Assembly: GCA_964460875.1 (NCBI GenBank)
Contig: CAYWQN010000002.1
Coordinates: 1-43,527, forward strand
Direction of reading: 5' to 3'
Length of the DNA: 43,527 nucleotides
From: an uncultured Candidatus Saccharibacteria bacterium
GTDB lineage: Bacteria > Patescibacteriota > Minisyncoccia > Phycocordibacterales > Phycocordibacteraceae
Shown: positions 1 through 43,527 of the stretch, one piece after another
How positions within the stretch are numbered: position 1 is the first letter of the stretch
How the letters are laid out: every line of letters starts with the position of its first letter
Program-made: the position numbers and the translations under genes
Notes under the pieces: generated by a model
Database searches by the model: none
Seen by the model: the letters and a program-made list of their open reading frames with translations, nothing else
Told to the model about the DNA's origin: nothing

Positions 1-459
1 GAGAAGAGCGACTTCGACCTCGCAGATATAGCACGCAAGACCGTGAACGAGCTCACGCCGGTGGCGGTAAAGAAGAAGCTCGCGCTCACCATCTCAGCGC
101 CTGAGGACCTCCTAGTGAACGCGGATATCGGCAAGACCAAGCAGGTCATAACAAACCTCATCGACAACGCAGTCAAATACACCACCGAAGGCAGCGTCAC
201 GGTGACCGTCGAGAAGAAAGATACGAAAGCTCGGATAACCATTGCAGACACCGGCGTCGGCATCGCAGCAGATGAGATAGGCGGCCTCTTCGAGAAGTTC
301 AAGCGTGCCCGCGGCGCAAACAAGGTGAACACCACCGGCACCGGACTGGGCCTCTATGTGGCGAAGCAGCTCACCGAAGGAAGCGGCGGCAAGATCTGGG
401 CTGAGTCGGACGGCGCCGGCAAGGGCTCGCGCTTCATCGTGGAGCTGCCGGCGAAATAG
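1..459 (+). CDS. Sensor histidine kinase, C-terminal HATPase_c fragment (5' end outside the window)
   Basis: The frame is open from base 1. The translation carries the N box (NLIDNAVKYT), G1 (DTGVGI) and G2 (GTGLGLYVAK) ATP-binding motifs. TAG stop at 457-459. Confidence 0.85.
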   Translation, partial: EKSDFDLADIARKTVNELTPVAVKKKLALTISAPEDLLVNADIGKTKQVITNLIDNAVKYTTEGSVTVTVEKKDTKARITIADTGVGIAADEIGGLFEKFKRARGANKVNTTGTGLGLYVAKQLTEGSGGKIWAESDGAGKGSRFIVELPAK

Positions 460-524
460 CCCGCTTTGAGGCATACGAAGCAATAGATAATCGAGCCTCC
501 CTCTGCTATATTCAGCCTTATAGT

Positions 525-1985
525 ATGGCCTTCCTCGAAGACGTCCGCGTCGAGCGCGAAAAAAAGATAGCCCTCCTCAAAGAGAAGGGCATCGACCCGT
601 ACCCGGCGGAGTCTAATCGCACGCATGAAAATGCCTCATTCCTCGCTGCCTTTGAGACGCTCTCTGCCTCCGGAGAGGCAATAACCCTCGCTGGACGCAT
701 TGTGTCTCTGCGCGACCAGGGCGGCATCGTGTTCCTGGATCTCTTCGACGGCTCCGCGCGCGTCCAAGGTCTCCTTAAGAAGGACGACATGGACGGCGAA
801 AGCTTCGACCTTTTCATGATGACCGCGGACACCGGCGACTTCATCGAGCTTTCCGGTACCGCTTTCACCACCAAGCGTGGCATGCAGTCTTTGGCCGCAG
901 CCTCCTGGCGTATGCTCGCCAAGTCGCTTCGCCCGATGCCTGACGAGTGGTACGGCCTCAAGGACGAGGACGAACGCTACCGCAAGCGCTACCTCGACAT
1001 CCTCCTGAACCCGGAAGTCGCAGACCTTATCAAGAAGCGCTCCATATTCTGGAACTCCATCCGTTCATTCATGCTGAAGCGCGATTTCGTAGAAGTGGAG
1101 ACGCCAGTGCTCGAGACGATGACCGGCGGAGCGGAAGCGCGGCCGTTCATCACGCACCACAACGCGCTCGATATCGACGTATTCCTTCGCATCTCGGTAG
1201 GAGAGCTCTGGCAGAAGAAGCTCATGGTCGGCGGCCTGCCGCGCACCTTCGAAATAGGACGCATCTTCCGCAATGAGGGCATGTCCTATGAGCATGCGAA
1301 CGATTACACCTCTTTTGAGTTCTATGCGGCATATCTCGACGCGCGTGAAGGCATACCGATGCTTATCGATATGTACCGCACCGTAGCGCAGGAAACCTTC
1401 GGCACGCAGCAGTTCACTATAGGCGGATTTGAGATAGACCTCGCCAAGGAATGGGGCCAGTACGACTTCAATGAGCTGATGCAGAAAGAATACGGATTCG
1501 ACCCGCGCAACGTCGCGCTCGACGCAGTGAAGAAGGCGCTTGATAAAGAGAAGATGTCGTATGAGCCTTCTGTCGATGTTGGACGCGGTGTCGACATGCT
1601 CTGGAAGAAAATACGAAAGACTATTGGCGGCCCAGCCATTTTGACCGGAATGCCGGTGTACCTTGAGCCGCTCGCAAAAAAATCAGTCGCTGACAGCCGC
1701 GTTGTGGAGCGGTTCAATATTCTTCTTGCAGGAAGCGAGGTAGGGAAGGCGTTCAATGAGCTCAACGATCCCGCCGACCAGCGCGAGCGCTTTGAAGGGC
1801 AGCAGAAGCTGCGGGACGCAGGGGACGACGAGGCGCAGATGGCGGATTTCGAGTACGTAGAAGCGATGGAATACGGCATGCCGCCTACGTTCGGATTCGG
1901 CGTCTCCGAGCGCCTCTTCTCCTTCCTTGCCGGCAAGAGCATCCGCGAAGCCCAGATATTCCCGCTGATGCGCCCGAAGGAATAG
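525..1985 (+). CDS. lysS: Lysine--tRNA ligase, class II
   Basis: 486-aa ORF with an N-terminal OB-fold region (GRIVSLRDQGGIVFLDL) and class II core motifs (FRNEGMSYEHANDYTSFE, GMPPTFGFGVSERL). TGCTATATT -10-like box at 504-512. Confidence 0.93.
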   Translation: MAFLEDVRVEREKKIALLKEKGIDPYPAESNRTHENASFLAAFETLSASGEAITLAGRIVSLRDQGGIVFLDLFDGSARVQGLLKKDDMDGESFDLFMMTADTGDFIELSGTAFTTKRGMQSLAAASWRMLAKSLRPMPDEWYGLKDEDERYRKRYLDILLNPEVADLIKKRSIFWNSIRSFMLKRDFVEVETPVLETMTGGAEARPFITHHNALDIDVFLRISVGELWQKKLMVGGLPRTFEIGRIFRNEGMSYEHANDYTSFEFYAAYLDAREGIPMLIDMYRTVAQETFGTQQFTIGGFEIDLAKEWGQYDFNELMQKEYGFDPRNVALDAVKKALDKEKMSYEPSVDVGRGVDMLWKKIRKTIGGPAILTGMPVYLEPLAKKSVADSRVVERFNILLAGSEVGKAFNELNDPADQRERFEGQQKLRDAGDDEAQMADFEYVEAMEYGMPPTFGFGVSERLFSFLAGKSIREAQIFPLMRPKE

Positions 1986-1988
1986 CGC

Positions 1989-2030
1989 AAAAAAATACCC
2001 CCTACTGCCACGCAGGCTGTAGGGGGTTAG
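1989..2030. terminator. Bidirectional intrinsic terminator between the convergent lysS and 2053-2499 genes
   Basis: 9-bp stem ACCCCCTAC (1997-2005) / GTAGGGGGT (2019-2027). An A7 run upstream gives a U tract on the minus strand. Confidence 0.6.
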
Positions 2031-2052
2031 TTCGGAAGTACCGACCGAGCTG

Positions 2053-2499
2053 TTACGAAGAGCAGCAGGACGATACACATACGCTCCGGTGCTGAGGCCA
2101 CAAGTCGGCCGGCGGTTCTTCGCCAAACAGCTTGGCGTAGAGCGGTATCGTGCCGCCGAAGTAAAGCGGCTTCAGATCGGCCTGCTCCTGATCGGTCACG
2201 GCGGGCGCATGATGAATCATGGTTCCGCATGCGGCCTGCGAGAGCGCGGCGTAGTCTTTGGAAAAGAGCATGTGCGCATGCCACAGCTTGTCGACTGGTC
2301 CGGAAATGGGCAGTTTTTCCCCGGTTTTGGCAGTTGCCATCACGAGGAATCGCTTGTATTCGAGTTCAAGCGATTCAACGTGATCGGGCTCCAGTCCTTC
2401 GCGATGTACCAAGAATGCCTTGGGTCGGGACAAATCCCAGCCCATGATCGCGTCGAGAGTCCGGCTTTGGATCTCGATCGGTACCACACTCGTGTTCAT
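2053..2499 (-). CDS. Hypothetical protein with a GRDP-like (DUF1399-type) WHxHxL motif and a Cys/Ser-rich C-terminus
   Basis: The ORF track gives 2053-2514. The second ATG at 2499 sits 6 nt after a perfect AAGGAG. Motif VDKLWHAHMLFSKDY; the C-terminus is SVCVSSCCSS. Confidence 0.55.
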   Translation of the reverse strand: MNTSVVPIEIQSRTLDAIMGWDLSRPKAFLVHREGLEPDHVESLELEYKRFLVMATAKTGEKLPISGPVDKLWHAHMLFSKDYAALSQAACGTMIHHAPAVTDQEQADLKPLYFGGTIPLYAKLFGEEPPADLWPQHRSVCVSSCCSS

Positions 2500-2606
2500 C
2501 TTCTTCTCCTTCACTCTCCATGGAACATTCCAAGGAGTGCTCCAAGTATAATAGTGGGGGTTGCTCTGTCAAATAAAAAGAGTAATTATAAATCTGTCAA
2601 TAACGT

Positions 2607-2954
2607 ATGGATCAGAGCGTAACATTTTCGCGTATCTTTAAAGTGAGGCCAGACAAGGTTGCGCGCGTGCGCGCATGGATGCAGGAGCTTTCTTCCGCGC
2701 GGCAGAGCGAAGCGCTCGAGACGCTTGCGCAAGAAAATCTATCCCGAGAGACCTACGCATTGTTCGTTGATGATGAGAATACCCACTATCTTATCGGCAT
2801 GACCATAGGAGCGGGGCGCCAGCTTCCGGCCAACCAGGAACTGGAGATCAATCAGCAGCACAGCACGTTTAAAAAAGAATGCTTGGTTGCTTTTTCAAAA
2901 ACCGGGGAAATACTTTTAGATTTGAAGGTGCCGCCGCCTCCTTCACTCAAATGA
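2607..2954 (+). CDS. Hypothetical small protein (115 aa)
   Basis: Clean ORF in an AT-rich divergent promoter region. Its TGA stop overlaps the ATG of the next gene (ATGA at 2951-2954), suggesting translational coupling. Confidence 0.6.
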   Translation: MDQSVTFSRIFKVRPDKVARVRAWMQELSSARQSEALETLAQENLSRETYALFVDDENTHYLIGMTIGAGRQLPANQELEINQQHSTFKKECLVAFSKTGEILLDLKVPPPPSLK

Positions 2955-3817
2955 TTTCGCACTTTTTACATACAGGTCCCCAGGACGGGGCGAAGCTGCT
3001 CGTGTTCGGCGCCATACACGGCGACGAGCAGTGCGGACCTGTCGCGATAGGAAAAGTCATGGATAGGATACGGGCCGGTACGCTTCCTATCGTCCGCGGC
3101 TCTATTACCTTCGTCCCCGTATGCAATCCCGAAGCATATGCCGAGAAAAACCGGGTGCATAAGGAGAATTTGAACAGGATATTCAAGAAGACCGAGAATC
3201 CCGACTCCTATGAGGCAGCCCTCGCAAACGAACTTTGCGCGCTCGTCGACGAATGCGACGCATTGCTTGATATTCACTCGTCTTTCGTCCCCGCGCCTTC
3301 GAACGTCTTCGTCGACTACCCGACGCAGGAAAACCTCGCTTTTGCGAAATCCCTCCGTCCAGACTTCCTCGTATTCGACTGGCCGAAGGTGTACGAGAAT
3401 AACGAGTTCGCATTTCCGGGCTGGACCACGGACCGCTATGCCCATGAAGCGGGGAAAATCGGCATCCTGGCCGAATGCGGCAAGCACGATGATCTGAACG
3501 CTGAGGCGCTCGCCGAGCGCTACATAGAGCGTGCGCTCGAGCACTTTGGCCTTACTGCGCTCGGCCCGCCGCCCGTGGCGGAAGAGCCTGCGCCGCGCTC
3601 AGTGCATATGACTGATATATACAAGCGCGAAAGCGCTGACGACACGTTCGTGAAGGCTTGGCATCATCTCGAAGAAGTGCCGGGCGGATCAATTATCGCA
3701 ACGCGCGCGAACGGCGAAGAAGTGCGTGCCTCAAGCGACTGCTTCATCCTCTTCCCCAAGGATTACGCGCTTCCCGGCGGCGAGTGGTTCTACCTCGGCG
3801 TTGAGAAAGCTGCCTGA
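2951..3817 (+). CDS. Succinylglutamate desuccinylase/aspartoacylase-family (M14-like) zinc hydrolase
   Basis: HxxE zinc motif in LVFGAIHGDEQCGP near the N-terminus, and LDIHS further on. The start is trimmed from the track value 2879 to the ATG at 2951 that overlaps the upstream stop. Confidence 0.6.
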   Translation: MISHFLHTGPQDGAKLLVFGAIHGDEQCGPVAIGKVMDRIRAGTLPIVRGSITFVPVCNPEAYAEKNRVHKENLNRIFKKTENPDSYEAALANELCALVDECDALLDIHSSFVPAPSNVFVDYPTQENLAFAKSLRPDFLVFDWPKVYENNEFAFPGWTTDRYAHEAGKIGILAECGKHDDLNAEALAERYIERALEHFGLTALGPPPVAEEPAPRSVHMTDIYKRESADDTFVKAWHHLEEVPGGSIIATRANGEEVRASSDCFILFPKDYALPGGEWFYLGVEKAA

Positions 3818-3823
3818 TATACT
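3815..3823 (+). promoter_or_regulatory. Extended -10-like box TGATATACT, 6 nt upstream of the tyrS ATG
   Basis: TGnTAnAnT pattern with no Shine-Dalgarno sequence between it and ATG 3830. Part of a recurrent pattern in this window. Confidence 0.4.
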
Positions 3824-3829
3824 GCGCGT

Positions 3830-5080
3830 ATGACTCTCGTAGAGGACTTGAAGGCGCGCGGGATAGGGAAGGAGGCGTCCGCGCCGCTTGAGACCATTCT
3901 CTCCACGAAGCGCGGCGTGTATCTTGGCATGGACCCGACGGCCGACTCCCTCCATGTAGGACACCTCGTCCCGTTGATGCTCATGAAGCGCCTCTCCGAC
4001 GCCGGGCACCGCGCGGTATTTCTGGTGGGCGGTGGGACCGGCATGATCGGCGACCCGCGCGATTCAGGAGAGCGCACGCTGCTTGATAAGCGCACGCTCG
4101 AACACAACAAGCGCGCGCTGCGCAGTCAGCTCCAGAAAATAATGGGGCGCTCCATTGAGATGGTCGATAACGCGTCATGGCTCGGCAAGCTTTCGCTTCT
4201 CGAGTTCTTGCGCGATACCGGCAAGCATTTCTCAGTGAACGAGCTCACCAAGCGCGATCTCATCAAGCGCCGCCTGGAAACTCCCGACGAAAGCATCTCA
4301 TTTACTGAATTTTCGTACTCATTGCTCCAAGGCTTCGACTTCCTCACGCTTTTCAAGAAAAGAGGCGTATCAGTGCAGGTGGGCGCCTCCGACCAATGGA
4401 CGAACATGCTCTCGGGCGTCGAGCTCATCCGCCGCAAACAGAGTGAGGAAGCGTTCTGCTTCACGTGCCCCTTGGTCACGGACGCTGCCGGCAAAAAATT
4501 CGGCAAATCAGAGGGTAACGCCGTATGGCTCGACGGGAAGAAGACATCGCCGTTTTCCTTCTATCAGTTTTGGATGGGACTTCCAGACCAGGGGCTCGAC
4601 ACCTATCTGAAGCTCTATACCTTCATGCCCGTTGCAGATATCGACGCATTGATGGAGAAACACAGCGCTGCTCCGCAAGACCGGGAAGCGCAGGAGACGT
4701 TGGCGCGTCTCGTGACCGAAATAGTCCACGGCCCGGCAGCGACCGCTCAGGCCGCAGCGGCTTCCGACGCCCTGTTCGGCGGACGGCCGCTCGGAGAGCT
4801 ATCGCGCGAAGAACGCGCAGTACTCTTGGGCGAAGCGACGACCGTAAGCATTTCAAAGGCGGATGCCGCAAAAGGCTACGCCATAGGAGATGCGATGGTC
4901 GCCGGCGGGCTCGCATCCTCGAAGTCGGACGCGCGTCGCCTCATCGAAGGCAAGGGCGTCTCCATAAACGGCAAGCCGGTGGACTCCGTCGATCCGTCCA
5001 TCCGCGCTGCCGACTTTGACGGCGGTCTTGCGATACTCCGCAAAGGAAAGCGCGATACGGCAGTGCTCGTCTTGAAATAA
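3830..5080 (+). CDS. tyrS: Tyrosine--tRNA ligase with C-terminal S4-like domain
   Basis: HIGH-type motif (SLHVGHLV), KMSKS-type motif (KFGKSEG) and a C-terminal S4-like segment (SKSDARRLIEGKGVSINGK). Confidence 0.93.
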   Translation: MTLVEDLKARGIGKEASAPLETILSTKRGVYLGMDPTADSLHVGHLVPLMLMKRLSDAGHRAVFLVGGGTGMIGDPRDSGERTLLDKRTLEHNKRALRSQLQKIMGRSIEMVDNASWLGKLSLLEFLRDTGKHFSVNELTKRDLIKRRLETPDESISFTEFSYSLLQGFDFLTLFKKRGVSVQVGASDQWTNMLSGVELIRRKQSEEAFCFTCPLVTDAAGKKFGKSEGNAVWLDGKKTSPFSFYQFWMGLPDQGLDTYLKLYTFMPVADIDALMEKHSAAPQDREAQETLARLVTEIVHGPAATAQAAAASDALFGGRPLGELSREERAVLLGEATTVSISKADAAKGYAIGDAMVAGGLASSKSDARRLIEGKGVSINGKPVDSVDPSIRAADFDGGLAILRKGKRDTAVLVLK

Positions 5081-5670
5081 TGGATACCGAGTGGGAAGCG
5101 ACGTTCTGGCCGGTTGATAAAGACGATATGCGCGAACGGCTTCTGAAAGCCGACGCCCAACGCGAGCACGAGGAACGCCTCATGCGCCGCTATGTGCTGC
5201 ATATGCCAAGCGGCGGGAACGCGAGCACTCATGATCGCGTTCGGGTCCGCGACGAAGGCGACAAGGTCACCATGACCATAAAGCAGACGGGGGAAGCCAT
5301 GCATGAGCAGAAAGAGTACGAAATAGTTATCGATGACCTGGAGCGCGGAAATGAGTTCCTGCTGCATCTCGGCTGCGCGCCCATGGCGTATCAGGAGACG
5401 AAGCGCGAGACCTGGAAGCTGCTCGGCACGAGCGTCACTATCGATGAATGGCCTCATATAGAACCTTGGCTTGAGATAGAAGGAGCAGACGAAGCGGCGG
5501 TGCGCGCTGCCGCTGGAGCGCTCGGGTTCGCGTGGAGCGACGCGAAATTCTGCACGAAGAAAGCGCTGTACGGAGAAAAGTACGGCATGTCGCGCGAGGA
5601 AGCTGGGGAACTTATGGCGCGGCTTGTCTTTGCGGACGCGAATCCATTTCTCCGCACATCTGGAACATAA
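5080..5670 (+). CDS. CYTH-domain protein (class IV adenylyl cyclase / triphosphate tunnel metalloenzyme family)
   Basis: N-terminal ExExx signature (TEWEATF). RVRDEGDKVTMTIKQ and KRETWKLLGTSVTIDEW...LEIEG match the CYTH beta-barrel pattern. The ATG overlaps the tyrS stop (TAATG). Confidence 0.6.
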   Translation: MDTEWEATFWPVDKDDMRERLLKADAQREHEERLMRRYVLHMPSGGNASTHDRVRVRDEGDKVTMTIKQTGEAMHEQKEYEIVIDDLERGNEFLLHLGCAPMAYQETKRETWKLLGTSVTIDEWPHIEPWLEIEGADEAAVRAAAGALGFAWSDAKFCTKKALYGEKYGMSREEAGELMARLVFADANPFLRTSGT

Positions 5671-5699
5671 GCCTCAAATAGGCTAGAATCGGCCTAGAT

Positions 5700-5782
5700 G
5701 CGTCGGTGGTAGAGTGGTCAATTACAACAGGCTGTAAACCTGTCGGCTTCGGCCTACGGAGGTTCGAATCCTCCCCGGCGCA
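5700..5782 (+). tRNA. tRNA-Tyr (anticodon GTA), long variable arm, no encoded CCA
   Basis: Acceptor GCGTCGG pairs with CCGGCGC. Anticodon stem-loop is ACAGG-CTGTAAA-CCTGT with GTA at 5734-5736. T arm is GGAGG-TTCGAAT-CCTCC at 5758-5774. Discriminator A at 5782. Confidence 0.9.
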
Positions 5783-5783
5783 C

Positions 5784-5819
5784 AAAATGAAAAACCCCGA
5801 AAGGGGTCTTTTCATTTTG
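5784..5819 (+). terminator. Intrinsic terminator after tRNA-Tyr
   Basis: AAAATGAAAAACCCC-GAAA-GGGGTCTTTTCATTTT: a GC-cored hairpin extended by complementary A/T runs. Confidence 0.7.
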
Positions 5820-6115
5820 TGGCCGGAGCACGCCTGGGAGGCGTGCGTGGAGGATTCGAAAGCCGGAAGGCCGGAGGGCCTGAGGCGGGGTCGCGCAAAA
5901 TCTCAGCAGAGATCTACGTGTGACCGAACCTCCCCGGACGCACTTGGTAAATCGTGCACACACTTCCCAAACGCACCTCAATTTTTTGCATAAAAAATAT
6001 CCGACCATCGTCGGACTCTACCTAACCATCGCCTTACGCAAAGTCAACTTGCGTCTGTATTACACTACCGCCGCGGAACCTGTTCTAGGTCCGCGGCGGG
6101 GATTCGGGGACGAGC

Positions 6116-6277
6116 CTACCGGCTCGCGAGTTGCTGTTGCGCGGCTTGCTGCTGACGCATGTCCGAATAGTCTTTCCACTCCTGTGCAAACTGCTGGCGG
6201 CGCCAGCCGTCATACACAGGCGGTCCGACAATCACGAACGTGGCCGTAGCGATGAGCGCGCAAATCAAACTTTTCAT
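6116..6277 (-). CDS. Small hypothetical membrane protein (53 aa), absent from the ORF track
   Basis: Translation MKSLICALIATATFVIVGPPVYDGWRRQQFAQEWKDYSDMRQQQAAQQQLASR. One hydrophobic helix. AAAGGGG lies 8 nt before the ATG, a canonical promoter lies upstream, and a 10-bp hairpin (6068-6099) lies downstream. Confidence 0.45.
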   Translation of the reverse strand: MKSLICALIATATFVIVGPPVYDGWRRQQFAQEWKDYSDMRQQQAAQQQLASR

Positions 6278-6325
6278 GCGTATTGCCCCTTTGTGCTACC
6301 CATCCGTCGACGGGCGAATATCCAC

Positions 6326-6353
6326 ACTATATCAGAAATAGAGGATAAGTCAA
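6326..6353 (-). promoter_or_regulatory. Sigma70-like promoter on the minus strand (TTGACT-16 nt-TATAGT)
   Basis: The reverse complement of 6348-6353 is TTGACT and of 6326-6331 is TATAGT, with a 16-nt spacer. It sits about 45 nt upstream of the small ORF start at 6277. Confidence 0.45.
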
Positions 6354-6447
6354 ATCAATGGATCCGGGTGTGCATAACTTCATAAACACGAACGCCGCAC
6401 ACCTTTGGTAAGGTGGCGGCGTCATGCTTTCCCGGCAACGAGCCGAA

Positions 6448-6594
6448 TTACTGGACGCTTACGCCGAGAAGCCCCGAGGGCGCCATGAGCGCAATCACTG
6501 AAGAAATGATCGCGACCAAGACGCTTAACGGAACCTCCCAATGGCGCTCGCACCAATCCCACGAGTCGTTATATGCCTTTTCGAAAGCTTTCAT
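6448..6594 (-). CDS. Small hypothetical membrane protein (48 aa), absent from the ORF track
   Basis: Translation MKAFEKAYNDSWDWCERHWEVPLSVLVAIISSVIALMAPSGLLGVSVQ. A G5 run lies 5 nt before the ATG, and a hairpin at 6394-6424 lies downstream. An alternative in-frame ATG is at 6606. Confidence 0.35.
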   Translation of the reverse strand: MKAFEKAYNDSWDWCERHWEVPLSVLVAIISSVIALMAPSGLLGVSVQ

Positions 6595-6706
6595 GGTAGC
6601 CCCCATGATGTGTGCTAGCCGCGCGCATGCGGCAAAGCTTTATCATACCAGCTTTATAGGTATTGTCAATATAACCGGGAAAACGCGCGGTAGGGAAGCC
6701 TTTTTC

Positions 6707-6715
6707 TGCTATATT
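6707..6715 (+). promoter_or_regulatory. Extended -10-like box TGCTATATT, 6 nt upstream of the trpS ATG
   Basis: Same nonamer as upstream of lysS. It supports ATG 6722 as the true trpS start. Confidence 0.4.
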
Positions 6716-6721
6716 GCTCTC

Positions 6722-7663
6722 ATGAACGCACGACAGCGCCTCCTGACCGGACTCCAGTCCTCAGGGGATCTCCATATCGGCAATTATTTCGGGGTATTAA
6801 AGCCGTTCCGCGAAGCGTACGAGGCATACGACAGCTTCCTCATGGTCGCCGATTACCACTCCCTCACTTCTTTGAAAGACGCCGGGAAGCTCCGCGAGAA
6901 CATCAAGAATGCAGTCAAAGATTACGTCGCCGTAGGCATCGATCCTGCGAAAGCCGTCATGTTCAAACAGTCGGACGTATCTGCGCACACCGAGCTTGCA
7001 TGGATATTCGACTGCCTTGTTACGGTGAAGTTTCTCGAGCTCGGCCACGCCTTCAAAGACAAGGTCGCCAAAGGGCTTGAGGCGAATGCCGGGCTCATGA
7101 CCTACCCCATGCTCATGGCCGCAGACATTCTCCTCTATGACACGGACGTGGTGCCGGTGGGCGAAGATCAGCGCCAGCACCTTGAATACGCGCGCGAAGC
7201 GGCCGCGAAATTCAATAATGCGTACGGCGCTCTCATGAAAGAGCCGAAAGAGCTCATCCTCCCTGGCGTAGGCATCATCCCCGGCACGGACGGCCAGAAA
7301 ATGAGCAAAAGCTACGGCAATACCATCCCCCTCTTCGGGACCAAGGACGACACCGCAAAGGCGGTCATGGGTATCGTCACGGACTCTTCGGGCGAGCGTC
7401 CGCAGCATGTGTACGCCATACATAAGCTCTTCCGCGACGAAGGAGCGCTCACCGCGCTCTATGAAGAGAAGAAAGGGAAGTACAAAGATTTGAAGGAAGC
7501 CCTTATAGAAGACATCGAAGCGGAGCTTGCTCCGATGCGCGAGAGGCGCGAAAGCATTACTGACGCAGACGTCGCCAAGATCCTCCTGGAGGGCGCCGAG
7601 AAGGCGAAGGCGGTTGCTGACGCCAAAATGACCGCAGTGCGTAAAGCAGTGGGCGTCGACTAG
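6722..7663 (+). CDS. trpS: Tryptophan--tRNA ligase
   Basis: N-terminus MNARQRLLTGLQSSGDLHIGNYFG (HIGH-type motif) and KMSKS motif (GQKMSKSYGN). The track ORF starts at 6413, but its first 103 aa lack similarity to the family and overlap a minus-strand small ORF. Confidence 0.9.
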   Translation: MNARQRLLTGLQSSGDLHIGNYFGVLKPFREAYEAYDSFLMVADYHSLTSLKDAGKLRENIKNAVKDYVAVGIDPAKAVMFKQSDVSAHTELAWIFDCLVTVKFLELGHAFKDKVAKGLEANAGLMTYPMLMAADILLYDTDVVPVGEDQRQHLEYAREAAAKFNNAYGALMKEPKELILPGVGIIPGTDGQKMSKSYGNTIPLFGTKDDTAKAVMGIVTDSSGERPQHVYAIHKLFRDEGALTALYEEKKGKYKDLKEALIEDIEAELAPMRERRESITDADVAKILLEGAEKAKAVADAKMTAVRKAVGVD

Positions 7664-7726
7664 GCATTTTATACGAGTGCTATTATTTCGGCACGCAGCG
7701 CTGTGGCTGCATGAGGAGGATTGCGC

Positions 7727-7951
7727 ATGTCTCTCAAAATTTTGGTTCTGAGAGAAGGCGAACAGGCCGAATGGTCTAACAGGATGCTCGATAGGATTTT
7801 TCCGGATGGCTGGAGGGTTGTTCCTCAAAGTTCTCCGGAAGCTCGGGATGCATTGCCAATCAGTATCGTTACTGGGCGGGCATGGCTCGTGAAAGTCTTC
7901 TTTCCTGAAGACGCCGAAAACAAAATCGAGGTGCCTGCAGTGACCTATTAG
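7727..7951 (+). CDS. Hypothetical protein (74 aa)
   Basis: ATG 7727 sits 6 nt after GAGGAGGA (7713-7720). An intrinsic terminator follows the ORF. Confidence 0.5.
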   Translation: MSLKILVLREGEQAEWSNRMLDRIFPDGWRVVPQSSPEARDALPISIVTGRAWLVKVFFPEDAENKIEVPAVTY

Positions 7952-7961
7952 CCTGGACGAG

Positions 7962-8001
7962 CGTCCGTCCGCGAGCATTCGCGGGCGGACGTCCTTCTTT
8001 T
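7962..8001 (+). terminator. Intrinsic terminator
   Basis: 13-bp stem CGTCCGTCCGCGA / TCGCGGGCGGACG (one G-U pair), GCAT loop, then TCCTTCTTTT. Confidence 0.65.
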
Positions 8002-8044
8002 ACGTATTCGAATATAGGCCGCAAGCGTGCTATTTTATCCTCAT

Positions 8045-9370
8045 ATGACGGAGCGAATTCTGATAGGCGAGCTCGGCTCGCACGTGGGCGAGACGGTCTC
8101 TATTTCGGGCTGGGTGGACGTTCGCCGCGACCAGGGAAAGATGGTGTTCTTCGATTTCCGCGACCGCTCGGGCCTTGTCCAGGGCGTGGTGCTTCCGGGG
8201 AGCGAAGCCTTGGAAACAGCGAAGGAAACCCGCCAGGAGTACGTGGTTTCGATTTCCGGCATCGTGAACAAGCGTCCGGAGAAGAACGTCCAGGCCGGAA
8301 AGCAGAACGGCGATATCGAACTTGAAGTGAAAGGCATCGAGATACTGTCGAAAGCGCAGGAGCTGCCGTTTGATAAGGACACGGACCTCAATATCGACAC
8401 TCGCTTCGACTACCGGCCGTTCACGATGCGAAGTTCCCGCGACCGCGATATCTTCACGGTCCAGGCCACTATCCTGGACGCATACCGCAATTCATTGAAG
8501 CGACAGGGCCTGACTGAGTTCGTCGCACCCGCGCTCGTGGGCGGCGACGCAGAAGGCGGTGCTGCAGTCTTCAAGGTCGGCTACTACTACGACCAGACCG
8601 CATACCTCGCGACGAGCCCTCAGCTCTATAAGCAGATCATGGTCGGCGCCTTCGAGCGCGTGTTCACCATCGCCAAAATCTTCCGCGCTGAAAAAAGCGC
8701 GACCACCCGCCATCTTTCCGAGCTCACTCAGATGGATTTCGAAATGGGCTTCATCAAGGACGAGTTCGACGTCATGCAGGTCCTTGAGAATGTCATCCGC
8801 GACGTCGTGAAGGAAGTGGGGGAAAAGCATCCGGCAGAATTCGCGCGCCTTGGCGCCGAAGTGCCGCATGTCGGAACGAAATTCCCGATACTCTCCCTCA
8901 CAGAAGCGCATAAGACGCTCGGCGTCGCTCCGGAAGACGACATGACGCCGGAGCATGAGCGCGATATCTGTGCATGGGCTCTCAAGGAGCATGACAGCGA
9001 TTTCGTGTTCATCACGAAGTTCCCGACCAATGCCCGCGCCTTCTACACCATGGGCGAACCGGGAGGAGAATCACGCGGGTTCGATCTCTTGTTCCGCGGC
9101 CTTGAAATTAACTCGGGCGCCCAGCGCATCCATGATTACGACGAAATGGTAAAGCGCATCGAAGAGCGCGGCATGGACCCGAAGAAATTCGCGTTCTACC
9201 TCCAAGCCTTCAAGTACGGCATGCCGCCGCACGGCGGCTGCTCGACAGGTCTTGAGCGCCTCACCGGCCGCATGCTCAACCTGGGGAATGTGAAGGAGGC
9301 ATCCGCATTCCCGCGCGATATGAACCGCATCGACACCCTCTTGTCAGGAAGCGAAGAAAAACTCCCGTAA
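8045..9370 (+). CDS. aspS: Aspartate--tRNA ligase, short archaeal/eukaryal-type
   Basis: 441 aa from ATG 8045. OB-fold segment (GWVDVRRDQGKMVFFDFRDRSG) and class II motifs (FRAEKS, GMPPHGGCSTGLERL). There is no bacterial-type insertion domain at this length. TGCTATTTT lies 8 nt upstream of ATG 8045; the track start GTG 8027 is less likely. Confidence 0.9.
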   Translation: MTERILIGELGSHVGETVSISGWVDVRRDQGKMVFFDFRDRSGLVQGVVLPGSEALETAKETRQEYVVSISGIVNKRPEKNVQAGKQNGDIELEVKGIEILSKAQELPFDKDTDLNIDTRFDYRPFTMRSSRDRDIFTVQATILDAYRNSLKRQGLTEFVAPALVGGDAEGGAAVFKVGYYYDQTAYLATSPQLYKQIMVGAFERVFTIAKIFRAEKSATTRHLSELTQMDFEMGFIKDEFDVMQVLENVIRDVVKEVGEKHPAEFARLGAEVPHVGTKFPILSLTEAHKTLGVAPEDDMTPEHERDICAWALKEHDSDFVFITKFPTNARAFYTMGEPGGESRGFDLLFRGLEINSGAQRIHDYDEMVKRIEERGMDPKKFAFYLQAFKYGMPPHGGCSTGLERLTGRMLNLGNVKEASAFPRDMNRIDTLLSGSEEKLP

Positions 9371-9373
9371 CGT

Positions 9374-10336
9374 ATGGCAACCCTCAAAGAGCTCTACGAC
9401 ATCGCGGTACAGGCAGGCATCGACGCAGACCCGCGCGGACGCGTCGGCGTCGAAAAAGTGCTCGCGCGCCGCACGAAGGAATTCGGGGCGTTGTCTGAAG
9501 CGAAGAAAAAAGAATACGATCAGGAGGATTTGTGGGATCCGTACATCGATTCCGGCATTCTCGCGGGGAATCCCGACGGCGAGGTGAAGAAAATAATGGC
9601 CGGCATCGACATCGATACGGGCGAAGTGGCCGTCGCCGGCATATTGAACGACCGGGGCGCGAAAATTGACGCGCTGGTCGCCCACCATCCTCAGGCTACG
9701 GGCTACGCCGCTCTTCACGAGGTCATGGAGATGCAGTCGGAGAACCTGACGCGCTACGGCGTGCCTATCAACATCGCCGAAGGCGTCATGCGCGAGCGCA
9801 TCGATGAAGTGGCGCGCAAGCTCTCTCCGCGCAACCACACGCAGGCGGTCGACGCCGCGCGCCTCTTGGGACTTTCGTTCATGGCGACGCATACCATGGC
9901 CGACAACATGGTGTTCGACTTCCTCGAGAAGCTCTTTACCGCGCGCGGCGCCGAGACTGTCGGCGATGTGATGGCGATATTGAAAGAAATCCCGGAATAT
10001 CAGGAAGCGATGAAAGGGAAGGCAGGCCCGATGCTGTTCGCAGGAAGCGAAAAGAACAAAGCCGGAAAAATCGCCCCGCTTGAGATTACGGGCGGCACCG
10101 AAGGATCCCACCTCATCTATGAGAAGCTCGCGCACGCGGGCGTTGGCACAATCATCGGCATGCATGCGTCTGAAGAGCACCGCAAAGAAGCGCAGAAATA
10201 TCATCTGAACCTTGTCATTGCCGGCCACATGAGCTCGGACTCAATCGGCATGAATCTCATTCTCGACAAGTTCGAGGCGAAGGGAGTGGAAATCGTGGCG
10301 TCCTCAGGCTTCATCCGCGTAAGCCGCAACAAATAG
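9374..10336 (+). CDS. Nif3-like dinuclear metal centre protein (GTP cyclohydrolase 1 type 2 homologue family)
   Basis: IDALVAHHP, MATHTMADN and the C-terminal LVIAGHMSSD histidine clusters are typical of the NIF3/YbgI family. Confidence 0.65.
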   Translation: MATLKELYDIAVQAGIDADPRGRVGVEKVLARRTKEFGALSEAKKKEYDQEDLWDPYIDSGILAGNPDGEVKKIMAGIDIDTGEVAVAGILNDRGAKIDALVAHHPQATGYAALHEVMEMQSENLTRYGVPINIAEGVMRERIDEVARKLSPRNHTQAVDAARLLGLSFMATHTMADNMVFDFLEKLFTARGAETVGDVMAILKEIPEYQEAMKGKAGPMLFAGSEKNKAGKIAPLEITGGTEGSHLIYEKLAHAGVGTIIGMHASEEHRKEAQKYHLNLVIAGHMSSDSIGMNLILDKFEAKGVEIVASSGFIRVSRNK

Positions 10337-10340
10337 GCGC

Positions 10341-11084
10341 ATGGAAGTCCTGACCGTCCACAACAACAACTACACGGTCCGGACCCCGGCCTTCGAAGGC
10401 CCGTTCGGTCTTCTTTTGGAGCTTATCGAGAAGCGGAAGCTCTCCGTCTCCGACCTATCTCTCTCGCAGGTCACCGATGATTTCATACAGCACGTGCGGA
10501 GCCTCGCAGACTTCCCGATGGAAGACGCCGCGGAATTCATCCAGGTGGCAGCGACCCTGCTTCTCATAAAATCCCGCTCGCTCATCCCGGACCTCGAGCT
10601 CTCCGGGGAAGAAGAGCAGGATGTCGATGACCTGAAGCGGCGCCTCGTGGCCTATGAGCGCGCCCGGGAGGCCGCCAAGGAGCTCGGCCGCCTGTTCGGC
10701 CGATCCGTGATGGTGTCGGCAGGGGAGCGCGCGCCTGACGTGATGTTCTCGCCCGCCAAAGACATGACGCTCGCCGCGCTCGAAGCTGCGCTTCGGAGCG
10801 CTTTGGCAGAGCTCGAGAAAGAGGAGCAGCTTCCGGAAGCCCGCGTGAAGCCGATGGTCACCATCGAAGAAATGATGGACCGATTGCTTACGCGCGTGCA
10901 GAGCGCAATCACCATGTCGTTCAAAGATTTTTCCGGAGACGCAAAAGAGAAGGTTGAGGTCATCGTATCCTTCCTCGCGCTTCTCGAACTGGTGAAGCAG
11001 GGCGCGGTCGACGTCGCCCAGCACGAGACCTTCTCGGACATTCGCATTACGAATACCTCCGCAGAAACTCCCAAGTACGGATAA
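10341..11084 (+). CDS. scpA: Segregation and condensation protein A
   Basis: N-terminal FEGPFGLLLELIEKRKLSVSDLSLSQVTDDF signature of ScpA kleisins. scpB lies nearby. Confidence 0.85.
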   Translation: MEVLTVHNNNYTVRTPAFEGPFGLLLELIEKRKLSVSDLSLSQVTDDFIQHVRSLADFPMEDAAEFIQVAATLLLIKSRSLIPDLELSGEEEQDVDDLKRRLVAYERAREAAKELGRLFGRSVMVSAGERAPDVMFSPAKDMTLAALEAALRSALAELEKEEQLPEARVKPMVTIEEMMDRLLTRVQSAITMSFKDFSGDAKEKVEVIVSFLALLELVKQGAVDVAQHETFSDIRITNTSAETPKYG

Positions 11085-11090
11085 AAAGAA

Positions 11091-11119
11091 ACGGGCTGCG
11101 CGAATGACGCGCAGCCCGT
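11091..11119. terminator. Hairpin terminator shared by the convergent scpA and 11125-11778 genes
   Basis: 12-bp perfect stem ACGGGCTGCGCG / CGCGCAGCCCGT with loop AATGA. The A-rich upstream flank gives a U tract for the minus-strand transcript. Confidence 0.6.
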
Positions 11120-11124
11120 CGGCA

Positions 11125-11778
11125 CTAGCTGAAGTACCACCACACCCATGCAAGGGTGACCACTATCCACGAGAGCCCGTTGGGGACCTCGCTCACGAGC
11201 GAGCCGAGCCGGTTTTTATCCCAGCCTGCTTCTCTCACGGAGAGGATCAGCTGGCCGAGCCTCGACCAGATGGTGATATGGCCTGCACCTATCGCAATGA
11301 GCGACATGCCCGCGCCGCCGACCAGCAGGATATTCCACGCAAGGATGAGCTGAGGCACCGCCTTGAACCAGACGGCGAGCCAGCCTTTCACGAGCGGGTC
11401 CTTGAATGATCGGTTTCGGAGAGCGCCGATGAGGAGCGTAGCGGCGACGCCTATCAAGACGAGCACGGCCGTAAGCGTGTCGCGATCGTTCCAGCTCCAT
11501 GAGTTCCGAAGAACCAGGCAAGCCAGATCAAGCGCGATCATTACGGTCCATACTGCGTATGACCAGAGCGTTTGAATCGTTATGCGGCTTGGCTGCGCAT
11601 CGTGAGCGCGCCACGCCAGCCACAGATTCAAGAGCAGGAATATTTCCCATGCCCCGAACCAGCTCGCACTGACTCCTTCGGTGGAAGTCAACAACTGCGC
11701 GAACTGGCTGCCGCCTGACACTGCCGCGAACCCGATTTGCATCAGGAACAGCAGGTCGGCAACGACCTTTTTGGACAC
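11125..11778 (-). CDS. Hypothetical polytopic membrane protein (217 aa)
   Basis: Several Trp-rich hydrophobic segments. GGGAGG lies just upstream of the ATG. No family recognised. Confidence 0.65.
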   Translation of the reverse strand: MSKKVVADLLFLMQIGFAAVSGGSQFAQLLTSTEGVSASWFGAWEIFLLLNLWLAWRAHDAQPSRITIQTLWSYAVWTVMIALDLACLVLRNSWSWNDRDTLTAVLVLIGVAATLLIGALRNRSFKDPLVKGWLAVWFKAVPQLILAWNILLVGGAGMSLIAIGAGHITIWSRLGQLILSVREAGWDKNRLGSLVSEVPNGLSWIVVTLAWVWWYFS

Positions 11779-11919
11779 ATGAACCTCCCGTGTCTAGAGG
11801 AATGGAAAGGACGTTCGTTTTTATAAAAACATTAAAATATACATAGGTCAAATATCCGCTGGACTTTCCCCGAATCATGCTTTCCCGTGCACGCAATTAA
11901 GGCTATTCTGTAGCTATCT

Positions 11920-12474
11920 ATGGCACTGACTCCTCCAGCCACTCTCGAGGCTATCCTCTTCGCGTCCGGCGAGCCGGTGTCAAAGAAGCGCCTGGCGCAG
12001 CTTCTTGAGGTGACGCCGGCCTTGCTCGACCAGGCCGCTGAGGTTCTGCGCAACCAGCTCGCGGGGCGCGGGCTCTCTTTGGTTGAGACCGAGAACCACA
12101 TCGAGCTGCGCACTTCCGCTGACGCAGCTCCAATCATCAAGAAGCTCCGCGAAGCCGAACTTGCGCGCGACCTCGGGAAGGCAGGCCTCGAGACCTTGGC
12201 GCTCATCTTGTATCGCGGCGGCGCGACCCGCGGCGAAATCGACTGGGTGCGCGGCGTGAACTCTTCCGCGACCGTGCGCTCGCTGCTGCTTCGCGGCCTT
12301 ATCGAAAAGACCGAAGACTCTGAAGACAAGCGCCGTCCGCGCTACAAGCCGACGGTCGACGCGCTCGCGCATCTCGGGCTTGAGACCATGGAGCAGCTTC
12401 CCAATTATGCCGAGCTTTCCGCTATACTCTCCGGTAAGGAAGAGAAGAGAAGCGAAGAATCTGTCGAGCTATGA
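11920..12474 (+). CDS. scpB: Segregation and condensation protein B
   Basis: LEAILFASGEPVSKKRLAQLL followed by ALILYRGGATRGEIDWVRGVNS: the tandem winged-helix ScpB pattern. Confidence 0.85.
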   Translation: MALTPPATLEAILFASGEPVSKKRLAQLLEVTPALLDQAAEVLRNQLAGRGLSLVETENHIELRTSADAAPIIKKLREAELARDLGKAGLETLALILYRGGATRGEIDWVRGVNSSATVRSLLLRGLIEKTEDSEDKRRPRYKPTVDALAHLGLETMEQLPNYAELSAILSGKEEKRSEESVEL

Positions 12475-13436
12475 GCATGCAACACCTCAAACATCTTATC
12501 GAAGAGATAGAGCAGCGACGCAAGCGTCGCTACTTCTACCAGCTCGGTCTGGCCGCGCTCGCGGGCCTTGCGCTTATCGGCACGGGCGCAGCGGTCATGC
12601 CGTTCCTGTCCGCGCCAGCTCCGGTAGCGGAGCTTCCGGCGGCAGACACGTCTTCGGCCTACGACTCTGTGAAGCTCTCTGCAAAAGCAGCCATCGTGTA
12701 CGACCTCACGACAGGCGATGTGCTTTATCAGAAGAATGCGGAAGCGCAGCTGCCGCTTGCGTCCCTCACCAAGCTTTTGACACTGTATGCCGCCTCTGAC
12801 GCCTTAACCGCGGACGCTCCCGTCGTCATTACCTCCAAGGCGCTCGCGATAGAAGGCGAGAGCGGTTTCCGCGAAGGCGACACGTTTACCTTTACCGATG
12901 CTGCGCGGCTCGCGCTTGTCGCGAGCTCGAACGACGCTGCCGAAGCCATCGCAGAAGCCGCGACGAAAGTGCAGCACGCGCCTAACAGCACCTCGCTGCT
13001 CGCCTCCGCCGCAAGCTCCATCGGCCTTACGCAGACGTATGCGCTGAACGGCACCGGCCTTGATGAGAACGGGGAGATTTCGGGAGGCTACGGCTCGGCG
13101 CACGACATCGCGCTTCTGGCCGCCGCACTGCTGCGGCGCATCCCGGGCATCATGCATGCCTCGATGGACTCCTCGGTGACCGCAACGACGCTCAATGGTT
13201 CCTCGTATACGCTTAAGAATACGAACCCTGAGGTGACGCGCATCCCGGGCCTCATGCTCTCGAAGACCGGCTACACGGACCTGGCCGGCGGAAACCTCGC
13301 TGTCGTGTTCGACGCCGGACTCGGACACCCTATCGCGGTCGTCGTGCTCGGCTCCACCCGGGACGAGCGCTTCTCTGACGTGGATCGCCTCGTAAAAGCA
13401 ACAGGGGAGCAATTCGCCGGCCTGCGCCTTCCATGA
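12471..13436 (+). CDS. D-alanyl-D-alanine carboxypeptidase (S11 penicillin-binding protein)
   Basis: SxxK (ASLTKLLT), SxN (SSNDAA) and KTG (SKTGYTD) active-site triad, plus an N-terminal membrane anchor. The ATG overlaps the scpB stop (ATGA). Confidence 0.85.
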   Translation: MSMQHLKHLIEEIEQRRKRRYFYQLGLAALAGLALIGTGAAVMPFLSAPAPVAELPAADTSSAYDSVKLSAKAAIVYDLTTGDVLYQKNAEAQLPLASLTKLLTLYAASDALTADAPVVITSKALAIEGESGFREGDTFTFTDAARLALVASSNDAAEAIAEAATKVQHAPNSTSLLASAASSIGLTQTYALNGTGLDENGEISGGYGSAHDIALLAAALLRRIPGIMHASMDSSVTATTLNGSSYTLKNTNPEVTRIPGLMLSKTGYTDLAGGNLAVVFDAGLGHPIAVVVLGSTRDERFSDVDRLVKATGEQFAGLRLP

Positions 13437-14494
13437 TTCTTGATGCAGCCAGAGTTTTAATTCCGTTCGTCGTTTCGTTCACGTTCGGCGTCTTGCTTGC
13501 GCCGGTCCTGACGCACTACCTCTATAAGCACAAAGCCTGGAAGAAAAAGGCGGGGAAGGGGAACGGCATGGGAGACAATGCCGGAACCCCACTCTTCGAT
13601 GAGCTCCATGCCGTACGGGAGACGTCGGCGCCAAGGATGGGCGGCATCATCGTGTGGGGCTCGGTGACGCTCGCTGCGCTCCTGTTCGTCTTCCTCGCGT
13701 ATTTTTACGACAGCGTATGGAGCGATCTCGACTTCGTGAACCGCGGCCAGACCTGGCTACCGCTCTTCGCTCTCTTGGCTGGCGGCGCCGTCGGGCTTAT
13801 CGATGACTTCCTCGAGATAACGAAAAGCAAAGGAGGACTGGCGCTCCCCTGGCGGCTCATCATCGTCTCGCTCCTGGGTGCGTTCGCAGGTTGGTGGTTC
13901 TACGACAAGCTCGACATAAGCGCGGTCGGCATTCCGTTCCTGGGGCCCCTGCCGCTCGGTGTTCTCTTCATTCCGTTTTTCATACTCGTGACGCTCGCCA
14001 TATACGCCTCCGGCGTCATCGACGGCATCGACGGGCTCGCCGGCGGCATCTTCGCCATCGTCTTCATGGCATACGCCGGCATCGCCTTCGCGCAGAACCA
14101 GATAGCGCTTTCGGCGTTCGCCGCAGCTACTTCGGGCGCCATATTCGCGTTCCTCTGGTTCAACGTGCCGCCTGCGCGTTTTTACTTATCAGAGACCGGC
14201 ACCATGGCGCTTACGCTTGCGCTTACGGTGACTGCGTTTTCGGCTGACGTGCTCGGAGAAGGAGTGGGCGTCGCCGTGCTTCCTATCATCGCACTTCCGC
14301 TTTCGGCCACCGTCGCAACAAGCGCGCTCCAGGTGTTTTGGAAGATGGTATTCAAGAAAAAGCTGTTCCGCATCGCCCCTATACACCACCACTTCGAGGC
14401 GGTCGGCTGGCCCTCCTACAAGGTGACGATGCGCTACTGGATAATCACCATTATCGCCTCGGTGTTCGGTCTCGCCATCGCGCTCCTCAAGTAG
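13433..14494 (+). CDS. mraY: Phospho-N-acetylmuramoyl-pentapeptide transferase
   Basis: Polytopic membrane protein with GLIDDFLEI, VIDGIDGLAGG and APIHHHFE motifs. Confidence 0.93.
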   Translation: MILDAARVLIPFVVSFTFGVLLAPVLTHYLYKHKAWKKKAGKGNGMGDNAGTPLFDELHAVRETSAPRMGGIIVWGSVTLAALLFVFLAYFYDSVWSDLDFVNRGQTWLPLFALLAGGAVGLIDDFLEITKSKGGLALPWRLIIVSLLGAFAGWWFYDKLDISAVGIPFLGPLPLGVLFIPFFILVTLAIYASGVIDGIDGLAGGIFAIVFMAYAGIAFAQNQIALSAFAAATSGAIFAFLWFNVPPARFYLSETGTMALTLALTVTAFSADVLGEGVGVAVLPIIALPLSATVATSALQVFWKMVFKKKLFRIAPIHHHFEAVGWPSYKVTMRYWIITIIASVFGLAIALLK

Positions 14495-14514
14495 TGGTAC
14501 GGTATAGTTAGCTG

Positions 14515-15624
14515 ATGCGCAGCATCTCCGGCGATCGGCTCTTTTTCCTCATCGTCATCATTCTGGTGGTCGGCGGCATAGCGATGTTCGCCTCCGCGTC
14601 TCTCGGCCTCCTCGCGCGCGCCGGCGACTCTCCCTGGAAGCTCGCGTTCACCCAGCTCATGCTCGGACTTGTGCCCGGCGTCGCCGCGCTTGTCGCCATA
14701 CGCTACGCGCCTCTTGCGTGGATTCAAAAAGCCGCGCCGCTTCTCTATATCGGAAGCATCGGCCTTACTGCGCTTGTGTTCGTCCCGGGCATCGGCGCCC
14801 GGCTTAATGGCGCCTCGCGCTGGATAGATCTCGGATTTACTACCGTGCAGCCGGCGGAATTCCTCAAGATTGGCGTCATTCTCATGCTCGCGTGGTACTT
14901 GGCAAAGATGAAAGGGAAGCTCGACGACTTCCGCACCGGCCTCATCCCGTTCGGCATCATCGTCGGAATCCCGTCCATCATGCTTCTCTTGCAGCCGAAC
15001 ACGTCGACCGTGATGGTCATGGGACTTACGGCGCTGGCGCTCTATGTGCTCGCCGGAGGCCCTTGGCGCGACGTGTTGGTGATGCTTGCAGGCGCGGTGG
15101 TCGTACTTGCCATACTCGTCGCGCAGCGGCCCTACCTCATGAGCCGGGTAGCCACCTTCATGAACCCTTCGGATAACTCGCTTACGTCCGGGTATCAGAT
15201 TCAGCAGTCATTAATCGCGGTGGGCTCGGGCGGATTCGCCGGTCGGGGCTTCGGGCAGAGCGCACAGAAATTCAACTACCTGCCGGAAGCCCAGGGGGAC
15301 TCGGTGTTCGCGGTGTATAGCGAGGAATTCGGCTTCGTCGGGTCCGTGTTCATGGTGCTTCTCTTCGTCGGGTTCGCGATGCGCGGGTTCGCTATAGCCG
15401 CAGACGCTTCTACCGTGTTCGGATCATTAGCCGCCACGGGCCTCACGCTTCTCATTTCGCTTTCTGCATTTCTCAATATCGGAGCTATGCTTGCCATTCT
15501 TCCTTTGACGGGCCTTCCGCTCCCGTTCGTTTCTCACGGCGGCACTGCGCTCCTTATCGCACTTGCGTCAGTAGGCGTTATCTTGAATGTCGCAGCGCAT
15601 CGCAAACAGGCAAAACGCGCATAG
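14515..15624 (+). CDS. ftsW: SEDS-family peptidoglycan glycosyltransferase FtsW/RodA
   Basis: About 10 TM segments. Motifs QPAEFLKI, GDSVFAVYSEEFGFVG and LPLPFVSHGGT. TATAGT lies 6 nt upstream of the ATG. Confidence 0.88.
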   Translation: MRSISGDRLFFLIVIILVVGGIAMFASASLGLLARAGDSPWKLAFTQLMLGLVPGVAALVAIRYAPLAWIQKAAPLLYIGSIGLTALVFVPGIGARLNGASRWIDLGFTTVQPAEFLKIGVILMLAWYLAKMKGKLDDFRTGLIPFGIIVGIPSIMLLLQPNTSTVMVMGLTALALYVLAGGPWRDVLVMLAGAVVVLAILVAQRPYLMSRVATFMNPSDNSLTSGYQIQQSLIAVGSGGFAGRGFGQSAQKFNYLPEAQGDSVFAVYSEEFGFVGSVFMVLLFVGFAMRGFAIAADASTVFGSLAATGLTLLISLSAFLNIGAMLAILPLTGLPLPFVSHGGTALLIALASVGVILNVAAHRKQAKRA

Positions 15625-15668
15625 CTGCAGAGTTTTTCAGCCACGTTCTCGTGTTATAATCCTTTGAA

Positions 15669-16829
15669 ATGAAGATTGTATTCACGGGAGGGGGCACCGG
15701 CGGCCATTTCTATCCGCTTATCGCGGTGGCCGAGCAGGTGCGCGCCATAGCGCGCGAGCGCCGGCTCGTGGCCCCGAAGCTGTACTACGTAGCGCCGAGC
15801 GCATTCGACACCGACGCGCTTTTTGAGAACGAAATGGTATTCATAGGCTGCCCGGCGGGGAAGTGGCGACGCTATTTCTCCCTCCAGAATTTCTCGGACC
15901 TGTTCGTCTCTGCAAGCGGATTCGTATCAGCCCTGCTCACCCTCTTCCGCATCTACCCGGATGTCGTCTTCTCCAAGGGCGGCTACGCCTCCGTGCCGGT
16001 AGTGCTCGCCGCGCGCGTCCTCGGCATACCGGTATTCATCCACGAGTCGGACGCGAAGCCGGGGAAGGCGAACATCATGGCCTCGTCATTCGCCTATCGC
16101 ATCGCCGTCGCCTTCGACAGCGCCGTCGCCTTCTTCCCAGCGAAGGTGCGCGACCGCGTCGCGCGCACGGGCATTCCCATTCGCGCCGCCATCATGATGC
16201 CGGAGCCCGAAGGCGCAGCCCAGGAGCTTTCCCTTGACCCGACGGTCCCTACAGTCCTTATTCTCGGCGGCTCTTCAGGCGCGCGCGCCGTAAACGACGT
16301 TGTGCTCTCAGGACTCGCGGAGCTTGTAGACGCAGCGAACATCATCCATCAGACAGGGAAGGACAACTTCGCGGGGGTTTCGGGCACGGCAAAAGTCATT
16401 CTCGAAAAAAGCGCCTCTGCGCAGCGATATCATCCGTTCGCGTATCTCAATACGCTATCCATGCGCCGCGCATCAGGCGCCGCCGATCTCATTATTTCCC
16501 GAGCTGGCATGACGTCCGTCGCGGAAATCGCGCTCTGGAAGAAACCAGCCATCCTCATCCCGATTCCCGAGTCCGTGAGCCATGATCAGCGCACCAACGC
16601 CTACGCCTACGCCCATACGGGCGCGGCTGTCGTCCTTGAAGAGCAGAATCTTTCCCCGCACGTCCTTGTATCCGAAGTCCGCCGCATATTGGGCGACGCG
16701 GCGCTTCGCGCTGATATGAGCGCGAAGAGCTCAACGTTCGCGAATGCGGACGCCGGCCGCATCATCGCGGAAGAGCTCATCACCCTGGGCCTCTCCCATG
16801 AGCCGCAGGCGTCGTCTGCGCAGATATAA
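15669..16829 (+). CDS. murG: UDP-N-acetylglucosamine--N-acetylmuramyl-(pentapeptide) pyrophosphoryl-undecaprenol GlcNAc transferase
   Basis: N-terminal GGGTGGHFYP loop and C-terminal ISRAGMTSVAEI...HDQRTNA motifs. Confidence 0.9.
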   Translation: MKIVFTGGGTGGHFYPLIAVAEQVRAIARERRLVAPKLYYVAPSAFDTDALFENEMVFIGCPAGKWRRYFSLQNFSDLFVSASGFVSALLTLFRIYPDVVFSKGGYASVPVVLAARVLGIPVFIHESDAKPGKANIMASSFAYRIAVAFDSAVAFFPAKVRDRVARTGIPIRAAIMMPEPEGAAQELSLDPTVPTVLILGGSSGARAVNDVVLSGLAELVDAANIIHQTGKDNFAGVSGTAKVILEKSASAQRYHPFAYLNTLSMRRASGAADLIISRAGMTSVAEIALWKKPAILIPIPESVSHDQRTNAYAYAHTGAAVVLEEQNLSPHVLVSEVRRILGDAALRADMSAKSSTFANADAGRIIAEELITLGLSHEPQASSAQI

Positions 16830-16833
16830 TCCT

Positions 16834-18162
16834 ATGGACGTCGTCACCCGCATCCCACCTTCGCCAACCGGCCGCCTCCATATCGGCACCGCGCGCACAG
16901 CGCTTTTCAATTACCTCTTTGCCCGGCGCAACGGGGGGAAGGTGATATTCCGAAGCGAAGACACGGACCGCGTCCGAAGCAAGAAAGAATTCGAGGAAGA
17001 AATCATCGAAGGCCTCAAGTGGCTCGGCTTGTCTCACGACGGGGAGATTATCCGCCAGAGCGAGCGGAGCGAGCGATACGGGGAGCTTTTGCAGAGCGTT
17101 ATCGCGTCAGGCAAAGCCTATGTTTCCAAAGAGCCGGCAAAAGACGATCCAGAAAGAGAAGTGGAAGTCATTCGGCTCAGGAATCCCGGGGTGGAAGTAA
17201 TATTCGAAGACGCTATTCGTGGTCCTATCAATACGCATACGGGCGACCTTGGCGACTTCGTGATTGCACGCTCAGTTACCGACGCGCTCTATCACTTCGC
17301 CGTGGTCGTTGACGACTACGACGGGGGAGTGACGCACGTTATCCGCGGCGAAGACCATATTTCCAATACCGCGCGCCAAATTCTCATTCAAGAAGCGCTC
17401 GGGTTCCCGCGCCCTGTGTATGCGCACCTGCCGTTAATTCTCGCGCCGGACCGTTCGAAGATGAGCAAGCGCCATGGCGCAGTCTCCGTCCTTGAGTACC
17501 GCCAGGACGGATTCCTGCCGGAAGCCATCATCAACTACTTGGCGCTCCTCGGCTGGAACCAGGGCGACGACCGCGAAGACTTCTCGCTCGCAGAACTCGT
17601 CGATGCGTTCGATCTTTCCCACGTGCACAAGTCCGGCGCCATATTCGACATGGTGAAGTTCAAGAACGTGAACCAGCGCTGGATGCGCAAGCTTACCGAT
17701 GAGGAATACATAAGCCGCGGCGCGCTCGCCGACAATGACCCGCGTGTGCTGAAGGCCGTGCCGCTGTTGAAAGACCGCGCAACGACGTTCGCAGAAGCCC
17801 GCGACATGCTCTCCGGCGAGCTTGCCTGCCTCTTTACGGCTCCGACCCCGGACGCCGCCACTCTTGCGAAGAAGGAGCCAGAAGGCGCACTAGGCTGCAC
17901 AAAAGCGCTTCTTGAAGGCATCGTGCCCTTGATACAGGCGCTTCCGGCGGATGCATCGTCCGACGTGGTGAAAGACACCCTCATGCCGTACGCCGACGCG
18001 GAGGAAGCGAAACAGAAAGGCGGACGCGGCGCCGTGCTCTGGCCGCTTCGCTACGCATTGTCGGGCGCTGAGCGGTCACCGGACCCGTTTACGCTCGTCT
18101 CCATACTAGGCGCAAAGGAATCTGTCGCACGCCTTCATAAAGCCCTTGCTATACTGAAATAA
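16834..18162 (+). CDS. gltX: Glutamate--tRNA ligase
   Basis: RIPPSPTGRLHIGTARTALFNY (HIGH) and KMSKRHG (KMSKS). The track start 16744 lies inside murG; ATG 16834 gives the canonical N-terminus. Confidence 0.9.
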   Translation: MDVVTRIPPSPTGRLHIGTARTALFNYLFARRNGGKVIFRSEDTDRVRSKKEFEEEIIEGLKWLGLSHDGEIIRQSERSERYGELLQSVIASGKAYVSKEPAKDDPEREVEVIRLRNPGVEVIFEDAIRGPINTHTGDLGDFVIARSVTDALYHFAVVVDDYDGGVTHVIRGEDHISNTARQILIQEALGFPRPVYAHLPLILAPDRSKMSKRHGAVSVLEYRQDGFLPEAIINYLALLGWNQGDDREDFSLAELVDAFDLSHVHKSGAIFDMVKFKNVNQRWMRKLTDEEYISRGALADNDPRVLKAVPLLKDRATTFAEARDMLSGELACLFTAPTPDAATLAKKEPEGALGCTKALLEGIVPLIQALPADASSDVVKDTLMPYADAEEAKQKGGRGAVLWPLRYALSGAERSPDPFTLVSILGAKESVARLHKALAILK

Positions 18163-19502
18163 TGATTCGTTCAGCTCTTCTCGCACTCCTATTCGCTGCA
18201 CTCCTTTTTTCACCGCTCTCGCACCCTGCGGCTATTCATGCCGATTCCGTCGATCAGATTCAGGCGCAGATAGACGAGATAAACGCGCAGCGCGCGGCGC
18301 TCGACAAAGAGATTGCCGGCTACCAGAAGCAGCTCACCGTCATCTCCGGACAGAAGCAGACCTTGCAGGGCGCCATACAAACCATCGACGTGTCCCGGAA
18401 TAAGACGGCGGCCCAGATTGCCGACATCCAGAAGAAGATAAAGGCGGCAACTTTGAAGCTCGACCAGCTCGGCATCCAGATAGGGGAGAAGGAGAACTCG
18501 ATCTCCTTGGATAAGTCGGCGATGGCGGCCTCTCTCCGCGCTATCGACCTCACCGACGACGCGACGCTCATCGAGCAGGTCCTCGCCGCAGACGATCTTG
18601 CCGACGCCTGGATAACCATCGACAACCTTTCGTCCCTGAACGTCGCGCTCGCCGCCCACCGCGCCGCGCTGTCTGAGGCGAAAGTCGTGCTCGCAAGCCA
18701 GAAAGATGCCGTGACGTCCACGAAGACGGAGCTGTCGAGCGCAAACGTGGACCTTGGAAACCAGAAGAAAGCGCTCGACGTACAGAAGGCGGCGAAGGCG
18801 ACGCTTCTTGATCAGACGAAGTCCACTGAGGCGGCGTATCAAGAACTCATCGCCAAGAAGCGTGCGCAGCAGGCACAGTTTGAAGCAGCGCTCTCACAGC
18901 TTGAAGACAGTCTCACTACGGTGGTCGACTCTACCCAAATTGCCGCAGCAGGGTCAGGCGTGTTGAAGTGGCCATTCTCAGACGCTTTCATGGCAGGATG
19001 CGCTGCGAAGCAGGGAGCACTCGGCAACATTTGGTGCGTCACCCAGTACTTCGGGAACACTTCTTTCTCTACCGCTAATCCGCAGATATATAACGGTTCG
19101 GGGCATAACGCGATAGATATTGGTGTGCCCACCGGGACTCCGGTAGAAGCGTCCCTTGCCGGAACCGTTATGGATACTGGTAACACTGACTCGGTTCCTG
19201 GCTGCTATTCGTTTGGTAAGTGGGTAGTGATAAAGCACTCGAACGGCCTTGCCACCCTCTACGCCCACCTTTCCTCTATTCAAGTTAGCGCAGGACAGTC
19301 GGTCTCCACCGGTTCTGTAATCGGGTACTCAGGCATGACTGGCTACGCTACCGGTCCTCACCTCCACTTTGGCGTATATGCTGCACAAGGTATTCAGATA
19401 CTTACGCTTGCACAGTACCGAGGTGCCACGAGTCCATGTGCGAACGCAAAGATGCCGGTAGCTCCGAAGGATGCGTATCTTAACCCGATGTCGTATCTAT
19501 AA
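18162..19502 (+). CDS. Coiled-coil M23 metallopeptidase (EnvC-like murein hydrolase/activator)
   Basis: Signal peptide, about 250 aa of Q/A/K-rich coiled coil, then M23 motifs HNAIDIG, LYAHLS and GPHLHFGVY. The ATG overlaps the gltX stop. TGCTATACT lies 6 nt upstream. Confidence 0.85.
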   Translation: MIRSALLALLFAALLFSPLSHPAAIHADSVDQIQAQIDEINAQRAALDKEIAGYQKQLTVISGQKQTLQGAIQTIDVSRNKTAAQIADIQKKIKAATLKLDQLGIQIGEKENSISLDKSAMAASLRAIDLTDDATLIEQVLAADDLADAWITIDNLSSLNVALAAHRAALSEAKVVLASQKDAVTSTKTELSSANVDLGNQKKALDVQKAAKATLLDQTKSTEAAYQELIAKKRAQQAQFEAALSQLEDSLTTVVDSTQIAAAGSGVLKWPFSDAFMAGCAAKQGALGNIWCVTQYFGNTSFSTANPQIYNGSGHNAIDIGVPTGTPVEASLAGTVMDTGNTDSVPGCYSFGKWVVIKHSNGLATLYAHLSSIQVSAGQSVSTGSVIGYSGMTGYATGPHLHFGVYAAQGIQILTLAQYRGATSPCANAKMPVAPKDAYLNPMSYL

Positions 19503-19525
19503 GCTTTTATTTACTCCTCAAGAAA

Positions 19526-19562
19526 ATAAAAAGGCTGTCGATTTTGGTCGACAGCCTTTTCT
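19526..19562. terminator. Bidirectional intrinsic terminator
   Basis: 11-bp stem AAGGCTGTCGA / TCGACAGCCTT flanked by A and T runs, between convergent genes. Confidence 0.75.
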
Positions 19563-19577
19563 GGTTGTTATGAGCAA

Positions 19578-19781
19578 TTACGGAAGCAACCTGAGAAGCT
19601 TCTTGCGGAGCAGTGCAACGTTTGCATCCGCAATAACTTGAGATTCGCCTCCCGCTCCATGCATGACGGCGAAGTCGCGCGCCAACACGAATGCATCAAG
19701 TAATTTCTCACCTGACAAACCTGCCAGATCGCTTTCTGCAAGTTCCTTGCCGTCTTCGATGGTCTTTTGGATATTCTTCAT
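19578..19781 (-). CDS. Hypothetical protein (67 aa)
   Basis: ORF with a GGAGAG-type ribosome-binding site before the MKNIQK start. The track start 19796 is 5 codons upstream. No family recognised. Confidence 0.45.
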   Translation of the reverse strand: MKNIQKTIEDGKELAESDLAGLSGEKLLDAFVLARDFAVMHGAGGESQVIADANVALLRKKLLRLLP

Positions 19782-19883
19782 AGCCACTCTCCACAAACGA
19801 AGTCTGGACAGACCCTATCATATGTGTCAAAAGTTTTCCAACGAGCTAGGAGATTACTTAGTAGGTACTGATACACTCCTTTT

Positions 19884-20399
19884 ATGCGTATCGACATTGT
19901 TGGGGTGAGCGGAAGCGGGAAATCGACACTCGCATCGCGCCTTTCAAAGAAGTTGGGTATTCCTCATGTAGAAATTGACACCTTCTGGTTCGAGGCGGGA
20001 GGACGCCACGGCCCTCACGATACGCCGAATATAGACGCGGTACGGGCGCACATACGAAAGTCACTTACTGAAGCGCTTGCTCAGGATTCTTGGATATCAG
20101 ATGGCACGTACATACGAGAACAGGAGCAGATTGCACCCCTAGCGGATGTCATTCTTTTTCTCGATATACCACTCATTACACGACTCATCGCGCATACCCG
20201 TCGGACGTTTTTTGAACCAAAAAAGCATGCCCACCTCACGCTATGGGACCAACTTTCTTTTTATAAAGAAATCATCACTCGTACCTACCGCACTCGTCCA
20301 AAGTTACTGGCGTTTTTAAGTAACTACGCTGAGAAAACGGTTACTTTACGATCCTACAAAGAGATAGGTGCGTATGTCCGCGAGCTACCCGTAGTATAG
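19884..20399 (+). CDS. P-loop NTPase, adenylate-kinase/topology-modulation-like
   Basis: Walker A motif IVGVSGSGKSTL at the N-terminus, about 170 aa. TGATACACT lies 6 nt upstream of the ATG. Confidence 0.6.
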   Translation: MRIDIVGVSGSGKSTLASRLSKKLGIPHVEIDTFWFEAGGRHGPHDTPNIDAVRAHIRKSLTEALAQDSWISDGTYIREQEQIAPLADVILFLDIPLITRLIAHTRRTFFEPKKHAHLTLWDQLSFYKEIITRTYRTRPKLLAFLSNYAEKTVTLRSYKEIGAYVRELPVV

Positions 20400-21008
20400 C
20401 TACATATCACGCACTCTCCAAAGCACTCTGCACGCTATCGTTCGGTGAGGGCTCCATGCGAGCGCTATCTTCTCAAGCCTTTCTCGGGAAGGTTTTTTCA
20501 GGTTATACAAAGTTTCCATAGAGCGTGCGAGGCCTAAATCGCGCGAAGAGAAGATGTCGGAATGAGAGAGACCGAACATAAGGAACATCTCAGCGGTCCA
20601 CGGCCCTATGCCCCATACTGCTACCAAAGCTTCTGTTGCTTCTTCTGGAGTGCTTTTCCTCAGGGCTCCAAGGTTAAGTCCTCCTTGTACTGCTTTGGCG
20701 AGTTCTTTTAAGGTTTTCGTCTTGGCAGCAGAGAGTCCTGCTTTCCGTAAGCGGGGGAGCGATGCCTTTATGAGAGCGTCTGGTGAGACCGTGCCGCCAC
20801 ACACCTCTTGTACTCGTTTCCATATAGTGTCTGACGCCTTTACGGAAAGCTGCTGACTCACCACTGATTCACAAAGGCTATTAAAGAGGGCAGTAGGCCC
20901 CCGTAGAGGTTTACGGGCAGTGAGGTGCGCCTCCACCTTCTTCGCCGCCTTATAGAGGATAGGGTCCACCTTCTTAAAGTGAGCCAACGCAGCGGCAATA
21001 TCATGCAT
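20400..21008 (-). CDS. HhH-GPD DNA glycosylase (AlkA-like 3-methyladenine DNA glycosylase II family)
   Basis: Helix-hairpin-helix motif VWGIGPWTAEMFLMF followed by the catalytic Asp region (SSRDLGL). TATAAT (reverse complement of 21015-21020) lies 6 nt upstream of the ATG. Confidence 0.75.
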   Translation of the reverse strand: MHDIAAALAHFKKVDPILYKAAKKVEAHLTARKPLRGPTALFNSLCESVVSQQLSVKASDTIWKRVQEVCGGTVSPDALIKASLPRLRKAGLSAAKTKTLKELAKAVQGGLNLGALRKSTPEEATEALVAVWGIGPWTAEMFLMFGLSHSDIFSSRDLGLARSMETLYNLKKPSRERLEKIALAWSPHRTIACRVLWRVRDM

Positions 21009-21066
21009 GGGCGCATTATACCCACGAACGCTCTAGGACCCTCATAGGGCCGGTTATACTGAGCCT

Positions 21067-21261
21067 ATGATTAAGCTCATCATCTGGATAGTTATCGGCC
21101 TTCTGGCCCTCTCGTTCTTTGGCATATCGCTCCGGGCTATCGCCGGATCCCCAACGAATCAGGACAACATCCAGTTCCTGCTTACGACCCTTGAGCAGGG
21201 CTGGGACTATATCGTCGCGTGGGTCGCTGACCTTCTGAGCGTGTTTGATTTTGCGCAGTAG
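21067..21261 (+). CDS. Small hypothetical membrane protein (64 aa)
   Basis: N-terminal TM helix IIWIVIGLLALSFFGI. TATACT lies 6 nt upstream of the ATG. Confidence 0.5.
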   Translation: MIKLIIWIVIGLLALSFFGISLRAIAGSPTNQDNIQFLLTTLEQGWDYIVAWVADLLSVFDFAQ

Positions 21262-21262
21262 C

Positions 21263-21511
21263 ATGGAGGAGCGCAAACCTATTCCGGTTACCATCCCCGC
21301 CACCGCACTTCCGGCGTTTGCAAACGCCACCAAGGTTACTGTCTCTGATGACTCGGTCATTGTGCAGTTTGCATATGTTCGTCCTGGAGGTGCCAATGGC
21401 CAACTCATTTCTGAAGTGGTGTTGACCCCTAAGCACGCCATAAACTTCAGTCGCTCATTAGACGCGACGATAAAGAAGCATTTCACTCGTCATTTGGAAG
21501 CGGAGCCATAG
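21263..21511 (+). CDS. Hypothetical protein, DUF3467-like
   Basis: FANATKVTVSDDSVIVQFAYVRP...VVLTPKHAINFSRSLDATIKKH resembles the DUF3467 pattern as I recall it. ATG 21263 is preferred over the track TTG at 21245. Confidence 0.45.
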   Translation: MEERKPIPVTIPATALPAFANATKVTVSDDSVIVQFAYVRPGGANGQLISEVVLTPKHAINFSRSLDATIKKHFTRHLEAEP

Positions 21512-21524
21512 CCGAGGGCACCCG

Positions 21525-21533
21525 TGCTACACT
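21525..21533 (+). promoter_or_regulatory. Extended -10-like box TGCTACACT, 7 nt upstream of the response-regulator ATG
   Basis: The identical nonamer recurs at 28220-28228 upstream of the giant gene. Confidence 0.4.
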
Positions 21534-21540
21534 CCTTCGG

Positions 21541-22183
21541 ATGAAGATAGCGATAGTAGAAGATGAGCTCCGCCTCGCGCAGGTCCTCAAGCAGGGGCTC
21601 GAGTACGAGAATCATCGAGTGGACCTCTTCCACACCGCGAGCACCGCGCGCGAGCGGCTCGAATATTCAGGCAGCCTCTATGACCTCATCATACTCGACC
21701 TCATGCTCCCGGACGGGGACGGAACAGATGTCTGCTCCGGCATACGCGCTTCCGGCGTGCAGACGCCCGTATTAGTCTTGACCGCTCGGGACTCAACCGA
21801 AGACTAGGTGGCGCTGCTTGACCGCGGCGCAGACGATTTCCTCACCAAGCCATTCGATTTCGATGAGCTTCTGGCCCGAAGCCGGGCGCTTGCGCGCCGT
21901 GCAAACGACGGGCCGGCCGCTACCATCACCATAAGCGACGTCACCATAGTTCCGGAGCGGTTCGAGGTGCGCCGCAAGAACAAGATACTGCCTCTCACGG
22001 CGCGCGAGTTCGAGCTCCTTGCATATCTCGTGCGCAATCGCGGCAAGGTAGTGAAGCGCGAGGAACTACTTGCTAGGGTCTGGGGCCAGACGCAGGCCAC
22101 CACGAACGTAGTAGACGTACATATCCGCAATCTTCGGAAGAAACTCGACGAGCCGTTCGAAACGAAGCTCATACAAACCATTC

Positions 22184-22212
<29 letters not shown>
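21541..22212 (+). pseudogene. OmpR/PhoB-family response regulator interrupted by one in-frame TAG (21805-21807)
   Basis: The two track ORFs (21541-21807 and 21808-22212) are in the same frame. Read through, they give LTARDSTED*VALLDRGADDFLTKPF, a continuous receiver domain, followed by a winged-helix output domain (LTAREFELLAYLVRNRGKVV...HGVGYTI). Confidence 0.8.
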
Positions 22213-23164
<952 letters not shown>

Positions 23165-23259
23165 CGTTACTATCCCCACCTCGATATAAGCATTTATTAA
23201 TATTTCATTAATTTCATCACGTATACTTCAAAGTGCCCGAGTACTAACTTCGGCAATGG

Positions 23260-23988
23260 ATGAATCTATTCCCCTTATATACGAACAACACGAGGATACC
23301 GCAGGTATCTTCTAACGCGACGATACTAGCGAATCGTTACTCGTTCCGTCTTGTGCGCCGAGCGCCTGTTCTACGCGCCAAAGGGGAAGTAATTCACTCA
23401 CGAGTAGAAGTCCCTCCAGTCGAGCCGTTCCCGCCTACCGCTGTTGAGCCTCAGACCGCGCCGGAGATTGTACGGGTACAGGGAGTGGATGACGGGAAGC
23501 GCAGTTTCCTCAAGCTTGCGAGCGTCGTTGGACTCGGCGTTGTAGCTGCGTCGGCCCTACCGCAAAAAGCACAAGCGTATGTGATGGGGAGTGCACCAAC
23601 CTCAAGTGTGGTAGGTGTAAAGAATGCTTCGAATGTGCGGGTAAACCCTGCAACTCAAGAAACTCTTCAGGTACTTGTTGAAGGTAACTCGGTATTAAAG
23701 AAGACGATTAGTCTCTCAGGATCCGGGACCGTGCATACCCCTGCTTCAGGAAAAAAAGTACGCATCTATAACACCAAGTTCTCACTTGATGCCACGATGA
23801 CGAGCGTTTCCTTCCGCTTTACCTCAGGTGGCACCGATTTCGAGAAGTATGTAGCACCTCGTACCGGAGGCCTCTATGGCACGAACAACCATCCCAACTA
23901 TAAGGAAGGTGGGGTGGATGAGGTGGTGTACTGCTCGATAAGCGGCACCGGGAACGTGCAGATAAACATTGATTATTTAGAAGTGTAA
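23260..23988 (+). CDS. Hypothetical exported/membrane protein with a Tat-like KRSFLK signal-anchor segment and a C-terminal beta-rich domain
   Basis: Residues 78-106 read DGKRSFLKLASVVGLGVVAASALPQKAQA (nt 23491-23577), which compares with the Tat consensus S/T-R-R-x-F-L-K plus h-region plus AxA. First gene of a tightly spaced operon ending in tatC-tatA. The start codon is uncertain because an 80-aa N-terminal extension precedes the signal. Confidence 0.6.
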   Translation: MNLFPLYTNNTRIPQVSSNATILANRYSFRLVRRAPVLRAKGEVIHSRVEVPPVEPFPPTAVEPQTAPEIVRVQGVDDGKRSFLKLASVVGLGVVAASALPQKAQAYVMGSAPTSSVVGVKNASNVRVNPATQETLQVLVEGNSVLKKTISLSGSGTVHTPASGKKVRIYNTKFSLDATMTSVSFRFTSGGTDFEKYVAPRTGGLYGTNNHPNYKEGGVDEVVYCSISGTGNVQINIDYLEV

Positions 23989-23998
23989 TCTTATTACT

Positions 23999-26407
23999 AT
24001 GGCAAAACGAGTCACCGAGCATCTGTTCACTGGAGGCACCGTCATGTACGACGCGTACGACTCGACGAAAACTGTGCTCGGCGACCTCATCCGCCAACAA
24101 ACAGGCGCGGCATCCACTGACAAATACGCCGGTCCAACAAAAGTAGCTGTTGCCCGACCGAACGAAACGTCGGTAGCGGTTCCAGGCATCTACCCTCACG
24201 TCGTACGCTGGTCGGATAAATCAGGCTATTACATAACGGGCACCGTAGCGGTATCAGGCACCGCCGTCACCGGGTCCAGCACCGCGTGGCTCGCTGCGGG
24301 CGTGCCAGTGAATGCACGCATAGGCTTCGGTACTACCGACCCGGTAGCGGTAACGACCTGGTACAACATCGTGGCCATCCCTTCAGACACCTCACTGACG
24401 CTCGACGGATCTGCCGGCACCATAGCGGGCGGCACCTCGTTTGTTATTGATATGAACTACAACGTTGACTGGGTATTTCTAGCCGACGGTGCCGCAACCG
24501 CTGCAACAAGACGTATCACCTGCTTTGAATATCGCCGCGGTCTATCAATCTTCACCTGGAAAGGATTCATTACGCAGACGTATCCGACTGCCACGAACCA
24601 CACGATTACCGGTATGCGCGCCGTGTACGCGAAGTACACGACCGGCACCGTGGGAGTTTCCACCGCAACGGTAACGGGGAGCAGCACCACCTGGAGCGCT
24701 GACCGCATCAACATTGGCTCCCGCATCGGATTTGGTTCGTCCGACCCCACCCAGATATCTACCTGGTATTACATCAATGCCGTAGGGTCCGACACCTCAA
24801 TCACTATTCAAAACAACGTCACCGCTTCTGGTACCGGCGGCGTCGCATCGAACCTCTCAATATCCTCCGGCACCGCATACGTCATCGAGGACCTGCGCAT
24901 TCTCACTACCACAACAAACGCTACAGCCACCAACGGCGGACTCTTCATGTCCGCTGGCATGTCGCAGGATGACTTTACCCCTGCGGGCACCACTATTGCT
25001 GCAGCGGTGACCACTGACAAAGTAAAAGCAGTGTACTGGCTTGCCGATGCCTCAACCGTCACCAACGACGCGAACTCAGGCCTTGCGCTTGACGATCGGG
25101 ATAGTTGGACCCAGCAGTACTGCTACGTCATTGAGCGCGTCGCCGCGACCACGCCGTCAATATACAAATACAATTTCCGCACTGCGCTTGCGTCAATATC
25201 TGCCGGGAAAACTACCTCTGCGTTCGTGTTTGCAACCGGCATCCAGACCGTTACCGGTAACACATCAGCAACTAACAACGGCCGTGTCGGCACACTTTCC
25301 CACGGCCCGGCTTCCGGAATAAAGTCTCTCTTCTTCGCAACGACTTCGCGCATTTACCGCGTTGCAATCGGAAATATAGTAAACGGTTCGACCACATTTC
25401 TTTCTGACGCCATGGTGGAAGTACCGACCGGAGGCACCGGAACCTTTACGGCCACCGGCGCATTAACCGGCGTTGAAATTTCAGACCAGATTGACCGCCT
25501 TATCGTAACCTCAACGGGAGCTGCGGGCGTGAGAAGCTACGTAACCAAGTACAACACTAACTCCGATCCTTTCGACCATATCTTCCTGATTGACTCTAAG
25601 CAAATAGATCAGGCGGCAGCTGACTCAAGCTCAGTGCCACACCCCAACATCCAGGCCGGTATCATGAACGTCTGGTCAGAAGAAGGACTCACGTACATAA
25701 GCCGCGCCGGCACCACTTCGCTTACAAACGCACTCTACGCCGTGCCGCTTGGCGCTGATTGGTCCTATGCCGACGGCACGGTAAAACAGCGGCTTTACAC
25801 CCCATCCCTAGCGACGCCTAATGCGGTTAAGTATTCGCGTGCGTATGTAAATAATGCGCAATACTTGGGAGAAGATAATCTCACGCTTCCGACCGAACCG
25901 ATGCGCATGTATTACCGAACTTCGGGTATAAGCGATAACAGCGGCTCATGGACGCTCATCGACCAAACGGGGGACCTTTCCGGTGTTGATGGCGCGGCCG
26001 CCATACAGTTCGCAATTGAGTTCCGCACGATTGGTACGTTCTGTTTACCAACTCGCGTGTTTAACGTATGTGTTGTATATGAAGACAACACGACCGATAG
26101 CCATTACCAGCCATCGGTAGCGTTCTCTTCAACCACTGCTAAGCAGTTCGCATGGCGCTTCTCGACTGCCTTTGGCGGCACTGTGCCTACCTTGCAGATA
26201 CAGCTGTTCGACGCAGTTTCAGGAAGCCTCCTACTCACCGATGACAGCGCAACTCCAACGGGAACCTGGGAAAAATCTACAAACGATGGGGGAGCGTGGG
26301 GCGCGTACAATACCACTGACAAGGGAAATGATACGACCTATATCCGCTACACGCCGGCTGCTCTTGGCGACGATGTGAAAGTGCGTGCCCTCCTTACCCA
26401 AGCCTAA
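23999..26407 (+). CDS. Hypothetical 802-aa Thr/Ser/Gly/Ala-rich protein with an internal duplicated module and no signal peptide
   Basis: Long uninterrupted ORF 10 nt after the upstream stop. Duplicated GTVxVSxTxVTGSSTxW...RIGFG...WYxI...SDTS(L/I)T module at residues 78-151 and 212-298. Confidence 0.75.
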   Translation: MAKRVTEHLFTGGTVMYDAYDSTKTVLGDLIRQQTGAASTDKYAGPTKVAVARPNETSVAVPGIYPHVVRWSDKSGYYITGTVAVSGTAVTGSSTAWLAAGVPVNARIGFGTTDPVAVTTWYNIVAIPSDTSLTLDGSAGTIAGGTSFVIDMNYNVDWVFLADGAATAATRRITCFEYRRGLSIFTWKGFITQTYPTATNHTITGMRAVYAKYTTGTVGVSTATVTGSSTTWSADRINIGSRIGFGSSDPTQISTWYYINAVGSDTSITIQNNVTASGTGGVASNLSISSGTAYVIEDLRILTTTTNATATNGGLFMSAGMSQDDFTPAGTTIAAAVTTDKVKAVYWLADASTVTNDANSGLALDDRDSWTQQYCYVIERVAATTPSIYKYNFRTALASISAGKTTSAFVFATGIQTVTGNTSATNNGRVGTLSHGPASGIKSLFFATTSRIYRVAIGNIVNGSTTFLSDAMVEVPTGGTGTFTATGALTGVEISDQIDRLIVTSTGAAGVRSYVTKYNTNSDPFDHIFLIDSKQIDQAAADSSSVPHPNIQAGIMNVWSEEGLTYISRAGTTSLTNALYAVPLGADWSYADGTVKQRLYTPSLATPNAVKYSRAYVNNAQYLGEDNLTLPTEPMRMYYRTSGISDNSGSWTLIDQTGDLSGVDGAAAIQFAIEFRTIGTFCLPTRVFNVCVVYEDNTTDSHYQPSVAFSSTTAKQFAWRFSTAFGGTVPTLQIQLFDAVSGSLLLTDDSATPTGTWEKSTNDGGAWGAYNTTDKGNDTTYIRYTPAALGDDVKVRALLTQA

Positions 26408-26409
26408 TT

Positions 26410-27030
26410 ATGATTACTATCTCAAAGGGTGATCGTGTCGCGGGACTTCCCGACCTCATAGTGTCCTCTCCGTCGGGAGAGTACGCAGACGTAGACCTTA
26501 TTCTCTGTGCGCGGAAGGACGCGCCGAACTTCGACGCCGCCATGTACCAAGCGCAGTTTATCCGGTACGGAGAAGTCGTCTATCAGCACGAGACACCGGA
26601 AGCGCTTGGAGCGGTGCTTGTCGCCATTGATCCAGAATCCACTCATGATGCTGCGCAGCTGTGGCGGGAAGAAGAGAAGCGTCGCATCGCACGTGAAGGC
26701 GGTACTCTAGTGCCAGAAGATCAAACTCCTGCACCCGATGCCGTTGAACCTCAGACAACTATTCCTGAGGAAGAAGAGGACGACGTGAAGTTCTTTAAAG
26801 AGAAAGAGGAAGAAGCAGCTACTACCACACCAGATGAAGCGGTGCCGGACAGAGAAATCCCTGTCATTGATATTGAAGAACCGCCACTCGGCGAGGTGGG
26901 TGGTGCAGCATCTTCTACAGAGCCAATCGCCGATCCTTCAGTCCCCGTCATACAAATTGACGAGCCAGTGGTGACTCCTCCAGTTGAAGATGTGCCAGCG
27001 CTCGATATGTCGAGCACAACACCGCAATAG
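26410..27030 (+). CDS. Hypothetical acidic protein (206 aa) with a Pro/Glu/Thr-rich disordered tail
   Basis: Starts 2 nt after the previous stop. The C-terminal half is low complexity (EEEEDD, EKEEEAATTTPDE, repeated PVI(D/Q)I(E/D)EP). Confidence 0.6.
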   Translation: MITISKGDRVAGLPDLIVSSPSGEYADVDLILCARKDAPNFDAAMYQAQFIRYGEVVYQHETPEALGAVLVAIDPESTHDAAQLWREEEKRRIAREGGTLVPEDQTPAPDAVEPQTTIPEEEEDDVKFFKEKEEEAATTTPDEAVPDREIPVIDIEEPPLGEVGGAASSTEPIADPSVPVIQIDEPVVTPPVEDVPALDMSSTTPQ

Positions 27031-27032
27031 CC

Positions 27033-27215
27033 ATGGCGCTAACCGATATCGACTTTAACGAAGGAGAAGGACAAGATTTCATCGTCGAGCTTGCGACTGG
27101 AACTCTGGGTACGCCGGGAGATATTCTGGTCGAAGCAGGGAGCGATGCGTATCTTCTCCTAGAAACCCCAGCAGGGCAGGGAGGCGGGGATGAAATATTC
27201 ATCATAAACGACTAA
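27033..27215 (+). CDS. Hypothetical small acidic protein (60 aa)
   Basis: Starts 2 nt after the previous stop, in operon context only. Confidence 0.45.
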   Translation: MALTDIDFNEGEGQDFIVELATGTLGTPGDILVEAGSDAYLLLETPAGQGGGDEIFIIND

Positions 27216-27238
27216 CCAGGTCTGGTATCCTTCAGGGC

Positions 27239-27970
27239 ATGGACGATTCAGCGCCGATTACGGAACGCTATGGCGAGTATCTTGAAGAGCTACGGCGCAG
27301 ACTCTACCGTCTTGCGCTTATCTTCGTCGCTTCTTTCTTCATAGGAGTTGGTTCTACCAGTATCTTGCTGCCTTTTTTCGTAACACTCTTCTCTGTGCCG
27401 GGAGTGACCATCATTGCCACCTCGCCGTTTCAACTTCTTGAACTGACGATGAATACCGGTTTTTTCTCGGCGATAGCGCTTACCCTTCCGTTTGCGCTTC
27501 GTGAAGTCTATGCCTTTCTCCACGACGCGCTCTTACCACGTGAACGGCGTCTTATTTTCTGGTACATTCCGCTCGCCCTTCTTCTCTTCGCCGCCGGCTT
27601 TACCTACGGATTTGCGATTATGTATTACGCTATCGTGGTCATCGCGAACGTCAACATCGGGTTCGGTATCACTAATCTCTGGAATATTACCCAATTCATC
27701 TCACAAATCCTTATCACGGCAGCACTCCTCGGCGTCATCTTCGAGCTTCCGTTAATCCTTTCTGGCCTTATCCAGCTCGGCGTGTTGTCGGTAGACTACC
27801 TGCGCCGTCATCGTCGCATCGCATATGCAGGGATATTCATCTTTGTTGCTTTACTTCCCCCAACCGACGGGCTATCCTTCCTGGTGATGTCCCTTCCGCT
27901 TGTGGCGCTCTACGAAGTGACGATTGCCGTCAATTCGTTCCGCCGCCGGAAAGAACTCTTAACAATATAA
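27239..27970 (+). CDS. tatC: Twin-arginine translocase subunit TatC
   Basis: 243 aa. N-terminal EYLEELRRRL helix followed by six hydrophobic segments, and the LLPPTDG motif typical of TatC. TGGTATCCT lies 7 nt upstream. Confidence 0.85.
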   Translation: MDDSAPITERYGEYLEELRRRLYRLALIFVASFFIGVGSTSILLPFFVTLFSVPGVTIIATSPFQLLELTMNTGFFSAIALTLPFALREVYAFLHDALLPRERRLIFWYIPLALLLFAAGFTYGFAIMYYAIVVIANVNIGFGITNLWNITQFISQILITAALLGVIFELPLILSGLIQLGVLSVDYLRRHRRIAYAGIFIFVALLPPTDGLSFLVMSLPLVALYEVTIAVNSFRRRKELLTI

Positions 27971-27982
27971 TTTTTGGTACCT

Positions 27983-28141
27983 ATGTTTGGACTCGGCTCG
28001 AATGAACTCATCATCATCGCGGTCATTCTCGTACTTTTGTTTGGTGCCACCCGCATCCCAGCGCTCACGAAAGGAGTAGCAGACGCTATTCGCACACTGC
28101 GCGGTGCATTCAAAGACGAAGACAAAAACAAGAAGGTATAG
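27983..28141 (+). CDS. tatA: Twin-arginine translocase subunit TatA/E (52 aa; below the ORF-track cutoff)
   Basis: Hand translation MFGLGSNELIIIAVILVLLFGATRIPALTKGVADAIRTLRGAFKDEDKNKKV matches the TatA pattern: MFGxGxxELxxIxxxxxLLFG, then an amphipathic helix with GxxxxxFK. TAG stop at 28139-28141. Confidence 0.8.
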   Translation: MFGLGSNELIIIAVILVLLFGATRIPALTKGVADAIRTLRGAFKDEDKNKKV

Positions 28142-28147
28142 CACAAA

Positions 28148-28180
28148 GAAAAATCCCGGTCCTAGCCGGGATTTTTCTTG
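28148..28180 (+). terminator. Intrinsic terminator after tatA
   Basis: GAAAAATCCCGG-TCCTAG-CCGGGATTTTTC followed by TTG. It ends the 23260-28141 operon. Confidence 0.75.
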
Positions 28181-28219
28181 TATTCTTGTGGGGAAAAGGG
28201 AAGAGTGCTCTAGAGGCAG

Positions 28220-28228
28220 TGCTACACT
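28220..28228 (+). promoter_or_regulatory. Extended -10-like box TGCTACACT, 6 nt upstream of the GTG start of the giant gene
   Basis: Same nonamer as at 21525-21533. No Shine-Dalgarno sequence intervenes. Confidence 0.4.
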
Positions 28229-28234
28229 GTAAAA

Positions 28235-31200
28235 GTGAAGATTTCATTAAGCGGCCCTGCCGCTTTAAGCGGGAATCAAAAAAGGACTAGGATACGCATT
28301 GCGGGCCTAGCGTTGTTTGTTGCGCTATATATAGGGCTTCCCGCCGCCGTAGAAGCTGCGTACCAGCAGTTCCTTCCAGGAACTGATATCTACTTTGGTG
28401 AATTCGTATACGACGATGACTTTGTAGCAACTACTACCGCAGGCTGCACCATGACGGTCTATGATCCGTCTGGCTCACTTGTGGTGAATGCGGCAACAAT
28501 GACCGTTGACCCCAATGGCTTCTACGCCTATTCCTTTACACCAACCGAAACCCGGGGGGTATGGCCCGCATCCATGTCCTGCGGATCGGCATTAAACGGA
28601 AGTCTGGTGAAGCTCGATAAGACGTTTGAGATATCAGACAATGTTGTTTCCTCTTCGTCCGTTGCTGCCCTAGTAAATGCGAATACGAATCTTGCGGTTG
28701 CGACCGCTTCCTCTTCGCTCTCAGCAACCCTTCCTAATTCCATTTGGGCCTTCTCAGGTCGCACTCTTACATCGTTCGGAACATTAGTAGCTGACATCTG
28801 GGCATCCGGCACTCGCACCCTTACCGGATTTGGCACCCTTGCGGCTGACGTGTGGACATCCGCAACACGTACACTCACCGCTGCCGGTCTCACCTCGGGA
28901 TCACTGGCTCTTCAGTCAGATGTCACCACCGCTAGTTCGTCACTGGGCACGGCCATCACGAACAGTCAAACGGCTATTAATGCGAACACGAACTCACAGA
29001 TACTTACTGCCTCAACATCGCTCGCGTCGTTCATCAATACGAACACCAACGCGATTGTGCTCGCCGCTTCAAGCTCGCTGGGAGCGCAATTCAACGTCCT
29101 GGGAGCGACTATTGCAGGCATACCGGCGGCGGTCTGGAATATCACTACCGCATCGCTCTCAAGCCCAGGATCGATAGGGAAGCTTATCGTGGATAACCTC
29201 GATGTCGCGGTATCGACGGTTTCGGGTGGTGGTGGCCTCACGGCGGTTGATATCTGGACCTATGGCACACGAACGCTCACCGCAGCAACCCTCTCTTCAG
29301 GAGCACTCGCGCTTCAGTCTGACGTGACGACCGCCTCCTCCTCTATTGCGGCAGTGGTCAATGGAAATACGAATGCACAGGTACTTGCCGCTTCCACCTC
29401 ACTTGCTTCGAACATCAACACCAACACCAATGCCATTGTTCTTGCTGCCTCCTCGTCCCTCGGTGCTCAGTTCTCATCTATAACGTCATCCATTGCTTCC
29501 ATTCCAACCAACGTTTGGGCCGCAGGGACGCGTACTCTGACCGGCTTCGGAACGCTCGCAGCTGACGTCTGGACCAACGGTACTCGTACGCTTACCGGTG
29601 CCGGTCTCTCGTCAGGCTCTCTTGCCACGCTGTCTGACCTACAGACAGCATCATCATCTCTTGGCGCCGCTATTACTAACAGCGAAACGGCAATTAATGC
29701 GAACACGGATGCTGAGGTGCTTGCGGCTTCCACCTCACTTGCGTCCAATATCAACACAAACACGAACGCACAGGTACTCACCGCTTCTACCTCCCTTGGT
29801 CTCTCGCTTTCATCAATCGCATCTTCTATTACTTCGATACCGGCGAACGTATGGGCAGCAGGCACGCGTACGTTAACTGGGTTCGGTACTCTTGCTGCTG
29901 ACGTTTGGACCAATGGCACCAGAACCCTTACCGGAGCCGGCTTGTCGTCTGGATCCCTTGCCACTTTGTCTGACGTACAGAACGCTTCAAGCTCAGTGGC
30001 TGCAGTCGTAAACTCAAATACCGACAGTCGAGTTGCAATTGCTACCTCCTCGCTTGCTGCGGTGGTGAATGCGAACACCAACGCAACCGTTCTTGCCGCT
30101 TCCTCCTCGCTTGGCGCTCAGTTCGGCACGCTCGCAACAGCAATATCAGGTGTACCTGCCGGAGTCTGGAACATCACTACCGCCTCGCTCTCAAGTCCGG
30201 GCACGATAGGGAAGCTCCTCGTGGATAACATCGATGTACCTATTTCAAGCGGTGGCAGTCTTACAGCAGCCGATGTATGGGCGTTCGGCTCTCGCACTCT
30301 TACCGCCGCAACGTTGAGTGCCGGTTCGCTTGCACTTCAGTCTGACGTAACCACCGCATCCAGCTCACTCGCTGCAGTTATTAATGCCAACACCAACAGC
30401 GCAACAGCAGGAGTTACGAGTAGCGTGAACAGCAACACCAATGCAACGGTACTTACTGCATCGTCATCCCTTGCAACCTCGATTCCAGTGAACGTATGGA
30501 ATGCATCAGTACGCACGCTTTCATCATTTGGCACACTCGCTACCGATGTGTGGAGCGCAGCAAGCAGGACCCTCACGGCAGCTGGGTTGACGAGTGGTTC
30601 GCTCGCAACGTTGTCTGATGTGCAGACGGCCTCAAGCTCACTCGGGACAGCAATAACAAATAGTCAAACGGCAATTAACGCGAACACCGACAGTAGGGTA
30701 GGTATCGCATCGTCATCTCTTGCTGCGGTCATCAATGCAAATACGAACCTCTCCGTTCTCACGGCGTCCACCTCGCTTGGTCTCTCGCTTTCATCGATAG
30801 CAACTTCGATCACTTCAATTCCTACCGCAGTGTGGGCCGCTGGCACACGCACTCTTACCGGGTTCGGCACCCTTGCAGCTGACGTTTGGACGAATGGCAC
30901 CAGGACCCTTACCGGTGCAGGTCTCACCTCAGGGTCCCTTGCCACGCTGTCTGACCTACAGACAGCATCATCATCTCTTGGCGCCGCTATTACTAACAGC
31001 GAAACGGCAATTAATGCGAACACGGATGCTAAAGTACTTGCAGCTTCCACCTCGCTTGCATCCAATATCAACACAAACACAAACGCTACGGTGCTCGCTG
31101 CGTCCTCATCTCTTGGCGCTCAGTTCTCCTCTATTACGTCCGCTATCACTGCAGTTCCAGCGGCAGTATGGAACGTCGCAAGCTCTACGCTCACCACTCC

Positions 31201-34200
31201 AGGTTCTATTGGCAAGCATATCGTTAACAACCTCGATATTGCGGTCTCGACTATTTCAAGCGGCAGTGCCATTACCCCTGCTGACATCTGGGCGTACGGT
31301 ACGCGCTCCCTCACCACAGCCGCACTTTCTTCAGGGGCGCTGGCCACCAATGCTGATATCAACGCAGCGACCACGAGTGTGAACACCACCATCGGTACTG
31401 CCTCTTCATCCCTGGCAGCGGTTATCAACACCAATACCAATACGCAGGTTCTTACGGCTTCAACTTCGCTTGGCGCTCAGTTCTCGTCGATCACCTCATC
31501 CATTGCTTCCATCCCAACCAACGTTTGGGCCGCAGGGACACGCACCCTTACCGGGTTCGGCACCCTTGCGGCTGACGTCTGGACGAACGGCACACGAACA
31601 CTCACTGGCGCAGGGTTGTCGTCTGGATCCCTTGCGACGTTGTCTGATGTACAGACCGCTTCGAGCTCTGTCGCTGCGGTCGTGAATGCAAACACTAATA
31701 GTGCGACGGCAGGAGTTACGAGTAGCGTGAACAGTAATACCAATGCAACGGTACTTGTTGCATCGTCATCCCTTGCAACCTCGATACCAATAAATGTATG
31801 GAATGCATCAGTACGCACCCTTTCATCATTCGGTACGCTTGCAACCGATGTCTGGAGCGCAGCATCACGCACGCTCACTGCAGCTGGCCTTACCTCAGGA
31901 TCGCTCGCGCTTCAGTCAGACGTGACTACCGCGTCCTCCTCACTTGGTGCGGCAATAACGAACAGTCAAACCGCCATTAACGCAAATACGGATAGCCGTG
32001 TGGCAGTAGCAACATCGTCACTTGCTGCGGTCGTGAATGCGAACACAAACGCAACCGTTCTTGCAGCATCGTCCTCACTTGGCGCTCAGTTCTCGTCGAT
32101 CACCTCATCCATTGCATCCATCCCAACCAACGTATGGGCGGCAGGGACGCGTACTCTGACCGGCTTCGGAACGCTCGCAGCTGACGTCTGGACCAACGGT
32201 ACTCGTACGCTCACGGCTGGCACGCTTTCGGCGGGGTCGCTCGCCTTGCAGTCTGACGTAACGACGGCATCTACCTCTCTTGGCACAGCGATAACCAATA
32301 GTCAGACGGCGGTGAACGCGAACACCAACGCGCAGGTACTAGCGGCCTCCACTTCGCTTGCGTCGAATATAAATACCAATACGAACGCACAGATTCTCGC
32401 AGCCTCTTCTTCGCTCGCAACCGCGATACCCGTGAATGTCTGGAACGCGTCAGTCCGCACGCTCTCGTCGTTCGGTACGTTCGCGACCGATGTTTGGAGC
32501 GCCGCTTCGAGGACGCTCACGGCGGCGGGTCTGACCTCGGGAAGTCTCGCAACCTTGTCTGACGTTCAGACCGCATCATCCTCTATCGCGGCCGTCGTGA
32601 ATGCGAACACGGACACGAGGGTGACCACGGCAACTTCCTCGCTTGCAGCCGTCATAAACGCCAACACGAATGCGCAGGTGTTAACGGCATCCACCTCGCT
32701 TGGCCTCTCGCTCTCATCAATTGCTTCGTCCATCACCTCAATTCCAGCAAACGTCTGGGCGGCGGGCTCGCGTACGCTCACCGGTTTTGGAACGCTCGCG
32801 GCTGATGTGTGGACGAACGGGACGAGAACACTTACCGCAGGCACCCTTACTTCAGGAACGCTCGCCTTGCAATCTGACGTGACGACGGCTTCGTCGTCCC
32901 TCGGCACCGCCATTACGAACAGCCAGACGGCGGTGAACGCAAATACGAACGCGACGGTGCTCGCCGCATCCACGTCACTTGCCGCAGGAACCGCTGCAAG
33001 CCAGACCGTCGTAAACGCAAACACCAATGCCGCAGTCTTGGCCGCATCGTCCTCGCTTGCAACTTCTATACCCGTGAACGTGTGGAATGCATCAGTCCGC
33101 ACGCTCTCGTCGTTCGGTACGCTCGCGACCGATGTTTGGAGCGCCGCTTCGAGGACGCTCACGGCGGCGGGTCTGACCTCGGGAAGTCTCGCAACCTTGT
33201 CTGACGTTCAGACCGCCTCGTCGTCTGTCGCTTCAGTAGTTAACGCAAACACCAGTGCTGCAGTTCTCGCCGCATCCACGTCGCTTGCCTCGAACATAAA
33301 CGCGAATACCAACGCGACGGTGCTCGCCGCGTCGTCGTCCTTGGGTGCGCAGTTCTCGTCGATTACCTCATCAATTAGCGCGCTGCCGGCTGCGGTCTGG
33401 AACGTCGCAAGCACCACCCTTACGACCCCAGGCTCGATAGGCAAGCATATCGTCGGCAACCTCGATATCGTCGTATCGTCGATATCGGGCGGCGGCGGAC
33501 TTACCGCAGCAGACGTCTGGGCGTACGGTACGCGCTCGCTCACCACAGCGGCACTCTCTTCCGGCTCATTGGCCACGAATGCTGACATAAATACCGCCAC
33601 CTCGACCCTCACCACGACTATCACGACCGCCTCCTCGTCTATCGCCGCAGTCGTGAATGCAAATACCAATAGCGCCACGGCAGGGGTGACGAGCGGCGTG
33701 AATAGCAACACAAACGCCGCCGTTCTCGCCGCATCGTCGTCGCTTGCGACCTCGATACCGGTGAATGTGTGGAATGCCTCGGTCCGAACCCTCACCAGCT
33801 TCGGCACTATCGCGTCTGACGTCTGGAGCGCTGCAACGAGGACGCTCACGGCAGGCACACTCACCTCAGGAACGCTTGCGCTCCAGTCTGACGTTCAGAC
33901 CGCGTCTTCCTCCCTTGGCTCGGCGATAACGAACAGTCAGACGGCGATAAATGCCAATACCGACAGCCGCGCCTCCATCGCATCCTCGTCGCTTGCGGCG
34001 GTGATAAATGCGAACACCAACGCACAGGTACAGACTGCGTCCACCTCGCTCGGCGCCACGCTTGCCGCGATGCCGGCTGCAGTATGGGCGTCAGCCACAA
34101 GGACGCTCACCTCAGGCGCCTCTATCGCCTCAGACATCTGGGCGGCAGGCACGCGCACCCTCACGTCCCTCACGCTCTCGTCGCAGTCGCCGTGGTCGGT

Positions 34201-35086
34201 CGGCATGTCTGACTTCAGCACCATCACGGCAGGCGAGACCTATCGCGCGACGGTGACGACGGTCTACAACGGCACGCTTACCGATTCGGCAAACCTGCCG
34301 ACCATCATCGTGTATGACGCAAACCGCAACGTGGTCGTGAACGGCGCCGCCATGACGCGCACCGCGGTAGGCACCTACGAATACAGCTACGTGACAAGCG
34401 TGAGCGCCGCAGGCGGCGTATGGGAGACCGTCGTGTCTGCCACGGTTGAGTCAGGGAAGACGTTGCCGGGCAACGACTACTGGAACGTCTCGGTCGCGCC
34501 GCCGCAGGTCATCATCCAGAGCATGAGCAATACCGTGGTGCCGAACATCACCGCGAACGTCCGCATCACGAACGAGGGTGATGTGCCCTACGAATACCAG
34601 TACGAATGGTGCGTCGTCTCGAGCCTCGCAAATGGCTGCGGCGGCGGCGATGATATCGCGTACGGATCGGCCGCGAAGCTCATCAATCCGCTCGAGAACT
34701 TCGACACCGTCCTGTCGGCAACCGTCCCCGCGGCCGGCACCTATTACTTCAAGGTCGCGGTCTACTACGGCTCTGACGTATCACGCGCAAGCCGCCAATT
34801 CGCCGCAACTGCAGCAACCACCTCCGGAGGCGGGGGTGGCGGAGGCGGAGGCGGAGGCGGCGGGGGAGGAGGCGGAACCCCGGTCCCCGGAAGCGGCAGC
34901 TGCGGAGGAAATGTCGCCGATATCAACTGCGACGGCCGGGTGAATGCCGTGGACTTTTCCATCATGCTTGCGTATTGGAAGACCCAGGCGCCGTTCCGTA
35001 ATCCGCGCGTCGACCTCAATACTGACGCGCGCGTCGACGCCGTCGACTTCTCGATACTCCTCTATCACTGGGGCGCCACACGCTAA
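28235..35086 (+). CDS. Giant (2,283 aa) tandem-repeat surface protein with N-terminal signal/anchor, poly-Gly linker and C-terminal type-I dockerin
   Basis: A single 6.85-kb ORF. N-terminus KRTRIRIAGLALFVALYIGLPAAVEAA. About 17 Ser/Thr/Ala/Asn-rich modules. Seventeen consecutive Gly codons. The C-terminus has two dockerin calcium-binding repeats, DINCDGRVNAVDFSIML and DLNTDARVDAVDFSILL. Confidence 0.85.
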   Translation: MKISLSGPAALSGNQKRTRIRIAGLALFVALYIGLPAAVEAAYQQFLPGTDIYFGEFVYDDDFVATTTAGCTMTVYDPSGSLVVNAATMTVDPNGFYAYSFTPTETRGVWPASMSCGSALNGSLVKLDKTFEISDNVVSSSSVAALVNANTNLAVATASSSLSATLPNSIWAFSGRTLTSFGTLVADIWASGTRTLTGFGTLAADVWTSATRTLTAAGLTSGSLALQSDVTTASSSLGTAITNSQTAINANTNSQILTASTSLASFINTNTNAIVLAASSSLGAQFNVLGATIAGIPAAVWNITTASLSSPGSIGKLIVDNLDVAVSTVSGGGGLTAVDIWTYGTRTLTAATLSSGALALQSDVTTASSSIAAVVNGNTNAQVLAASTSLASNINTNTNAIVLAASSSLGAQFSSITSSIASIPTNVWAAGTRTLTGFGTLAADVWTNGTRTLTGAGLSSGSLATLSDLQTASSSLGAAITNSETAINANTDAEVLAASTSLASNINTNTNAQVLTASTSLGLSLSSIASSITSIPANVWAAGTRTLTGFGTLAADVWTNGTRTLTGAGLSSGSLATLSDVQNASSSVAAVVNSNTDSRVAIATSSLAAVVNANTNATVLAASSSLGAQFGTLATAISGVPAGVWNITTASLSSPGTIGKLLVDNIDVPISSGGSLTAADVWAFGSRTLTAATLSAGSLALQSDVTTASSSLAAVINANTNSATAGVTSSVNSNTNATVLTASSSLATSIPVNVWNASVRTLSSFGTLATDVWSAASRTLTAAGLTSGSLATLSDVQTASSSLGTAITNSQTAINANTDSRVGIASSSLAAVINANTNLSVLTASTSLGLSLSSIATSITSIPTAVWAAGTRTLTGFGTLAADVWTNGTRTLTGAGLTSGSLATLSDLQTASSSLGAAITNSETAINANTDAKVLAASTSLASNINTNTNATVLAASSSLGAQFSSITSAITAVPAAVWNVASSTLTTPGSIGKHIVNNLDIAVSTISSGSAITPADIWAYGTRSLTTAALSSGALATNADINAATTSVNTTIGTASSSLAAVINTNTNTQVLTASTSLGAQFSSITSSIASIPTNVWAAGTRTLTGFGTLAADVWTNGTRTLTGAGLSSGSLATLSDVQTASSSVAAVVNANTNSATAGVTSSVNSNTNATVLVASSSLATSIPINVWNASVRTLSSFGTLATDVWSAASRTLTAAGLTSGSLALQSDVTTASSSLGAAITNSQTAINANTDSRVAVATSSLAAVVNANTNATVLAASSSLGAQFSSITSSIASIPTNVWAAGTRTLTGFGTLAADVWTNGTRTLTAGTLSAGSLALQSDVTTASTSLGTAITNSQTAVNANTNAQVLAASTSLASNINTNTNAQILAASSSLATAIPVNVWNASVRTLSSFGTFATDVWSAASRTLTAAGLTSGSLATLSDVQTASSSIAAVVNANTDTRVTTATSSLAAVINANTNAQVLTASTSLGLSLSSIASSITSIPANVWAAGSRTLTGFGTLAADVWTNGTRTLTAGTLTSGTLALQSDVTTASSSLGTAITNSQTAVNANTNATVLAASTSLAAGTAASQTVVNANTNAAVLAASSSLATSIPVNVWNASVRTLSSFGTLATDVWSAASRTLTAAGLTSGSLATLSDVQTASSSVASVVNANTSAAVLAASTSLASNINANTNATVLAASSSLGAQFSSITSSISALPAAVWNVASTTLTTPGSIGKHIVGNLDIVVSSISGGGGLTAADVWAYGTRSLTTAALSSGSLATNADINTATSTLTTTITTASSSIAAVVNANTNSATAGVTSGVNSNTNAAVLAASSSLATSIPVNVWNASVRTLTSFGTIASDVWSAATRTLTAGTLTSGTLALQSDVQTASSSLGSAITNSQTAINANTDSRASIASSSLAAVINANTNAQVQTASTSLGATLAAMPAAVWASATRTLTSGASIASDIWAAGTRTLTSLTLSSQSPWSVGMSDFSTITAGETYRATVTTVYNGTLTDSANLPTIIVYDANRNVVVNGAAMTRTAVGTYEYSYVTSVSAAGGVWETVVSATVESGKTLPGNDYWNVSVAPPQVIIQSMSNTVVPNITANVRITNEGDVPYEYQYEWCVVSSLANGCGGGDDIAYGSAAKLINPLENFDTVLSATVPAAGTYYFKVAVYYGSDVSRASRQFAATAATTSGGGGGGGGGGGGGGGGGTPVPGSGSCGGNVADINCDGRVNAVDFSIMLAYWKTQAPFRNPRVDLNTDARVDAVDFSILLYHWGATR
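28646..34194 (+). repeat. In-frame tandem repeat array (about 17 modules of roughly 100-125 aa, or 300-375 nt) inside the giant gene
   Basis: Recurrent peptide boxes (V/I)W-x3-(T/S)R(T/S)LT, GSLA(T/L)(L/Q)SDVxTASSS and NANTNxxVLAASSSL. Copies share identical stretches of 71, 93 and 94 nt. Confidence 0.9.
34826..34876 (+). repeat. 17 consecutive glycine codons (GGN microsatellite-like tract)
   Basis: The sequence reads gga ggc ggg ggt ggc gga ggc gga ggc gga ggc ggc ggg gga gga ggc gga, in the frame of the giant gene. Confidence 0.9.
34919..35083 (+). other. Dockerin type-I module (two EF-hand-like repeats) at the C-terminus of the giant protein
   Basis: D-x-N-x-D-(G/A)-x-V-x-x-x-D-F-S-I-(M/L)-L occurs twice, separated by about 20 residues. 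Confidence 0.8.
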
Positions 35087-35089
35087 TCT

Positions 35090-35935
35090 ATGAACTATCT
35101 TTACGCTATCGCACTGTTCTTGCTCCTCCTGGTCGCCGAGCCTGCCCAGGCGGCGCGCTTGTCGGTTGAAGCGCCGCTAGCCGCCGCCGAAGCGCCATTC
35201 TATCTTCCGGTAGTCCTTCAGACCGAGAACGATTCTATAAACGCCGTTACCGGCTCCATACTCGTCCCGCCCGGCATCACGATAGACAGCATCGACACTT
35301 CAGGCTCAGCCTTTGCGCTCTTTGCTGAAGGCCCGTCATATGTCCTGGCCTCACATGCCATCGAATTCACCGCAGGCGCCCCGCACGGCATAGCAGCAGG
35401 CGAAGTGGCGCTCCTCTTTATCGTGAAAGCGCATGCCATAGCGCCAGGAACCTATACCTTCACCCCGCAGAATATGTCTGCGTACGCGAACGACGGGGCT
35501 GGAAGTCCGGCAAGCATCGCTTTTTCATCGACGGCAGTATCCGTTGGCGCTCCTGGCTCGGTGCATGTGGATCCACCGAAGACTGAGCACGCAGCGCCCA
35601 TCATCGCGGCCATAGGCCAGGACGACTCCTTGTTCGAAGGGAAGTGGTTCGCCACCTTCTACGGCGGCGCTTCAGGAAGCGCGGTTGATCATTATCTCGT
35701 GCGCGAAGGGTGGTGGCACGGCACGGTAAAAGCGAACCGCTACTACGTGCTCGAAGACCAGCGCCGCACCACGACCCTCTGGATAACGGCAGTAGGCGAG
35801 AACGGCAAGAAAGTGACGACGGTTATTCCCGCCTTCGAGCCATGGCCGGAACGGCTTCTCTTCGCGGCAATCGTGCTTGTCGCAGGCGCGCTCGCGGCGC
35901 TCCTATGGAAGATGCGCCGAAGGCGTTCACACTAG
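35090..35935 (+). CDS. Membrane-anchored cohesin-like protein (281 aa)
   Basis: Sec-type signal (LLLLVAEPAQA). A roughly 130-aa beta-sandwich-like region shows the cohesin-like pattern (FYLPVVLQTENDSINAVTGSILVPPGITIDSID...GEVALLFIVKAHAIAPGTYTF). C-terminal TM plus basic stop-transfer tail (LLFAAIVLVAGALAALLWKMRRRRSH). Starts 3 nt after the dockerin gene. Confidence 0.55.
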   Translation: MNYLYAIALFLLLLVAEPAQAARLSVEAPLAAAEAPFYLPVVLQTENDSINAVTGSILVPPGITIDSIDTSGSAFALFAEGPSYVLASHAIEFTAGAPHGIAAGEVALLFIVKAHAIAPGTYTFTPQNMSAYANDGAGSPASIAFSSTAVSVGAPGSVHVDPPKTEHAAPIIAAIGQDDSLFEGKWFATFYGGASGSAVDHYLVREGWWHGTVKANRYYVLEDQRRTTTLWITAVGENGKKVTTVIPAFEPWPERLLFAAIVLVAGALAALLWKMRRRRSH

Positions 35936-35937
35936 CC

Positions 35938-37392
35938 ATGATGCGCTTCACGTACGCCGCCGCTCTCATCCTCCTGCTTACGGGCGCGCCCGTCGTCGCA
36001 ACCGCAGCGACCATTCAAGTAACGCCCGCATCAGTCTCCGTGCATGCAGGCGATATCGTGACGGTGCGCCTCATCGCGAACACCCAGGGGGCGGCCATAA
36101 ACCAGGGCGAAGGCACGCTCCGCTTCCCGACCGACATGCTCGACGTAGTGTCTGCAAGCAAAGCAGGCTCCATATTCACGCTCTGGGTGGAGGAGCCCGC
36201 GTACTCGAACGGCGCCGGTACCGTGCATTTCGACGGCGGCGTGCCCACCCCGGGGTACACCGGCTCCGCGGGTACCATGCTTGCCATCACCTTTCATGCA
36301 AAAAAAGCCGGGACGGCGACGCTTTCGCTTACCGATAGCGCGCTCCGGGCAAACGACGGCTTCGGCACCGACGTGCTGACCGCGTCAAACGGGGGAGTCA
36401 TTACCATCACGGAGACGGTAGCGCCTGCGCCAACACCCGCGACGCCTGCGCCCGCCACACCGAGCGCGCCCGTCGGCGCCGGCAGCATCGCTTCGCTCAC
36501 CTCGTCAACGCACAGCGATCAGACCGCGTGGTACCAGAACGAGAATGCCTTGATGACGTGGCAGCTCCCGGCAGGCGCTACCGCCGTGCAGACTATCGTC
36601 GACCGCAGCGCGACTGCGGCGCCTTCGGTCGAGTACAAGCCGGCTATCGTCGAGAAGCGCGTCACTAACCTTGCTGACGGCGTGTGGTACTTCGGAGTGC
36701 GCGCGAAAGTAGGAGGCGCCTGGGGGCCGGTAGCGCGCTACACGCTCCAGATTGACCGCTCGGCTCCCGAGCTCGCCTCAACCATAACGCTCGACTACGA
36801 TGAAGCGGCTCAGGATCTCCTCATATCCGGCGTATCCGCCTCTGACGAGGTGTCCGGCATCGACCACTACGAGCTTTCGGTAGACGGGAAGAATCCGCTT
36901 CGGGTGGCGTCAGACGCTTTTGCCGGAGGTTCGTACCGCCTCCACTACGCAAAGACGGGCACGCACTCGATACAGCTTCGCGCGTATGACAAGGCGGGGA
37001 ACCACACCGAGGCTTCCGGCTCGTTCAATACCCCGACGCCGCTTGCCGACCAGACGCTCTGGCGCATAGGCGGCCTCTCCATCACCTTCGCCTGGTTCAT
37101 ACTGCTCGTTCTCCTCATATCGCTTGTTTCGCTCGCAGCTGCAGCGACCGCTTGGTATAAACTGTATATGCTCCGCGCGGGAGCGAAATCCCGCGTCGAG
37201 AAGCGCGACAAGATGCTGCACCGCTCGCTACGCATCTATAAAGAAGAGCTGGAGCGGCACCTGCGCACTTTGGAACGTGCAGGATCAAAGCGCGAGCTCA
37301 CCGACGAGGAGGCGGACCTGAACGAAGACCTCAAGAAGAACGTGGACGACCTGGAACGCTATCTGACCAAAGAGTTCAAGAAGTACGATTAG
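35938..37392 (+). CDS. Membrane-anchored cohesin-domain protein (484 aa) with Ig/FN3-like middle region and cytoplasmic coiled-coil tail
   Basis: Signal peptide MMRFTYAAALILLLTGAPVVATA. Cohesin-like segment IQVTPASVSVHAGDIVTVRLIANTQGAAINQGEGTLRFPTDMLDVVS...GTMLAITFHAKKAGTATLSL. Pro/Ala/Thr linker, then TM FAWFILLVLLISLVSLAAAATAW, then a charged tail. The start is trimmed from the track value 35710 to the ATG just after the upstream stop. Confidence 0.62.
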   Translation: MMRFTYAAALILLLTGAPVVATAATIQVTPASVSVHAGDIVTVRLIANTQGAAINQGEGTLRFPTDMLDVVSASKAGSIFTLWVEEPAYSNGAGTVHFDGGVPTPGYTGSAGTMLAITFHAKKAGTATLSLTDSALRANDGFGTDVLTASNGGVITITETVAPAPTPATPAPATPSAPVGAGSIASLTSSTHSDQTAWYQNENALMTWQLPAGATAVQTIVDRSATAAPSVEYKPAIVEKRVTNLADGVWYFGVRAKVGGAWGPVARYTLQIDRSAPELASTITLDYDEAAQDLLISGVSASDEVSGIDHYELSVDGKNPLRVASDAFAGGSYRLHYAKTGTHSIQLRAYDKAGNHTEASGSFNTPTPLADQTLWRIGGLSITFAWFILLVLLISLVSLAAAATAWYKLYMLRAGAKSRVEKRDKMLHRSLRIYKEELERHLRTLERAGSKRELTDEEADLNEDLKKNVDDLERYLTKEFKKYD

Positions 37393-37395
37393 AGC

Positions 37396-37425
37396 TTGAC
37401 AATATACTACTCAGTGTTATATAAT
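37396..37425 (+). promoter_or_regulatory. Sigma70-like promoter TTGACA-18 nt-TATAAT, with the -10 ending 8 nt before ATG 37434
   Basis: TTGACA at 37396-37401 and TATAAT at 37420-37425. No Shine-Dalgarno sequence before the ATG. Confidence 0.5.
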
Positions 37426-37433
37426 AATTACAC

Positions 37434-39275
37434 ATGAAATCCGCCGCAGAGCGGGCTCCAAATAGAGATAATCGCAAGGACGGCGCGCCGAAGCGTCCTA
37501 ATCTCCATATCGCAGGACCTGAAGACCTGGAGCGCCTGAAGCGCAAGGAGGCAGGACAGCTGCGCGACCAGTACGTCATACACGAACCAGAGGCAATCGC
37601 TATAGCTGCGCCCACTGAGGATGAGCTGGCGCAGCTCGATCCGCTAGTCCGTAAAGCGGTGATGAAAGCGTACAAAGACGCAAAAGAGACGCAGCGTGAA
37701 GACTATAAGAGAGGCGTGAAGGAACGCGAGGCAACGCGTACGCGACCTAAACGCATCGGCATACTCTCAGCCGAGTACCAGGCGAACATGGCTATGATAA
37801 AAGGCCAGAACCCGACCGACACGCTCGGCCCTATGGAGAGCACCGGCGGCATCACGTCCCCGCGCTATCAGGAAGTGCTGCGCCAGCGCCGTCAGCTCGC
37901 AAAGATTCAGGAAGCACAGGAGTTCAAGCCCTTCACGCGCATACTCCCGAGAATGATCGGCAATTTCATATTCGGCAAGCGCCCCGTCCCGCTCGTAAAA
38001 AGCGGCGAGGCTAAAAAAACTATTCGCGGACTTGCGGCGCTGCTTGCCCTCGGCGGCGCGAACATTGCGACCGCGCACCCGGAAGACCATGAGTCGCATC
38101 GTACTGGAAGCCCCATCGAACACGCGCTCGCAGAAGCAGAGCTCGCTCAAGCGGAGCGCACCTTGAGCGGCCCGGCAGCAGAGAGCGCGCTCAACATCAT
38201 TGACCGCATGTGGCAAACCAAGGGCGCCAATGCAATATCGCGCGGCCACGACACCGCTTCGCAGCGCCTTGCCATGCATACGCAGCTCAAGGAGGCCTTG
38301 GAAGACGGCCGCGTGCATCACCTCTCGCTTGATGACGAGCTTGCGAGCTCTATGGGCATCCAGGAAAGCGAGTACCGTGAACGCAGCATCACGCAAATCA
38401 TTGCCGGTCATGACACCTTCGACTGGTATACCTTCTCAGAGGATTTCCAGCTCAGCGCCGAGCAGCGCGCAACCACCGAGCGTCTTGTTCGGCTTGTCTC
38501 TCCTGGAATGATTGAGTCTATCTTCTTAAACGAAGTAATGGGGGAAGGGGACGGCGAGCAAAATGTCGCAGCATGGGCCAGGACGCTCGGCACATTGGGC
38601 GAAGGCACTTCCATGGTCCCTACCTTGGGCGACCGCTACGGCATCGTCGGTCCCGGCCAAGAAACTCTTACGCTCGCTCCGGACCAGTCGGTAGGACGGA
38701 TGAGCCGTTACATTTCCTCGGAAGGGTTCTGGTATCTGAATCTTCCCACTTCGTTCGCAGATACTCGCTCGGATTATGAGCGGGGAAGCCATATGGGCTT
38801 CCGTACCTCGCTTGAGACAAACGCACGCGTGCCCCGCTCTCTGGCCGAAGAACGCCTCGAAGTCGCCCTAAACGCGGCCTACAACATTGCTCGCGCAAGC
38901 CAGTCCCTGGAATCACAGCGCGGCTTGAACTACATCGCGCAGATTGCCGAGAACACGCAACCGGAGAATGCACGGCAGCGCGCCCTCGCGCTCACGCGCC
39001 TCGCGGAATTCGTCGGTATGGCGCATAACAACCCGGGCGATGCCCTCAAGGCGCTTAGCGAATGGTCGCGCGCCGGACATCGTTTGAACATAGCGCTTCA
39101 CACCTACGCACCGCGAGATTCCATCGTGCAGGACTATGGCGCTCGCGCCGTCATGAATTACCCGGCAATGGAAGAGTATGCCACGCGGGTATTTGCGCAG
39201 CGCGGCGTCCGGCTTCCACAGGAAACCCCGGCTTTCGAGCGTATTCGCAGCAATATCAGGCGCGGCATTCAGTAA
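37434..39275 (+). CDS. Hypothetical 613-aa protein with a basic N-terminal region and one internal hydrophobic segment
   Basis: Long ORF. The hydrophobic stretch IRGLAALLALGGANIATA near residue 200 suggests an N-in signal-anchor. No family recognised. Confidence 0.65.
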   Translation: MKSAAERAPNRDNRKDGAPKRPNLHIAGPEDLERLKRKEAGQLRDQYVIHEPEAIAIAAPTEDELAQLDPLVRKAVMKAYKDAKETQREDYKRGVKEREATRTRPKRIGILSAEYQANMAMIKGQNPTDTLGPMESTGGITSPRYQEVLRQRRQLAKIQEAQEFKPFTRILPRMIGNFIFGKRPVPLVKSGEAKKTIRGLAALLALGGANIATAHPEDHESHRTGSPIEHALAEAELAQAERTLSGPAAESALNIIDRMWQTKGANAISRGHDTASQRLAMHTQLKEALEDGRVHHLSLDDELASSMGIQESEYRERSITQIIAGHDTFDWYTFSEDFQLSAEQRATTERLVRLVSPGMIESIFLNEVMGEGDGEQNVAAWARTLGTLGEGTSMVPTLGDRYGIVGPGQETLTLAPDQSVGRMSRYISSEGFWYLNLPTSFADTRSDYERGSHMGFRTSLETNARVPRSLAEERLEVALNAAYNIARASQSLESQRGLNYIAQIAENTQPENARQRALALTRLAEFVGMAHNNPGDALKALSEWSRAGHRLNIALHTYAPRDSIVQDYGARAVMNYPAMEEYATRVFAQRGVRLPQETPAFERIRSNIRRGIQ

Positions 39276-39363
39276 TAAAGGCGTTCATGCATCCCTCATG
39301 GGCGTTCCGGTAGGGTACAGGGGTTAGGCGCGAAGGCACTAACGTAACCTAACCTTTGTATCT

Positions 39364-39594
39364 ATGAAGACAATATTCTTGGGAGCGCTTGCGCTGGCTG
39401 CCGTTGTTGCCGTACCGGCATCCTCGTTCGCAGCAACCTATGCCTATGTGAACACGGCGGGCGAAGTGATGACGGTAGAGGCGGCGACGCCGAATGCCGC
39501 CATTCAGACCGCGCCGAACATCGCGGTCCACAGCGGCGTGATGACCGTAGGAGCAGACGATGCAGTCCTTGGCGACCGCGTCGGCGGCGTGTAA
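39364..39594 (+). CDS. Small secreted hypothetical protein (76 aa)
   Basis: Classical signal peptide MKTIFLGALALAAVVAVPASSFA followed by a short mature region. Confidence 0.6.
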   Translation: MKTIFLGALALAAVVAVPASSFAATYAYVNTAGEVMTVEAATPNAAIQTAPNIAVHSGVMTVGADDAVLGDRVGGV

Positions 39595-39718
39595 TCGATA
39601 CTCATTCGACTCGTCTGAACTCTCGAAGCACTTCGCTCCGAGAGTTCATGCTGCCCGAGAATACGCCTTCATGAAGATTCCGCAGCCTCGCTCATAATCG
39701 TTTTCCGCATTACCATTC

Positions 39719-40543
39719 ATGCACGCATCTATGAAAAATTTCGCACTCATCCCGAGCCTGTTGCTGGCCATTACGCTCATAGGAGCCCCGCTTGGCGCAT
39801 TCGCTGCAACCGCCTCCGGCAGCTTCGACCAAACCTCGCTCACCACAAGCACCACGAAGCCGACTATCGAAGGGTCCGCTGAAAACGTAAAGACGGTGCG
39901 TATTACGCTCGCCGACGCGAACGGGAAATCCGTGTATAAAAGCGGCACGATAAAAGTTAAGAATGGAGAGTGGGCGAAGAAAATCCCTAAAAAGCTCAAG
40001 GAAGGGAACTACGCGGTCACGCTCTATGGATCCAAGATCTCAAGCAGCACCGCTCTCGCTAGCAGCACGCTTGCCGTACTCGGCAAAGGGGAGACGGGCG
40101 GGTCTGTTTCAGTCTCCATGATTCCCCTCTTGTTCGGCGGAAATGCGCTCCATGGCGTTTCTATACCGGTAGCCTATGTCAAAGTCTCAAACACCGGCAC
40201 GGCCTCAACCTCGATCTCGGGATTCAATCTCACCGAAAACGGCTCAGCGCCCGACGATGTGGTTATCGGCTTCTCGACGAGCGATGATAAAGGTGCCTCA
40301 AGGACGACTATCGGCGGCACGGAAGGATCGACGCAATTCAAAAAAGGTGCAGCCTTTGTCCCGCTTGCAGGCACTATCGGCCCCAAGCAGTTCCGCATCT
40401 ATACGATAAAAGCGATTCTTTCCAAGAATAGCGGCAGCTACTACGGGACGAAGCTCATGATAAACGTCGTATCGGTAGCGACCGGCGCAAAAGTTTCCGG
40501 CATTATGCCGCTCCGCGGCACGACCTGGACCCTGGTCTATTAA
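39719..40543 (+). CDS. Secreted hypothetical protein (274 aa), beta-rich
   Basis: Signal peptide MKNFALIPSLLLAITLIGAPLGAFA; the ATG at 39731 is probably the true start. Ser/Thr/Gly-rich mature part. Confidence 0.65.
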   Translation: MHASMKNFALIPSLLLAITLIGAPLGAFAATASGSFDQTSLTTSTTKPTIEGSAENVKTVRITLADANGKSVYKSGTIKVKNGEWAKKIPKKLKEGNYAVTLYGSKISSSTALASSTLAVLGKGETGGSVSVSMIPLLFGGNALHGVSIPVAYVKVSNTGTASTSISGFNLTENGSAPDDVVIGFSTSDDKGASRTTIGGTEGSTQFKKGAAFVPLAGTIGPKQFRIYTIKAILSKNSGSYYGTKLMINVVSVATGAKVSGIMPLRGTTWTLVY

Positions 40544-40569
40544 AAACAAATCAAAGCGCGCTAAATAAA

Positions 40570-40592
40570 AACGCCTCCGACACGGAGGCGTT
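40570..40592. terminator. Hairpin terminator downstream of the 39719-40543 gene, with its U tract on the minus strand
   Basis: 10-bp stem AACGCCTCCG / CGGAGGCGTT with loop ACA. It is preceded by TAAATAAAA, so the minus-strand reading is hairpin plus TTTTTATTT. There is no T run on the plus side. Confidence 0.55.
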
Positions 40593-40915
40593 ACGCGATG
40601 CAGAACGGGAACAGAAGCTGTAGGTATGCCTCGAAACCCCCAACGGCAAGAGACACATGCTAATCCTGCCCCGTCCTGCACCACGGTACGAACGCGAGGT
40701 AAATTCGTACTCGACCAGAGTACGACAGGCCTCCCCTAGCGTCAAATTACGGCCCACTATAAGGATATCTCGGCACGCCGAGGGATATCCGTGAGGGCAG
40801 GGGACTTCCCCGGCTTTTTAGCCTTTTCGGGGGAGTATCTGCCAAAGCGGCTTTTACCTACGGCATTTTCTTTCTTGGATGCAGCAGGGAATAAAACGAT
40901 GGCGTACATCGCAAA

Positions 40916-40967
40916 GATGCAGAATGTGCGCAACCAAAGACAGGGGAGGCAGCGCACATTCTGCATC
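40916..40967. repeat. Perfect 16-bp inverted repeat (hairpin with 20-nt loop)
   Basis: GATGCAGAATGTGCGC (40916-40931) and GCGCACATTCTGCATC (40952-40967). Confidence 0.85.
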
Positions 40968-40970
40968 CAT

Positions 40971-41018
40971 CTTTTGCAAAGTACTCCCCGGGCTTTGCCT
41001 AGGAGTACTTCGCAAAAG
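40971..41018. repeat. 17-bp inverted repeat with one mismatch (hairpin with 14-nt loop)
   Basis: CTTTTGCAAAGTACTCC (40971-40987) and GGAGTACTTCGCAAAAG (41002-41018). Confidence 0.8.
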
Positions 41019-41275
41019 ATATATTGTGCGAAGCTTATCTATTCTGACCTGGCCAGGACAAGACCCTATAAAACAGCCTTTTAAATTCGCTTCACTTCCC
41101 TCCTTTTCACCCCCAACCTCAGATATTTTTCAAAAATAGTTCAGCGGCCATAAGTATCCATAATATTTTTATCTCATTTTTACCCCTTCCCCAAAAATCG
41201 ATTTTTGACAGTGGGGAGGGGTCAAAATCGTTTACTGCGCGGTGCTTCAAATCCCGCTCCCCTGCCCTAAAGATA

Positions 41276-41301
41276 CGGCTCCGCAGGTATGTGCGGAGCC
41301 G
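41276..41301 (-). terminator. Hairpin downstream of the minus-strand gene 41334-41978
   Basis: 10-bp perfect stem CGGCTCCGCA / TGCGGAGCCG with loop GGTATG. Only a weak T-rich tail (TATCTTT) follows on the minus strand. Confidence 0.5.
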
Positions 41302-41333
41302 GTAGGTTTTAGTGGCGGTACTGAGGTTGTCGT

Positions 41334-41978
41334 TTACGCGTACGCGATACGATATCCGCTTTCATCCCAGACCGCGATCGTGTAGAACGCGTCGGGATGA
41401 TTGTAGTCGTAGACGACGAGAAACGGGTCGAGCTTGAAGAATTCGACCTTGATGCCCAAGTCCGGACGCGCGTGCCGCAGTCGGCCCGCAAGCTGCTGGA
41501 TGTGTTCCGGAACCGACCGGTTCATGTGATTCATGAACAGATTCAGTTCGGTGTAGTCCCAGCGCGAGCCGTTGAACGCCTTGAAGACTTGATGAAAGCC
41601 CCAAGTCAGAGCGGACGCGACGGCCAAGCCTTGCGCGAACACGAGCAGCGCCGGAAGCGACGGACCGAACGCGTTGCCGCTTACCTGCGCCGAGGTCGCT
41701 GACACGATAGTAACCAGCGCCGAGGCGATGAGGTACAGCGGAATCGCAAGGTACTTGAGGATGTCGGCGATTTCTGCAGTCGTTCGGGTAAACGTCGTCT
41801 TTGACGCTTTGTAATCTTCGACCTCCACCTGCTTGAAGGGCCGGATGTTGAGCCTCCGAAGGTCGCTCAAGATCATCCGTCGCGCGATAGAAGTCGGGTC
41901 GCGAACAACCTTCCCGTCCTGCACGATGCCGTCAATTTCAAAAACGTCCATTTGACCAAGTGAACTGAGATTGGCCAT
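41334..41978 (-). CDS. Hypothetical membrane protein (214 aa, two predicted TM helices)
   Basis: ATG at 41978 sits 6 nt after AAGGAGAGG. The track ORF extends to 42383, but that extension is antisense to the divergent gene and has no ribosome-binding site. Confidence 0.6.
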   Translation of the reverse strand: MANLSSLGQMDVFEIDGIVQDGKVVRDPTSIARRMILSDLRRLNIRPFKQVEVEDYKASKTTFTRTTAEIADILKYLAIPLYLIASALVTIVSATSAQVSGNAFGPSLPALLVFAQGLAVASALTWGFHQVFKAFNGSRWDYTELNLFMNHMNRSVPEHIQQLAGRLRHARPDLGIKVEFFKLDPFLVVYDYNHPDAFYTIAVWDESGYRIAYA

Positions 41979-42110
41979 TGCTGACCTCTCCTTTTCTTCT
42001 TTTTTGTGGTCTGTACGGGGCACTATTGTCCCGCACCTCTCCGTTATATGCCGTATGGGGGGCGCCGTCAAAACCCGTCTTCCCTGCTCGAAAAGCGGTA
42101 TACTCGGTCC

Positions 42111-42536
42111 ATGGAAGATATTCTCAAGGTGGGCGAAAACGCCTATGAATTCCCGGAAGACGGCAAGATACGGAATCTTGATACTCGCCTCTTCGAGACC
42201 GAACGCATGGGCGCCGTCCTTGAAACCATTATAGATAAATTGGAACGCATGGTGCCGCCTGGCCGCACTCTCGCGCTCATGAATCCAGCCCAGCGCGCCG
42301 CCGCCCGGGAAGAACTCATAAGCGCGCAGAATCTGTTCGGCGAATTCGGCTATCACTATGACGAGTGTATGAAGCTCGGCCATCCGCTCGTGGACGCCCC
42401 TACCCTTTCGGAGGCTGCTCAGAGCACTGCGCTCGAAAAGCTTTTGAAGCTGACGGATTTGAGCAATCGCCTGAGCGAGCGTCTTACCGTGCTCGCGATA
42501 CGCATGGGCGCAGAAGCCGCCGGTTCAAATCCCTAG
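42111..42536 (+). CDS. Hypothetical protein (141 aa)
   Basis: TATACT lies 6 nt upstream of ATG 42111; the track start is 42006. Helical, charged sequence with no family recognised. Its stop overlaps the LOG gene stop (CTAG). Confidence 0.5.
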   Translation: MEDILKVGENAYEFPEDGKIRNLDTRLFETERMGAVLETIIDKLERMVPPGRTLALMNPAQRAAAREELISAQNLFGEFGYHYDECMKLGHPLVDAPTLSEAAQSTALEKLLKLTDLSNRLSERLTVLAIRMGAEAAGSNP

Positions 42537-43279
42537 CACTTCACGTTCCGCGTGATGTAGTCGTACGCCTCCTCGACGGAGTCGACGACGTGATAGAGCT
42601 GCATGTCGCCGTCATCGATGGTGTGATACGTCGCATTGAGGTCATCTTGGAAATGCTTCAGCAGGGGCTCCCAGTACGCTTTGCTGTAGAGGACGATAGG
42701 CACCTGCTTTATCTTCTTGGTTTGCACGAGGGTGAGTATCTCGAAGAACTCATCGAGCGTGCCGAAGCCGCCCGGGAAATAGATGTAAACCTCGGAAGAG
42801 AACGTGAGCATTACTTTGCGGACGAAGAAGTGATCGAAGAAGAGCTGCTCGGTGACGTAGCGATTCATGGGCTGGGCCGTATCGAGCTTGATGTTGAGGC
42901 CTATCGAGGCACCGCCCGCTTCATACGCGCCCTTGTTCGCAGCTTCCATGATGCCGGCGGACCCGCCCGTGATTATTGCAAAGCCCTGCTTGGCAAGCTT
43001 CCCGGCAAGCTCCGTAGCTGCTTCATATATTTCAGGGGCGAGCGAGGCGCGGGTGGAGCCGAAGAAGGACGCCGCCGTACCGTACTTCTGGATGAGCTCG
43101 AAGCCTTCCACGAACTCTGACATGATTTTGAATACGCGCCATGGCTCGAGCTCGCGCGGCTTACAGACGAGCGGCTCCGGATTCTCTGGCATCGCGAGCT
43201 CGCCTCCTGGAGCCATGAGCGCAAGATGCGCGCTCATCTTCTCTTTGAGCTGCGTGTTGTTCGCTATTTCGTCAGCCAT
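42533..43279 (-). CDS. LOG-family protein (TIGR00730-type Rossmann fold; cytokinin riboside 5'-monophosphate phosphoribohydrolase-like)
   Basis: ITGGSAGIMEAANKGA and FPGGFGTLDEFFEILTLVQT motifs (GGGxGxM / PGGxGTxxE). Confidence 0.85.
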   Translation of the reverse strand: MADEIANNTQLKEKMSAHLALMAPGGELAMPENPEPLVCKPRELEPWRVFKIMSEFVEGFELIQKYGTAASFFGSTRASLAPEIYEAATELAGKLAKQGFAIITGGSAGIMEAANKGAYEAGGASIGLNIKLDTAQPMNRYVTEQLFFDHFFVRKVMLTFSSEVYIYFPGGFGTLDEFFEILTLVQTKKIKQVPIVLYSKAYWEPLLKHFQDDLNATYHTIDDGDMQLYHVVDSVEEAYDYITRNVKC

Positions 43280-43527
43280 GGTATCGGAAAGGACTCATAC
43301 TCAGGTAATAGAGTTTTAGTATACGCTATGCGCGATACGACTTCCGCGTGCCAGAGCGCACCCGTTAACGCGTTATGCGGCTTCGCCTCTTCCGGAATGC
43401 CGCAGTATTCGAGAATCGCTTTTGAATTGAGAGCGGAGTGATGACGTTCGGTCGGAGGCACGCTCCCCCGCTCGGTCATGTGGAGCCACACGAGGGTATG
43501 GAGGTCGACCGTTCTTTTCGCGAACGG
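43264..43527 (-). CDS. DnaQ-like 3'-5' exonuclease domain protein, C-terminal part (5' end outside the window)
   Basis: The frame is open to the window edge. The C-terminal Exo III-like motif HNALTGALWHAEVV fits H-x-A-x-x-D-A in position. Overlaps the LOG gene start by 16 nt. Confidence 0.55.
   Translation of the reverse strand, partial: PFAKRTVDLHTLVWLHMTERGSVPPTERHHSALNSKAILEYCGIPEEAKPHNALTGALWHAEVVSRIAYTKTLLPEYESFPIPWLTK

Follow-up and report, generated by a model that had tools for sequence, protein, structure and literature searches.

Export of signal-less partners by hitchhiking is an established mode of Tat transport (PMC10924467 and PMC4273604). In the known hitchhikers (E. coli hydrogenase-2 HybO/HybC, DmsAB, and PaoABC), larger signal-less partners adjoin a small signal-bearing subunit and leave the cytoplasm with it as a pre-folded complex. 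The locus described here has a similar arrangement, and we infer such a complex for its first two gene products, g1 and g2. Another close system is phoD-tatAd-tatCd of B. subtilis, in which a minimal TatAC is dedicated to its substrate; PhoD is a single signal-bearing enzyme. The two loci are alike in that a TatA–TatC pair without TatB lies in one unit with the presumed substrate. They differ in that three signal-less genes lie here between the substrate gene and tatC, the order is substrate, tatC, tatA, and tatA is often multiplied in relatives.

In the window (the whole 43.5-kb stretch of DNA that was analysed), ORF analysis located six closely packed ORFs on the forward strand at 23260–28141, with tatC and tatA last. 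The features of the operon are as follows.

23165–23259, forward strand: presumed promoter region, an A+T-rich spacer that separates g1 from a histidine kinase gene
23260–23988, forward strand: g1, 242 aa
23999–26407, forward strand: g2, 802 aa, all-beta, with a beta-propeller, inserted beta domains and two fibre-like repeat copies
26410–27030, forward strand: g3, 206 aa, a conserved domain of ~100 residues followed by an acidic, proline-rich tail
27033–27215, forward strand: g4, 60 aa, acidic (13 D/E, no K/R)
27239–27970, forward strand: tatC, Pfam PF00902 at 1.9e-36 with the full model covered
27974–28141, forward strand: tatA (TTG start at 27974, or ATG at 27983), Pfam PF02416 at 3.7e-10
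28146–28179, forward strand: intrinsic terminator-like hairpin closing the operon, with a 15-bp G+C-rich stem, a 4-nt loop and a T-rich tail

The gaps are 10, 2, 2, and 23 nt from g1 to tatC, and 12 nt (ATG start) or 3 nt (TTG start) between tatC and tatA. This agrees with the six-gene operon of the preliminary description, whose last gap of 12 nt corresponds to the ATG start. Its claim of a sole terminator after tatA also holds: the remaining terminator-like matches in the region have stems of 5–11 bp and occur at the chance rate (6 vs 5.1 expected). As for the promoter proposed at 23165–23259, the A+T-richness of this 95-nt spacer was confirmed (63%, against about 44% across the window), whereas a scan of it for the sigma-70 consensus gave no match, so that the promoter itself stays presumptive. 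TatC scores below the NCBIfam equivalog cut-offs (105.6 vs 132.7 bits) and is therefore a divergent TatC; its Glu102, in PRERRL, is invariant across 18 relatives. TatA also matches TIGR01411 (1.1e-11), and relatives carry one to four tatA copies at this place.

We consider it on balance probable that four phage-type virion genes have been coupled here to a private minimal TatA–TatC, with g1 carrying its folded, signal-less partners out, and that the locus is a chromosomal cassette kept vertically in Saccharibacteria, a group of very small, epibiotic bacteria. The short gaps (2–23 nt) and the single strong terminator are one basis for reading g1 as the adaptor.

The partners show no hydrophobic stretch (Kyte-Doolittle maximum over 19 residues ~1.0 in g2, g3, and g4), in line with the absence of signal peptides noted earlier, and the Tat motif is absent from all 120 g2 homologues checked. 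More than 1438 homologues of g2 were found, none with a Pfam domain. Its AlphaFold model (pLDDT 78, pTM 0.74) matched phage endosialidases and cyanophage tail complexes in a Foldseek search of the PDB, and P22 gp10-like, tail tubular protein B, and tail knob proteins in BFVD (best E 1.3e-12). Both g3 and g4 have a pI of 4.05; the 106-residue tail of g3 contains 29 D/E and 18 P, and g4 has the conserved ends MALTDI... and ...GGG-IFIIND.

The domains of g1–g4 are found in matching order in phage contigs. Relatives of g2 with 39–55% identity occur in 80 IMG/VR loci, where portal, major head, head protease, terminase, SU10 adaptor, and lysin genes are neighbours in the few loci scanned for them; none of the 80 contains tat genes or Tat signals. 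In the viral contigs L191, L196, and L200, a signal-less jelly-roll gene lies directly upstream of the g2-like gene. However, g1-like genes adjoin g2 in only 3 (plus one weak) of the 80 viral loci, which means that this pairing is not universal among phages. Viral counterparts of g3 (55–64 aa) adjoin g2-like genes and match only the first ~55 residues of g3, and g4-like ORFs (51–60 aa) always come after a g2-like gene in viral or prophage-like loci (L046, 1.8e-16; L182, L176, L164, and others). Genes 1–4 appear to be a phage-derived block. Crude distance clustering of g2 did not separate Tat-linked from viral copies. That the phage counterparts pair the jelly-roll, g2, and the mini-genes with neither signal nor tat genes further supports the adaptor role of g1.

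The six-gene order proved to be conserved in relatives: g1-g2-g3-g4-tatC-tatA recurs in about 50 loci from dozens of Saccharibacteria genomes. The g2 identity ranges from 99% down to about 40%, and such wide divergence across dozens of species-level genomes fits long vertical retention. The linkage survives inversion or transposition of tatCA (L018, L020, L024, L025, L047, L049). A signal-bearing g1 and tat genes were both present in 46/46 non-redundant genomic g2 loci and neither was present in 48 viral or prophage-like g2 loci, with no mixed case; this strict co-occurrence is another reason for regarding g1 as the adaptor. When viewed from TatC, at least 44 of the 49 loci with enough upstream sequence sit in such a cassette.

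Related Patescibacteria retain tatC and tatA together with the signal module of g1 and the dockerin fibre described below. Elsewhere in the Patescibacteria, the g1-like proteins share a C-domain of another kind, swapped jointly with the signal-less genes. Between the g1-like gene and tatC, this alternative cassette has a signal-less protein of 944–1980 aa and a signal-less GH73-like glucosaminidase; GH73-type enzymes act on peptidoglycan, outside the cytoplasm. In L104 and L112, the Tat module and repeats of the large protein of the alternative cassette are directly joined in a single 497-aa protein. By this second cassette type, the genes between g1 and tatC are shown to be exchangeable, and the co-variation of the g1 C-domain with them again suggests an adaptor. 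The phage origin of g1–g4, the two-module make-up of g1 (below), and the exchangeable intervening genes are points new relative to the preliminary description.

These observations bear on the alternative that only g1 uses TatAC, either secreted or as an N-in/C-out signal-anchored protein, while g2, g3, and g4 are cytoplasmic and share the transcript for other reasons, such as an assembly in the cytoplasm or a part played by the phage-like proteins in regulation or defence. Such a division would fit the targeting signal on g1 alone, the indirect derivation of an extracellular g2, and the several membrane helices ahead of the motif in some g1-like proteins (L047, L049), which suit membrane anchoring. 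We regard it as unlikely, though worth keeping in view, because it leaves aside the strict joint occurrence of all three, g2, a signal-bearing g1, and tat genes (46 vs 0), the jelly-roll as the natural phage neighbour of g2, and the joint change of the g1 C-domain and the intervening genes. Furthermore, the signal-less peptidoglycan hydrolase-like protein of the alternative cassette would be useless in the cytoplasm, and the phage proteins related to g2 belong to the virion, whose proteins act at cell surfaces.

The adaptor reading of g1 also depends on its own construction, which is divided as follows.

23260–23496, forward strand: n-region, residues 1–79, basic (pI 9.7) and poorly conserved
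23497–23577, forward strand: Tat-type signal core, residues 80–106, with KRSFLK, h-region LASVVGLGVVAASALP and c-region QKAQA containing AxA
23578–23694, forward strand: conserved mature N-terminal segment, residues 107–145, YVMGSAPTSSVVGVKNASNVRVNPATQETL...
23695–23988, forward strand: jelly-roll domain, residues 146–242 and stop codon, pLDDT 77–93

The mature part had been described as a single beta-rich domain of about 135 aa; it is instead composed of a conserved 38-residue linker and a jelly-roll of ~100 residues. The jelly-roll matched the phage KHP40 cement protein (7dou_4, E 6.4e-4, TM 0.54), the STMV capsid, and Ena spore-appendage subunits in Foldseek. Residues 107–145 are mostly highly conserved, also in relatives with a different C-domain, and their AlphaFold confidence is below 55 when g1 is modelled alone, which suggests that this segment might depend on a partner. 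Among the best 150 g1-related representatives from an exhaustive search, 9 combine signal and jelly-roll, 37 have only the jelly-roll and lack a Tat motif, and another 102 attach other C-domains to the signal module, the motif being kept in 98 of these. In g1, a Tat-signal module that is lineage-wide is fused to a phage jelly-roll, and this two-module make-up supports the adaptor reading. The targeting module comprises the long basic cytoplasmic n-region, (K/R)-R-x-F-L-K, a weakly hydrophobic helix, AxA, and the conserved linker.

Residues 78–106 of g1 are DGKRSFLKLASVVGLGVVAASALPQKAQA, in which the motif D-x-x-K-R-S-F-L-K is followed by a weakly hydrophobic h-region, a basic c-region, and the AxA site. 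The pattern [KR]RxF[LIVM][KR] was matched once in all six frames of the window, in g1. Among g1 homologues, Arg81, Ala104, and Ala106 are invariant, and conservation is 90% or higher for Phe83, Leu84, and Lys85. Of the 170 homologues, 144 have KR at the twin position, 24 have RR, and 2 have NR; AxA is present in 157, of which 141 have a basic residue within the last six positions. The hydrophobicity of the signal is 1.84 over 19 residues, compared with ~2.3 over the best 15-residue window of the fibre and anchor Sec signals. The conservation, the lower hydrophobicity, and the basic c-region all favour an adaptor targeted to Tat. Tat accepts a lysine as the first twin residue, with TtrB as a natural case (PMC1182353). 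The near-consensus twin-arginine signal of the preliminary description, with KR, h-region, and AxA, proves to be a real, conserved Tat-type signal.

The start of g1 had been suspected to be mis-called, as about 80 residues precede the signal. In the family, however, a median of 48 residues (5–95% range, 29–94) precede the twin position. Only three in-frame start codons exist (23260, 23353, and 23485), and the substitutions by codon position in the leader relative to L001 (32/27/53) have a coding pattern. These three points settle the matter in favour of a long N-terminal extension as a family trait. This n-region is expected to stay cytoplasmic. It contains RYSFRL at residues 26–31, and a KYSFRL-like motif is found in 56/170 homologues.

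An ordinary Sec signal or membrane anchor in g1, with the downstream tatCA coincidental and serving unlinked substrates, might be argued from KR in place of RR, from the TIGR01409 score (16.5 bits, just under the 16.7 cut-off), and from the n-region, since those of characterised Tat signals are far shorter than 79 residues. In addition, motifs predict Tat export unreliably in cells of the Gram-positive type: of 69 RR/KR candidates of B. subtilis, a single one proved Tat-dependent (PMC1182353). The same points, together with the rarity of g1-like pairing beside viral g2, the g2 clustering, and the possible size of a g2 oligomer (below), are counted against the adaptor reading. Nevertheless, a Sec signal or anchor is improbable in view of the conserved x-R-x-F-L-K, the 24 homologues with RR, the hydrophobicity and c-region described above, the motif retained in 98/102 proteins sharing the signal module alone, and the adjacency of tatCA to g1-like genes despite rearrangements and cargo swaps.

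It is very improbable that the block is a structural module of a resident prophage or phage remnant, or serves in superinfection or as a decoy, rather than being a cellular surface system. All four proteins do have phage counterparts, and viral and cellular copies intermingle in the clustering of g2. However, no gene for a capsid, portal, terminase, or integrase was detected, the flanking ORFs with a Pfam match are all housekeeping apart from the fibre and anchor genes, the cassette is spread over dozens of species-level genomes, and 80/80 viral loci lack tat genes and Tat signals.

Two neighbouring genes are linked to the operon.

28235–35086, forward strand: repetitive fibre, 2283 aa, carrying a Sec-type signal and, at the C-terminus, a type I dockerin (nt 34916–35059)
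35938–37392, forward strand: Sec-signal protein with a cohesin-like domain (nt 36013–36360) and, close to the C-terminus, a strongly hydrophobic segment

The dockerin matched PF00404 at 30.3 bits (cut-off 22.9), and the N-terminal hydrophobicity of the fibre is 2.32. The cohesin PF00963 match of the second protein covers model positions 1–123 of 139 at 18.3 bits (cut-off 24.1; E 0.0028), and 35090–35935 is a paralogue of its gene. In the majority of loci of either cassette type, tatA is followed by a fibre homologue, which none of the viral loci has. The link between the Tat operon and the dockerin fibre locus, proposed earlier from their adjacency, is conserved, with homologues of the fibre and the cohesin-like anchor in 58/85 g2-anchored and 46–49/77 TatC-anchored loci.

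With g1 as the coupling device between the phage-type block and TatA–TatC, g2 would fold in the cytoplasm, where its phage relatives have to fold, and the g1 jelly-roll would bind it; g3 and g4 might be bound subunits or else assembly helpers. The g1 signal would then be recognised by TatC, and the folded complex passed by TatA, as in hitchhiker export. If g2 forms trimers or hexamers like phage tail proteins, the oligomer would be too large for Tat, and export would have to precede assembly. Signal peptidase would probably cut after AQA; alternatively, the helix might be kept as an anchor. The product would come to lie beside the Sec-exported dockerin fibre and cohesin-like anchors, most likely for contact with, or attack on, the envelope of the host bacterium. 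Virion-type proteins with their own Tat exporter and an export signal only on the first of them make it probable that the operon puts a phage-like structure on the cell surface. We infer the g1–g2 complex, its co-export, cleavage, surface location, and biological role.

In comparison with podovirus virion proteins (the tail hub or nozzle proteins P22 gp10 and T7-type tubular protein B, and endosialidase tailspikes), g2 falls into the same beta-propeller-based fold class, although TM-scores are low (0.14–0.27), and neither Pfam or PHROG membership nor a cultured-phage genome match was found. The KHP40 cement protein has the jelly-roll fold in common with g1, and phage structural modules have the gene order of this locus; a Tat signal and a translocase distinguish the cellular copies from these phage relatives. 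In actinobacterial Rieske proteins, an internal Tat motif works after Sec-inserted helices or a long N-terminal sequence. The L047 and L049 g1-like proteins resemble them, but Rieske proteins are membrane-anchored Fe-S proteins, whereas g1 has a conserved AxA and no cofactor motif. The type I dockerin of the fibre and the cohesin-like domain of the next gene recall cellulosome-type assemblies; here, glycoside hydrolase modules are absent, the cohesin score is sub-threshold, and the Tat cassette is linked by synteny alone. The known Tat hitchhikers are cofactor-containing redox enzymes, whereas no cofactor enzyme is detectable at this locus. In agreement with the preliminary description, which saw none in the window, a scan of the other ORFs yielded no redox enzyme; several of these ORFs lack any Pfam match, and the ones that have a match are housekeeping genes. 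In contrast to those hitchhikers, the g1 signal is mostly KR with a leader of 50–80 residues, and its cargo is phage-derived and structural.

The operon consists of six open reading frames found by ORF calling: g1 to g4, followed by tatC and tatA.

23260-28141, forward strand: operon of six open reading frames
Within the operon, forward strand: g1 (242 residues), g2 (802 residues), g3 (206 residues) and g4 (60 residues)
Within the operon, forward strand: tatC (243 residues)
Start at TTG 27974 or ATG 27983, forward strand: tatA (55 or 52 residues, respectively)
28146-28179: terminator-like 15-bp hairpin with a T-rich tail, directly 3' of tatA

The gaps between the genes are 10, 2, 2 and 23 nt, and then 3 nt with the TTG start or 12 nt with the ATG start of tatA; the spacings in the preliminary description are those of the ATG start. 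The terminator after tatA, also described there, was recovered as this hairpin, and the remaining terminator-like matches are short stems occurring at the chance rate. The proposed AT-rich promoter region was borne out in its composition (63% A+T in the 95-nt spacer 5' of g1) but not as a promoter, a consensus promoter scan of the spacer giving no match. An OmpR-type response regulator and a histidine kinase are encoded directly upstream of the operon (21808-23164), and likewise in L006 and L009 (L numbers denote fetched relative loci); they are possible regulators of the cassette.

The source organism is a member of Candidatus Saccharibacteria, and outside the operon the window holds mostly housekeeping genes, including those for five aminoacyl-tRNA synthetases, ScpA, ScpB and a D-Ala-D-Ala carboxypeptidase, together with several ORFs without a Pfam match. 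It also encodes MraY-like, FtsW and MurG proteins, an M23 peptidase and a two-component pair. A search of the rest of the window's ORFs brought up neither redox enzymes nor phage hallmark genes, in agreement with the lack of redox-cofactor enzymes noted previously. One tRNA gene (5700-5782) is the sole Rfam match in the window.

TatC and TatA gave full-length matches to their Pfam families (PF00902, 1.9e-36, 126 bits against a cut-off of 25.1; PF02416, 3.7e-10, 39.3 bits against a cut-off of 21). Both are under the NCBIfam equivalog cut-offs, which means that they are divergent members of these families. The two genes share one operon with g1, the presumed substrate gene, in a conserved linkage, and a search of the locus gave no TatB-specific match.

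The signal of g1 is located in residues 78-106 (DGKRSFLKLASVVGLGVVAASALPQKAQA), which contain the only match to [KR]RxF[LIVM][KR] in all six frames of the window. Here D-G-K-R-S-F-L-K takes the place of the S/T-R-R-x-F-L-K consensus, with lysine instead of the first of the two arginines, and the score against the TIGR01409 Tat-signal model is 16.5 bits, the cut-off being 16.7. The Tat pathway accepts lysine in the first twin position, as in the natural case of Salmonella TtrB; RR and KR motifs alone are poor predictors in B. subtilis (PMC1182353). In an alignment of 27 diverse homologues, D77, R81, A104 and A106 are invariant, and F83, L84 and K85 are kept in at least 90%. Among 170 non-identical homologues, the twin position is KR in 144, RR in 24 and NR in two; (K/R)RxFLK is present in 146, and an AxA site in 157, 141 of which have a basic residue just N-terminal to it. 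This site is AQA (residues 104-106) in the window g1, with lysine at -4. The h and c regions of the homologues jointly span about 18 residues with a mean hydropathy of 1.2. The hydrophobicity of the g1 helix is 1.84 (19-residue window), compared with approximately 2.3 (best 15-residue window) for the Sec signals of the downstream dockerin fibre and its candidate anchors. Thus g1 has an h region less hydrophobic than that of Sec signals, a basic c region and an AxA site, as in Tat signals, and the near-consensus KR signal noticed previously proves to be a conserved feature of the family.

The motif of the window g1 is preceded by 79 residues, and so is not in the usual position near the N-terminus. 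The n-region before a Tat motif usually has fewer than about 30 residues. It had been suspected that the start was wrongly annotated. This explanation is rejected, because only three in-frame starts are available (ATG 23260, GTG 23353 and GTG 23485, with a stop at 23245), the purine-rich stretch at the GTG of codon 76 directly abuts the start codon, and the frame stays open in relatives with substitutions of a coding type. The differences from the relative locus L001 at the three codon positions are 32/27/53 in the leader and 23/10/105 in the remainder, which means that the leader is coding and weakly constrained. Furthermore, long leaders are the norm in the family (median 48 residues, 5-95% range 29-94), and some relatives have three to four membrane helices before the motif. 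The 79-residue leader is thus genuine.

A KYSFRL-like motif is present near the N-terminus in 56 of the 170 homologues. In the window it is RYSFRL at residues 26-31 (23335-23352), and (K/R)YSF(R/K)L recurs in the otherwise unconserved leader; a chaperone, or the acidic proteins g3 and g4, might dock there. It should be mentioned that the g1-like proteins of two loci with an inverted gene arrangement (L047, 10324-11154, reverse strand; L049, 10315-11157, reverse strand) have three to four predicted membrane helices before KRHFFKL and a C-domain that is not a jelly-roll. These proteins resemble Rieske-type internal Tat motifs.

In the AlphaFold model of g1, residues 78-98 form a helix and residues 146-242 a confident beta-sandwich, whereas residues 107-145 are of low confidence despite strong conservation. 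The mature part of g1 is therefore not the single beta-rich domain of roughly 135 residues described before, but a conserved linker of 38 residues followed by a jelly-roll of about 100. Foldseek matched the sandwich to the cement protein of Helicobacter phage KHP40 (E 6.4e-4, TM 0.54) and further to the STMV capsid protein and Bacillus Ena appendage subunits; the predicted sandwich is placed among the jelly-rolls. An exhaustive search of 1.84 billion representatives with the g1-alignment profile gave 351 matches. Among the best 150 of these 351, nine have the signal and the jelly-roll, 37 have the jelly-roll only, with hydrophilic or coiled-coil N-termini and in no case a real Tat motif, and 102 have the signal module and conserved linker followed by other C-domains, the motif being present in 98 of the 102. 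By these comparisons, g1 is a two-module fusion of a Tat-signal module and a jelly-roll. A Pfam scan of ten C-domains from the signal-module proteins gave no match.

g2 is predicted to be all-beta (AlphaFold pLDDT 78, pTM 0.74). Foldseek against the PDB matched it to phage endosialidases, the tail complexes of cyanophages Pan3 and Pam1 and many beta-propellers, and against BFVD to uncultured-phage proteins (best E 1.3e-12), the named ones being P22 gp10-like and stabilisation proteins, tail tubular protein B, tail knob and K1E tailspike. The E-values range from 1.3e-12 to 5e-6 and the TM-scores are low (0.14-0.27), so that the predicted resemblance is one of fold class and not a family assignment. 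The family comprises more than 1438 proteins, all unnamed and without a Pfam domain, with the conserved N-terminus MA(K/L)R(A/V)xEHxFTG. The window g2 has no Pfam and no significant PHROG match; its prophage-like relative in L053 matches the tail fibre family phrog_1591 (2.4e-8) over one repeat only. No hydrophobic segment was detected in g2, g3 or g4, and a Tat motif is absent from all of 120 g2 homologues, which agrees with the previous view that these proteins are signal-less. Apart from the near-threshold Tat-signal match, g1 to g4 have no match in Pfam, NCBIfam or PHROG, nor to PDB sequences with family profiles, and no cofactor-binding family was found for them in the Pfam, NCBIfam and PDB sequence searches.

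The linkage of these genes with tat was investigated in 85 g2-anchored loci, fetched and scanned with tblastn and profile HMMs. The order g1-g2-g3-g4-tatC-tatA recurs in about 50 of them, often with a second tatA, so the six-gene order that the preliminary description proposed to check is kept in relatives. About ten loci show a variant with three tandem g2 paralogues; such paralogues, of about 800-950 residues each, lie between g1 and g3 in L068-L070, L074, L077-L079, L082, L083 and L085, and in L032 and L058 g2 paralogues are interleaved with g3 and g4. Tandem tatA genes, up to four copies after tatC, are present in L008, L010, L019, L023, L030, L128, L137 and others, and one copy in the window. 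The tat genes are upstream and divergent in L018 (tatCA) and upstream on the same strand in L024 and L025 (tatC-tatA-tatA); L020 has tatA upstream and tatC 5 kb downstream, and L047 and L049 are inverted. The tat linkage thus survives rearrangement. Several Tat-cassette loci are labelled Gammaproteobacteria or Bdellovibrionales; these are probably mislabelled or mis-binned Patescibacteria contigs.

After removal of redundancy, and among loci with sufficient flanks only, a signal-bearing g1 and tat genes are both present in 46 genomic g2 loci and both missing in 48 (4 genomic, 44 viral), and no locus has only one of the two. The reverse test started from TatC relatives and gave 77 further loci, 49 of which have at least 5 kb of upstream sequence. 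A g1-like gene is in range in 38 of the 49, and six more have g2 with g1 outside the fetched range. The other five are without g1-like or g2 genes in range, and at least three of them have giant ORFs reaching the locus edge or almost reaching it. g1 is probably a substrate of this dedicated TatAC.

All four cassette proteins have phage counterparts, as follows from the presence of jelly-roll, g2-, g3- and g4-like genes in viral loci. Six genomic loci in MAGs labelled as other phyla (L046, on a 1.36-Mb contig labelled Armatimonadota, L053, L062, L067, L071 and L084) carry g2 at 42-51% identity without g1 or tat. Of five loci scanned for their neighbours, four have phage-like ones, among them portal, head protease-major head fusion, tail fibre, tail spike, minor tail and virion structural proteins. 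A scan of IMG/VR with g2 gave 133 matching stretches, from which 80 loci were kept (39-55% identity, full length); neither tatC nor tatA is located within 10 kb of the viral g2 in any of the 80. In the viral loci L191, L196 and L200, g2 is directly preceded by a gene for the g1 jelly-roll without a Tat signal; its product in L191 (5485-5865) is a 126-residue protein, essentially the jelly-roll alone. L200 has a major head protein just upstream and an SU10-type adaptor just downstream; a major head protein is also just upstream in L196, and a terminase is nearby in L194. In L191, one neighbouring protein contains a papain-like peptidase together with a PG-binding domain and a phage lysozyme. 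The g2 homologues thus sit in virion structural modules and share a fold class with tail hub, nozzle and tailspike propellers.

The g3-like genes (55-64 residues, matching the first ~55 residues of g3) adjoin g2-like genes in about 15 viral loci, and the g4-like genes (51-60 residues, starting with MALTDI) in about 13. The g4-like genes are always 3' of g2, and the g3-like genes are 3' in most loci and 5' in some; the phage gene order is that of the window in most loci. No single phage locus has all four counterparts together. Compared with these counterparts, the bacterial copies have in addition the Tat module on g1, the acidic tail of g3 and tatCA. Neighbour-joining and UPGMA of g2 gave no clean split between Tat-linked and viral copies, this crude distance clustering mixing both; the two Tat-linked copies that fall into the viral cluster may be those of L047 and L049. 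A tblastn search of 50,697 cultured-phage records with g2 and two prophage-like relatives gave no match, and the phage relatives of g2 are known from metagenomes only.

The same signal, with the linker LV(M/F)GSxPxSxVVGVK, is carried by the g1-like proteins of about 20 TatC-anchored loci in other Patescibacteria; the C-domain that these proteins share differs from that of the window g1. This sister cassette has the order g1-like, large protein, GH73-like glucosaminidase, tatC, tatA (L088, 2177-7912; also L089, L092, L104, L119, L127, L156, L114, L134 and L093). The large protein (944-1980 residues, starting with MALTNNLKxQVDLPVWEW) and the GH73-like protein (178-370 residues, starting with MNIDYLIQLL) have no signal peptide. 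The GH73-like protein of L088 scores 31.5 bits against Pfam glucosaminidase PF01832 (cut-off 30.2), and five further ones score 22-29 bits. HMMs of g2, g3 and g4 detected nothing in the large and GH73-like proteins, even at E = 1; therefore, these payloads are treated as non-homologous to g2-g4. In L104 and L112, a 497-residue protein fuses the Tat module to repeats of the large protein (32-37% identity, E down to 1e-23), so that this domain type does occur behind a Tat signal. The parts shared by both cassette types define a conserved chassis of the g1 signal module, TatC, TatA, the fibre and its anchors. What varies is the g1 C-domain and, along with it, the set of signal-less genes, as would be expected of a cargo-matched adaptor if g1 acts as one.

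Homologues of the fibre and the cohesin-like anchors are present in 58 of the 85 g2-anchored loci, in 46-49 of the 77 TatC-anchored loci and in none of the 80 viral loci. They accompany both cassette types within the fetched flanks, 3' of tatA where the order was checked, so the adjacency of fibre and operon remarked on earlier extends to relatives. The fibre dockerin scores 30.3 bits against a cut-off of 22.9. Two paralogues after the fibre (35090-35935 and 35938-37392) each have a Sec signal and, close to the C-terminus, a strongly hydrophobic segment. A cohesin match of 18.3 bits (cut-off 24.1) in the second one covers the full model length; for this gene, ATG 35938 is a better start than that of the mechanical ORF at 35710, which is likely to be wrong. 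Both paralogues are probably membrane anchors for the fibre dockerin. g1 was also considered as the cohesin partner of this dockerin and was rejected, as no cohesin is among the 50 fold matches listed and a better candidate is located downstream.

At the window locus, the signal is on one subunit and its partners are signal-less, as in hitchhiker export. g2 would fold in the cytoplasm, with g3 and g4 as subunits or assembly helpers, and the g1 jelly-roll would bind g2. The g1 signal would engage TatC, and TatA would pass the folded complex. Cleavage after AQA would free the complex, or the uncut helix would anchor it, and the product would be on the surface beside the Sec-exported fibre. The adjacency of jelly-roll and g2 genes in phages and the co-variation of C-domain and cargo point indirectly to such a cytoplasmic complex and its co-export. 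Tat may be used because virion proteins evolved to fold in the cytoplasm; this would explain the need for folded export. We lean, with some reserve, towards this reading as a whole, that is, hitchhiker export of g1-bound phage-type partners to the surface by TatC and TatA. A surface role is suggested by the tailspike- or nozzle-like fold of g2, the lysins by its phage relatives and the GH73-like payload of the sister cassette, and might consist in contact with, or attack on, the host cell envelope.

A wider proposal, which we consider rather doubtful, is a modular Tat-dependent surface organelle of Patescibacteria. On the fixed chassis, interchangeable phage-derived payloads would be mounted via matching g1 adaptor domains and exported folded, so as to grip or breach the envelope of the bacterium that these epibionts use as host. 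The payloads would then be a virion propeller set, or a giant protein with a peptidoglycan hydrolase; in other words, domesticated phage hardware for host recognition and wall penetration, delivered by Tat instead of by a virion.

Little is known of the ways in which Saccharibacteria and other members of the CPR attach to their host bacteria and exploit them. The cassette offers a small, highly conserved, lineage-wide gene set, with a g2 family of over 1400 members and a mechanism testable by knock-out. For the Tat field, it would represent a large natural class of non-redox cargo, with mostly Lys-Arg signals, unusually long leaders, a private TatAC and probably hitchhiking phage-type proteins. 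The literature found on Tat in Saccharibacteria and Patescibacteria comprises inventory-level mentions only and no description of this cassette: Starr et al. 2018 reported tat genes in one Saccharibacteria genome and sought substrates with TATFIND (PMC6031116), and a separate survey merely lists Tat in freshwater CPR (PMC9166423). Since TATFIND rejects KR motifs (PMC1182353) and was used in the one Saccharibacteria Tat survey found, the KR signals would explain the small number of Tat substrates that standard tools detect in these genomes.

A known Tat precedent is the export of signal-less subunits by hitchhiking (PMC10924467, PMC4273604). The window system seems to work in the same manner, with one signal-bearing subunit in a putative complex. 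In the hitchhiker cases, cytoplasmic cofactor insertion is the reason for folded export; g1 to g4 matched no cofactor-binding family. The system also resembles TatAdCd-PhoD of B. subtilis, in that a substrate-dedicated TatAC forms one unit with its substrate, without tatB at the locus. From both hitchhikers and TatAdCd-PhoD, it differs in having no cofactor enzyme, mostly KR signals, very long leaders, putatively phage-derived cargo and what seems to be a modular adaptor.

Follow-up and report, generated by a model that had tools for sequence, protein, structure and literature searches.

The locus examined here raises the question of whether a dockerin at the end of a giant exported protein finds its partners in the two membrane proteins encoded directly downstream, and what such a pairing would do for the cell. 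What was observed, namely the identity of the domains, the topology signals, the order of the genes, conservation and co-variation, points to the three genes being, probably, a conserved cohesin-dockerin surface-display cassette of Paceibacteria-type Patescibacteria, which would hold exchangeable secreted proteins on the membrane through binding of dockerin to cohesin. Such a cassette is a probable route by which these poorly known small-genome bacteria mount variable surface proteins; no paper describing it was found in the literature. In the window, that is, the whole stretch of 43,527 nucleotides (43.5 kb) analysed, the genes are arranged as follows:

28235-35086, + strand: first gene, giant fibre ORF (GTG start, 2,283 aa)
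35090-35935, + strand: second gene, short anchor ORF, p2 (281 aa)
35938-37392, + strand: third gene, long anchor ORF, p3 (484 aa counted from the ATG)

The junctions read TAA-TCT-ATG (giant to p2) and TAG-CC-ATG (p2 to p3), in agreement with the gaps of 3 nt and 2 nt between stop and next start reported in the initial annotation. The Sec signal and C-terminal transmembrane (TM) segment with tail proposed there for both downstream products are also borne out, each having a hydrophobic N-terminus ending in AxA and one TM segment. Signal peptides are thus predicted for all three proteins and a single C-terminal TM helix for p2 and p3. Elsewhere the window encodes tRNA synthetases, ScpA/B, MraY, FtsW, MurG, an M23 peptidase and TatA/C.

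The giant protein is built of the following parts:

28235..28354, + strand: signal peptide, h-region at aa 20-42 and a cleavage-type site between AVEA and A (hydropathy and N-terminal comparison with other dockerin proteins)
28355..28624, + strand: N-terminal beta-sandwich 'tip' domain at the end opposite the dockerin, weakly MG2-like (Pfam MG2, E 4.5e-05, below cut-off)
28625..34189, + strand: repeat fibre region, 17 units of 73-152 aa each
34190..34816, + strand: two C-terminal beta-sandwich domains ahead of the linker, the last at about 34502-34816
34826-34876, + strand: 17-Gly run (aa 2198-2214), a putative flexible tether
34916..35059, + strand: type-I-like dockerin with two Ca-binding loop-helix repeats (Pfam PF00404; matches to the Cel48S dockerin in the PDB)
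34919-34969, + strand: dockerin repeat 1, DINCDGRVNAVDFSIML (aa 2229-2245)
35012-35062, + strand: dockerin repeat 2, DLNTDARVDAVDFSILL (aa 2260-2276)

Type I dockerins consist of two tandem segments of about 22 residues, each with a 12-residue EF-hand-like Ca loop (D1, N/D3, D5, N/D9, D12) and a helix. Both segments are present in the giant, with the loops D-I-N-C-D-G-R-V-N-A-V-D and D-L-N-T-D-A-R-V-D-A-V-D, each followed by FSI(M/L)L, and the ligand pattern D1, N3, D5, N/D9, D12 can be read directly in both. The region (aa 2228-2275) scores 30.3 bits against Pfam Dockerin_1 (PF00404; E 5e-07, gathering score 22.9), and its best PDB match by phmmer is the Clostridium thermocellum Cel48S dockerin (2mte, 1daq; E 6e-07), a match that, as judged from sequence, goes beyond chance. 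The two canonical dockerin repeats described at the end of this ORF, and the flexible linker of exactly 17 Gly residues ahead of them, therefore hold. In other loci, both homologous giants and FN3 cargos have dockerins that pass PF00404 too, with 26.6-38.2 bits.

The last beta-sandwich, an Ig-like domain, travels together with the poly-Gly run and the dockerin as a conserved module. A query with this domain plus the dockerin recovered 199 homologues, the majority with PF00404; the C-terminal alignment of the giant is conserved in L004 and L005, whose cargo is FN3, and poly-Gly runs also occur in L001, L003, L004 and L006. At the other end, the tip-domain motif FVYDDDFVATTTAGC is kept in L001, L003, L006, P0255 and P0329.

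Between these ends lies a fibre whose repeat units, rich in Ser/Thr/Ala/Asn, match no Pfam family; 546 relatives were found for the repeat. In each unit, the 18-aa motif VWxxx[ST]R[ST]LT is present once or twice and precedes a helical stretch rich in Ala/Ser/Thr/Asn, where [IVL]xxNT motifs come in pairs 19 residues apart; the latter motif occurs 32 times as compared with 5.0 +/- 2.2 in shuffled sequences. AlphaFold predicts helices of 46-68 residues alternating with unconfident linkers, and the shape and length of the fibre are uncertain because the mean pLDDT of the model is 52.

The genes for TatC and TatA adjoin that of the giant, and export as a Tat substrate was considered for this reason. 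The N-terminus reads KRTRIR-IAGL, without the RR of the twin-arginine motif (S/T-R-R-x-F-L-K type), and RR occurs near the h-region in 4 of the 17 TatAC-adjacent dockerin proteins (the one in the window included, and three N-terminally masked or cut). This candidate was rejected.

The long anchor, p3, comprises the following features:

aa 1-23, + strand: signal peptide, hydrophobic and ending in AxA
36007-36411, + strand: cohesin, aa 24-158 (AlphaFold, Foldseek and Pfam family matches)
36412-36486, + strand: Pro/Thr linker
36490-36753 and 36787-37032, + strand: two FN3-like domains
37087-37158, + strand: TM helix (TM segment aa 374-407)
37159-37389, + strand: cytoplasmic helical hairpin, a 77-aa helical tail after the TM helix

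The AlphaFold model of p3 has a mean pLDDT of 92.5. In it, aa 24-158 form nine strand segments (pLDDT at least 91 per 10-residue block, mostly 96-98), predicting a flattened nine-stranded beta-sandwich of jelly-roll type that Foldseek superposes on solved cohesins with TM scores of 0.69-0.75 and rmsd of 2.6-3.8 A (1g1k, TM 0.75, rmsd 2.8; 6kgf, 0.75; 4uyq, 0.72; 4dh2, 0.71; 2vn6, 0.69). The top match of the model is 2w1n, a cohesin plus FN3 (E 3.2e-12). The p3 of the window itself falls under the gathering score of Pfam Cohesin (PF00963), with 18.3 as against 24.1 bits (E 0.0028, 123 of 139 profile positions), while 26 of 43 family members match it at E <= 0.01 (best 2.6e-09); many p3 relatives also carry precomputed PF00963 matches and the NCBI name 'cohesin domain-containing protein'. 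Within p3, the cohesin is the most conserved domain.

The short anchor, p2, has a similar but reduced layout:

aa 1-21, + strand: signal peptide, hydrophobic and ending in AxA
35156-35551, + strand: divergent cohesin, aa ~23-154 (profile homology)
35597-35839, + strand: FN3/Ig-like domain, aa ~170-250
35846-35914, + strand: TM segment, aa 253-275, with the tail KMRRRRSH after it

No Pfam match whatsoever was obtained for the p2 of the window. Alignment of p2 to the p3 family (hhalign, probability 99.8, E 4.6e-30) nonetheless identifies p2, at the level of sequence profiles, as a shorter paralogue of p3. A profile of 58 p2 sequences alone has as its top PDB matches the Ruminococcus flavefaciens cohesins 5aoz (E 1.7e-4) and 5m2o (E 9.7e-4), and 4 of these 58 relatives match PF00963 (best E 3.2e-07), so that p2 appears homologous to cohesins. 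As the window p3 is sub-threshold and p2 lacks a Pfam match, the cohesin-like character that the initial annotation gave to both proteins is established through family profiles and predicted fold.

All relatives are Patescibacteria/Paceibacteria metagenome-assembled genomes, in keeping with the small-genome bacterium first supposed, and at least 579 species-representative genomes encode a relative of p3. A survey of synteny, suggested as a check on the proposal, recovered the order dockerin protein-p2-p3, abutting and co-oriented, in 60 of 80 fetched species-representative Patescibacteria loci; among the remaining 20, 10 are truncated at a contig end, and the same order emerged from a search begun from dockerin proteins. 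Neither of two refuting conditions named with the proposal, lack of a cohesin match for the downstream proteins and lack of synteny in related genomes, therefore applies. In L017, L052, L055 and L058 p3 lacks an adjacent dockerin gene. Giants of 1,150-2,140 aa homologous to the window fibre occupy the same position in L001, L003 and L006; across species, the protein that carries the dockerin can be as short as about 270 aa or longer than 3,300 aa, its body varying (FN3 arrays or repeat fibres) and the dockerin being retained.

At one locus, L048, an in-frame fusion joins p2 and p3, and its membrane topology is consistent. Together with the obligatory co-occurrence of the two genes, this fusion would suit a single hetero-oligomeric receptor for an oligomeric fibre (e.g. 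a trimeric coiled coil) bearing several dockerins, in which case tethering would be multivalent rather than alternative. The 32 [IVL]xxNT motifs are similar to the Asn-at-d motif found in the trimeric coiled coils of trimeric autotransporter stalks, and the long single helices modelled by AlphaFold with low monomer confidence are consistent with such a fibre. The arrangement is nevertheless unlikely, given that the lone fusion could be an assembly error, that the motifs are spaced 19 residues apart without regular heptads, and that the FN3-array cargos of other lineages show no coiled-coil signature.

Co-variation was assessed in 63 cassettes by comparing pairwise distances domain by domain. 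Dockerin distances follow those of the p3 cohesin (rho 0.57) and p2 cohesin (0.51), and relate weakly to those of the p3 FN3 domains (0.14 and 0.15) and p3 tail (0.05); the dockerin-cohesin partial rho values, 0.55 for p3 and 0.48 for p2, were reached by 0 of 1000 permutations. Much of this signal stems from a split of the dockerins into two classes at loop position 10 (Ser/Ala versus Leu). The class switch coincides with the change of p3 R137 to L and of p2 Y132 to L, the residue just ahead of an invariant ANDG, and no column of the p3 FN3 domains was specific to either class in this two-class comparison. Within class A the correlations are modest (cohesins 0.25 and 0.32, FN3 domains 0.14 and 0.18), and within class B the values (cohesins 0.55 and 0.42, FN3a 0.50, FN3b 0.26) are not domain-specific; shared ancestry could therefore explain part of the co-variation.

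These data also bear on the division of labour between the anchors. It is possible, if rather doubtful, that one cohesin protein, most likely p3, is the stable anchor and that p2 acts as a transient escort of the dockerin, or a factor in its assembly, during export, as a competitor that sets the amount of fibre on display or as the receptor of a dockerin encoded elsewhere. The far greater divergence of p2 (mean pairwise distance 0.71 versus 0.52 for p3) would fit such a role, as would its lack of the middle FN3-like domain and cytoplasmic tail, its occurrence in forms of about 200 and about 300 aa, and the existence of loci with two p3-like genes or with p3 alone. However, virtually no complete cassette lacks p2, whose cohesin bears the same class switch beside ANDG and tracks the dockerin about as well as that of p3, with a partial rho of 0.36 after control for the p3 cohesin.

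It is very improbable that the modules are look-alikes that do not bind each other, the dockerin being a Ca2+-binding stabiliser and p2 and p3 Ig-like envelope proteins with another ligand, kept as neighbours by shared regulation or a common envelope role. Non-cellulosomal cohesin- and dockerin-like modules with unknown partner are described as widespread (Peer et al. 2009, as cited in PMC9012536), and the window cohesins are sub-threshold in Pfam. But the tight three-gene order persists over deep divergence, the dockerin is kept while the cargo body changes completely, the co-variation is domain-specific over the full set, and the most conserved domain of p3 is its N-terminal, predicted extracellular cohesin.

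In the display cassette favoured here, the first gene would supply a Sec-exported cargo, in this case a segmented, largely alpha-helical fibre of about 2,300 aa, ending in a constant module of Ig-like domain, poly-Gly tether and type-I dockerin. Both p2 and p3, as paralogous type-I membrane proteins, would expose an N-terminal cohesin outside the cell on an FN3-like stalk held by one C-terminal TM helix. Once the cargo is exported, its dockerin, folded with Ca2+, would plug into the cohesin of p3 and/or p2, a non-covalent link that would keep the cargo on the cytoplasmic membrane, the N-terminal tip domain facing outward. Across species the cargo would be the exchangeable part, and the dockerin and both cohesins the constant one. 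We infer the physical binding, the cohesin used and the stoichiometry; alternative tethering by the two anchors is speculative, and so is the role of the fibre, which would most likely be contact with, or adhesion to, a host or substrate. As a counterpoint, a membrane-anchored cohesin must span the cell wall, and MraY, MurG and FtsW are encoded in the window.

Nothing in the sequences imposes binding in cis, and for ANME consortia a role of cohesin-dockerin pairs in contacts between cells has been proposed (PMC9012536). Capture of fibres from sister cells or the medium, leading to aggregation of cells or a common matrix in place of self-display, is however quite unlikely: translationally coupled co-expression across such short gaps and lineage-specific co-variation fit a self-contained pair, and the fibre lacks a further anchor on the cell that makes it, which means that its tip would have to bind some other partner for bridging to occur. 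In archaea (Archaeoglobus, ANME) and other bacteria, single cohesins and dockerins on surface proteins outside any cellulolytic setting have been assigned possible roles in the attachment of functional proteins to the envelope and in cell-cell interaction (PMC9012536). The ANME genes are scattered and variable, often on S-layer or ABC-binding proteins, and have no assigned partners. In the cassette, by contrast, partners can be assigned because of the invariant operon-like order and the co-variation.

Another dockerin-domain envelope protein of the Patescibacteria, SEML1_0315 of the saccharibacterium Southlakia epibionticum, is essential for epibiotic growth by Tn-seq; the available text reports neither a cohesin partner nor a cassette for it (PMC10633639). 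It belongs to the class Saccharibacteria, unlike the Paceibacteria-type cassette, and the likeness noted lies in the dockerin domain and the envelope location.

The fibre body alone invites comparison with the stalks of trimeric autotransporters, both being long, polar, Ala/Ser/Thr/Asn-rich and predicted to form long helices with [IVL]xxNT (Asn-at-d-like) motifs. The exact Asn-at-d consensus is reportedly that of Hartmann and colleagues from 2009. In the fibre, the motifs lie 19 residues apart, broken by VWxxxSRTLT connectors, and there is no outer-membrane beta-barrel anchor, head or neck, the anchoring end bearing a dockerin instead. The Asn-at-d motif does exist in trimeric autotransporter stalks (PMC13580157). 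A trimeric autotransporter adhesin was rejected: Pfam finds no YadA-type domain in the giant, and the polar coiled-coil-like motif is the one feature in common.

A cellulosome combines a multi-cohesin scaffoldin with dockerin-bearing glycoside hydrolases and carbohydrate-binding modules (CBMs). Neither in the three proteins nor in the window ORFs of at least 150 aa scanned with Pfam did a glycoside hydrolase or CBM turn up, there is one cohesin per protein, and a repeat fibre or an FN3 array forms the cargo; the absence of such enzymes and CBMs nearby, on which the exclusion of a cellulosome had been argued, is thus upheld. The dockerin has the same two-repeat Ca-loop design as cellulosomal type-I pairs, and the p3 cohesin superposes on the solved cohesins listed above, 4dh2 being OlpC; the systems compared are these pairs and cell-surface anchoring scaffoldins (C. 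thermocellum OlpC/OlpA/SdbA type, and cohesins of C. cellulolyticum, C. acetobutylicum and A. cellulolyticus). The logic of a secreted dockerin protein held on the cell by a cohesin anchor is also common to both, although the host is a Patescibacterium and not a Firmicute. The cohesin anchors known from cell surfaces rely on SLH domains or sortase, not on a TM helix. The cassette anchors have a single C-terminal TM helix, without SLH or LPXTG matches in Pfam or NCBIfam, and differ from anchoring scaffoldins also in being two single-cohesin paralogues, p3 with a conserved cytoplasmic helical tail. Outside cellulose degradation, the GH84C protein of Clostridium perfringens (2w1n) likewise has an FN3-type domain immediately after its cohesin; there the modules join secreted glycoside hydrolases, whereas those of the cassette would join a non-enzymatic fibre to membrane anchors in a fixed three-gene unit.

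The cassette comprises a gene for the giant dockerin-tipped fibre protein and genes for two anchors, the short p2 and the long p3, with the following features:

28235-35086, + strand, giant fibre protein, 2,283 aa, GTG start
Giant aa 2198-2214, poly-Gly run of 17 Gly
Giant aa 2229-2245, dockerin loop-helix repeat 1, DINCDGRVNAVDFSIML
Giant aa 2260-2276, dockerin loop-helix repeat 2, DLNTDARVDAVDFSILL
35090-35935, + strand, p2, 281 aa
35938-37392, + strand, p3, 484 aa counted from its ATG

The junction sequences (TAA-TCT-ATG between the giant and p2, TAG-CC-ATG between p2 and p3) therefore leave gaps of 3 and 2 nt, in agreement with the initial annotation, and p2 is read in the same frame as the giant. 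The public annotation of p3 (P0001, 495 aa) places its start 11 codons upstream at 35905, overlapping p2; the aligned homologues speak for the ATG at 35938. The giant had been described as ending in two dockerin repeats behind a 17-Gly linker, and both features are borne out: aa 2228-2275 score 30.3 bits against Pfam Dockerin_1 (gathering score 22.9), the calcium-ligand positions D1, N3, D5, N/D9 and D12 are kept in both loops on direct reading, and the linker occupies exactly the residues listed. The best PDB sequence matches of this dockerin are 2mte and 1daq, the type-I dockerin of C. thermocellum Cel48S (E 6e-07), with other type-I dockerins ranking below. These matches come from a search of the C-terminal module rerun without the Gly run; scFv linkers, returned when the query had included that run, are an artefact. 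Hydropathy analysis located a single signal-type segment at the N-terminus of all three proteins; p2 and p3 each have, in addition, one transmembrane (TM) segment at the C-terminus, as had been proposed for the two downstream proteins.

Plain sequence searches of the PDB with p2 and p3 returned nothing meaningful, and profiles were therefore needed. Homologues of p3 number more than 135, every one from Patescibacteria/Paceibacterota metagenomes, and several carry a precomputed PF00963 match together with the NCBI name 'cohesin domain-containing protein'. Pfam Cohesin is matched by 26 of 43 diverse family members, with E 2.6e-09 at best, and Big_13 by 28 of them. The AlphaFold model of p3 (115 homologues, mean pLDDT 92.5) contains the following parts:

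N-terminal, signal helix
aa 24-158, nine-strand sandwich
Between this sandwich and the FN3/Ig-like domains, disordered Pro/Thr linker
aa 185-272 and 284-365, FN3/Ig-like sandwiches
aa 384-451, continuous helix, TM and cytoplasmic part
aa 456-483, second helix, onto which helix 384-451 packs back

The top Foldseek match of the model in the PDB is 2w1n (E 3.2e-12), the cohesin-FN3 double module of C. perfringens GH84C, followed by the single cohesins 1g1k, 6kge/6kgf, 2vn5/2vn6, 4dh2 and 4uyq; single cohesins superpose on p3 with TM-scores of 0.69-0.75 and rmsd of 2.6-3.8 A over about 150 columns. The cohesin is also the most conserved domain of p3. The 8-3-6-5 sheet is the dockerin-binding face in type-I complexes such as 1OHZ, and in p3 this sheet, as assigned from the order of strands in the AlphaFold model, has a slight edge in conservation over the other one (0.62 versus 0.54, p = 0.03). 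The cytoplasmic tail of p3 (aa 408-484, window positions 37159-37389) is predicted to form a helical hairpin, and its charge pattern (R.LT.EE ... LD..E....KE) recurs family-wide despite low identity. We know of no cohesin anchor with a tail of this kind, which could bind a cytoplasmic partner.

p2 and the p3 family are paralogues (hhalign probability 99.8, E 4.6e-30), and their alignment spans the cohesin and the FN3-like domain next to the membrane. p2, which has neither the middle domain nor the cytoplasmic tail of p3, is more divergent than p3. A profile of 58 p2-type proteins alone found the R. flavefaciens cohesins 5aoz (E 1.7e-4) and 5m2o (E 9.7e-4) as its best PDB matches, and four of the 58 match Pfam Cohesin on their own. 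Because of the family-level profiles, the p3 model and the p2-p3 paralogy, both anchors are recognized as membrane-anchored single-cohesin proteins. The cohesin-like character ascribed to them in the initial annotation thus stands at the level of the family profiles and of the p3 fold, but not for the window's own sequences in Pfam, where p3 reaches 18.3 bits, under the Cohesin cut-off of 24.1, and p2 has no match. The dockerin and cohesin modules of the cassette are genuine members of their families. In one related locus (L048, 6784-9387) a single open frame encodes a p2-p3 fusion, in the order signal, cohesin, FN3, TM, p3 signal peptide, cohesin ... TM, tail, with a consistent topology; this is either an assembly error or a Rosetta-stone hint that the anchors cooperate.

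With each GTDB species represented by one genome, a scan placed p3 relatives in at least 579 genomes, labelled Paceibacteria, Nomura-, Kaiser-, Adler-, Zambryski-, Taylor-, Vogel-, Wolfe-, Falkow-, Komeili- and Wildermuthbacteria. Six-frame ORFs of 80 fetched loci were surveyed with HMMs for the dockerin, p2 and p3, and the trio first described in the window proved syntenic in related genomes, the three genes abutting in order on one strand in 60 loci. Ten of the remaining 20 are cut by a contig end, two contain the trio as ORF-parsing or fusion cases (L032, L048), and eight are real exceptions (L017, L052, L055, L058, L059, L062, L086, L087). The arrangement was recovered from the dockerin side as well: an Ig-plus-dockerin query gave 199 matches and, with short dockerin proteins as the start, both loci examined had two downstream genes of cohesin-protein size, one such gene giving a faint Cohesin match.

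Three loci that keep the window's gene order (L001, L003 and L006; p3 identities of 73%, 47% and 43%) encode giants of 2,101, 1,150 and 2,140 aa with Pfam-positive C-terminal dockerins, each followed by a ~280-aa and then a ~480-aa protein. In the more distantly related L004, L005 and L007 the first gene encodes an FN3/Big_6 array of 337-853 aa that retains the poly-Gly and dockerin end and precedes two cohesin-type genes; in L004 and L005 an Ig-like domain like that of the giant stands before this end. Overall, the shortest dockerin-bearing ORFs have about 270 aa and the longest over 3,300.

Other arrangements also occur. Two tandem p3-type cohesin genes are found in L017, L026, L067 and L072, and p3 lacks an adjacent dockerin or p2 gene in L017, L052, L055 and L058. 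Downstream of p2-p3, loci L059 (12416-13171), L062 (5092-5964) and L087 (4046-4795) contain ORFs of about 250-290 aa that run, in a single chain, from a membrane or signal segment at the N-terminus through a cohesin-like domain to a dockerin at the C-terminus, and resemble an adaptor scaffoldin. No dockerin gene abuts p2 upstream at these three loci; the one at L059 lies about 2 kb away on that side, and the upstream DNA at L062 and L087 amounts to only 1.6 and 0.5 kb.

Pairwise distance matrices were compared over 63 cassettes (Spearman). Dockerin distances correlate with those of the p3 cohesin (0.57) and the p2 cohesin (0.51), and weakly with those of p3's two FN3-like domains (0.14, 0.15) and tail (0.05). 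With the FN3 domains controlled for, the partial correlations are 0.55 for the p3 cohesin and 0.48 for the p2 cohesin, values not reached in any of 1000 label permutations; for the FN3 controls the figures are 0.10 and 0.11. Much of the signal stems from a division into two dockerin classes, class A (n = 45) having Ser/Ala at loop position 10 and class B (n = 18) having Leu at that position and Ala in place of Leu in the last helix. Coinciding with the class switch are the replacements of R137 by L in p3 and of Y132 by L in p2, both at the residue immediately before the near-invariant ANDGxGT motif of the two paralogues; no class-specific FN3 columns were found between A and B. Shared ancestry could be a partial source of the co-variation. 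Within class A the correlations are smaller, the cohesins (0.25, 0.32) still ranking above the FN3 domains (0.14, 0.18), and within class B they are without domain specificity. As a whole, the co-variation appears to favour the dockerin and the cohesins belonging together, in a supportive rather than decisive manner.

The fibre itself starts with a signal peptide and a beta-sandwich tip domain (weak MG2-like match), continues through 17 irregular units of 73-152 aa and then has two C-terminal beta-sandwich domains. No DNA-level tandem array was detected in its gene by Tandem Repeats Finder; the repeats are diverged and irregular, and were therefore parsed at the protein level. Each unit consists of one or two VWxxx[ST]R[ST]LT motifs and then an Ala/Ser/Thr/Asn-rich stretch bearing [IVL]xxNT motifs in pairs spaced by 19 residues; the fibre contains 32 of the latter against 5.0 +/- 2.2 in shuffles. 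Its composition is 18% Ala, 17% Ser, 16% Thr and 7.5% Asn. The repeat matched no Pfam or PHROG family, and 546 relatives, some ending in dockerins, occur among 1.8 billion representative proteins. Pfam matches to DUF7032, MC5 and DUF1319 had no single passing stretch and were discounted as compositional. PHROGs showed no phage tail-fibre kinship for the fibre or for an 802-aa protein encoded upstream.

An AlphaFold model of four fibre units, aligned from the window's own repeats, was unconfident (mean pLDDT 52) and was used for secondary structure alone, consistently giving helices of 46-68 residues (pLDDT 65-84) between unstructured W-motif connectors. The [IV]xxNT motif recalls the Asn-at-d layers in the trimeric coiled coils of trimeric autotransporter stalks, the consensus of which was reportedly set out by Hartmann et al. 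in 2009. The Asn-at-d motif exists in such stalks (PMC13580157). The fibre may form an oligomeric segmented coiled coil, for which 17 helices rising about 0.15 nm per residue would give a length of the order of 100 nm.

Judging from the signal sequences, Sec would export the cargo and both anchors. p2 and p3 would take up a type-I topology in the membrane, each with its cohesin outermost, that of p3 being raised on the Pro/Thr linker and two FN3-like domains, and the dockerin, on its 17-Gly leash, would bind one or both cohesins in a calcium-dependent manner, with the N-terminal tip of the fibre directed away from the cell. The cargo would change between lineages, plug and sockets being retained and co-varying. 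Contact with a host cell or surface is the likely role, if speculative for this organism; it fits the lifestyle of cultivated Patescibacteria and an essential dockerin-domain envelope protein of a saccharibacterium (PMC10633639).

The system in the window would work like a cell-surface anchoring scaffoldin pair of cellulosomal clostridia. Unlike a cellulosome, however, it has no enzymes, no carbohydrate-binding module (CBM) and no multi-cohesin scaffoldin, and its anchors, unlike known ones, carry neither SLH domains nor a sortase signal. No glycoside hydrolase or CBM was found among the window's Pfam-scanned ORFs of at least 150 aa, and the earlier view that this is therefore not a cellulosome holds. 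Non-cellulosomal cohesin-dockerin pairs are known from C. perfringens, archaea and ANME (PMC9012536), and NCBI names for the cassette proteins are already domain-based. The literature searched, on dockerin, cohesin or cellulosome in CPR, Patescibacteria, Parcubacteria or Paceibacteria, contained no description of a fixed three-gene cassette, of a TM-anchored cohesin paralogue pair, of a conserved p3 cytoplasmic tail, of interchangeable cargo or of such breadth across Patescibacteria. The parts are familiar; their assembly is widespread and undescribed in that literature.

Few bacteria are as diverse or as poorly understood as the Paceibacteria (Parcubacteria); to our knowledge, almost none of them has been cultured and their hold on hosts or substrates is unexplained. 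The cassette, occurring in at least hundreds of species-level genomes and probably displaying fast-evolving, sometimes giant proteins, offers a concrete and cheap experimental handle and a direct route into the surface biology of this uncultured radiation, as the dockerin and two cohesins are small and soluble, and their binding, specificity classes and stoichiometry are measurable recombinantly without cultivation. The fibres are candidate host-range determinants. The cassettes, which extend cohesin-dockerin biology to a membrane-anchored, non-enzymatic, operon-encoded minimal system, also provide protein engineering with a natural collection of pairs, in classes A and B, that may be orthogonal. 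In the widest reading, to which we give little credence, the cassette would be a phylum-wide Paceibacteria 'plug-and-display' organelle with a p2/p3 two-cohesin membrane receptor, an oligomeric host-contact fibre, a p3 tail relay and swappable cargo. The fibre, perhaps over 100 nm long, would be held through several dockerins, the conserved cytoplasmic hairpin of p3 would pass fibre load or host contact on to the cell interior, and rapid swap or expansion of the cargo gene would alter host or substrate specificity. If true, this would be a cohesin-dockerin adhesion and signalling device, not an enzyme scaffold.

The window is ordinary chromosome, encoding class I and II tRNA synthetases, ScpA/B, DD-carboxypeptidase, MraY, FtsW, MurG, GltX, an M23 peptidase and a histidine kinase; origin in a mobile element or prophage is rejected in view of this housekeeping and cell-wall gene context. 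Near the cassette are:

23999-26407, + strand, 802-aa protein without signal peptide
26410-27030, 206-aa acidic protein, in a block with the 802-aa protein
27033-27215, 60-aa protein, in the same block
27239-27970, TatC, adjoining the giant gene via TatA
27974-28141, TatA, the pair abutting the giant gene
37434-39275, + strand, 613-aa protein with no family match, downstream of p3
39719-40543, + strand, 274-aa secreted Big_13 (Ig-like) protein, downstream of p3

A TatC-TatA pair abuts the dockerin gene in the window, and the same is seen at 16 distinct related loci. On this account Tat was considered as the export route of the giant, and it was rejected as a general rule because most homologues lack RR: the giant in the window has no twin-arginine motif, and RR occurs near the h-region in four (L003, L010, L014, L040) of the 17 TatAC-adjacent dockerin proteins, the window's included. 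The 802-aa protein has no Pfam, PHROG or PDB-sequence match and is very strongly conserved (1,462 bits against L040, where p3 identity is just 35%). In 13-14 fetched loci, the window excluded, its block with the 206-aa and 60-aa proteins immediately precedes TatC-TatA and the dockerin gene, and the 802-aa protein may be part of the cassette's system. The 613-aa and 274-aa proteins are probably outside the cassette, given that their genes are conserved in the closest relatives only (L001, L006).

Follow-up and report, generated by a model that had tools for sequence, protein, structure and literature searches.

Very long modular surface fibres, in which variable coiled-coil stalk segments alternate with short connector or head motifs, are built by the trimeric autotransporter adhesins (YadA, BadA, SadA). 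Bacteriophage T4 fibritin (gp wac) is a phage fibre of segmented design, whose parallel trimeric coiled coil is divided by short loops into about a dozen helical segments. In cellulosomes, anchoring takes place through type I dockerin-cohesin pairs. Polar N(d)T layers have been documented in the cores of trimeric coiled coils, those of adhesins included (PMC13580157).

The window analysed here, a stretch of 43,527 nucleotides from an ultra-small CPR bacterium (Patescibacteria), encodes a predicted secreted protein of 2283 aa (28235-35086) that is probably a long helical cell-surface fibre. The genome is Paceibacterota-like and does not belong to Saccharibacteria. The protein resembles the autotransporter adhesins in its modular layout, but their stalks are trimeric, whereas this protein was modelled as a single chain only, with helices predicted. 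No Pfam or NCBIfam match to the YadA-type beta-barrel anchor, head, neck or stalk motifs was found in it; its C-terminus is a dockerin, anchoring would occur through this domain, and the organism has no outer membrane to hold an autotransporter barrel. The likeness to T4 fibritin is one of analogy only, with no sequence similarity: the protein has no foldon, and fibritin has much shorter segments and no Trp boxes. With the cellulosomal system the protein shares a C-terminal dockerin with duplicated Ca2+ loops, which scores above the Pfam threshold, and a candidate cohesin-like, membrane-anchored partner encoded next door (below the Pfam threshold); it differs in having no catalytic or carbohydrate-binding module, the cargo being the fibre shaft.

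The features of the locus are collected in Table 1. A single open frame spans the entire repeat array, and in a relative contig that is 98% identical (L085) the fibre gene has a matching start and N-terminus. Cleavage of the signal peptide is expected between AVEA and AY, and orthologues carry equivalent signal peptides followed by YAPGDTVxIGEFVYDDD. A twin-arginine signal (S/T-R-R-x-F-L-K) was not found, there being no RR pair in the fibre N-terminus (...NQKRTRIRIAGLALF...), and the motif is likewise missing from the orthologues P0003 and P0007. Because a signal peptide is present and the twin-arginine motif is absent, export would be by Sec. On aa 48-109, Pfam MG2 (PF01835) remained below threshold (24.2 bits as compared to a cut-off of 32.8), which was reached only by the Taylorbacteria homologue P0007 (33.1 bits). 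The C-terminal part, including the second beta-sandwich-like region, was recovered by tblastn in 25 genome loci. The dockerin (PF00404) lies above the curated threshold (30.3 vs. 22.9 bits), and its Ca2+-binding loops, DINCDGRVNAVD and DLNTDARVDAVD, are visible in the translation.

Table 1. Features of the fibre locus, with positions in the window.
Feature	Position	Strand	Basis
tatC, upstream cassette member	27239..27970	+	Pfam TatC E=1.9e-36
tatA-like gene, 52 codons	27983..28141	+	TM helix, FG hinge and amphipathic helix in translation
Whole fibre gene, 2283 aa, GTG start	28235..35086	+	Only long open frame at the locus
Sec-type signal peptide, aa 1-41 (KRTRIRI, hydrophobic core, AVEA/AY)	28235..28357	+	Read from translation
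N-terminal Ig-like (MG2-like) domain, two Cys, then first NANTN/ASSSL boxes	28358..28729	+	Sub-threshold Pfam MG2; resembles post-array domain
Repeat array, 17 modules, aa 166-1983	28730..34183	+	Split at [IVLM]P..[VI]W
Module 1, degenerate A-like, three W-boxes (A0), 130 aa	28730..29119	+
Module 2, type C, 127 aa	29120..29500	+	C-box profile E=2.8e-24
Module 3, type A, 112 aa	29501..29836	+
Module 4, type A, 105 aa	29837..30151	+
Module 5, type C, 110 aa	30152..30481	+	C-box profile E=1e-22
Module 6, type B, 112 aa	30482..30817	+
Module 7, type A, 112 aa	30818..31153	+
Module 8, type C, 119 aa	31154..31510	+	C-box profile E=3.8e-25
Module 9, type A, 91 aa	31511..31783	+
Module 10, type B, 112 aa	31784..32119	+
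Module 11, type A, 102 aa	32120..32425	+
Module 12, type B, 105 aa	32426..32740	+
Module 13, type A, 109 aa	32741..33067	+
Module 14, type B, 105 aa	33068..33382	+
Module 15, type C, 124 aa	33383..33754	+	C-box profile E=7.4e-26
Module 16, type B, 105 aa	33755..34069	+
Module 17, terminal double W-box without tail (Z), 38 aa	34070..34183	+
Post-array Ig-like (MG2-like) domain	34184..34519	+	BLASTP to N-terminal domain E=1e-6; homologues' equivalent matches Pfam MG2
Second beta-sandwich-like domain (putative), CxxxxxC pair	34520..34825	+	Sequence kept in all dockerin-bearing relatives
17-glycine linker (GGN tract)	34826..34876	+	Translation; Tandem Repeats Finder
Type I dockerin, two D-x-N-x-D-x-x-V-(N/D)-x-x-D loops, aa 2228-2275	34916..35059	+	Pfam PF00404 E=5e-7
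Downstream conserved gene, 281 aa	35090..35935	+	Orthologues directly 3' of fibre gene in L083, L084
Downstream conserved gene: N-terminal hydrophobic segment, cohesin-like domain, Ig-like domains, C-terminal TM helix	35905..37392	+	BLASTP to orthologues

When the translation was split, the modules were found in the order A0-C-A-A-C-B-A-C-A-B-A-B-A-B-C-B-Z, in which modules 9-14 form an (A-B)x3 run. The first-pass annotation had proposed about 17 modules, with about six of type A, five of type B and four of type C, degenerate first and last copies and no simple ABC period; our splitting yields 17, with exactly 6, 5 and 4 of the three types, A0 and Z are degenerate, and the observed order agrees with the absence of such a period. 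The heads of types A and B consist of two W-boxes, those of type C of a C-box and one W-box. The W-box, W-x(2-4)-[TSVG]R[TS]L[TS], is present in 31 copies (mean 0.011 and maximum 1 in 2000 shuffles), in line with the more than 30 W...RTLT boxes reported previously, and the four type C modules contribute four more, degenerate 'VWN(I/V)xxxxL' boxes. Tails beginning with [ST][SA]G[STA]LA follow all of the 16 complete modules; N-x-N-T-[NDS] boxes occur twice in 15 tails and singly in one, and eight tails contain an extra 'ITNS(Q/E)T' box, which corresponds well to the GSLA... tail with two or three NANTN boxes ascribed earlier to each module. Identity autocorrelation gave peaks at lags 18/19 (sub-boxes), 105/112 (module), 214, 327 and 434, and no one single period for the array. 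Module anatomy and box statistics bear out that this is a hierarchical repeat and not low-complexity noise. On the DNA, Tandem Repeats Finder detected the GGN tract only and missed the modules, because their copies are just 60-78% identical at this level. GC3 goes up from module 11 onward in the fibre gene.

Modules of the same type are 83-100% identical in protein sequence, yet their synonymous sites are near saturation (pS 0.63 vs. pN 0.108); therefore, the subtypes are old and individually constrained. The modules are under strong purifying selection, with dN/dS values mostly of 0.02-0.14. Strains whose flanks are 98% identical already differ in module content.

Over the array, searches of Pfam, NCBIfam, PHROGs and PDB sequences gave no significant match, and no named family covers the repeat, which the first-pass annotation had been unable to assign to one. 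What the first-pass annotation missed is that the W-box and the C-box are common to thousands of phage tail-fibre-like proteins. A profile of 53 positions (A1, C-box plus W-box), built from copies of the window and of CPR homologues, matched 3,438, 1,000 and 106 protein clusters at E<=1e-3, 1e-10 and 1e-30, respectively, among 1.84 billion representatives. In the fibre protein, four copies were matched with E-values from 7.4e-26 to 1e-22, and further W-boxes matched positions 41-53; the window copies contributed to the profile, and the independent evidence is given by the matches elsewhere. These are mostly proteins of 350-900 aa without a signal peptide. When 62 members were searched, seven tail or virion PHROG families were matched, among them 892, 21412, 28766 and 7660 ('tail fiber'), 2012 ('minor tail') and 32822 ('virion structural'). 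The box is carried by 72 IMG/VR viral loci. At locus L048 a portal gene (5.6e-105) and a major head gene (3e-77) flank the gene of the box protein, and the box protein of L035 matches the tail fibre family PHROG 892. These matches place the repeats in a large unnamed family, made up mostly of phage tail-fibre-like proteins. The relationship is one of true homology, with a C-box, 'xIWDxLTSxLTTxGSIGKLLxDNxDAxISSR', and a double W-box, 'VWxxxxRTLTxFGTLxxDxWxxxxRTLT', common to both; protein P0025, for example, contains VWSYSSRTLTSFGTLVSDIWSHSTRTLT, a double W-box as in types A and B. The phage proteins differ from the 2283-aa fibre in their mostly smaller size, in opening with a signal-less 'MxLxQS...KTGL...GNGWY' domain and in having no dockerin, and are annotated as 'hypothetical' by the sources. 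Among the sequences read, only the window protein and a few CPR relatives (P0007, L086) had the long I-x-x-N-T helical tails and the three fixed subtypes.

A minority of the relatives share the build of the window protein, with its signal peptide, Ig-like domains at the ends, glycine linker and type I dockerin. In many CPR lineages the gene is part of a cassette, tatC-(tatA)-fibre-~290-aa gene-~500-560-aa gene, of which tatC, the fibre gene and both downstream genes are kept in the loci L083 and L084. Of 41 species-genome loci, 14 have all five elements and 24 the fibre C-terminus together with both downstream genes. At 2283 aa the present fibre is among the longest encoded in such cassettes, most of which specify 670-1450 aa, and its interleaved, old subtypes set it apart from near-identical tandem repeats. 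A tatC gene occupies the equivalent position in L083, L084 and 18 other-genome loci with a tatC match (19 counting L085), and in L083 a Pfam TatA_B_E match falls at the place of the tatA-like gene. Orthologues of the 281-aa product are present in 24 genome loci (E=2e-18 in L083, 6e-23 in L084). The second downstream product aligns with its orthologues with E-values of 6e-57 (L083) and 8e-83 (L084); the listed open frame (560 aa) starts at 35710, and the start near 35905 was deduced from these alignments. Pfam Cohesin scored 17.5 bits on this 560-aa frame as compared to a cut-off of 24.1, and gave no match in its orthologues; PDB single-sequence and profile searches with the cohesin-like protein gave no match either. 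The conserved adjacency of the fibre and downstream genes supports a functional link only.

The array had been read previously as a beta-solenoid or beta-helix-like fibre. In such a fold, W-boxes and NANTN boxes of 18-19 residues would make one turn each, with stacked Trp and Asn ladders. The sub-box periods of 18 and 19 match typical solenoid turn lengths, apolar and Asn residues alternate in I-N-A-N-T-N-A, and hydrophobicity in the tails varies most strongly with a period of 2.14 residues, which is a harmonic of the 19-residue box, yet is equally expected from beta strands; a period of 3.76 is also present. However, neither of two single-chain AlphaFold2 runs contained any strand. In modules 8-10 (shallow alignment) the tails were predicted as helices H66-118, H163-209 and H254-321, with pLDDT of 68-77 and head confidence below 45. 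The model of aa 282-372 (91-row alignment; mean pLDDT 73) was all helix and loop, with the C-box as a helix-loop-helix and the W-box as a short helix over the W. Confidence in the helices is moderate (pLDDT 68-86 over the parts concerned), and pTM is low in both models (0.24 and 0.33). Moreover, the length differences between tails include 4, 7 and 11 residues in addition to 19, and not only whole turns of 18-19 residues; these indel sizes suggest a coiled-coil signature, though a clean heptad register was not fitted. No solenoid family was matched in Pfam and PDB searches. Strand-turn repeats of one fixed coil length were not found, on the basis of prediction and not of experimental exclusion, and we consider a solenoid quite unlikely. 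A heptad N(d)T register for the rods was also considered but gave no fit: clean heptad spacing is not maintained from one I-x-x-N-T box to the next, and the 19-residue box suits about 3.8 residues per turn better. Such a unit is unusual among coiled coils.

Alternatively, the helical rods of a single chain might fold back on one another into antiparallel bundles, such as spectrin-like beads or a sheet of surface-layer type, and give a shorter, thicker coat protein, monomeric or otherwise oligomerised. The predicted helix-loop-helix of the C-box, together with Gly and Pro breaks in the heads that could serve as turns, would suit this arrangement, and the oligomeric state of the fibre is drawn by analogy; but where relatives lie in phage structural modules they are fibre-like, the models with their low pTM have no predicted tertiary packing, and rod length varies freely between modules (55-76 residues), which is hard to square with fixed antiparallel packing, so that we hold this folding to be rather doubtful. 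A tail-fibre gene of a resident phage or prophage is a very improbable reading of this locus, even though the repeat family is found mainly in phage-context proteins. In fact, the protein has a Sec signal peptide, a dockerin and Ig-like ends and lacks the phage-type N-terminal domain, its neighbours are housekeeping genes (aminoacyl-tRNA synthetases, MraY, MurG), with no phage structural genes found around it, and the cassette with tatC and the two downstream genes is kept across many CPR lineages.

We favour a segmented helical surface fibre, probably trimeric and held by its dockerin, and give this reading a probability of roughly 0.6; a fibre, as the first-pass annotation had it, is the most sensible interpretation. 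On the cell surface of this CPR bacterium of Paceibacterota type, the array would form the shaft of a long fibre. Its 16 alpha-helical rods, 55-76 residues long and made up of GSLA...ASSS plus I-x-x-N-T boxes, alternate with heads of 36-58 residues. Judged by analogy with phage fibres, T4 fibritin and the stalks of trimeric autotransporters, these rods most likely come together in a parallel trimeric coiled coil in which the W-boxes act as register-setting knots. The C-terminal dockerin, on its 17-glycine tether, most likely plugs into the membrane-anchored, cohesin-like product or products of the two adjoining downstream genes, and the N-terminal Ig-like domain would then be the distal tip. 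At full extension, a rise of 0.15 nm for each of 1,101 helical residues would add up to ~165 nm, heads excluded, roughly as much as such a cell measures across. The fibre would likely have an adhesive function, reaching and binding a ligand on a host cell, a partner cell or a surface.

Since both head motifs are homologous to phage-fibre shaft repeats, the cell would use a phage-fibre-type shaft as its own appendage. Tentatively, and as a possibility on the doubtful side, CPR bacteria may have taken over the phage tail-fibre shaft as a standing appendage, lengthened in this lineage to ~200 nm with three non-interchangeable module types, each copy of which would be kept by selection. Module order would then encode register or length control of a trimer, or else a succession of different sites at which partner proteins or ligands on the host surface bind. 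Given the differing module content of strains with 98% identical flanks, the array could be a rapidly reshuffled host-range determinant, in analogy to phage fibre swapping.

The entire repeat array is contained in a single open frame (window 28235-35086, +) encoding a protein of 2283 aa. When its translation was cut at [IVLM]P..[VI]W, 17 modules were obtained in the order A0, C, A, A, C, B, A, C, A, B, A, B, A, B, C, B, Z, where A0 and Z are the degenerate first and last modules. The resulting tally (6 A, 5 B and 4 C modules plus the two degenerate ones) matched exactly that of the first-pass annotation, made from the sequence alone, which had also counted a short W...RTLT box more than 30 times: the W-box, written as W-x(2-4)-[TSVG]R[TS]L[TS], occurs 31 times, whereas shuffling the protein 2000 times gives an expectation of 0.011, and its Trp, Arg and Leu are invariant in each occurrence. 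The 16 complete modules each consist of a head and a tail. The heads of types A and B are 36 aa long, with two W-boxes spaced 18 residues, and those of type C, made of a C-box and one W-box, measure 55-58 aa. The tails (55-76 aa) open with (S/T)(S/A)G(S/A/T)LA and contain one or two N-x-N-T boxes and, optionally, an ITNS(Q/E)T box. The junctions depend on context: all five B heads come after the short tail end SSSLAT(S/A), and A and C heads come after a tail end of the G(A/L)(Q/S)(F/L)SSI..S type.

The autocorrelation of identity gave peaks at lags of 18/19, 105/112, 214, 327 and 434 residues; therefore the repeat is hierarchical and has no single period. This and the module order bear out the earlier reading of a hierarchical repeat without a simple ABC period. 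Modules 9-14 form an (A-B)x3 run, and the peak at lag 434 stems from an old duplication in which several modules were copied as a block (modules 6-7 vs. 10-11). The period, which was to be defined with repeat-detection software, was thus resolved into several lags by autocorrelation, whereas Tandem Repeats Finder, run on the DNA, saw nothing but a GGN tract, because the module copies, 60-78% identical as DNA, are too diverged.

Domains of the fibre protein (aa numbering) and genes of the cassette around it
Feature	Position	Remarks
Signal peptide, Sec-type	aa 1-41	KRTRIRI, hydrophobic core, AVEA/AY; without a twin-arginine pair
N-terminal domain, Ig-like, two Cys	aa 42-165	Pfam MG2 sub-threshold
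Repeat array	aa 166-1983 (nt 28730-34183)	17 modules
Post-array domain, second Ig-like	aa 1984-2095	resembles the N-terminal domain, BLASTP E=1e-6
Further conserved domain	aa 2096-2197
Glycine linker		17 glycines
Dockerin, type I	aa 2228-2275	Pfam 30.3 vs. threshold 22.9 bits
tatC	directly upstream of the fibre gene	Pfam 1.9e-36
tatA	directly upstream of the fibre gene	52 codons
281-aa gene	directly downstream of the fibre gene
~500-560-aa gene	downstream	N-terminal hydrophobic segment, sub-threshold cohesin-like domain, Ig-like domains, C-terminal TM helix

Judged by its Pfam match, the fibre protein is a dockerin-bearing protein. Two other kinds of match were discarded. DUF7032 (PF23005) reached E=9e-12 over the whole protein, with no single stretch significant, and appears to be the sum of compositional matches along the helical tails, not a domain; the PDB matches of the whole protein were due to the glycine linker being aligned to scFv constructs.

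The repeat itself had been left without a named family, and rightly so: when the whole protein was searched against Pfam, NCBIfam, PHROGs and PDB sequences, the array drew no genuine match, and no Pfam, NCBIfam or PHROG model covers it. A word-based search retrieved ten long relatives, eight of which carry dockerins and MG2-like domains, and one of which comes from Candidatus Taylorbacteria (P0007). In the latter a different sub-repeat of ~13-14 aa, IKTKTDTI(A/D/N)W(S/A/T)D(V/I)TG, is inserted at aa ~280-400 and ~600-720; a related string, AIKAKTDNLP, recurs in many of the viral-locus relatives. The SpoVT_C and GLTP matches of another relative, P0003, look compositional. A profile of 53 positions spanning C-box and W-box was built from these ten proteins and the fibre protein of the window, and searched against 1.84 billion representatives. 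It retrieved 3,438 proteins at E<=1e-3, 1,000 at 1e-10 and 106 at 1e-30, so that the proposed search for the W-box pattern in large databases yielded thousands of clusters, mostly of phage fibre-like proteins.

The dockerin motif is present in only about one in eight of the top 150 profile matches. Most of these 150 are proteins of 350-900 aa without a signal peptide, having a conserved N-terminal 'MxLxQS...KTGL...SKxGG...GNGWY' domain. Among 62 such signal-less proteins several match PHROG tail fibre families (892 at 6e-40, 21412, 28766 and 7660), with further matches to minor tail (2012) and virion structural (32822) families. In IMG/VR the profile recovered 72 viral loci; in one of them (L048) the box protein is flanked by a portal gene (5.6e-105) and a major head gene (3e-77), and that of another relative locus (L035) matches PHROG 892. 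The phage-type protein P0025 contains VWSYSSRTLTSFGTLVSDIWSHSTRTLT, a double W-box as in types A and B, and its relatives at E<=1e-10 number 1,697; those that a source names are all 'hypothetical', and almost none has a Pfam domain. When a module pair and a repeat of the relative P0009 were compared by tblastn to 50,697 GenBank phage records, no match was obtained; the link, made by viral contigs and PHROG matches, is therefore to uncultured viruses. No paper linking the 'RTLT' motif to a 'tail fiber' came up in a literature search. On these sequence comparisons, the fibre protein is a true member of an unnamed phage-fibre repeat family.

As for the origin of the modules, 36-aa heads of the same type share 83-100% identity as protein and 68-95% as DNA. 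Over the ungapped first 54 codons, same-type modules gave pS 0.63 and pN 0.108, with dN/dS mostly between 0.02 and 0.14; a recent expansion or homogenisation is ruled out by these values. Near-identical protein combined with diverged synonymous sites means, therefore, that the three subtypes are old and that each copy is under purifying selection. Exact DNA repeats of 94, 93 and 71 nt (at 32481/33123, 29621/30938 and 29522/32141) are shared by modules whose synonymous sites are otherwise saturated; they probably mark short tracts of local gene conversion and could act as recombination substrates. In addition, GC3, at 0.46-0.57 in modules 1-10, steps up at window 32120 to 0.64-0.76 in modules 11-17 while the encoded motifs stay unchanged, which hints at a mosaic or recombinant origin of the gene. 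A contig from a MAG labelled Candidatus Paceibacterota (L085, DAORIN010000037.1) is 98% identical to window 25120-29349 and departs from it within the array, directly after the head of module 2. It reads A, A, B, where the window has A, A, C, B, without the type C module 5 and with an additional N-A-H-T-D box, and it terminates within the array; the difference reflects either variation of the array between strains or a break in the assembly.

The first-pass annotation had proposed a beta-solenoid or beta-helix-like fibre, and had suggested that consecutive modules be modelled. A search by sequence found no related structure among those solved. AlphaFold2 was run on modules 8-10 with ten paralogous rows and returned the three tails as long helices (pLDDT 68-77); the heads, however, were unconfident and the mean pLDDT was 52. 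A second run, on aa 282-372 and with an alignment of 91 C-box segments taken from viral loci and CPR homologues, gave a mean pLDDT of 73 and no strands: a helix AAVWNITTASL is followed by a loop SSPGSI, a helix GKLIVDNLDVAVS, a short helix AVDIWTY, a loop GTRTLT and then the next tail helix. Foldseek of this better model against BFVD and PDB found nothing similar. Tails differ from each other by indels of 4, 7, 11 and 19 residues, which match the steps typical of coiled coils (heptad, stutter, hendecad) and not only whole solenoid turns. The lack of strands, the helical tails and these indels leave the beta-solenoid unsupported, and we consider with fair confidence, on the models, that the shaft is alpha-helical.

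Whether the helices would pair as a trimeric coiled coil is a separate matter. The I-x-x-N-T boxes of the fibre recall the anion-binding N(d)T layers described for the core of trimeric coiled coils (PMC13580157). Two observations count against a coiled coil. In the tails the strongest hydrophobic period is 2.14 residues, with a weaker one at 3.76 (both are harmonics of the 19-residue box), and a heptad register with Asn at d does not run on cleanly through the boxes, for which a unit of 19 residues, at 3.8 residues per turn, is the better fit. The trimeric state is thus only an analogy. Trimeric autotransporter stalks of the BadA and YadA type and T4 fibritin, to which the shaft may be likened in the way it would work, are both segmented coiled coils, but the fibre belongs to neither kind, as it has neither the anchor barrel, stalk or head motifs of the former nor the foldon of the latter.

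The gene order tatC-(tatA)-fibre-~300 aa-~500-560 aa is also found around P0003 and P0007, with downstream proteins 29-41% identical. Among 41 box-carrying loci of GTDB species genomes, 14 have all five elements within 4-kb flanks, and 24 have the C-terminal domains and both downstream genes. Their labels are Saccharibacteria, Paceibacterota, Nomurabacteria, Magasanikbacteria, Doudnabacteria and Wolfebacteria, and a few MAGs are labelled Gammaproteobacteria. Orthologues are mostly 670-1450 aa long, which places the 2283-aa copy among the longest. Of 400 other genomes sampled evenly from the phylum, just one had the C-box (E<=1e-5); the cassette is either widespread but sparse or frequently lost in assemblies. 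A PDB sequence search and a profile of three orthologues gave no support for a cohesin in the downstream protein. Five MAGs labelled 'uncultured Gammaproteobacteria' have the box (L089, L090, L092, L111 and L113). In L090 and L092 the fibre is accompanied by the two downstream genes, and in L092 by tatC as well; L111 contains tatC and the N-terminal domain. Because they carry these parts of the cassette, these three bins are probably either contaminated or wrongly labelled. L089 and L113 have long box-bearing frames without a cassette. Past the cassette of the window lie a 613-aa ORF without a family match (37434-39275, +) and a 274-aa ORF with a Big_13 Ig-like domain (39719-40543, +), which may be additional surface proteins.

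The window is chromosomal and encodes aminoacyl-tRNA synthetases, MraY, MurG, an M23 peptidase and a histidine kinase. In the genome (785 kb, 94.8% complete) the box is found only in the fibre gene, which takes up ~0.9% of it. The best named matches of the TyrRS (window 3830-5080) are from Candidatus Paceibacterota (88%), Parcubacteria bacterium C7867-001 (72%) and Kaiserbacteria (65%); Saccharibacteria was therefore rejected as host taxon, and the organism is a Paceibacterota-type CPR bacterium. Synthetase genes are unusually concentrated in the window (525-1985, 3830-5080, 6413-7663, 8027-9370 and 16744-18162), comprising two of class II D/K/N-type, TyrRS, a second class Ib W/Y-type and one GluRS-type.

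Taken as a whole, the object is best read as a helical surface fibre, segmented and anchored by its dockerin, with a shaft made of an unannotated phage-fibre repeat and with a putative cohesin partner. After Sec export, the C-terminal dockerin on its 17-Gly tether would dock to the membrane-anchored downstream protein or proteins, and the chain would then form a segmented, probably trimeric, helical rod. The 1,101 tail residues, at 0.15 nm each, would give ~165 nm, to which the heads would add further length. The W-boxes may serve as register-setting knots between rods, and the N-terminal Ig-like domain would be the tip that touches a partner cell or surface. As context, a cultivated Saccharibacterium cannot grow as an epibiont without one of its dockerin-domain proteins (PMC10633639).

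The repeat is now defined by its W-box, C-box, helical N-T tails and a usable 53-position profile, and can help to annotate thousands of dark-matter phage and CPR proteins. With synonymous divergence saturated between modules that are near-identical as protein, the array shows with unusual clarity how selection can keep single repeats without homogenising them. Patescibacteria (CPR) are thought to live attached to other cells, and their attachment hardware is largely unknown. The fibre gene joins an unannotated phage fibre-like repeat family, a cellulosome-style dockerin anchor and a conserved Tat-adjacent CPR cassette.

What the first reader, a model, noticed from the sequence alone, without database searches (positions are those of the whole stretch)
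32100..32600. A GC-composition break lies inside the giant gene's repeat array
Hand counts of single 60-nt lines:
- Upstream of about 32.2 kb: 52% at 29701, 47% at 31681, 53% at 32041.
- Downstream: 57% at 32281, 62% at 32581, 67% at 33301.
- The same peptide, VNANTNSATAGVTS(S/G)VNSNTNA, is encoded at 28/60 G+C at 31681 and at 35/60 at 33661. The shift is therefore synonymous (third codon position).
- Genes upstream (the tat operon) are also low: 40% at 23641 and 47% at 27301.
- The cohesin genes downstream are high: 63% at 36301.

Inference: the fibre gene is a mosaic joined within the repeats. One explanation is recombination between a resident GC-rich allele and an incoming lower-GC segment. 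The other is an assembly chimera where an assembler switched between related genomes inside the repeats.
Basis: partly seen in the sequence, partly recalled or inferred. Interest (0 to 1): 0.6.

Follow-up and report, generated by a model that had tools for sequence, protein, structure and literature searches.

The report
Recombination seam inside a surface-fibre gene
The jump in base composition inside this giant surface-fibre gene is real and most likely marks the right-hand end of about 13 kb of DNA recently taken up from a lower-GC sister species, a well-known kind of event (a mosaic gene) seen here in a tiny-genome Patescibacteria bacterium.

Summary
Third-codon-position GC (GC3) in the 2,283-aa fibre gene steps from 0.52 to 0.72 at nt 32,087 (support interval 32,063-32,453). 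GC1 and GC2 stay flat. It is the strongest intragenic step among 480 genes of this 785-kb MAG.

The step is one edge of a low-GC3 tract, about 18.76-32.2 kb. The other edge is a mirror-image GC3 step (0.77 to 0.56) inside an M23-peptidase gene at about 18.8 kb.

G499 is the nearest species in the genus and has lower GC (GC3 0.54, against 0.69 here). Its identity to the window is:
- 71-78% in the backbone;
- 94-100% over 18.8-29.3 kb, apart from an unalignable 0.9-kb stretch and an 87% stretch at 19.5-21.0 kb;
- 68% in the cohesin gene downstream.

Trees of the fibre's N-terminal and C-terminal domains are strongly incongruent.

Best reading (confidence 0.7): homologous recombination brought in a G499-like segment, and its right end lies in register inside an A-type repeat module. 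The 3' half, the dockerin and the cohesin genes are long-resident DNA.

Two things remain open:
- The donor of 29.4-32.1 kb is unknown.

This is a new example of a known kind of event.

The parts
28235..35086 (+). Giant fibre gene (2,283 aa). It has a signal peptide, an MG2-like N-terminal domain, 15 recognisable repeat modules of about 105 aa in the order C A A C B A C A B | A B A B C B, a C-terminal domain, a 17-Gly linker and a type I dockerin.
   Evidence: ORF list; translation; Pfam matches to MG2, DUF7032 and Dockerin_1; module motifs.
32063..32453 (+). J2, the GC3 change point (the finding). The maximum-likelihood position is 32087. GC3 goes from 0.52 to 0.72. J2 lies inside the A-type module that starts at 32132.
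   Evidence: 2dlnL 95.6; support interval; codon-usage painting flips sign here.
32078..32211 (+). The last stretch with high identity to modules of the 5' half. 32078-32115 is identical to 31469-31506 (38 nt). 32141-32211 is identical to 29522-29592 (71 nt). Paralogue identity falls to about 0.74 after 32211. This is the likely crossover zone, and also the place where an assembler could switch paths.
   Evidence: Exact-repeat map; sliding best-paralogue identity.
18762..32211 (.). Low-GC3 tract with G499-like codon usage, about 13.4 kb, read as imported DNA. The two-component genes at 21.5-23.2 kb are an exception, with G000-like GC3.
   Evidence: Per-gene GC3; codon-usage log-likelihood painting; identity profile against G499.
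18741..19059 (+). Left junction, inside the M23-peptidase gene 18162-19502. GC3 of this genome drops from 0.77 to 0.56 at 18804, while G499 stays at 0.51/0.58. Nucleotide identity to G499 jumps from about 0.70 to 0.94 at about 18.75-18.8 kb. Third-position differences fall from 0.59 to 0.19.
   Evidence: Pfam Peptidase_M23.
21001..29370 (.). Core of the shared tract, with 2.0% nucleotide differences to G499 (165 in 8,368) and third-position differences of 0.02-0.06. It holds the two-component genes, the Tat operon (23260-27970) and the first ~1.1 kb of the fibre gene.
29230..29370 (+). J1, where identity to G499 decays from 98% to 79% in a collinear alignment. There is no change of composition at this point.
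   Evidence: 60-column identity profile; the 5' part of the gene is compositionally homogeneous.
29371..32086 (+). Segment B. GC3 is about 0.50 and the composition is G499-like, but it is 21-26% diverged from G499's array. Its donor is unknown.
   Evidence: No closer relative was found.
32212..35086 (+). Segment C, with codon usage typical of this genome (GC3 0.67-0.72 in the repeats, 0.80-0.87 in the C-terminal domain). It is read as long-resident DNA. A borderline secondary step lies at 34133.
35090..37392 (+). Two cohesin-like genes, the resident right flank. GC3 is 0.72, and identity to G499 is 68% nt and 70-72% aa, which is backbone-level divergence.

Best explanation
The GC3 step at about 32.1-32.2 kb is a real recombination junction. 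It is the right-hand end of about 13.4 kb (18.76-32.2 kb) of DNA that this GC-richer genome (G000, GC3 0.69) took in from one or more lower-GC close relatives of its sister species G499 (GC3 0.54).

The DNA replaced the resident alleles at the same syntenic locus by homologous recombination. The left crossover lies inside the M23-peptidase gene. The right crossover lies in register inside an A-type module of the fibre's repeat array.

The import carries the 3' part of the M23 gene, a few small genes, a two-component system, the Tat operon, the fibre's N-terminal domain and its first 9-10 modules. The last 5-6 modules, the C-terminal domain, the dockerin and the cohesin genes are older residents that have this genome's own codon usage.

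Shown:
- both composition steps;
- the identity profile against G499;
- the match of the tract's codon usage to G499;
- the incongruence of the N-terminal and C-terminal domain trees.

Inferred:
- that the 29.4-32.1 kb segment came in with, or before, the G499-like part;
- the uptake route (ComEC-type uptake plus RecA);
- that the contig is physically continuous in the cell.
For: 1. G499 is the nearest member of the genus: GltX is 76% identical, and the next best is 71%. Backbone identity is 71-78% nt, with third-position differences of 0.54-0.59. In the tract, third-position differences are 0.02-0.06, and 0.19 in the M23 3' part.
2. G499's contig C18 joins the same backbone gene to the same tract, so the locus is syntenic in both genomes.
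3. The direction of transfer is indicated by the M23 gene. G000's GC3 falls from 0.77 to 0.56 at the identity jump, while G499 stays flat. The tract's codon usage fits a G499 backbone model and not the G000 model.
4. Backbone differences are skewed (G000 has G/C where G499 has A/T 316 times, the reverse 161 times). Differences in the tract (63:63) and in segment B (78:83) are symmetric. Neither has evolved under G000's GC-ward pressure for long.
5. The right flank is at backbone-level divergence from G499 (cohesin gene 68% nt) and has G000-like composition.
6. In the N-terminal domain tree G000 sits with G499, G593 and G610. In the C-terminal domain tree it sits with G370, G555, G425 and G428. 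AU tests reject the swapped groupings (p = 1.6e-5 and 6.6e-55).
7. There is no tRNA at the borders, no Pfam integrase or transposase match among the tract proteins scanned, and no direct repeat longer than 8 nt between the two borders. ComEC and RecA are present in the genome.
8. No second copy of any cluster gene exists in the MAG. The longest exact run shared by G000 and G499 in 9.4 kb of backbone is 26 nt, and 17 nt next to the left junction. A de Bruijn assembler would have little to hop on there.
Against: No reads or independent assemblies could be examined.

At J2 itself there is no donor sequence. The junction is defined by composition and by paralogue affinity only.

The identity breakpoint against G499 (about 29.3 kb) does not coincide with J2. 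A single-event model therefore needs a donor whose array differs from G499's.

The junction sits on exact 38-nt and 71-nt intragenic repeats. These are the kind of sequence on which an assembler can switch between co-occurring alleles.

The two-component genes inside the tract have G000-like GC3 in both genomes. This complicates a simple one-way transfer.

The clades used in the AU tests were named after the identities had been seen.
Confidence: 0.7

Rival explanations
1. Assembly artefact at J2. The import is real in one strain, but the assembler switched inside the repeat array to the allele of a co-occurring strain or species. The joint at about 32.1-32.2 kb would then exist in no cell, and the true right end of the import would lie elsewhere.
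For: This is a metagenome-assembled genome of 52 contigs. The junction coincides with exact 38-nt and 71-nt repeats, and other 93-94-nt repeats lie in the same gene. Two relatives (G370 and G499) have this gene broken across contigs inside the array, which shows the array is hard to assemble.
Against: The contig has no N and returns to G000-type sequence for 11 kb to its end. The nested repeat layout allows only one path through single-copy segments (reasoned). No leftover fragment of another allele is in the bin. The left junction lies where G000-type and G499-type DNA share runs of at most 17-26 nt, so at least that end cannot easily be an assembler hop. The join is in frame and in module register.
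Confidence: 0.17
2. The polarity is reversed. The low-GC3 cluster is the old resident of this locus, and the GC-rich 3' half plus the cohesin genes were brought in from a GC-richer donor.
For: In another genus member (G007) the whole cluster is low in GC3 (0.40-0.66) against a backbone of 0.68-0.79. The fibre's C-terminal domain has GC3 of 0.80-0.87, above the genome's 99th percentile for genes. Its nearest relatives are distant members of the genus.
Against: In the M23 gene it is G000 that changes composition at the identity jump, from its own GC3 to G499's. The tract is 10-30 times less diverged from G499 at third positions than the backbone. Everything to the right of J2 up to the contig end is G000-like and at backbone-level divergence from G499.
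Confidence: 0.08
3. The step arose in place, without any import. Candidates are GC-biased gene conversion among modules, local mutation bias, or selection on codon usage or mRNA structure that differs along the array.
For: Short gene-conversion-like patches (71-125 nt at 99-100% identity) exist among the modules.
Against: The converted patches in the 5' half are not GC3-enriched (0.43-0.60). The same amino-acid modules occur on both sides. The low-GC3 state extends 9.5 kb upstream through unrelated genes. It ends in a second sharp step that coincides with a jump in identity to another species.
Confidence: 0.03

Closest known systems
Mosaic genes made by interspecies homologous recombination (pneumococcal pbp2x/pbp1a/pbp2b from Streptococcus mitis; Neisseria penA; from my own knowledge, and see PMC8321556, PMC4125147, PMC8715442 listed)
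   Same: There is a block of donor-like sequence with sharp intragenic breakpoints. The flanks are at species-level divergence. The result is in frame. No mobile-element genes are involved, and the organism has DNA-uptake and RecA genes.
   Different: Here the donor and recipient differ by about 25-29% in the backbone, against about 5-20% in those cases. The donor block is recognisable by GC3 as well as by identity. One breakpoint lies in a tandem repeat array of a surface fibre rather than in an enzyme gene. No phenotype is known. The evidence comes from MAGs only.
Core-locus exchange between Staphylococcus aureus and S. epidermidis at 24% divergence (PMC4453061; only its abstract was seen)
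   Same: It is gene flow between species as diverged as G000 and G499.
   Different: From my own knowledge, not checked here, that study attributes most transfers to mobile elements. Here no mobile-element gene was found in the tract, and both ends lie in homologous genes.
Cohesin-dockerin surface display (cellulosome-type anchoring)
   Same: The fibre ends in a type I dockerin (Pfam, 30.3 bits against a cut-off of 22.9). It is followed by two genes, of which the second has a weak cohesin match.
   Different: The cohesin match is below Pfam's cut-off (17.5 against 24.1 bits). No glycoside hydrolases are involved, and binding was not tested. This matters only for the consequence of the swap: the anchor end is kept and the distal end is exchanged.

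Membership tests
Mosaic gene from interspecies homologous recombination | A sharp intragenic change in identity to a donor-like lineage | tested here: met
   Identity goes from 0.70 to 0.94 at about 18.75-18.8 kb in the M23 gene. It goes from 0.98 to 0.79 at about 29.25-29.37 kb in the fibre gene. At J2 itself no donor sequence exists, so this feature is met for the tract but not for J2.
Mosaic gene from interspecies homologous recombination | Flanks on both sides at ordinary between-species divergence | tested here: met
   The left flank is 71-78% nt identical and the right flank (cohesin gene) 68%. Third-position differences are 0.54-0.61 in the flanks and 0.02-0.06 in the tract.
Mosaic gene from interspecies homologous recombination | Composition or codon usage of the block matches the donor lineage, not the host | tested here: met
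   Codon-usage log-likelihood per codon is -0.05 to -0.18 in the 5' part of the fibre and in the Tat operon. G499 backbone ORFs give -0.04 to -0.13, and G000 genes give +0.076 +/- 0.049. The sign flips at about 32.1 kb.
Mosaic gene from interspecies homologous recombination | Phylogenetic incongruence between the segments | tested here: met
   The N-terminal and C-terminal domain trees of 20-21 genomes differ. AU tests give p = 1.6e-5 and 6.6e-55. The groups were chosen after the identities had been seen.
Mosaic gene from interspecies homologous recombination | The mosaic is physically continuous in one genome (reads or an isolate) | not testable with these tools
No identical protein or contig is on record.
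Site-specific genomic island or integrative element | Integrase or transposase, a tRNA or att-type direct repeats at the borders | tested here: not met
   Pfam finds no integrase or transposase match in the tract's ORFs. The only tRNA is at 5700-5783. The longest match shared between the two borders is 8 nt.
Assembly chimera | The junction lies on sequence shared by two co-occurring genomes, and there is a coverage or read-pair break | tested here: inconclusive
   Exact 38-nt and 71-nt repeats lie at J2. At the left junction G000 and G499 share runs of at most 17-26 nt. Coverage and read pairs could not be examined.
GC-biased gene conversion within a repeat array | Converted tracts are GC3-enriched, and the effect is confined to the repeats | tested here: not met
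   Converted patches in the 5' half have GC3 of 0.43-0.60. The low-GC3 state extends through 9.5 kb of non-repeat genes upstream.

The most novel reading that the evidence does not exclude
In this Patescibacteria (Paceibacterota-like) group, the repeat array of the dockerin-anchored fibre may serve as a recombination adaptor. Its modules are conserved at the protein level across species, so diverged alleles can cross over in register. A cell could then swap the fibre's exposed N-terminal end, together with the adjacent Tat-exported partner proteins, between species. It would keep its own dockerin and its matching cohesin anchors. The strongly incongruent N-terminal and C-terminal trees across 20 genomes, and the 2%-diverged tract shared by species that are otherwise about 29% diverged, would be traces of a recurrent tip-swapping process. 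Such a process could be tied to host or partner attachment, or to phage pressure.
Probability: 0.3. Interest if true: 0.6.

Novelty: new member of a known kind. Interest (0 to 1): 0.42.

Why it matters
The finding gives a base-level example of recent gene flow between two species of ultra-small, uncultivated bacteria whose backbones differ by about a quarter of their bases. Both ends of the imported DNA lie inside genes.

It shows that a GC3 step can be used to find such seams in MAGs. It also shows that this genome's low-GC patches are not all of one origin.

What was exchanged is biologically suggestive. The distal two thirds of a surface fibre and a private Tat export operon were replaced, while the dockerin-cohesin anchoring end stayed. 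If this is general, it bears on how these bacteria (many relatives live attached to other cells; my own knowledge) vary their surfaces.

Practically, it flags this contig position as one that needs read-level validation before the 2,283-aa protein is used as a reference sequence.

Tried and rejected
- Independent assemblies: the exact-protein look-up found nothing. A metagenome scan with the C-terminal domain gave at most 77% identity. Two searches of the large protein collection (about 5.8 billion non-redundant sequences) found nothing close except G499's fragment.
- Searches by DNA or protein in 222 genus genomes and 401 order genomes found no relative closer than about 80% nt for 29.4-39.3 kb.
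Third-position identity between modules is 0.28-0.58, mostly 0.3-0.45, close to what unrelated sequences would give, both within and between the two halves. Only composition and a few short conversion patches separate them.
- An amelioration test on the 2%-diverged tract (G000 has G/C where G499 has A/T, against the reverse) gave 63:63. This is too few differences to tell a short residence from none.
- I asked whether imports from G499 are pervasive. The two next-strongest GC3-step genes (contig C11 11673-13916 and contig C5 19034-25948) match G499 only at 72-78%. The G499-like tract is therefore specific to this locus among those tested.
- A site-specific island was rejected.
- An in-place compositional process was rejected.
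Full report
**Setting.** The window is the whole of contig C2 of a 785-kb, 52-contig metagenome-assembled genome (G000, 57.7% GC). The contig of the nearest relative that carries the same gene is labelled Candidatus Paceibacterota bacterium.

The gene in question is 28235-35086 (+), 2,283 aa. It has:
- a signal peptide;
- an MG2-like N-terminal domain;
- 15 recognisable modules of about 105 aa, of three types, in the order C A A C B A C A B | A B A B C B;
- a C-terminal domain;
- a 17-Gly linker;
- a type I dockerin.

Two cohesin-like genes follow it, and an operon ending in tatC precedes it.

GC1 and GC2 are flat along the gene. GC3 goes from about 0.50 to about 0.67, and to about 0.84 in the C-terminal domain. 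The maximum-likelihood change point is nt 32087, with a support interval of 32063-32453. GC3 is 0.521 before it and 0.721 after it. The statistic is 2dlnL = 95.6, against a maximum of 20.9 in 1000 shuffles that keep the amino-acid sequence. Within the repeats alone the step is 0.52 to 0.69 at the same place.

At codons for the same amino acid in paralogous modules, the 3' half has G/C where the 5' half has A/T 134 times. The reverse occurs 61 times (p = 2e-7).

Crude gene calls for the whole genome give GC3 of 0.68 +/- 0.085. The 3' half is therefore ordinary and the 5' half is the odd part. Among 480 genes tested, this is the strongest intragenic step.

**2. The step is one edge of a tract.** Per-gene GC3 and a codon-usage likelihood painting give the following picture:

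| Region (kb) | Codon usage |
|---|---|
| 1-18.2 | G000-like |
| 19.9-21.5 | low GC3 |
| 21.8-23.2 | G000-like |
| 23.3-32.1 | low GC3 |
| 32.1 onwards | G000-like for nearly every gene to the contig end |

**3. A near-identical copy in the sister species.** The cluster (four unknown proteins and TatC, then the fibre, then two cohesin-like proteins) is conserved but patchy. Matches to the fibre protein were found in 59 of 401 genomes sampled in the order and in 15 of 222 in the genus.

One genus member, G499, is also the closest by a housekeeping protein: GltX is 76% identical, and the next best is 71%. Its identity to the window is as follows:

| Window region | Comparison with G499 |
|---|---|
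| Backbone (1-18.7 kb) | 71-78% nt identity; third-position differences 0.54-0.59 |
| 18.8-19.5 kb | 93-94% identity |
| 19.5-20.4 kb | not alignable |
| 20.4-21.0 kb | 87% identity |
| 21.0-29.37 kb | 98% identity (165 differences in 8,368 nt); third-position differences 0.02-0.06 |
| After about 29.25-29.37 kb | 79% identity, until G499's contig ends inside the array |
| Cohesin gene | 68% identity |

G499's contig C18 links the same backbone gene to the same tract, so the locus is syntenic.

G499's backbone has GC3 of 0.54, and the tract fits G499's codon usage.

**4. The left edge shows which genome is the recombinant.** The identity jump falls inside the M23-peptidase gene (18162-19502). 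There G000's GC3 falls from 0.77 to 0.56 (change point 18804, 2dlnL = 22.2, above every one of 300 shuffles). G499 stays at 0.51/0.58. G000 is therefore the recipient of lower-GC DNA, and the step in the fibre gene is the mirror image of this one.

Backbone differences are skewed toward G/C in G000 (316:161). Differences in the tract (63:63) and in the 29.4-30.5 kb stretch (78:83) are symmetric. Neither has spent long under G000's compositional pressure.

**5. Three segments, not two.**
- Segment A (28235 to about 29300) is G499-like by identity.
- Segment B (about 29370-32090) is G499-like by composition only. It is as diverged from G499's array as the backbone is.
- Segment C (from about 32212) has G000-like composition.

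The 5' part (A plus B) is compositionally homogeneous. No closer relative of B or C exists in anything I could search. Either one import came from a donor whose array differs from G499's, or two imports occurred. I cannot tell which.

**6. The junction itself.** The last stretch with 5'-half affinity is 32078-32211. Of this, 38 nt are identical to 31469-31506 and 71 nt are identical to 29522-29592. After 32211 the best paralogue identity falls to about 0.74 and GC3 stays high. The joint is in frame and in register within an A-type module. This is what a crossover in the longest available homology would leave. It is also where an assembler could change paths.

**7. Family-wide mosaicism.** In the N-terminal domain tree, G000 sits with G499, G593 and G610. 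In the C-terminal domain tree, it sits with G370 inside a clade with G555, G425, G428, G579 and G598. AU tests reject the swapped groupings (p = 1.6e-5 and 6.6e-55). The caveat is that I named the groups after seeing the identities.

Cluster proteins also have close relatives in other families: the 802-aa protein is 81% identical in G411, and the C-terminal domain is 75% identical in G083.

**8. Mechanism.**
- No Pfam integrase or transposase match among the tract's ORFs scanned.
- The only tRNA is at 5700-5783.
- The longest sequence shared between the two borders is 8 nt.
- ComEC and RecA are present in the genome.

Uptake of DNA from a relative, followed by RecA-dependent replacement of the homologous locus, is the simplest route. 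This is inferred, not shown.

**9. The assembly-chimera rival.** The indirect arguments against it are:
- The contig has no N.
- G000-type sequence lies on both sides of the tract.
- No spare copy of any cluster gene exists in the bin.
- G000-type and G499-type backbone share exact runs of at most 26 nt in 9.4 kb, and 17 nt next to the left junction.

A switch at J2 alone, between a strain with the import and a strain without it, remains possible. I give it about 0.17.

**10. Other rivals.**
- Reversed polarity, with the GC-rich 3' half as the newcomer, is contradicted by the M23 gene and by the G000-like right flank at backbone divergence.
- An in-place process, such as GC-biased gene conversion or selection, is contradicted because the low-GC3 state runs through 9.5 kb of unrelated genes, it ends at an identity jump, and the converted patches are not GC3-enriched.

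**11. Verdict.** The phenomenon is a mosaic gene produced by interspecies homologous recombination, which is a known kind. This example is clean, lies in an uncultivated ultra-small bacterium, and exchanges the distal part of a dockerin-anchored fibre together with its neighbouring Tat operon. Read-level confirmation of the joint at 32.1-32.2 kb is still needed.

Noticed in passing
window 21541-22212: The OmpR-type response regulator has an in-frame TAG at 21805-21807, where G499 has AAG. G499's copy instead has a 2-nt deletion in a CG run at about 21645. Both copies look inactivated, by different lesions. The histidine kinase next door is intact.
   Followed up: partly
window 21500-23200: The two-component genes lie inside the tract that is 98-100% identical to G499. 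Even so, they have G000-like GC3 (0.65-0.72) and codon usage in both genomes. The tract is itself compositionally mosaic.
   Followed up: partly
window 19504-20392: This is a non-homologous stretch within the shared tract. The window has an AAA/kinase-like ORF (19884-20399), whose G499 homologue lies on another contig at 68% nt. G499 has a different 160-aa ORF at this position.
   Followed up: partly
G000 contig C5 19034-25948 and contig C11 11673-13916: Two further strong intragenic GC3 steps exist: a second giant gene of 2,304 codons (0.68 to 0.50) and a 747-codon gene (0.36 to 0.72). Neither region matches G499 above 72-78%, so they have other causes or other donors.
   Followed up: partly
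window 34100-34650: The fibre's C-terminal domain has GC3 of 0.80-0.87, above the genome's 99th percentile for whole genes (0.81). A borderline secondary change point lies at 34133, at the end of the repeat array.
   Followed up: partly
L049 (G411) 12347-14758; L046 (G083) 7129-8484: Genomes of other families carry very similar cluster parts: the 802-aa Tat-operon protein at 81% aa in a GC-rich genome, and the fibre C-terminal domain at 75% aa. This suggests the cluster moves across families.
   Followed up: no
G499 contig C37 (L061), protein P0007: The public record of the sister genome is labelled Candidatus Paceibacterota bacterium. This disagrees with the earlier scan note that calls this genome Saccharibacteria.
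   Followed up: partly
L015 (G007) 399-12058: In another member of the genus, the whole Tat-fibre-cohesin cluster is low in GC3 (0.40-0.66) against a backbone of 0.68-0.79. There the entire cluster looks like a recent arrival.
   Followed up: no
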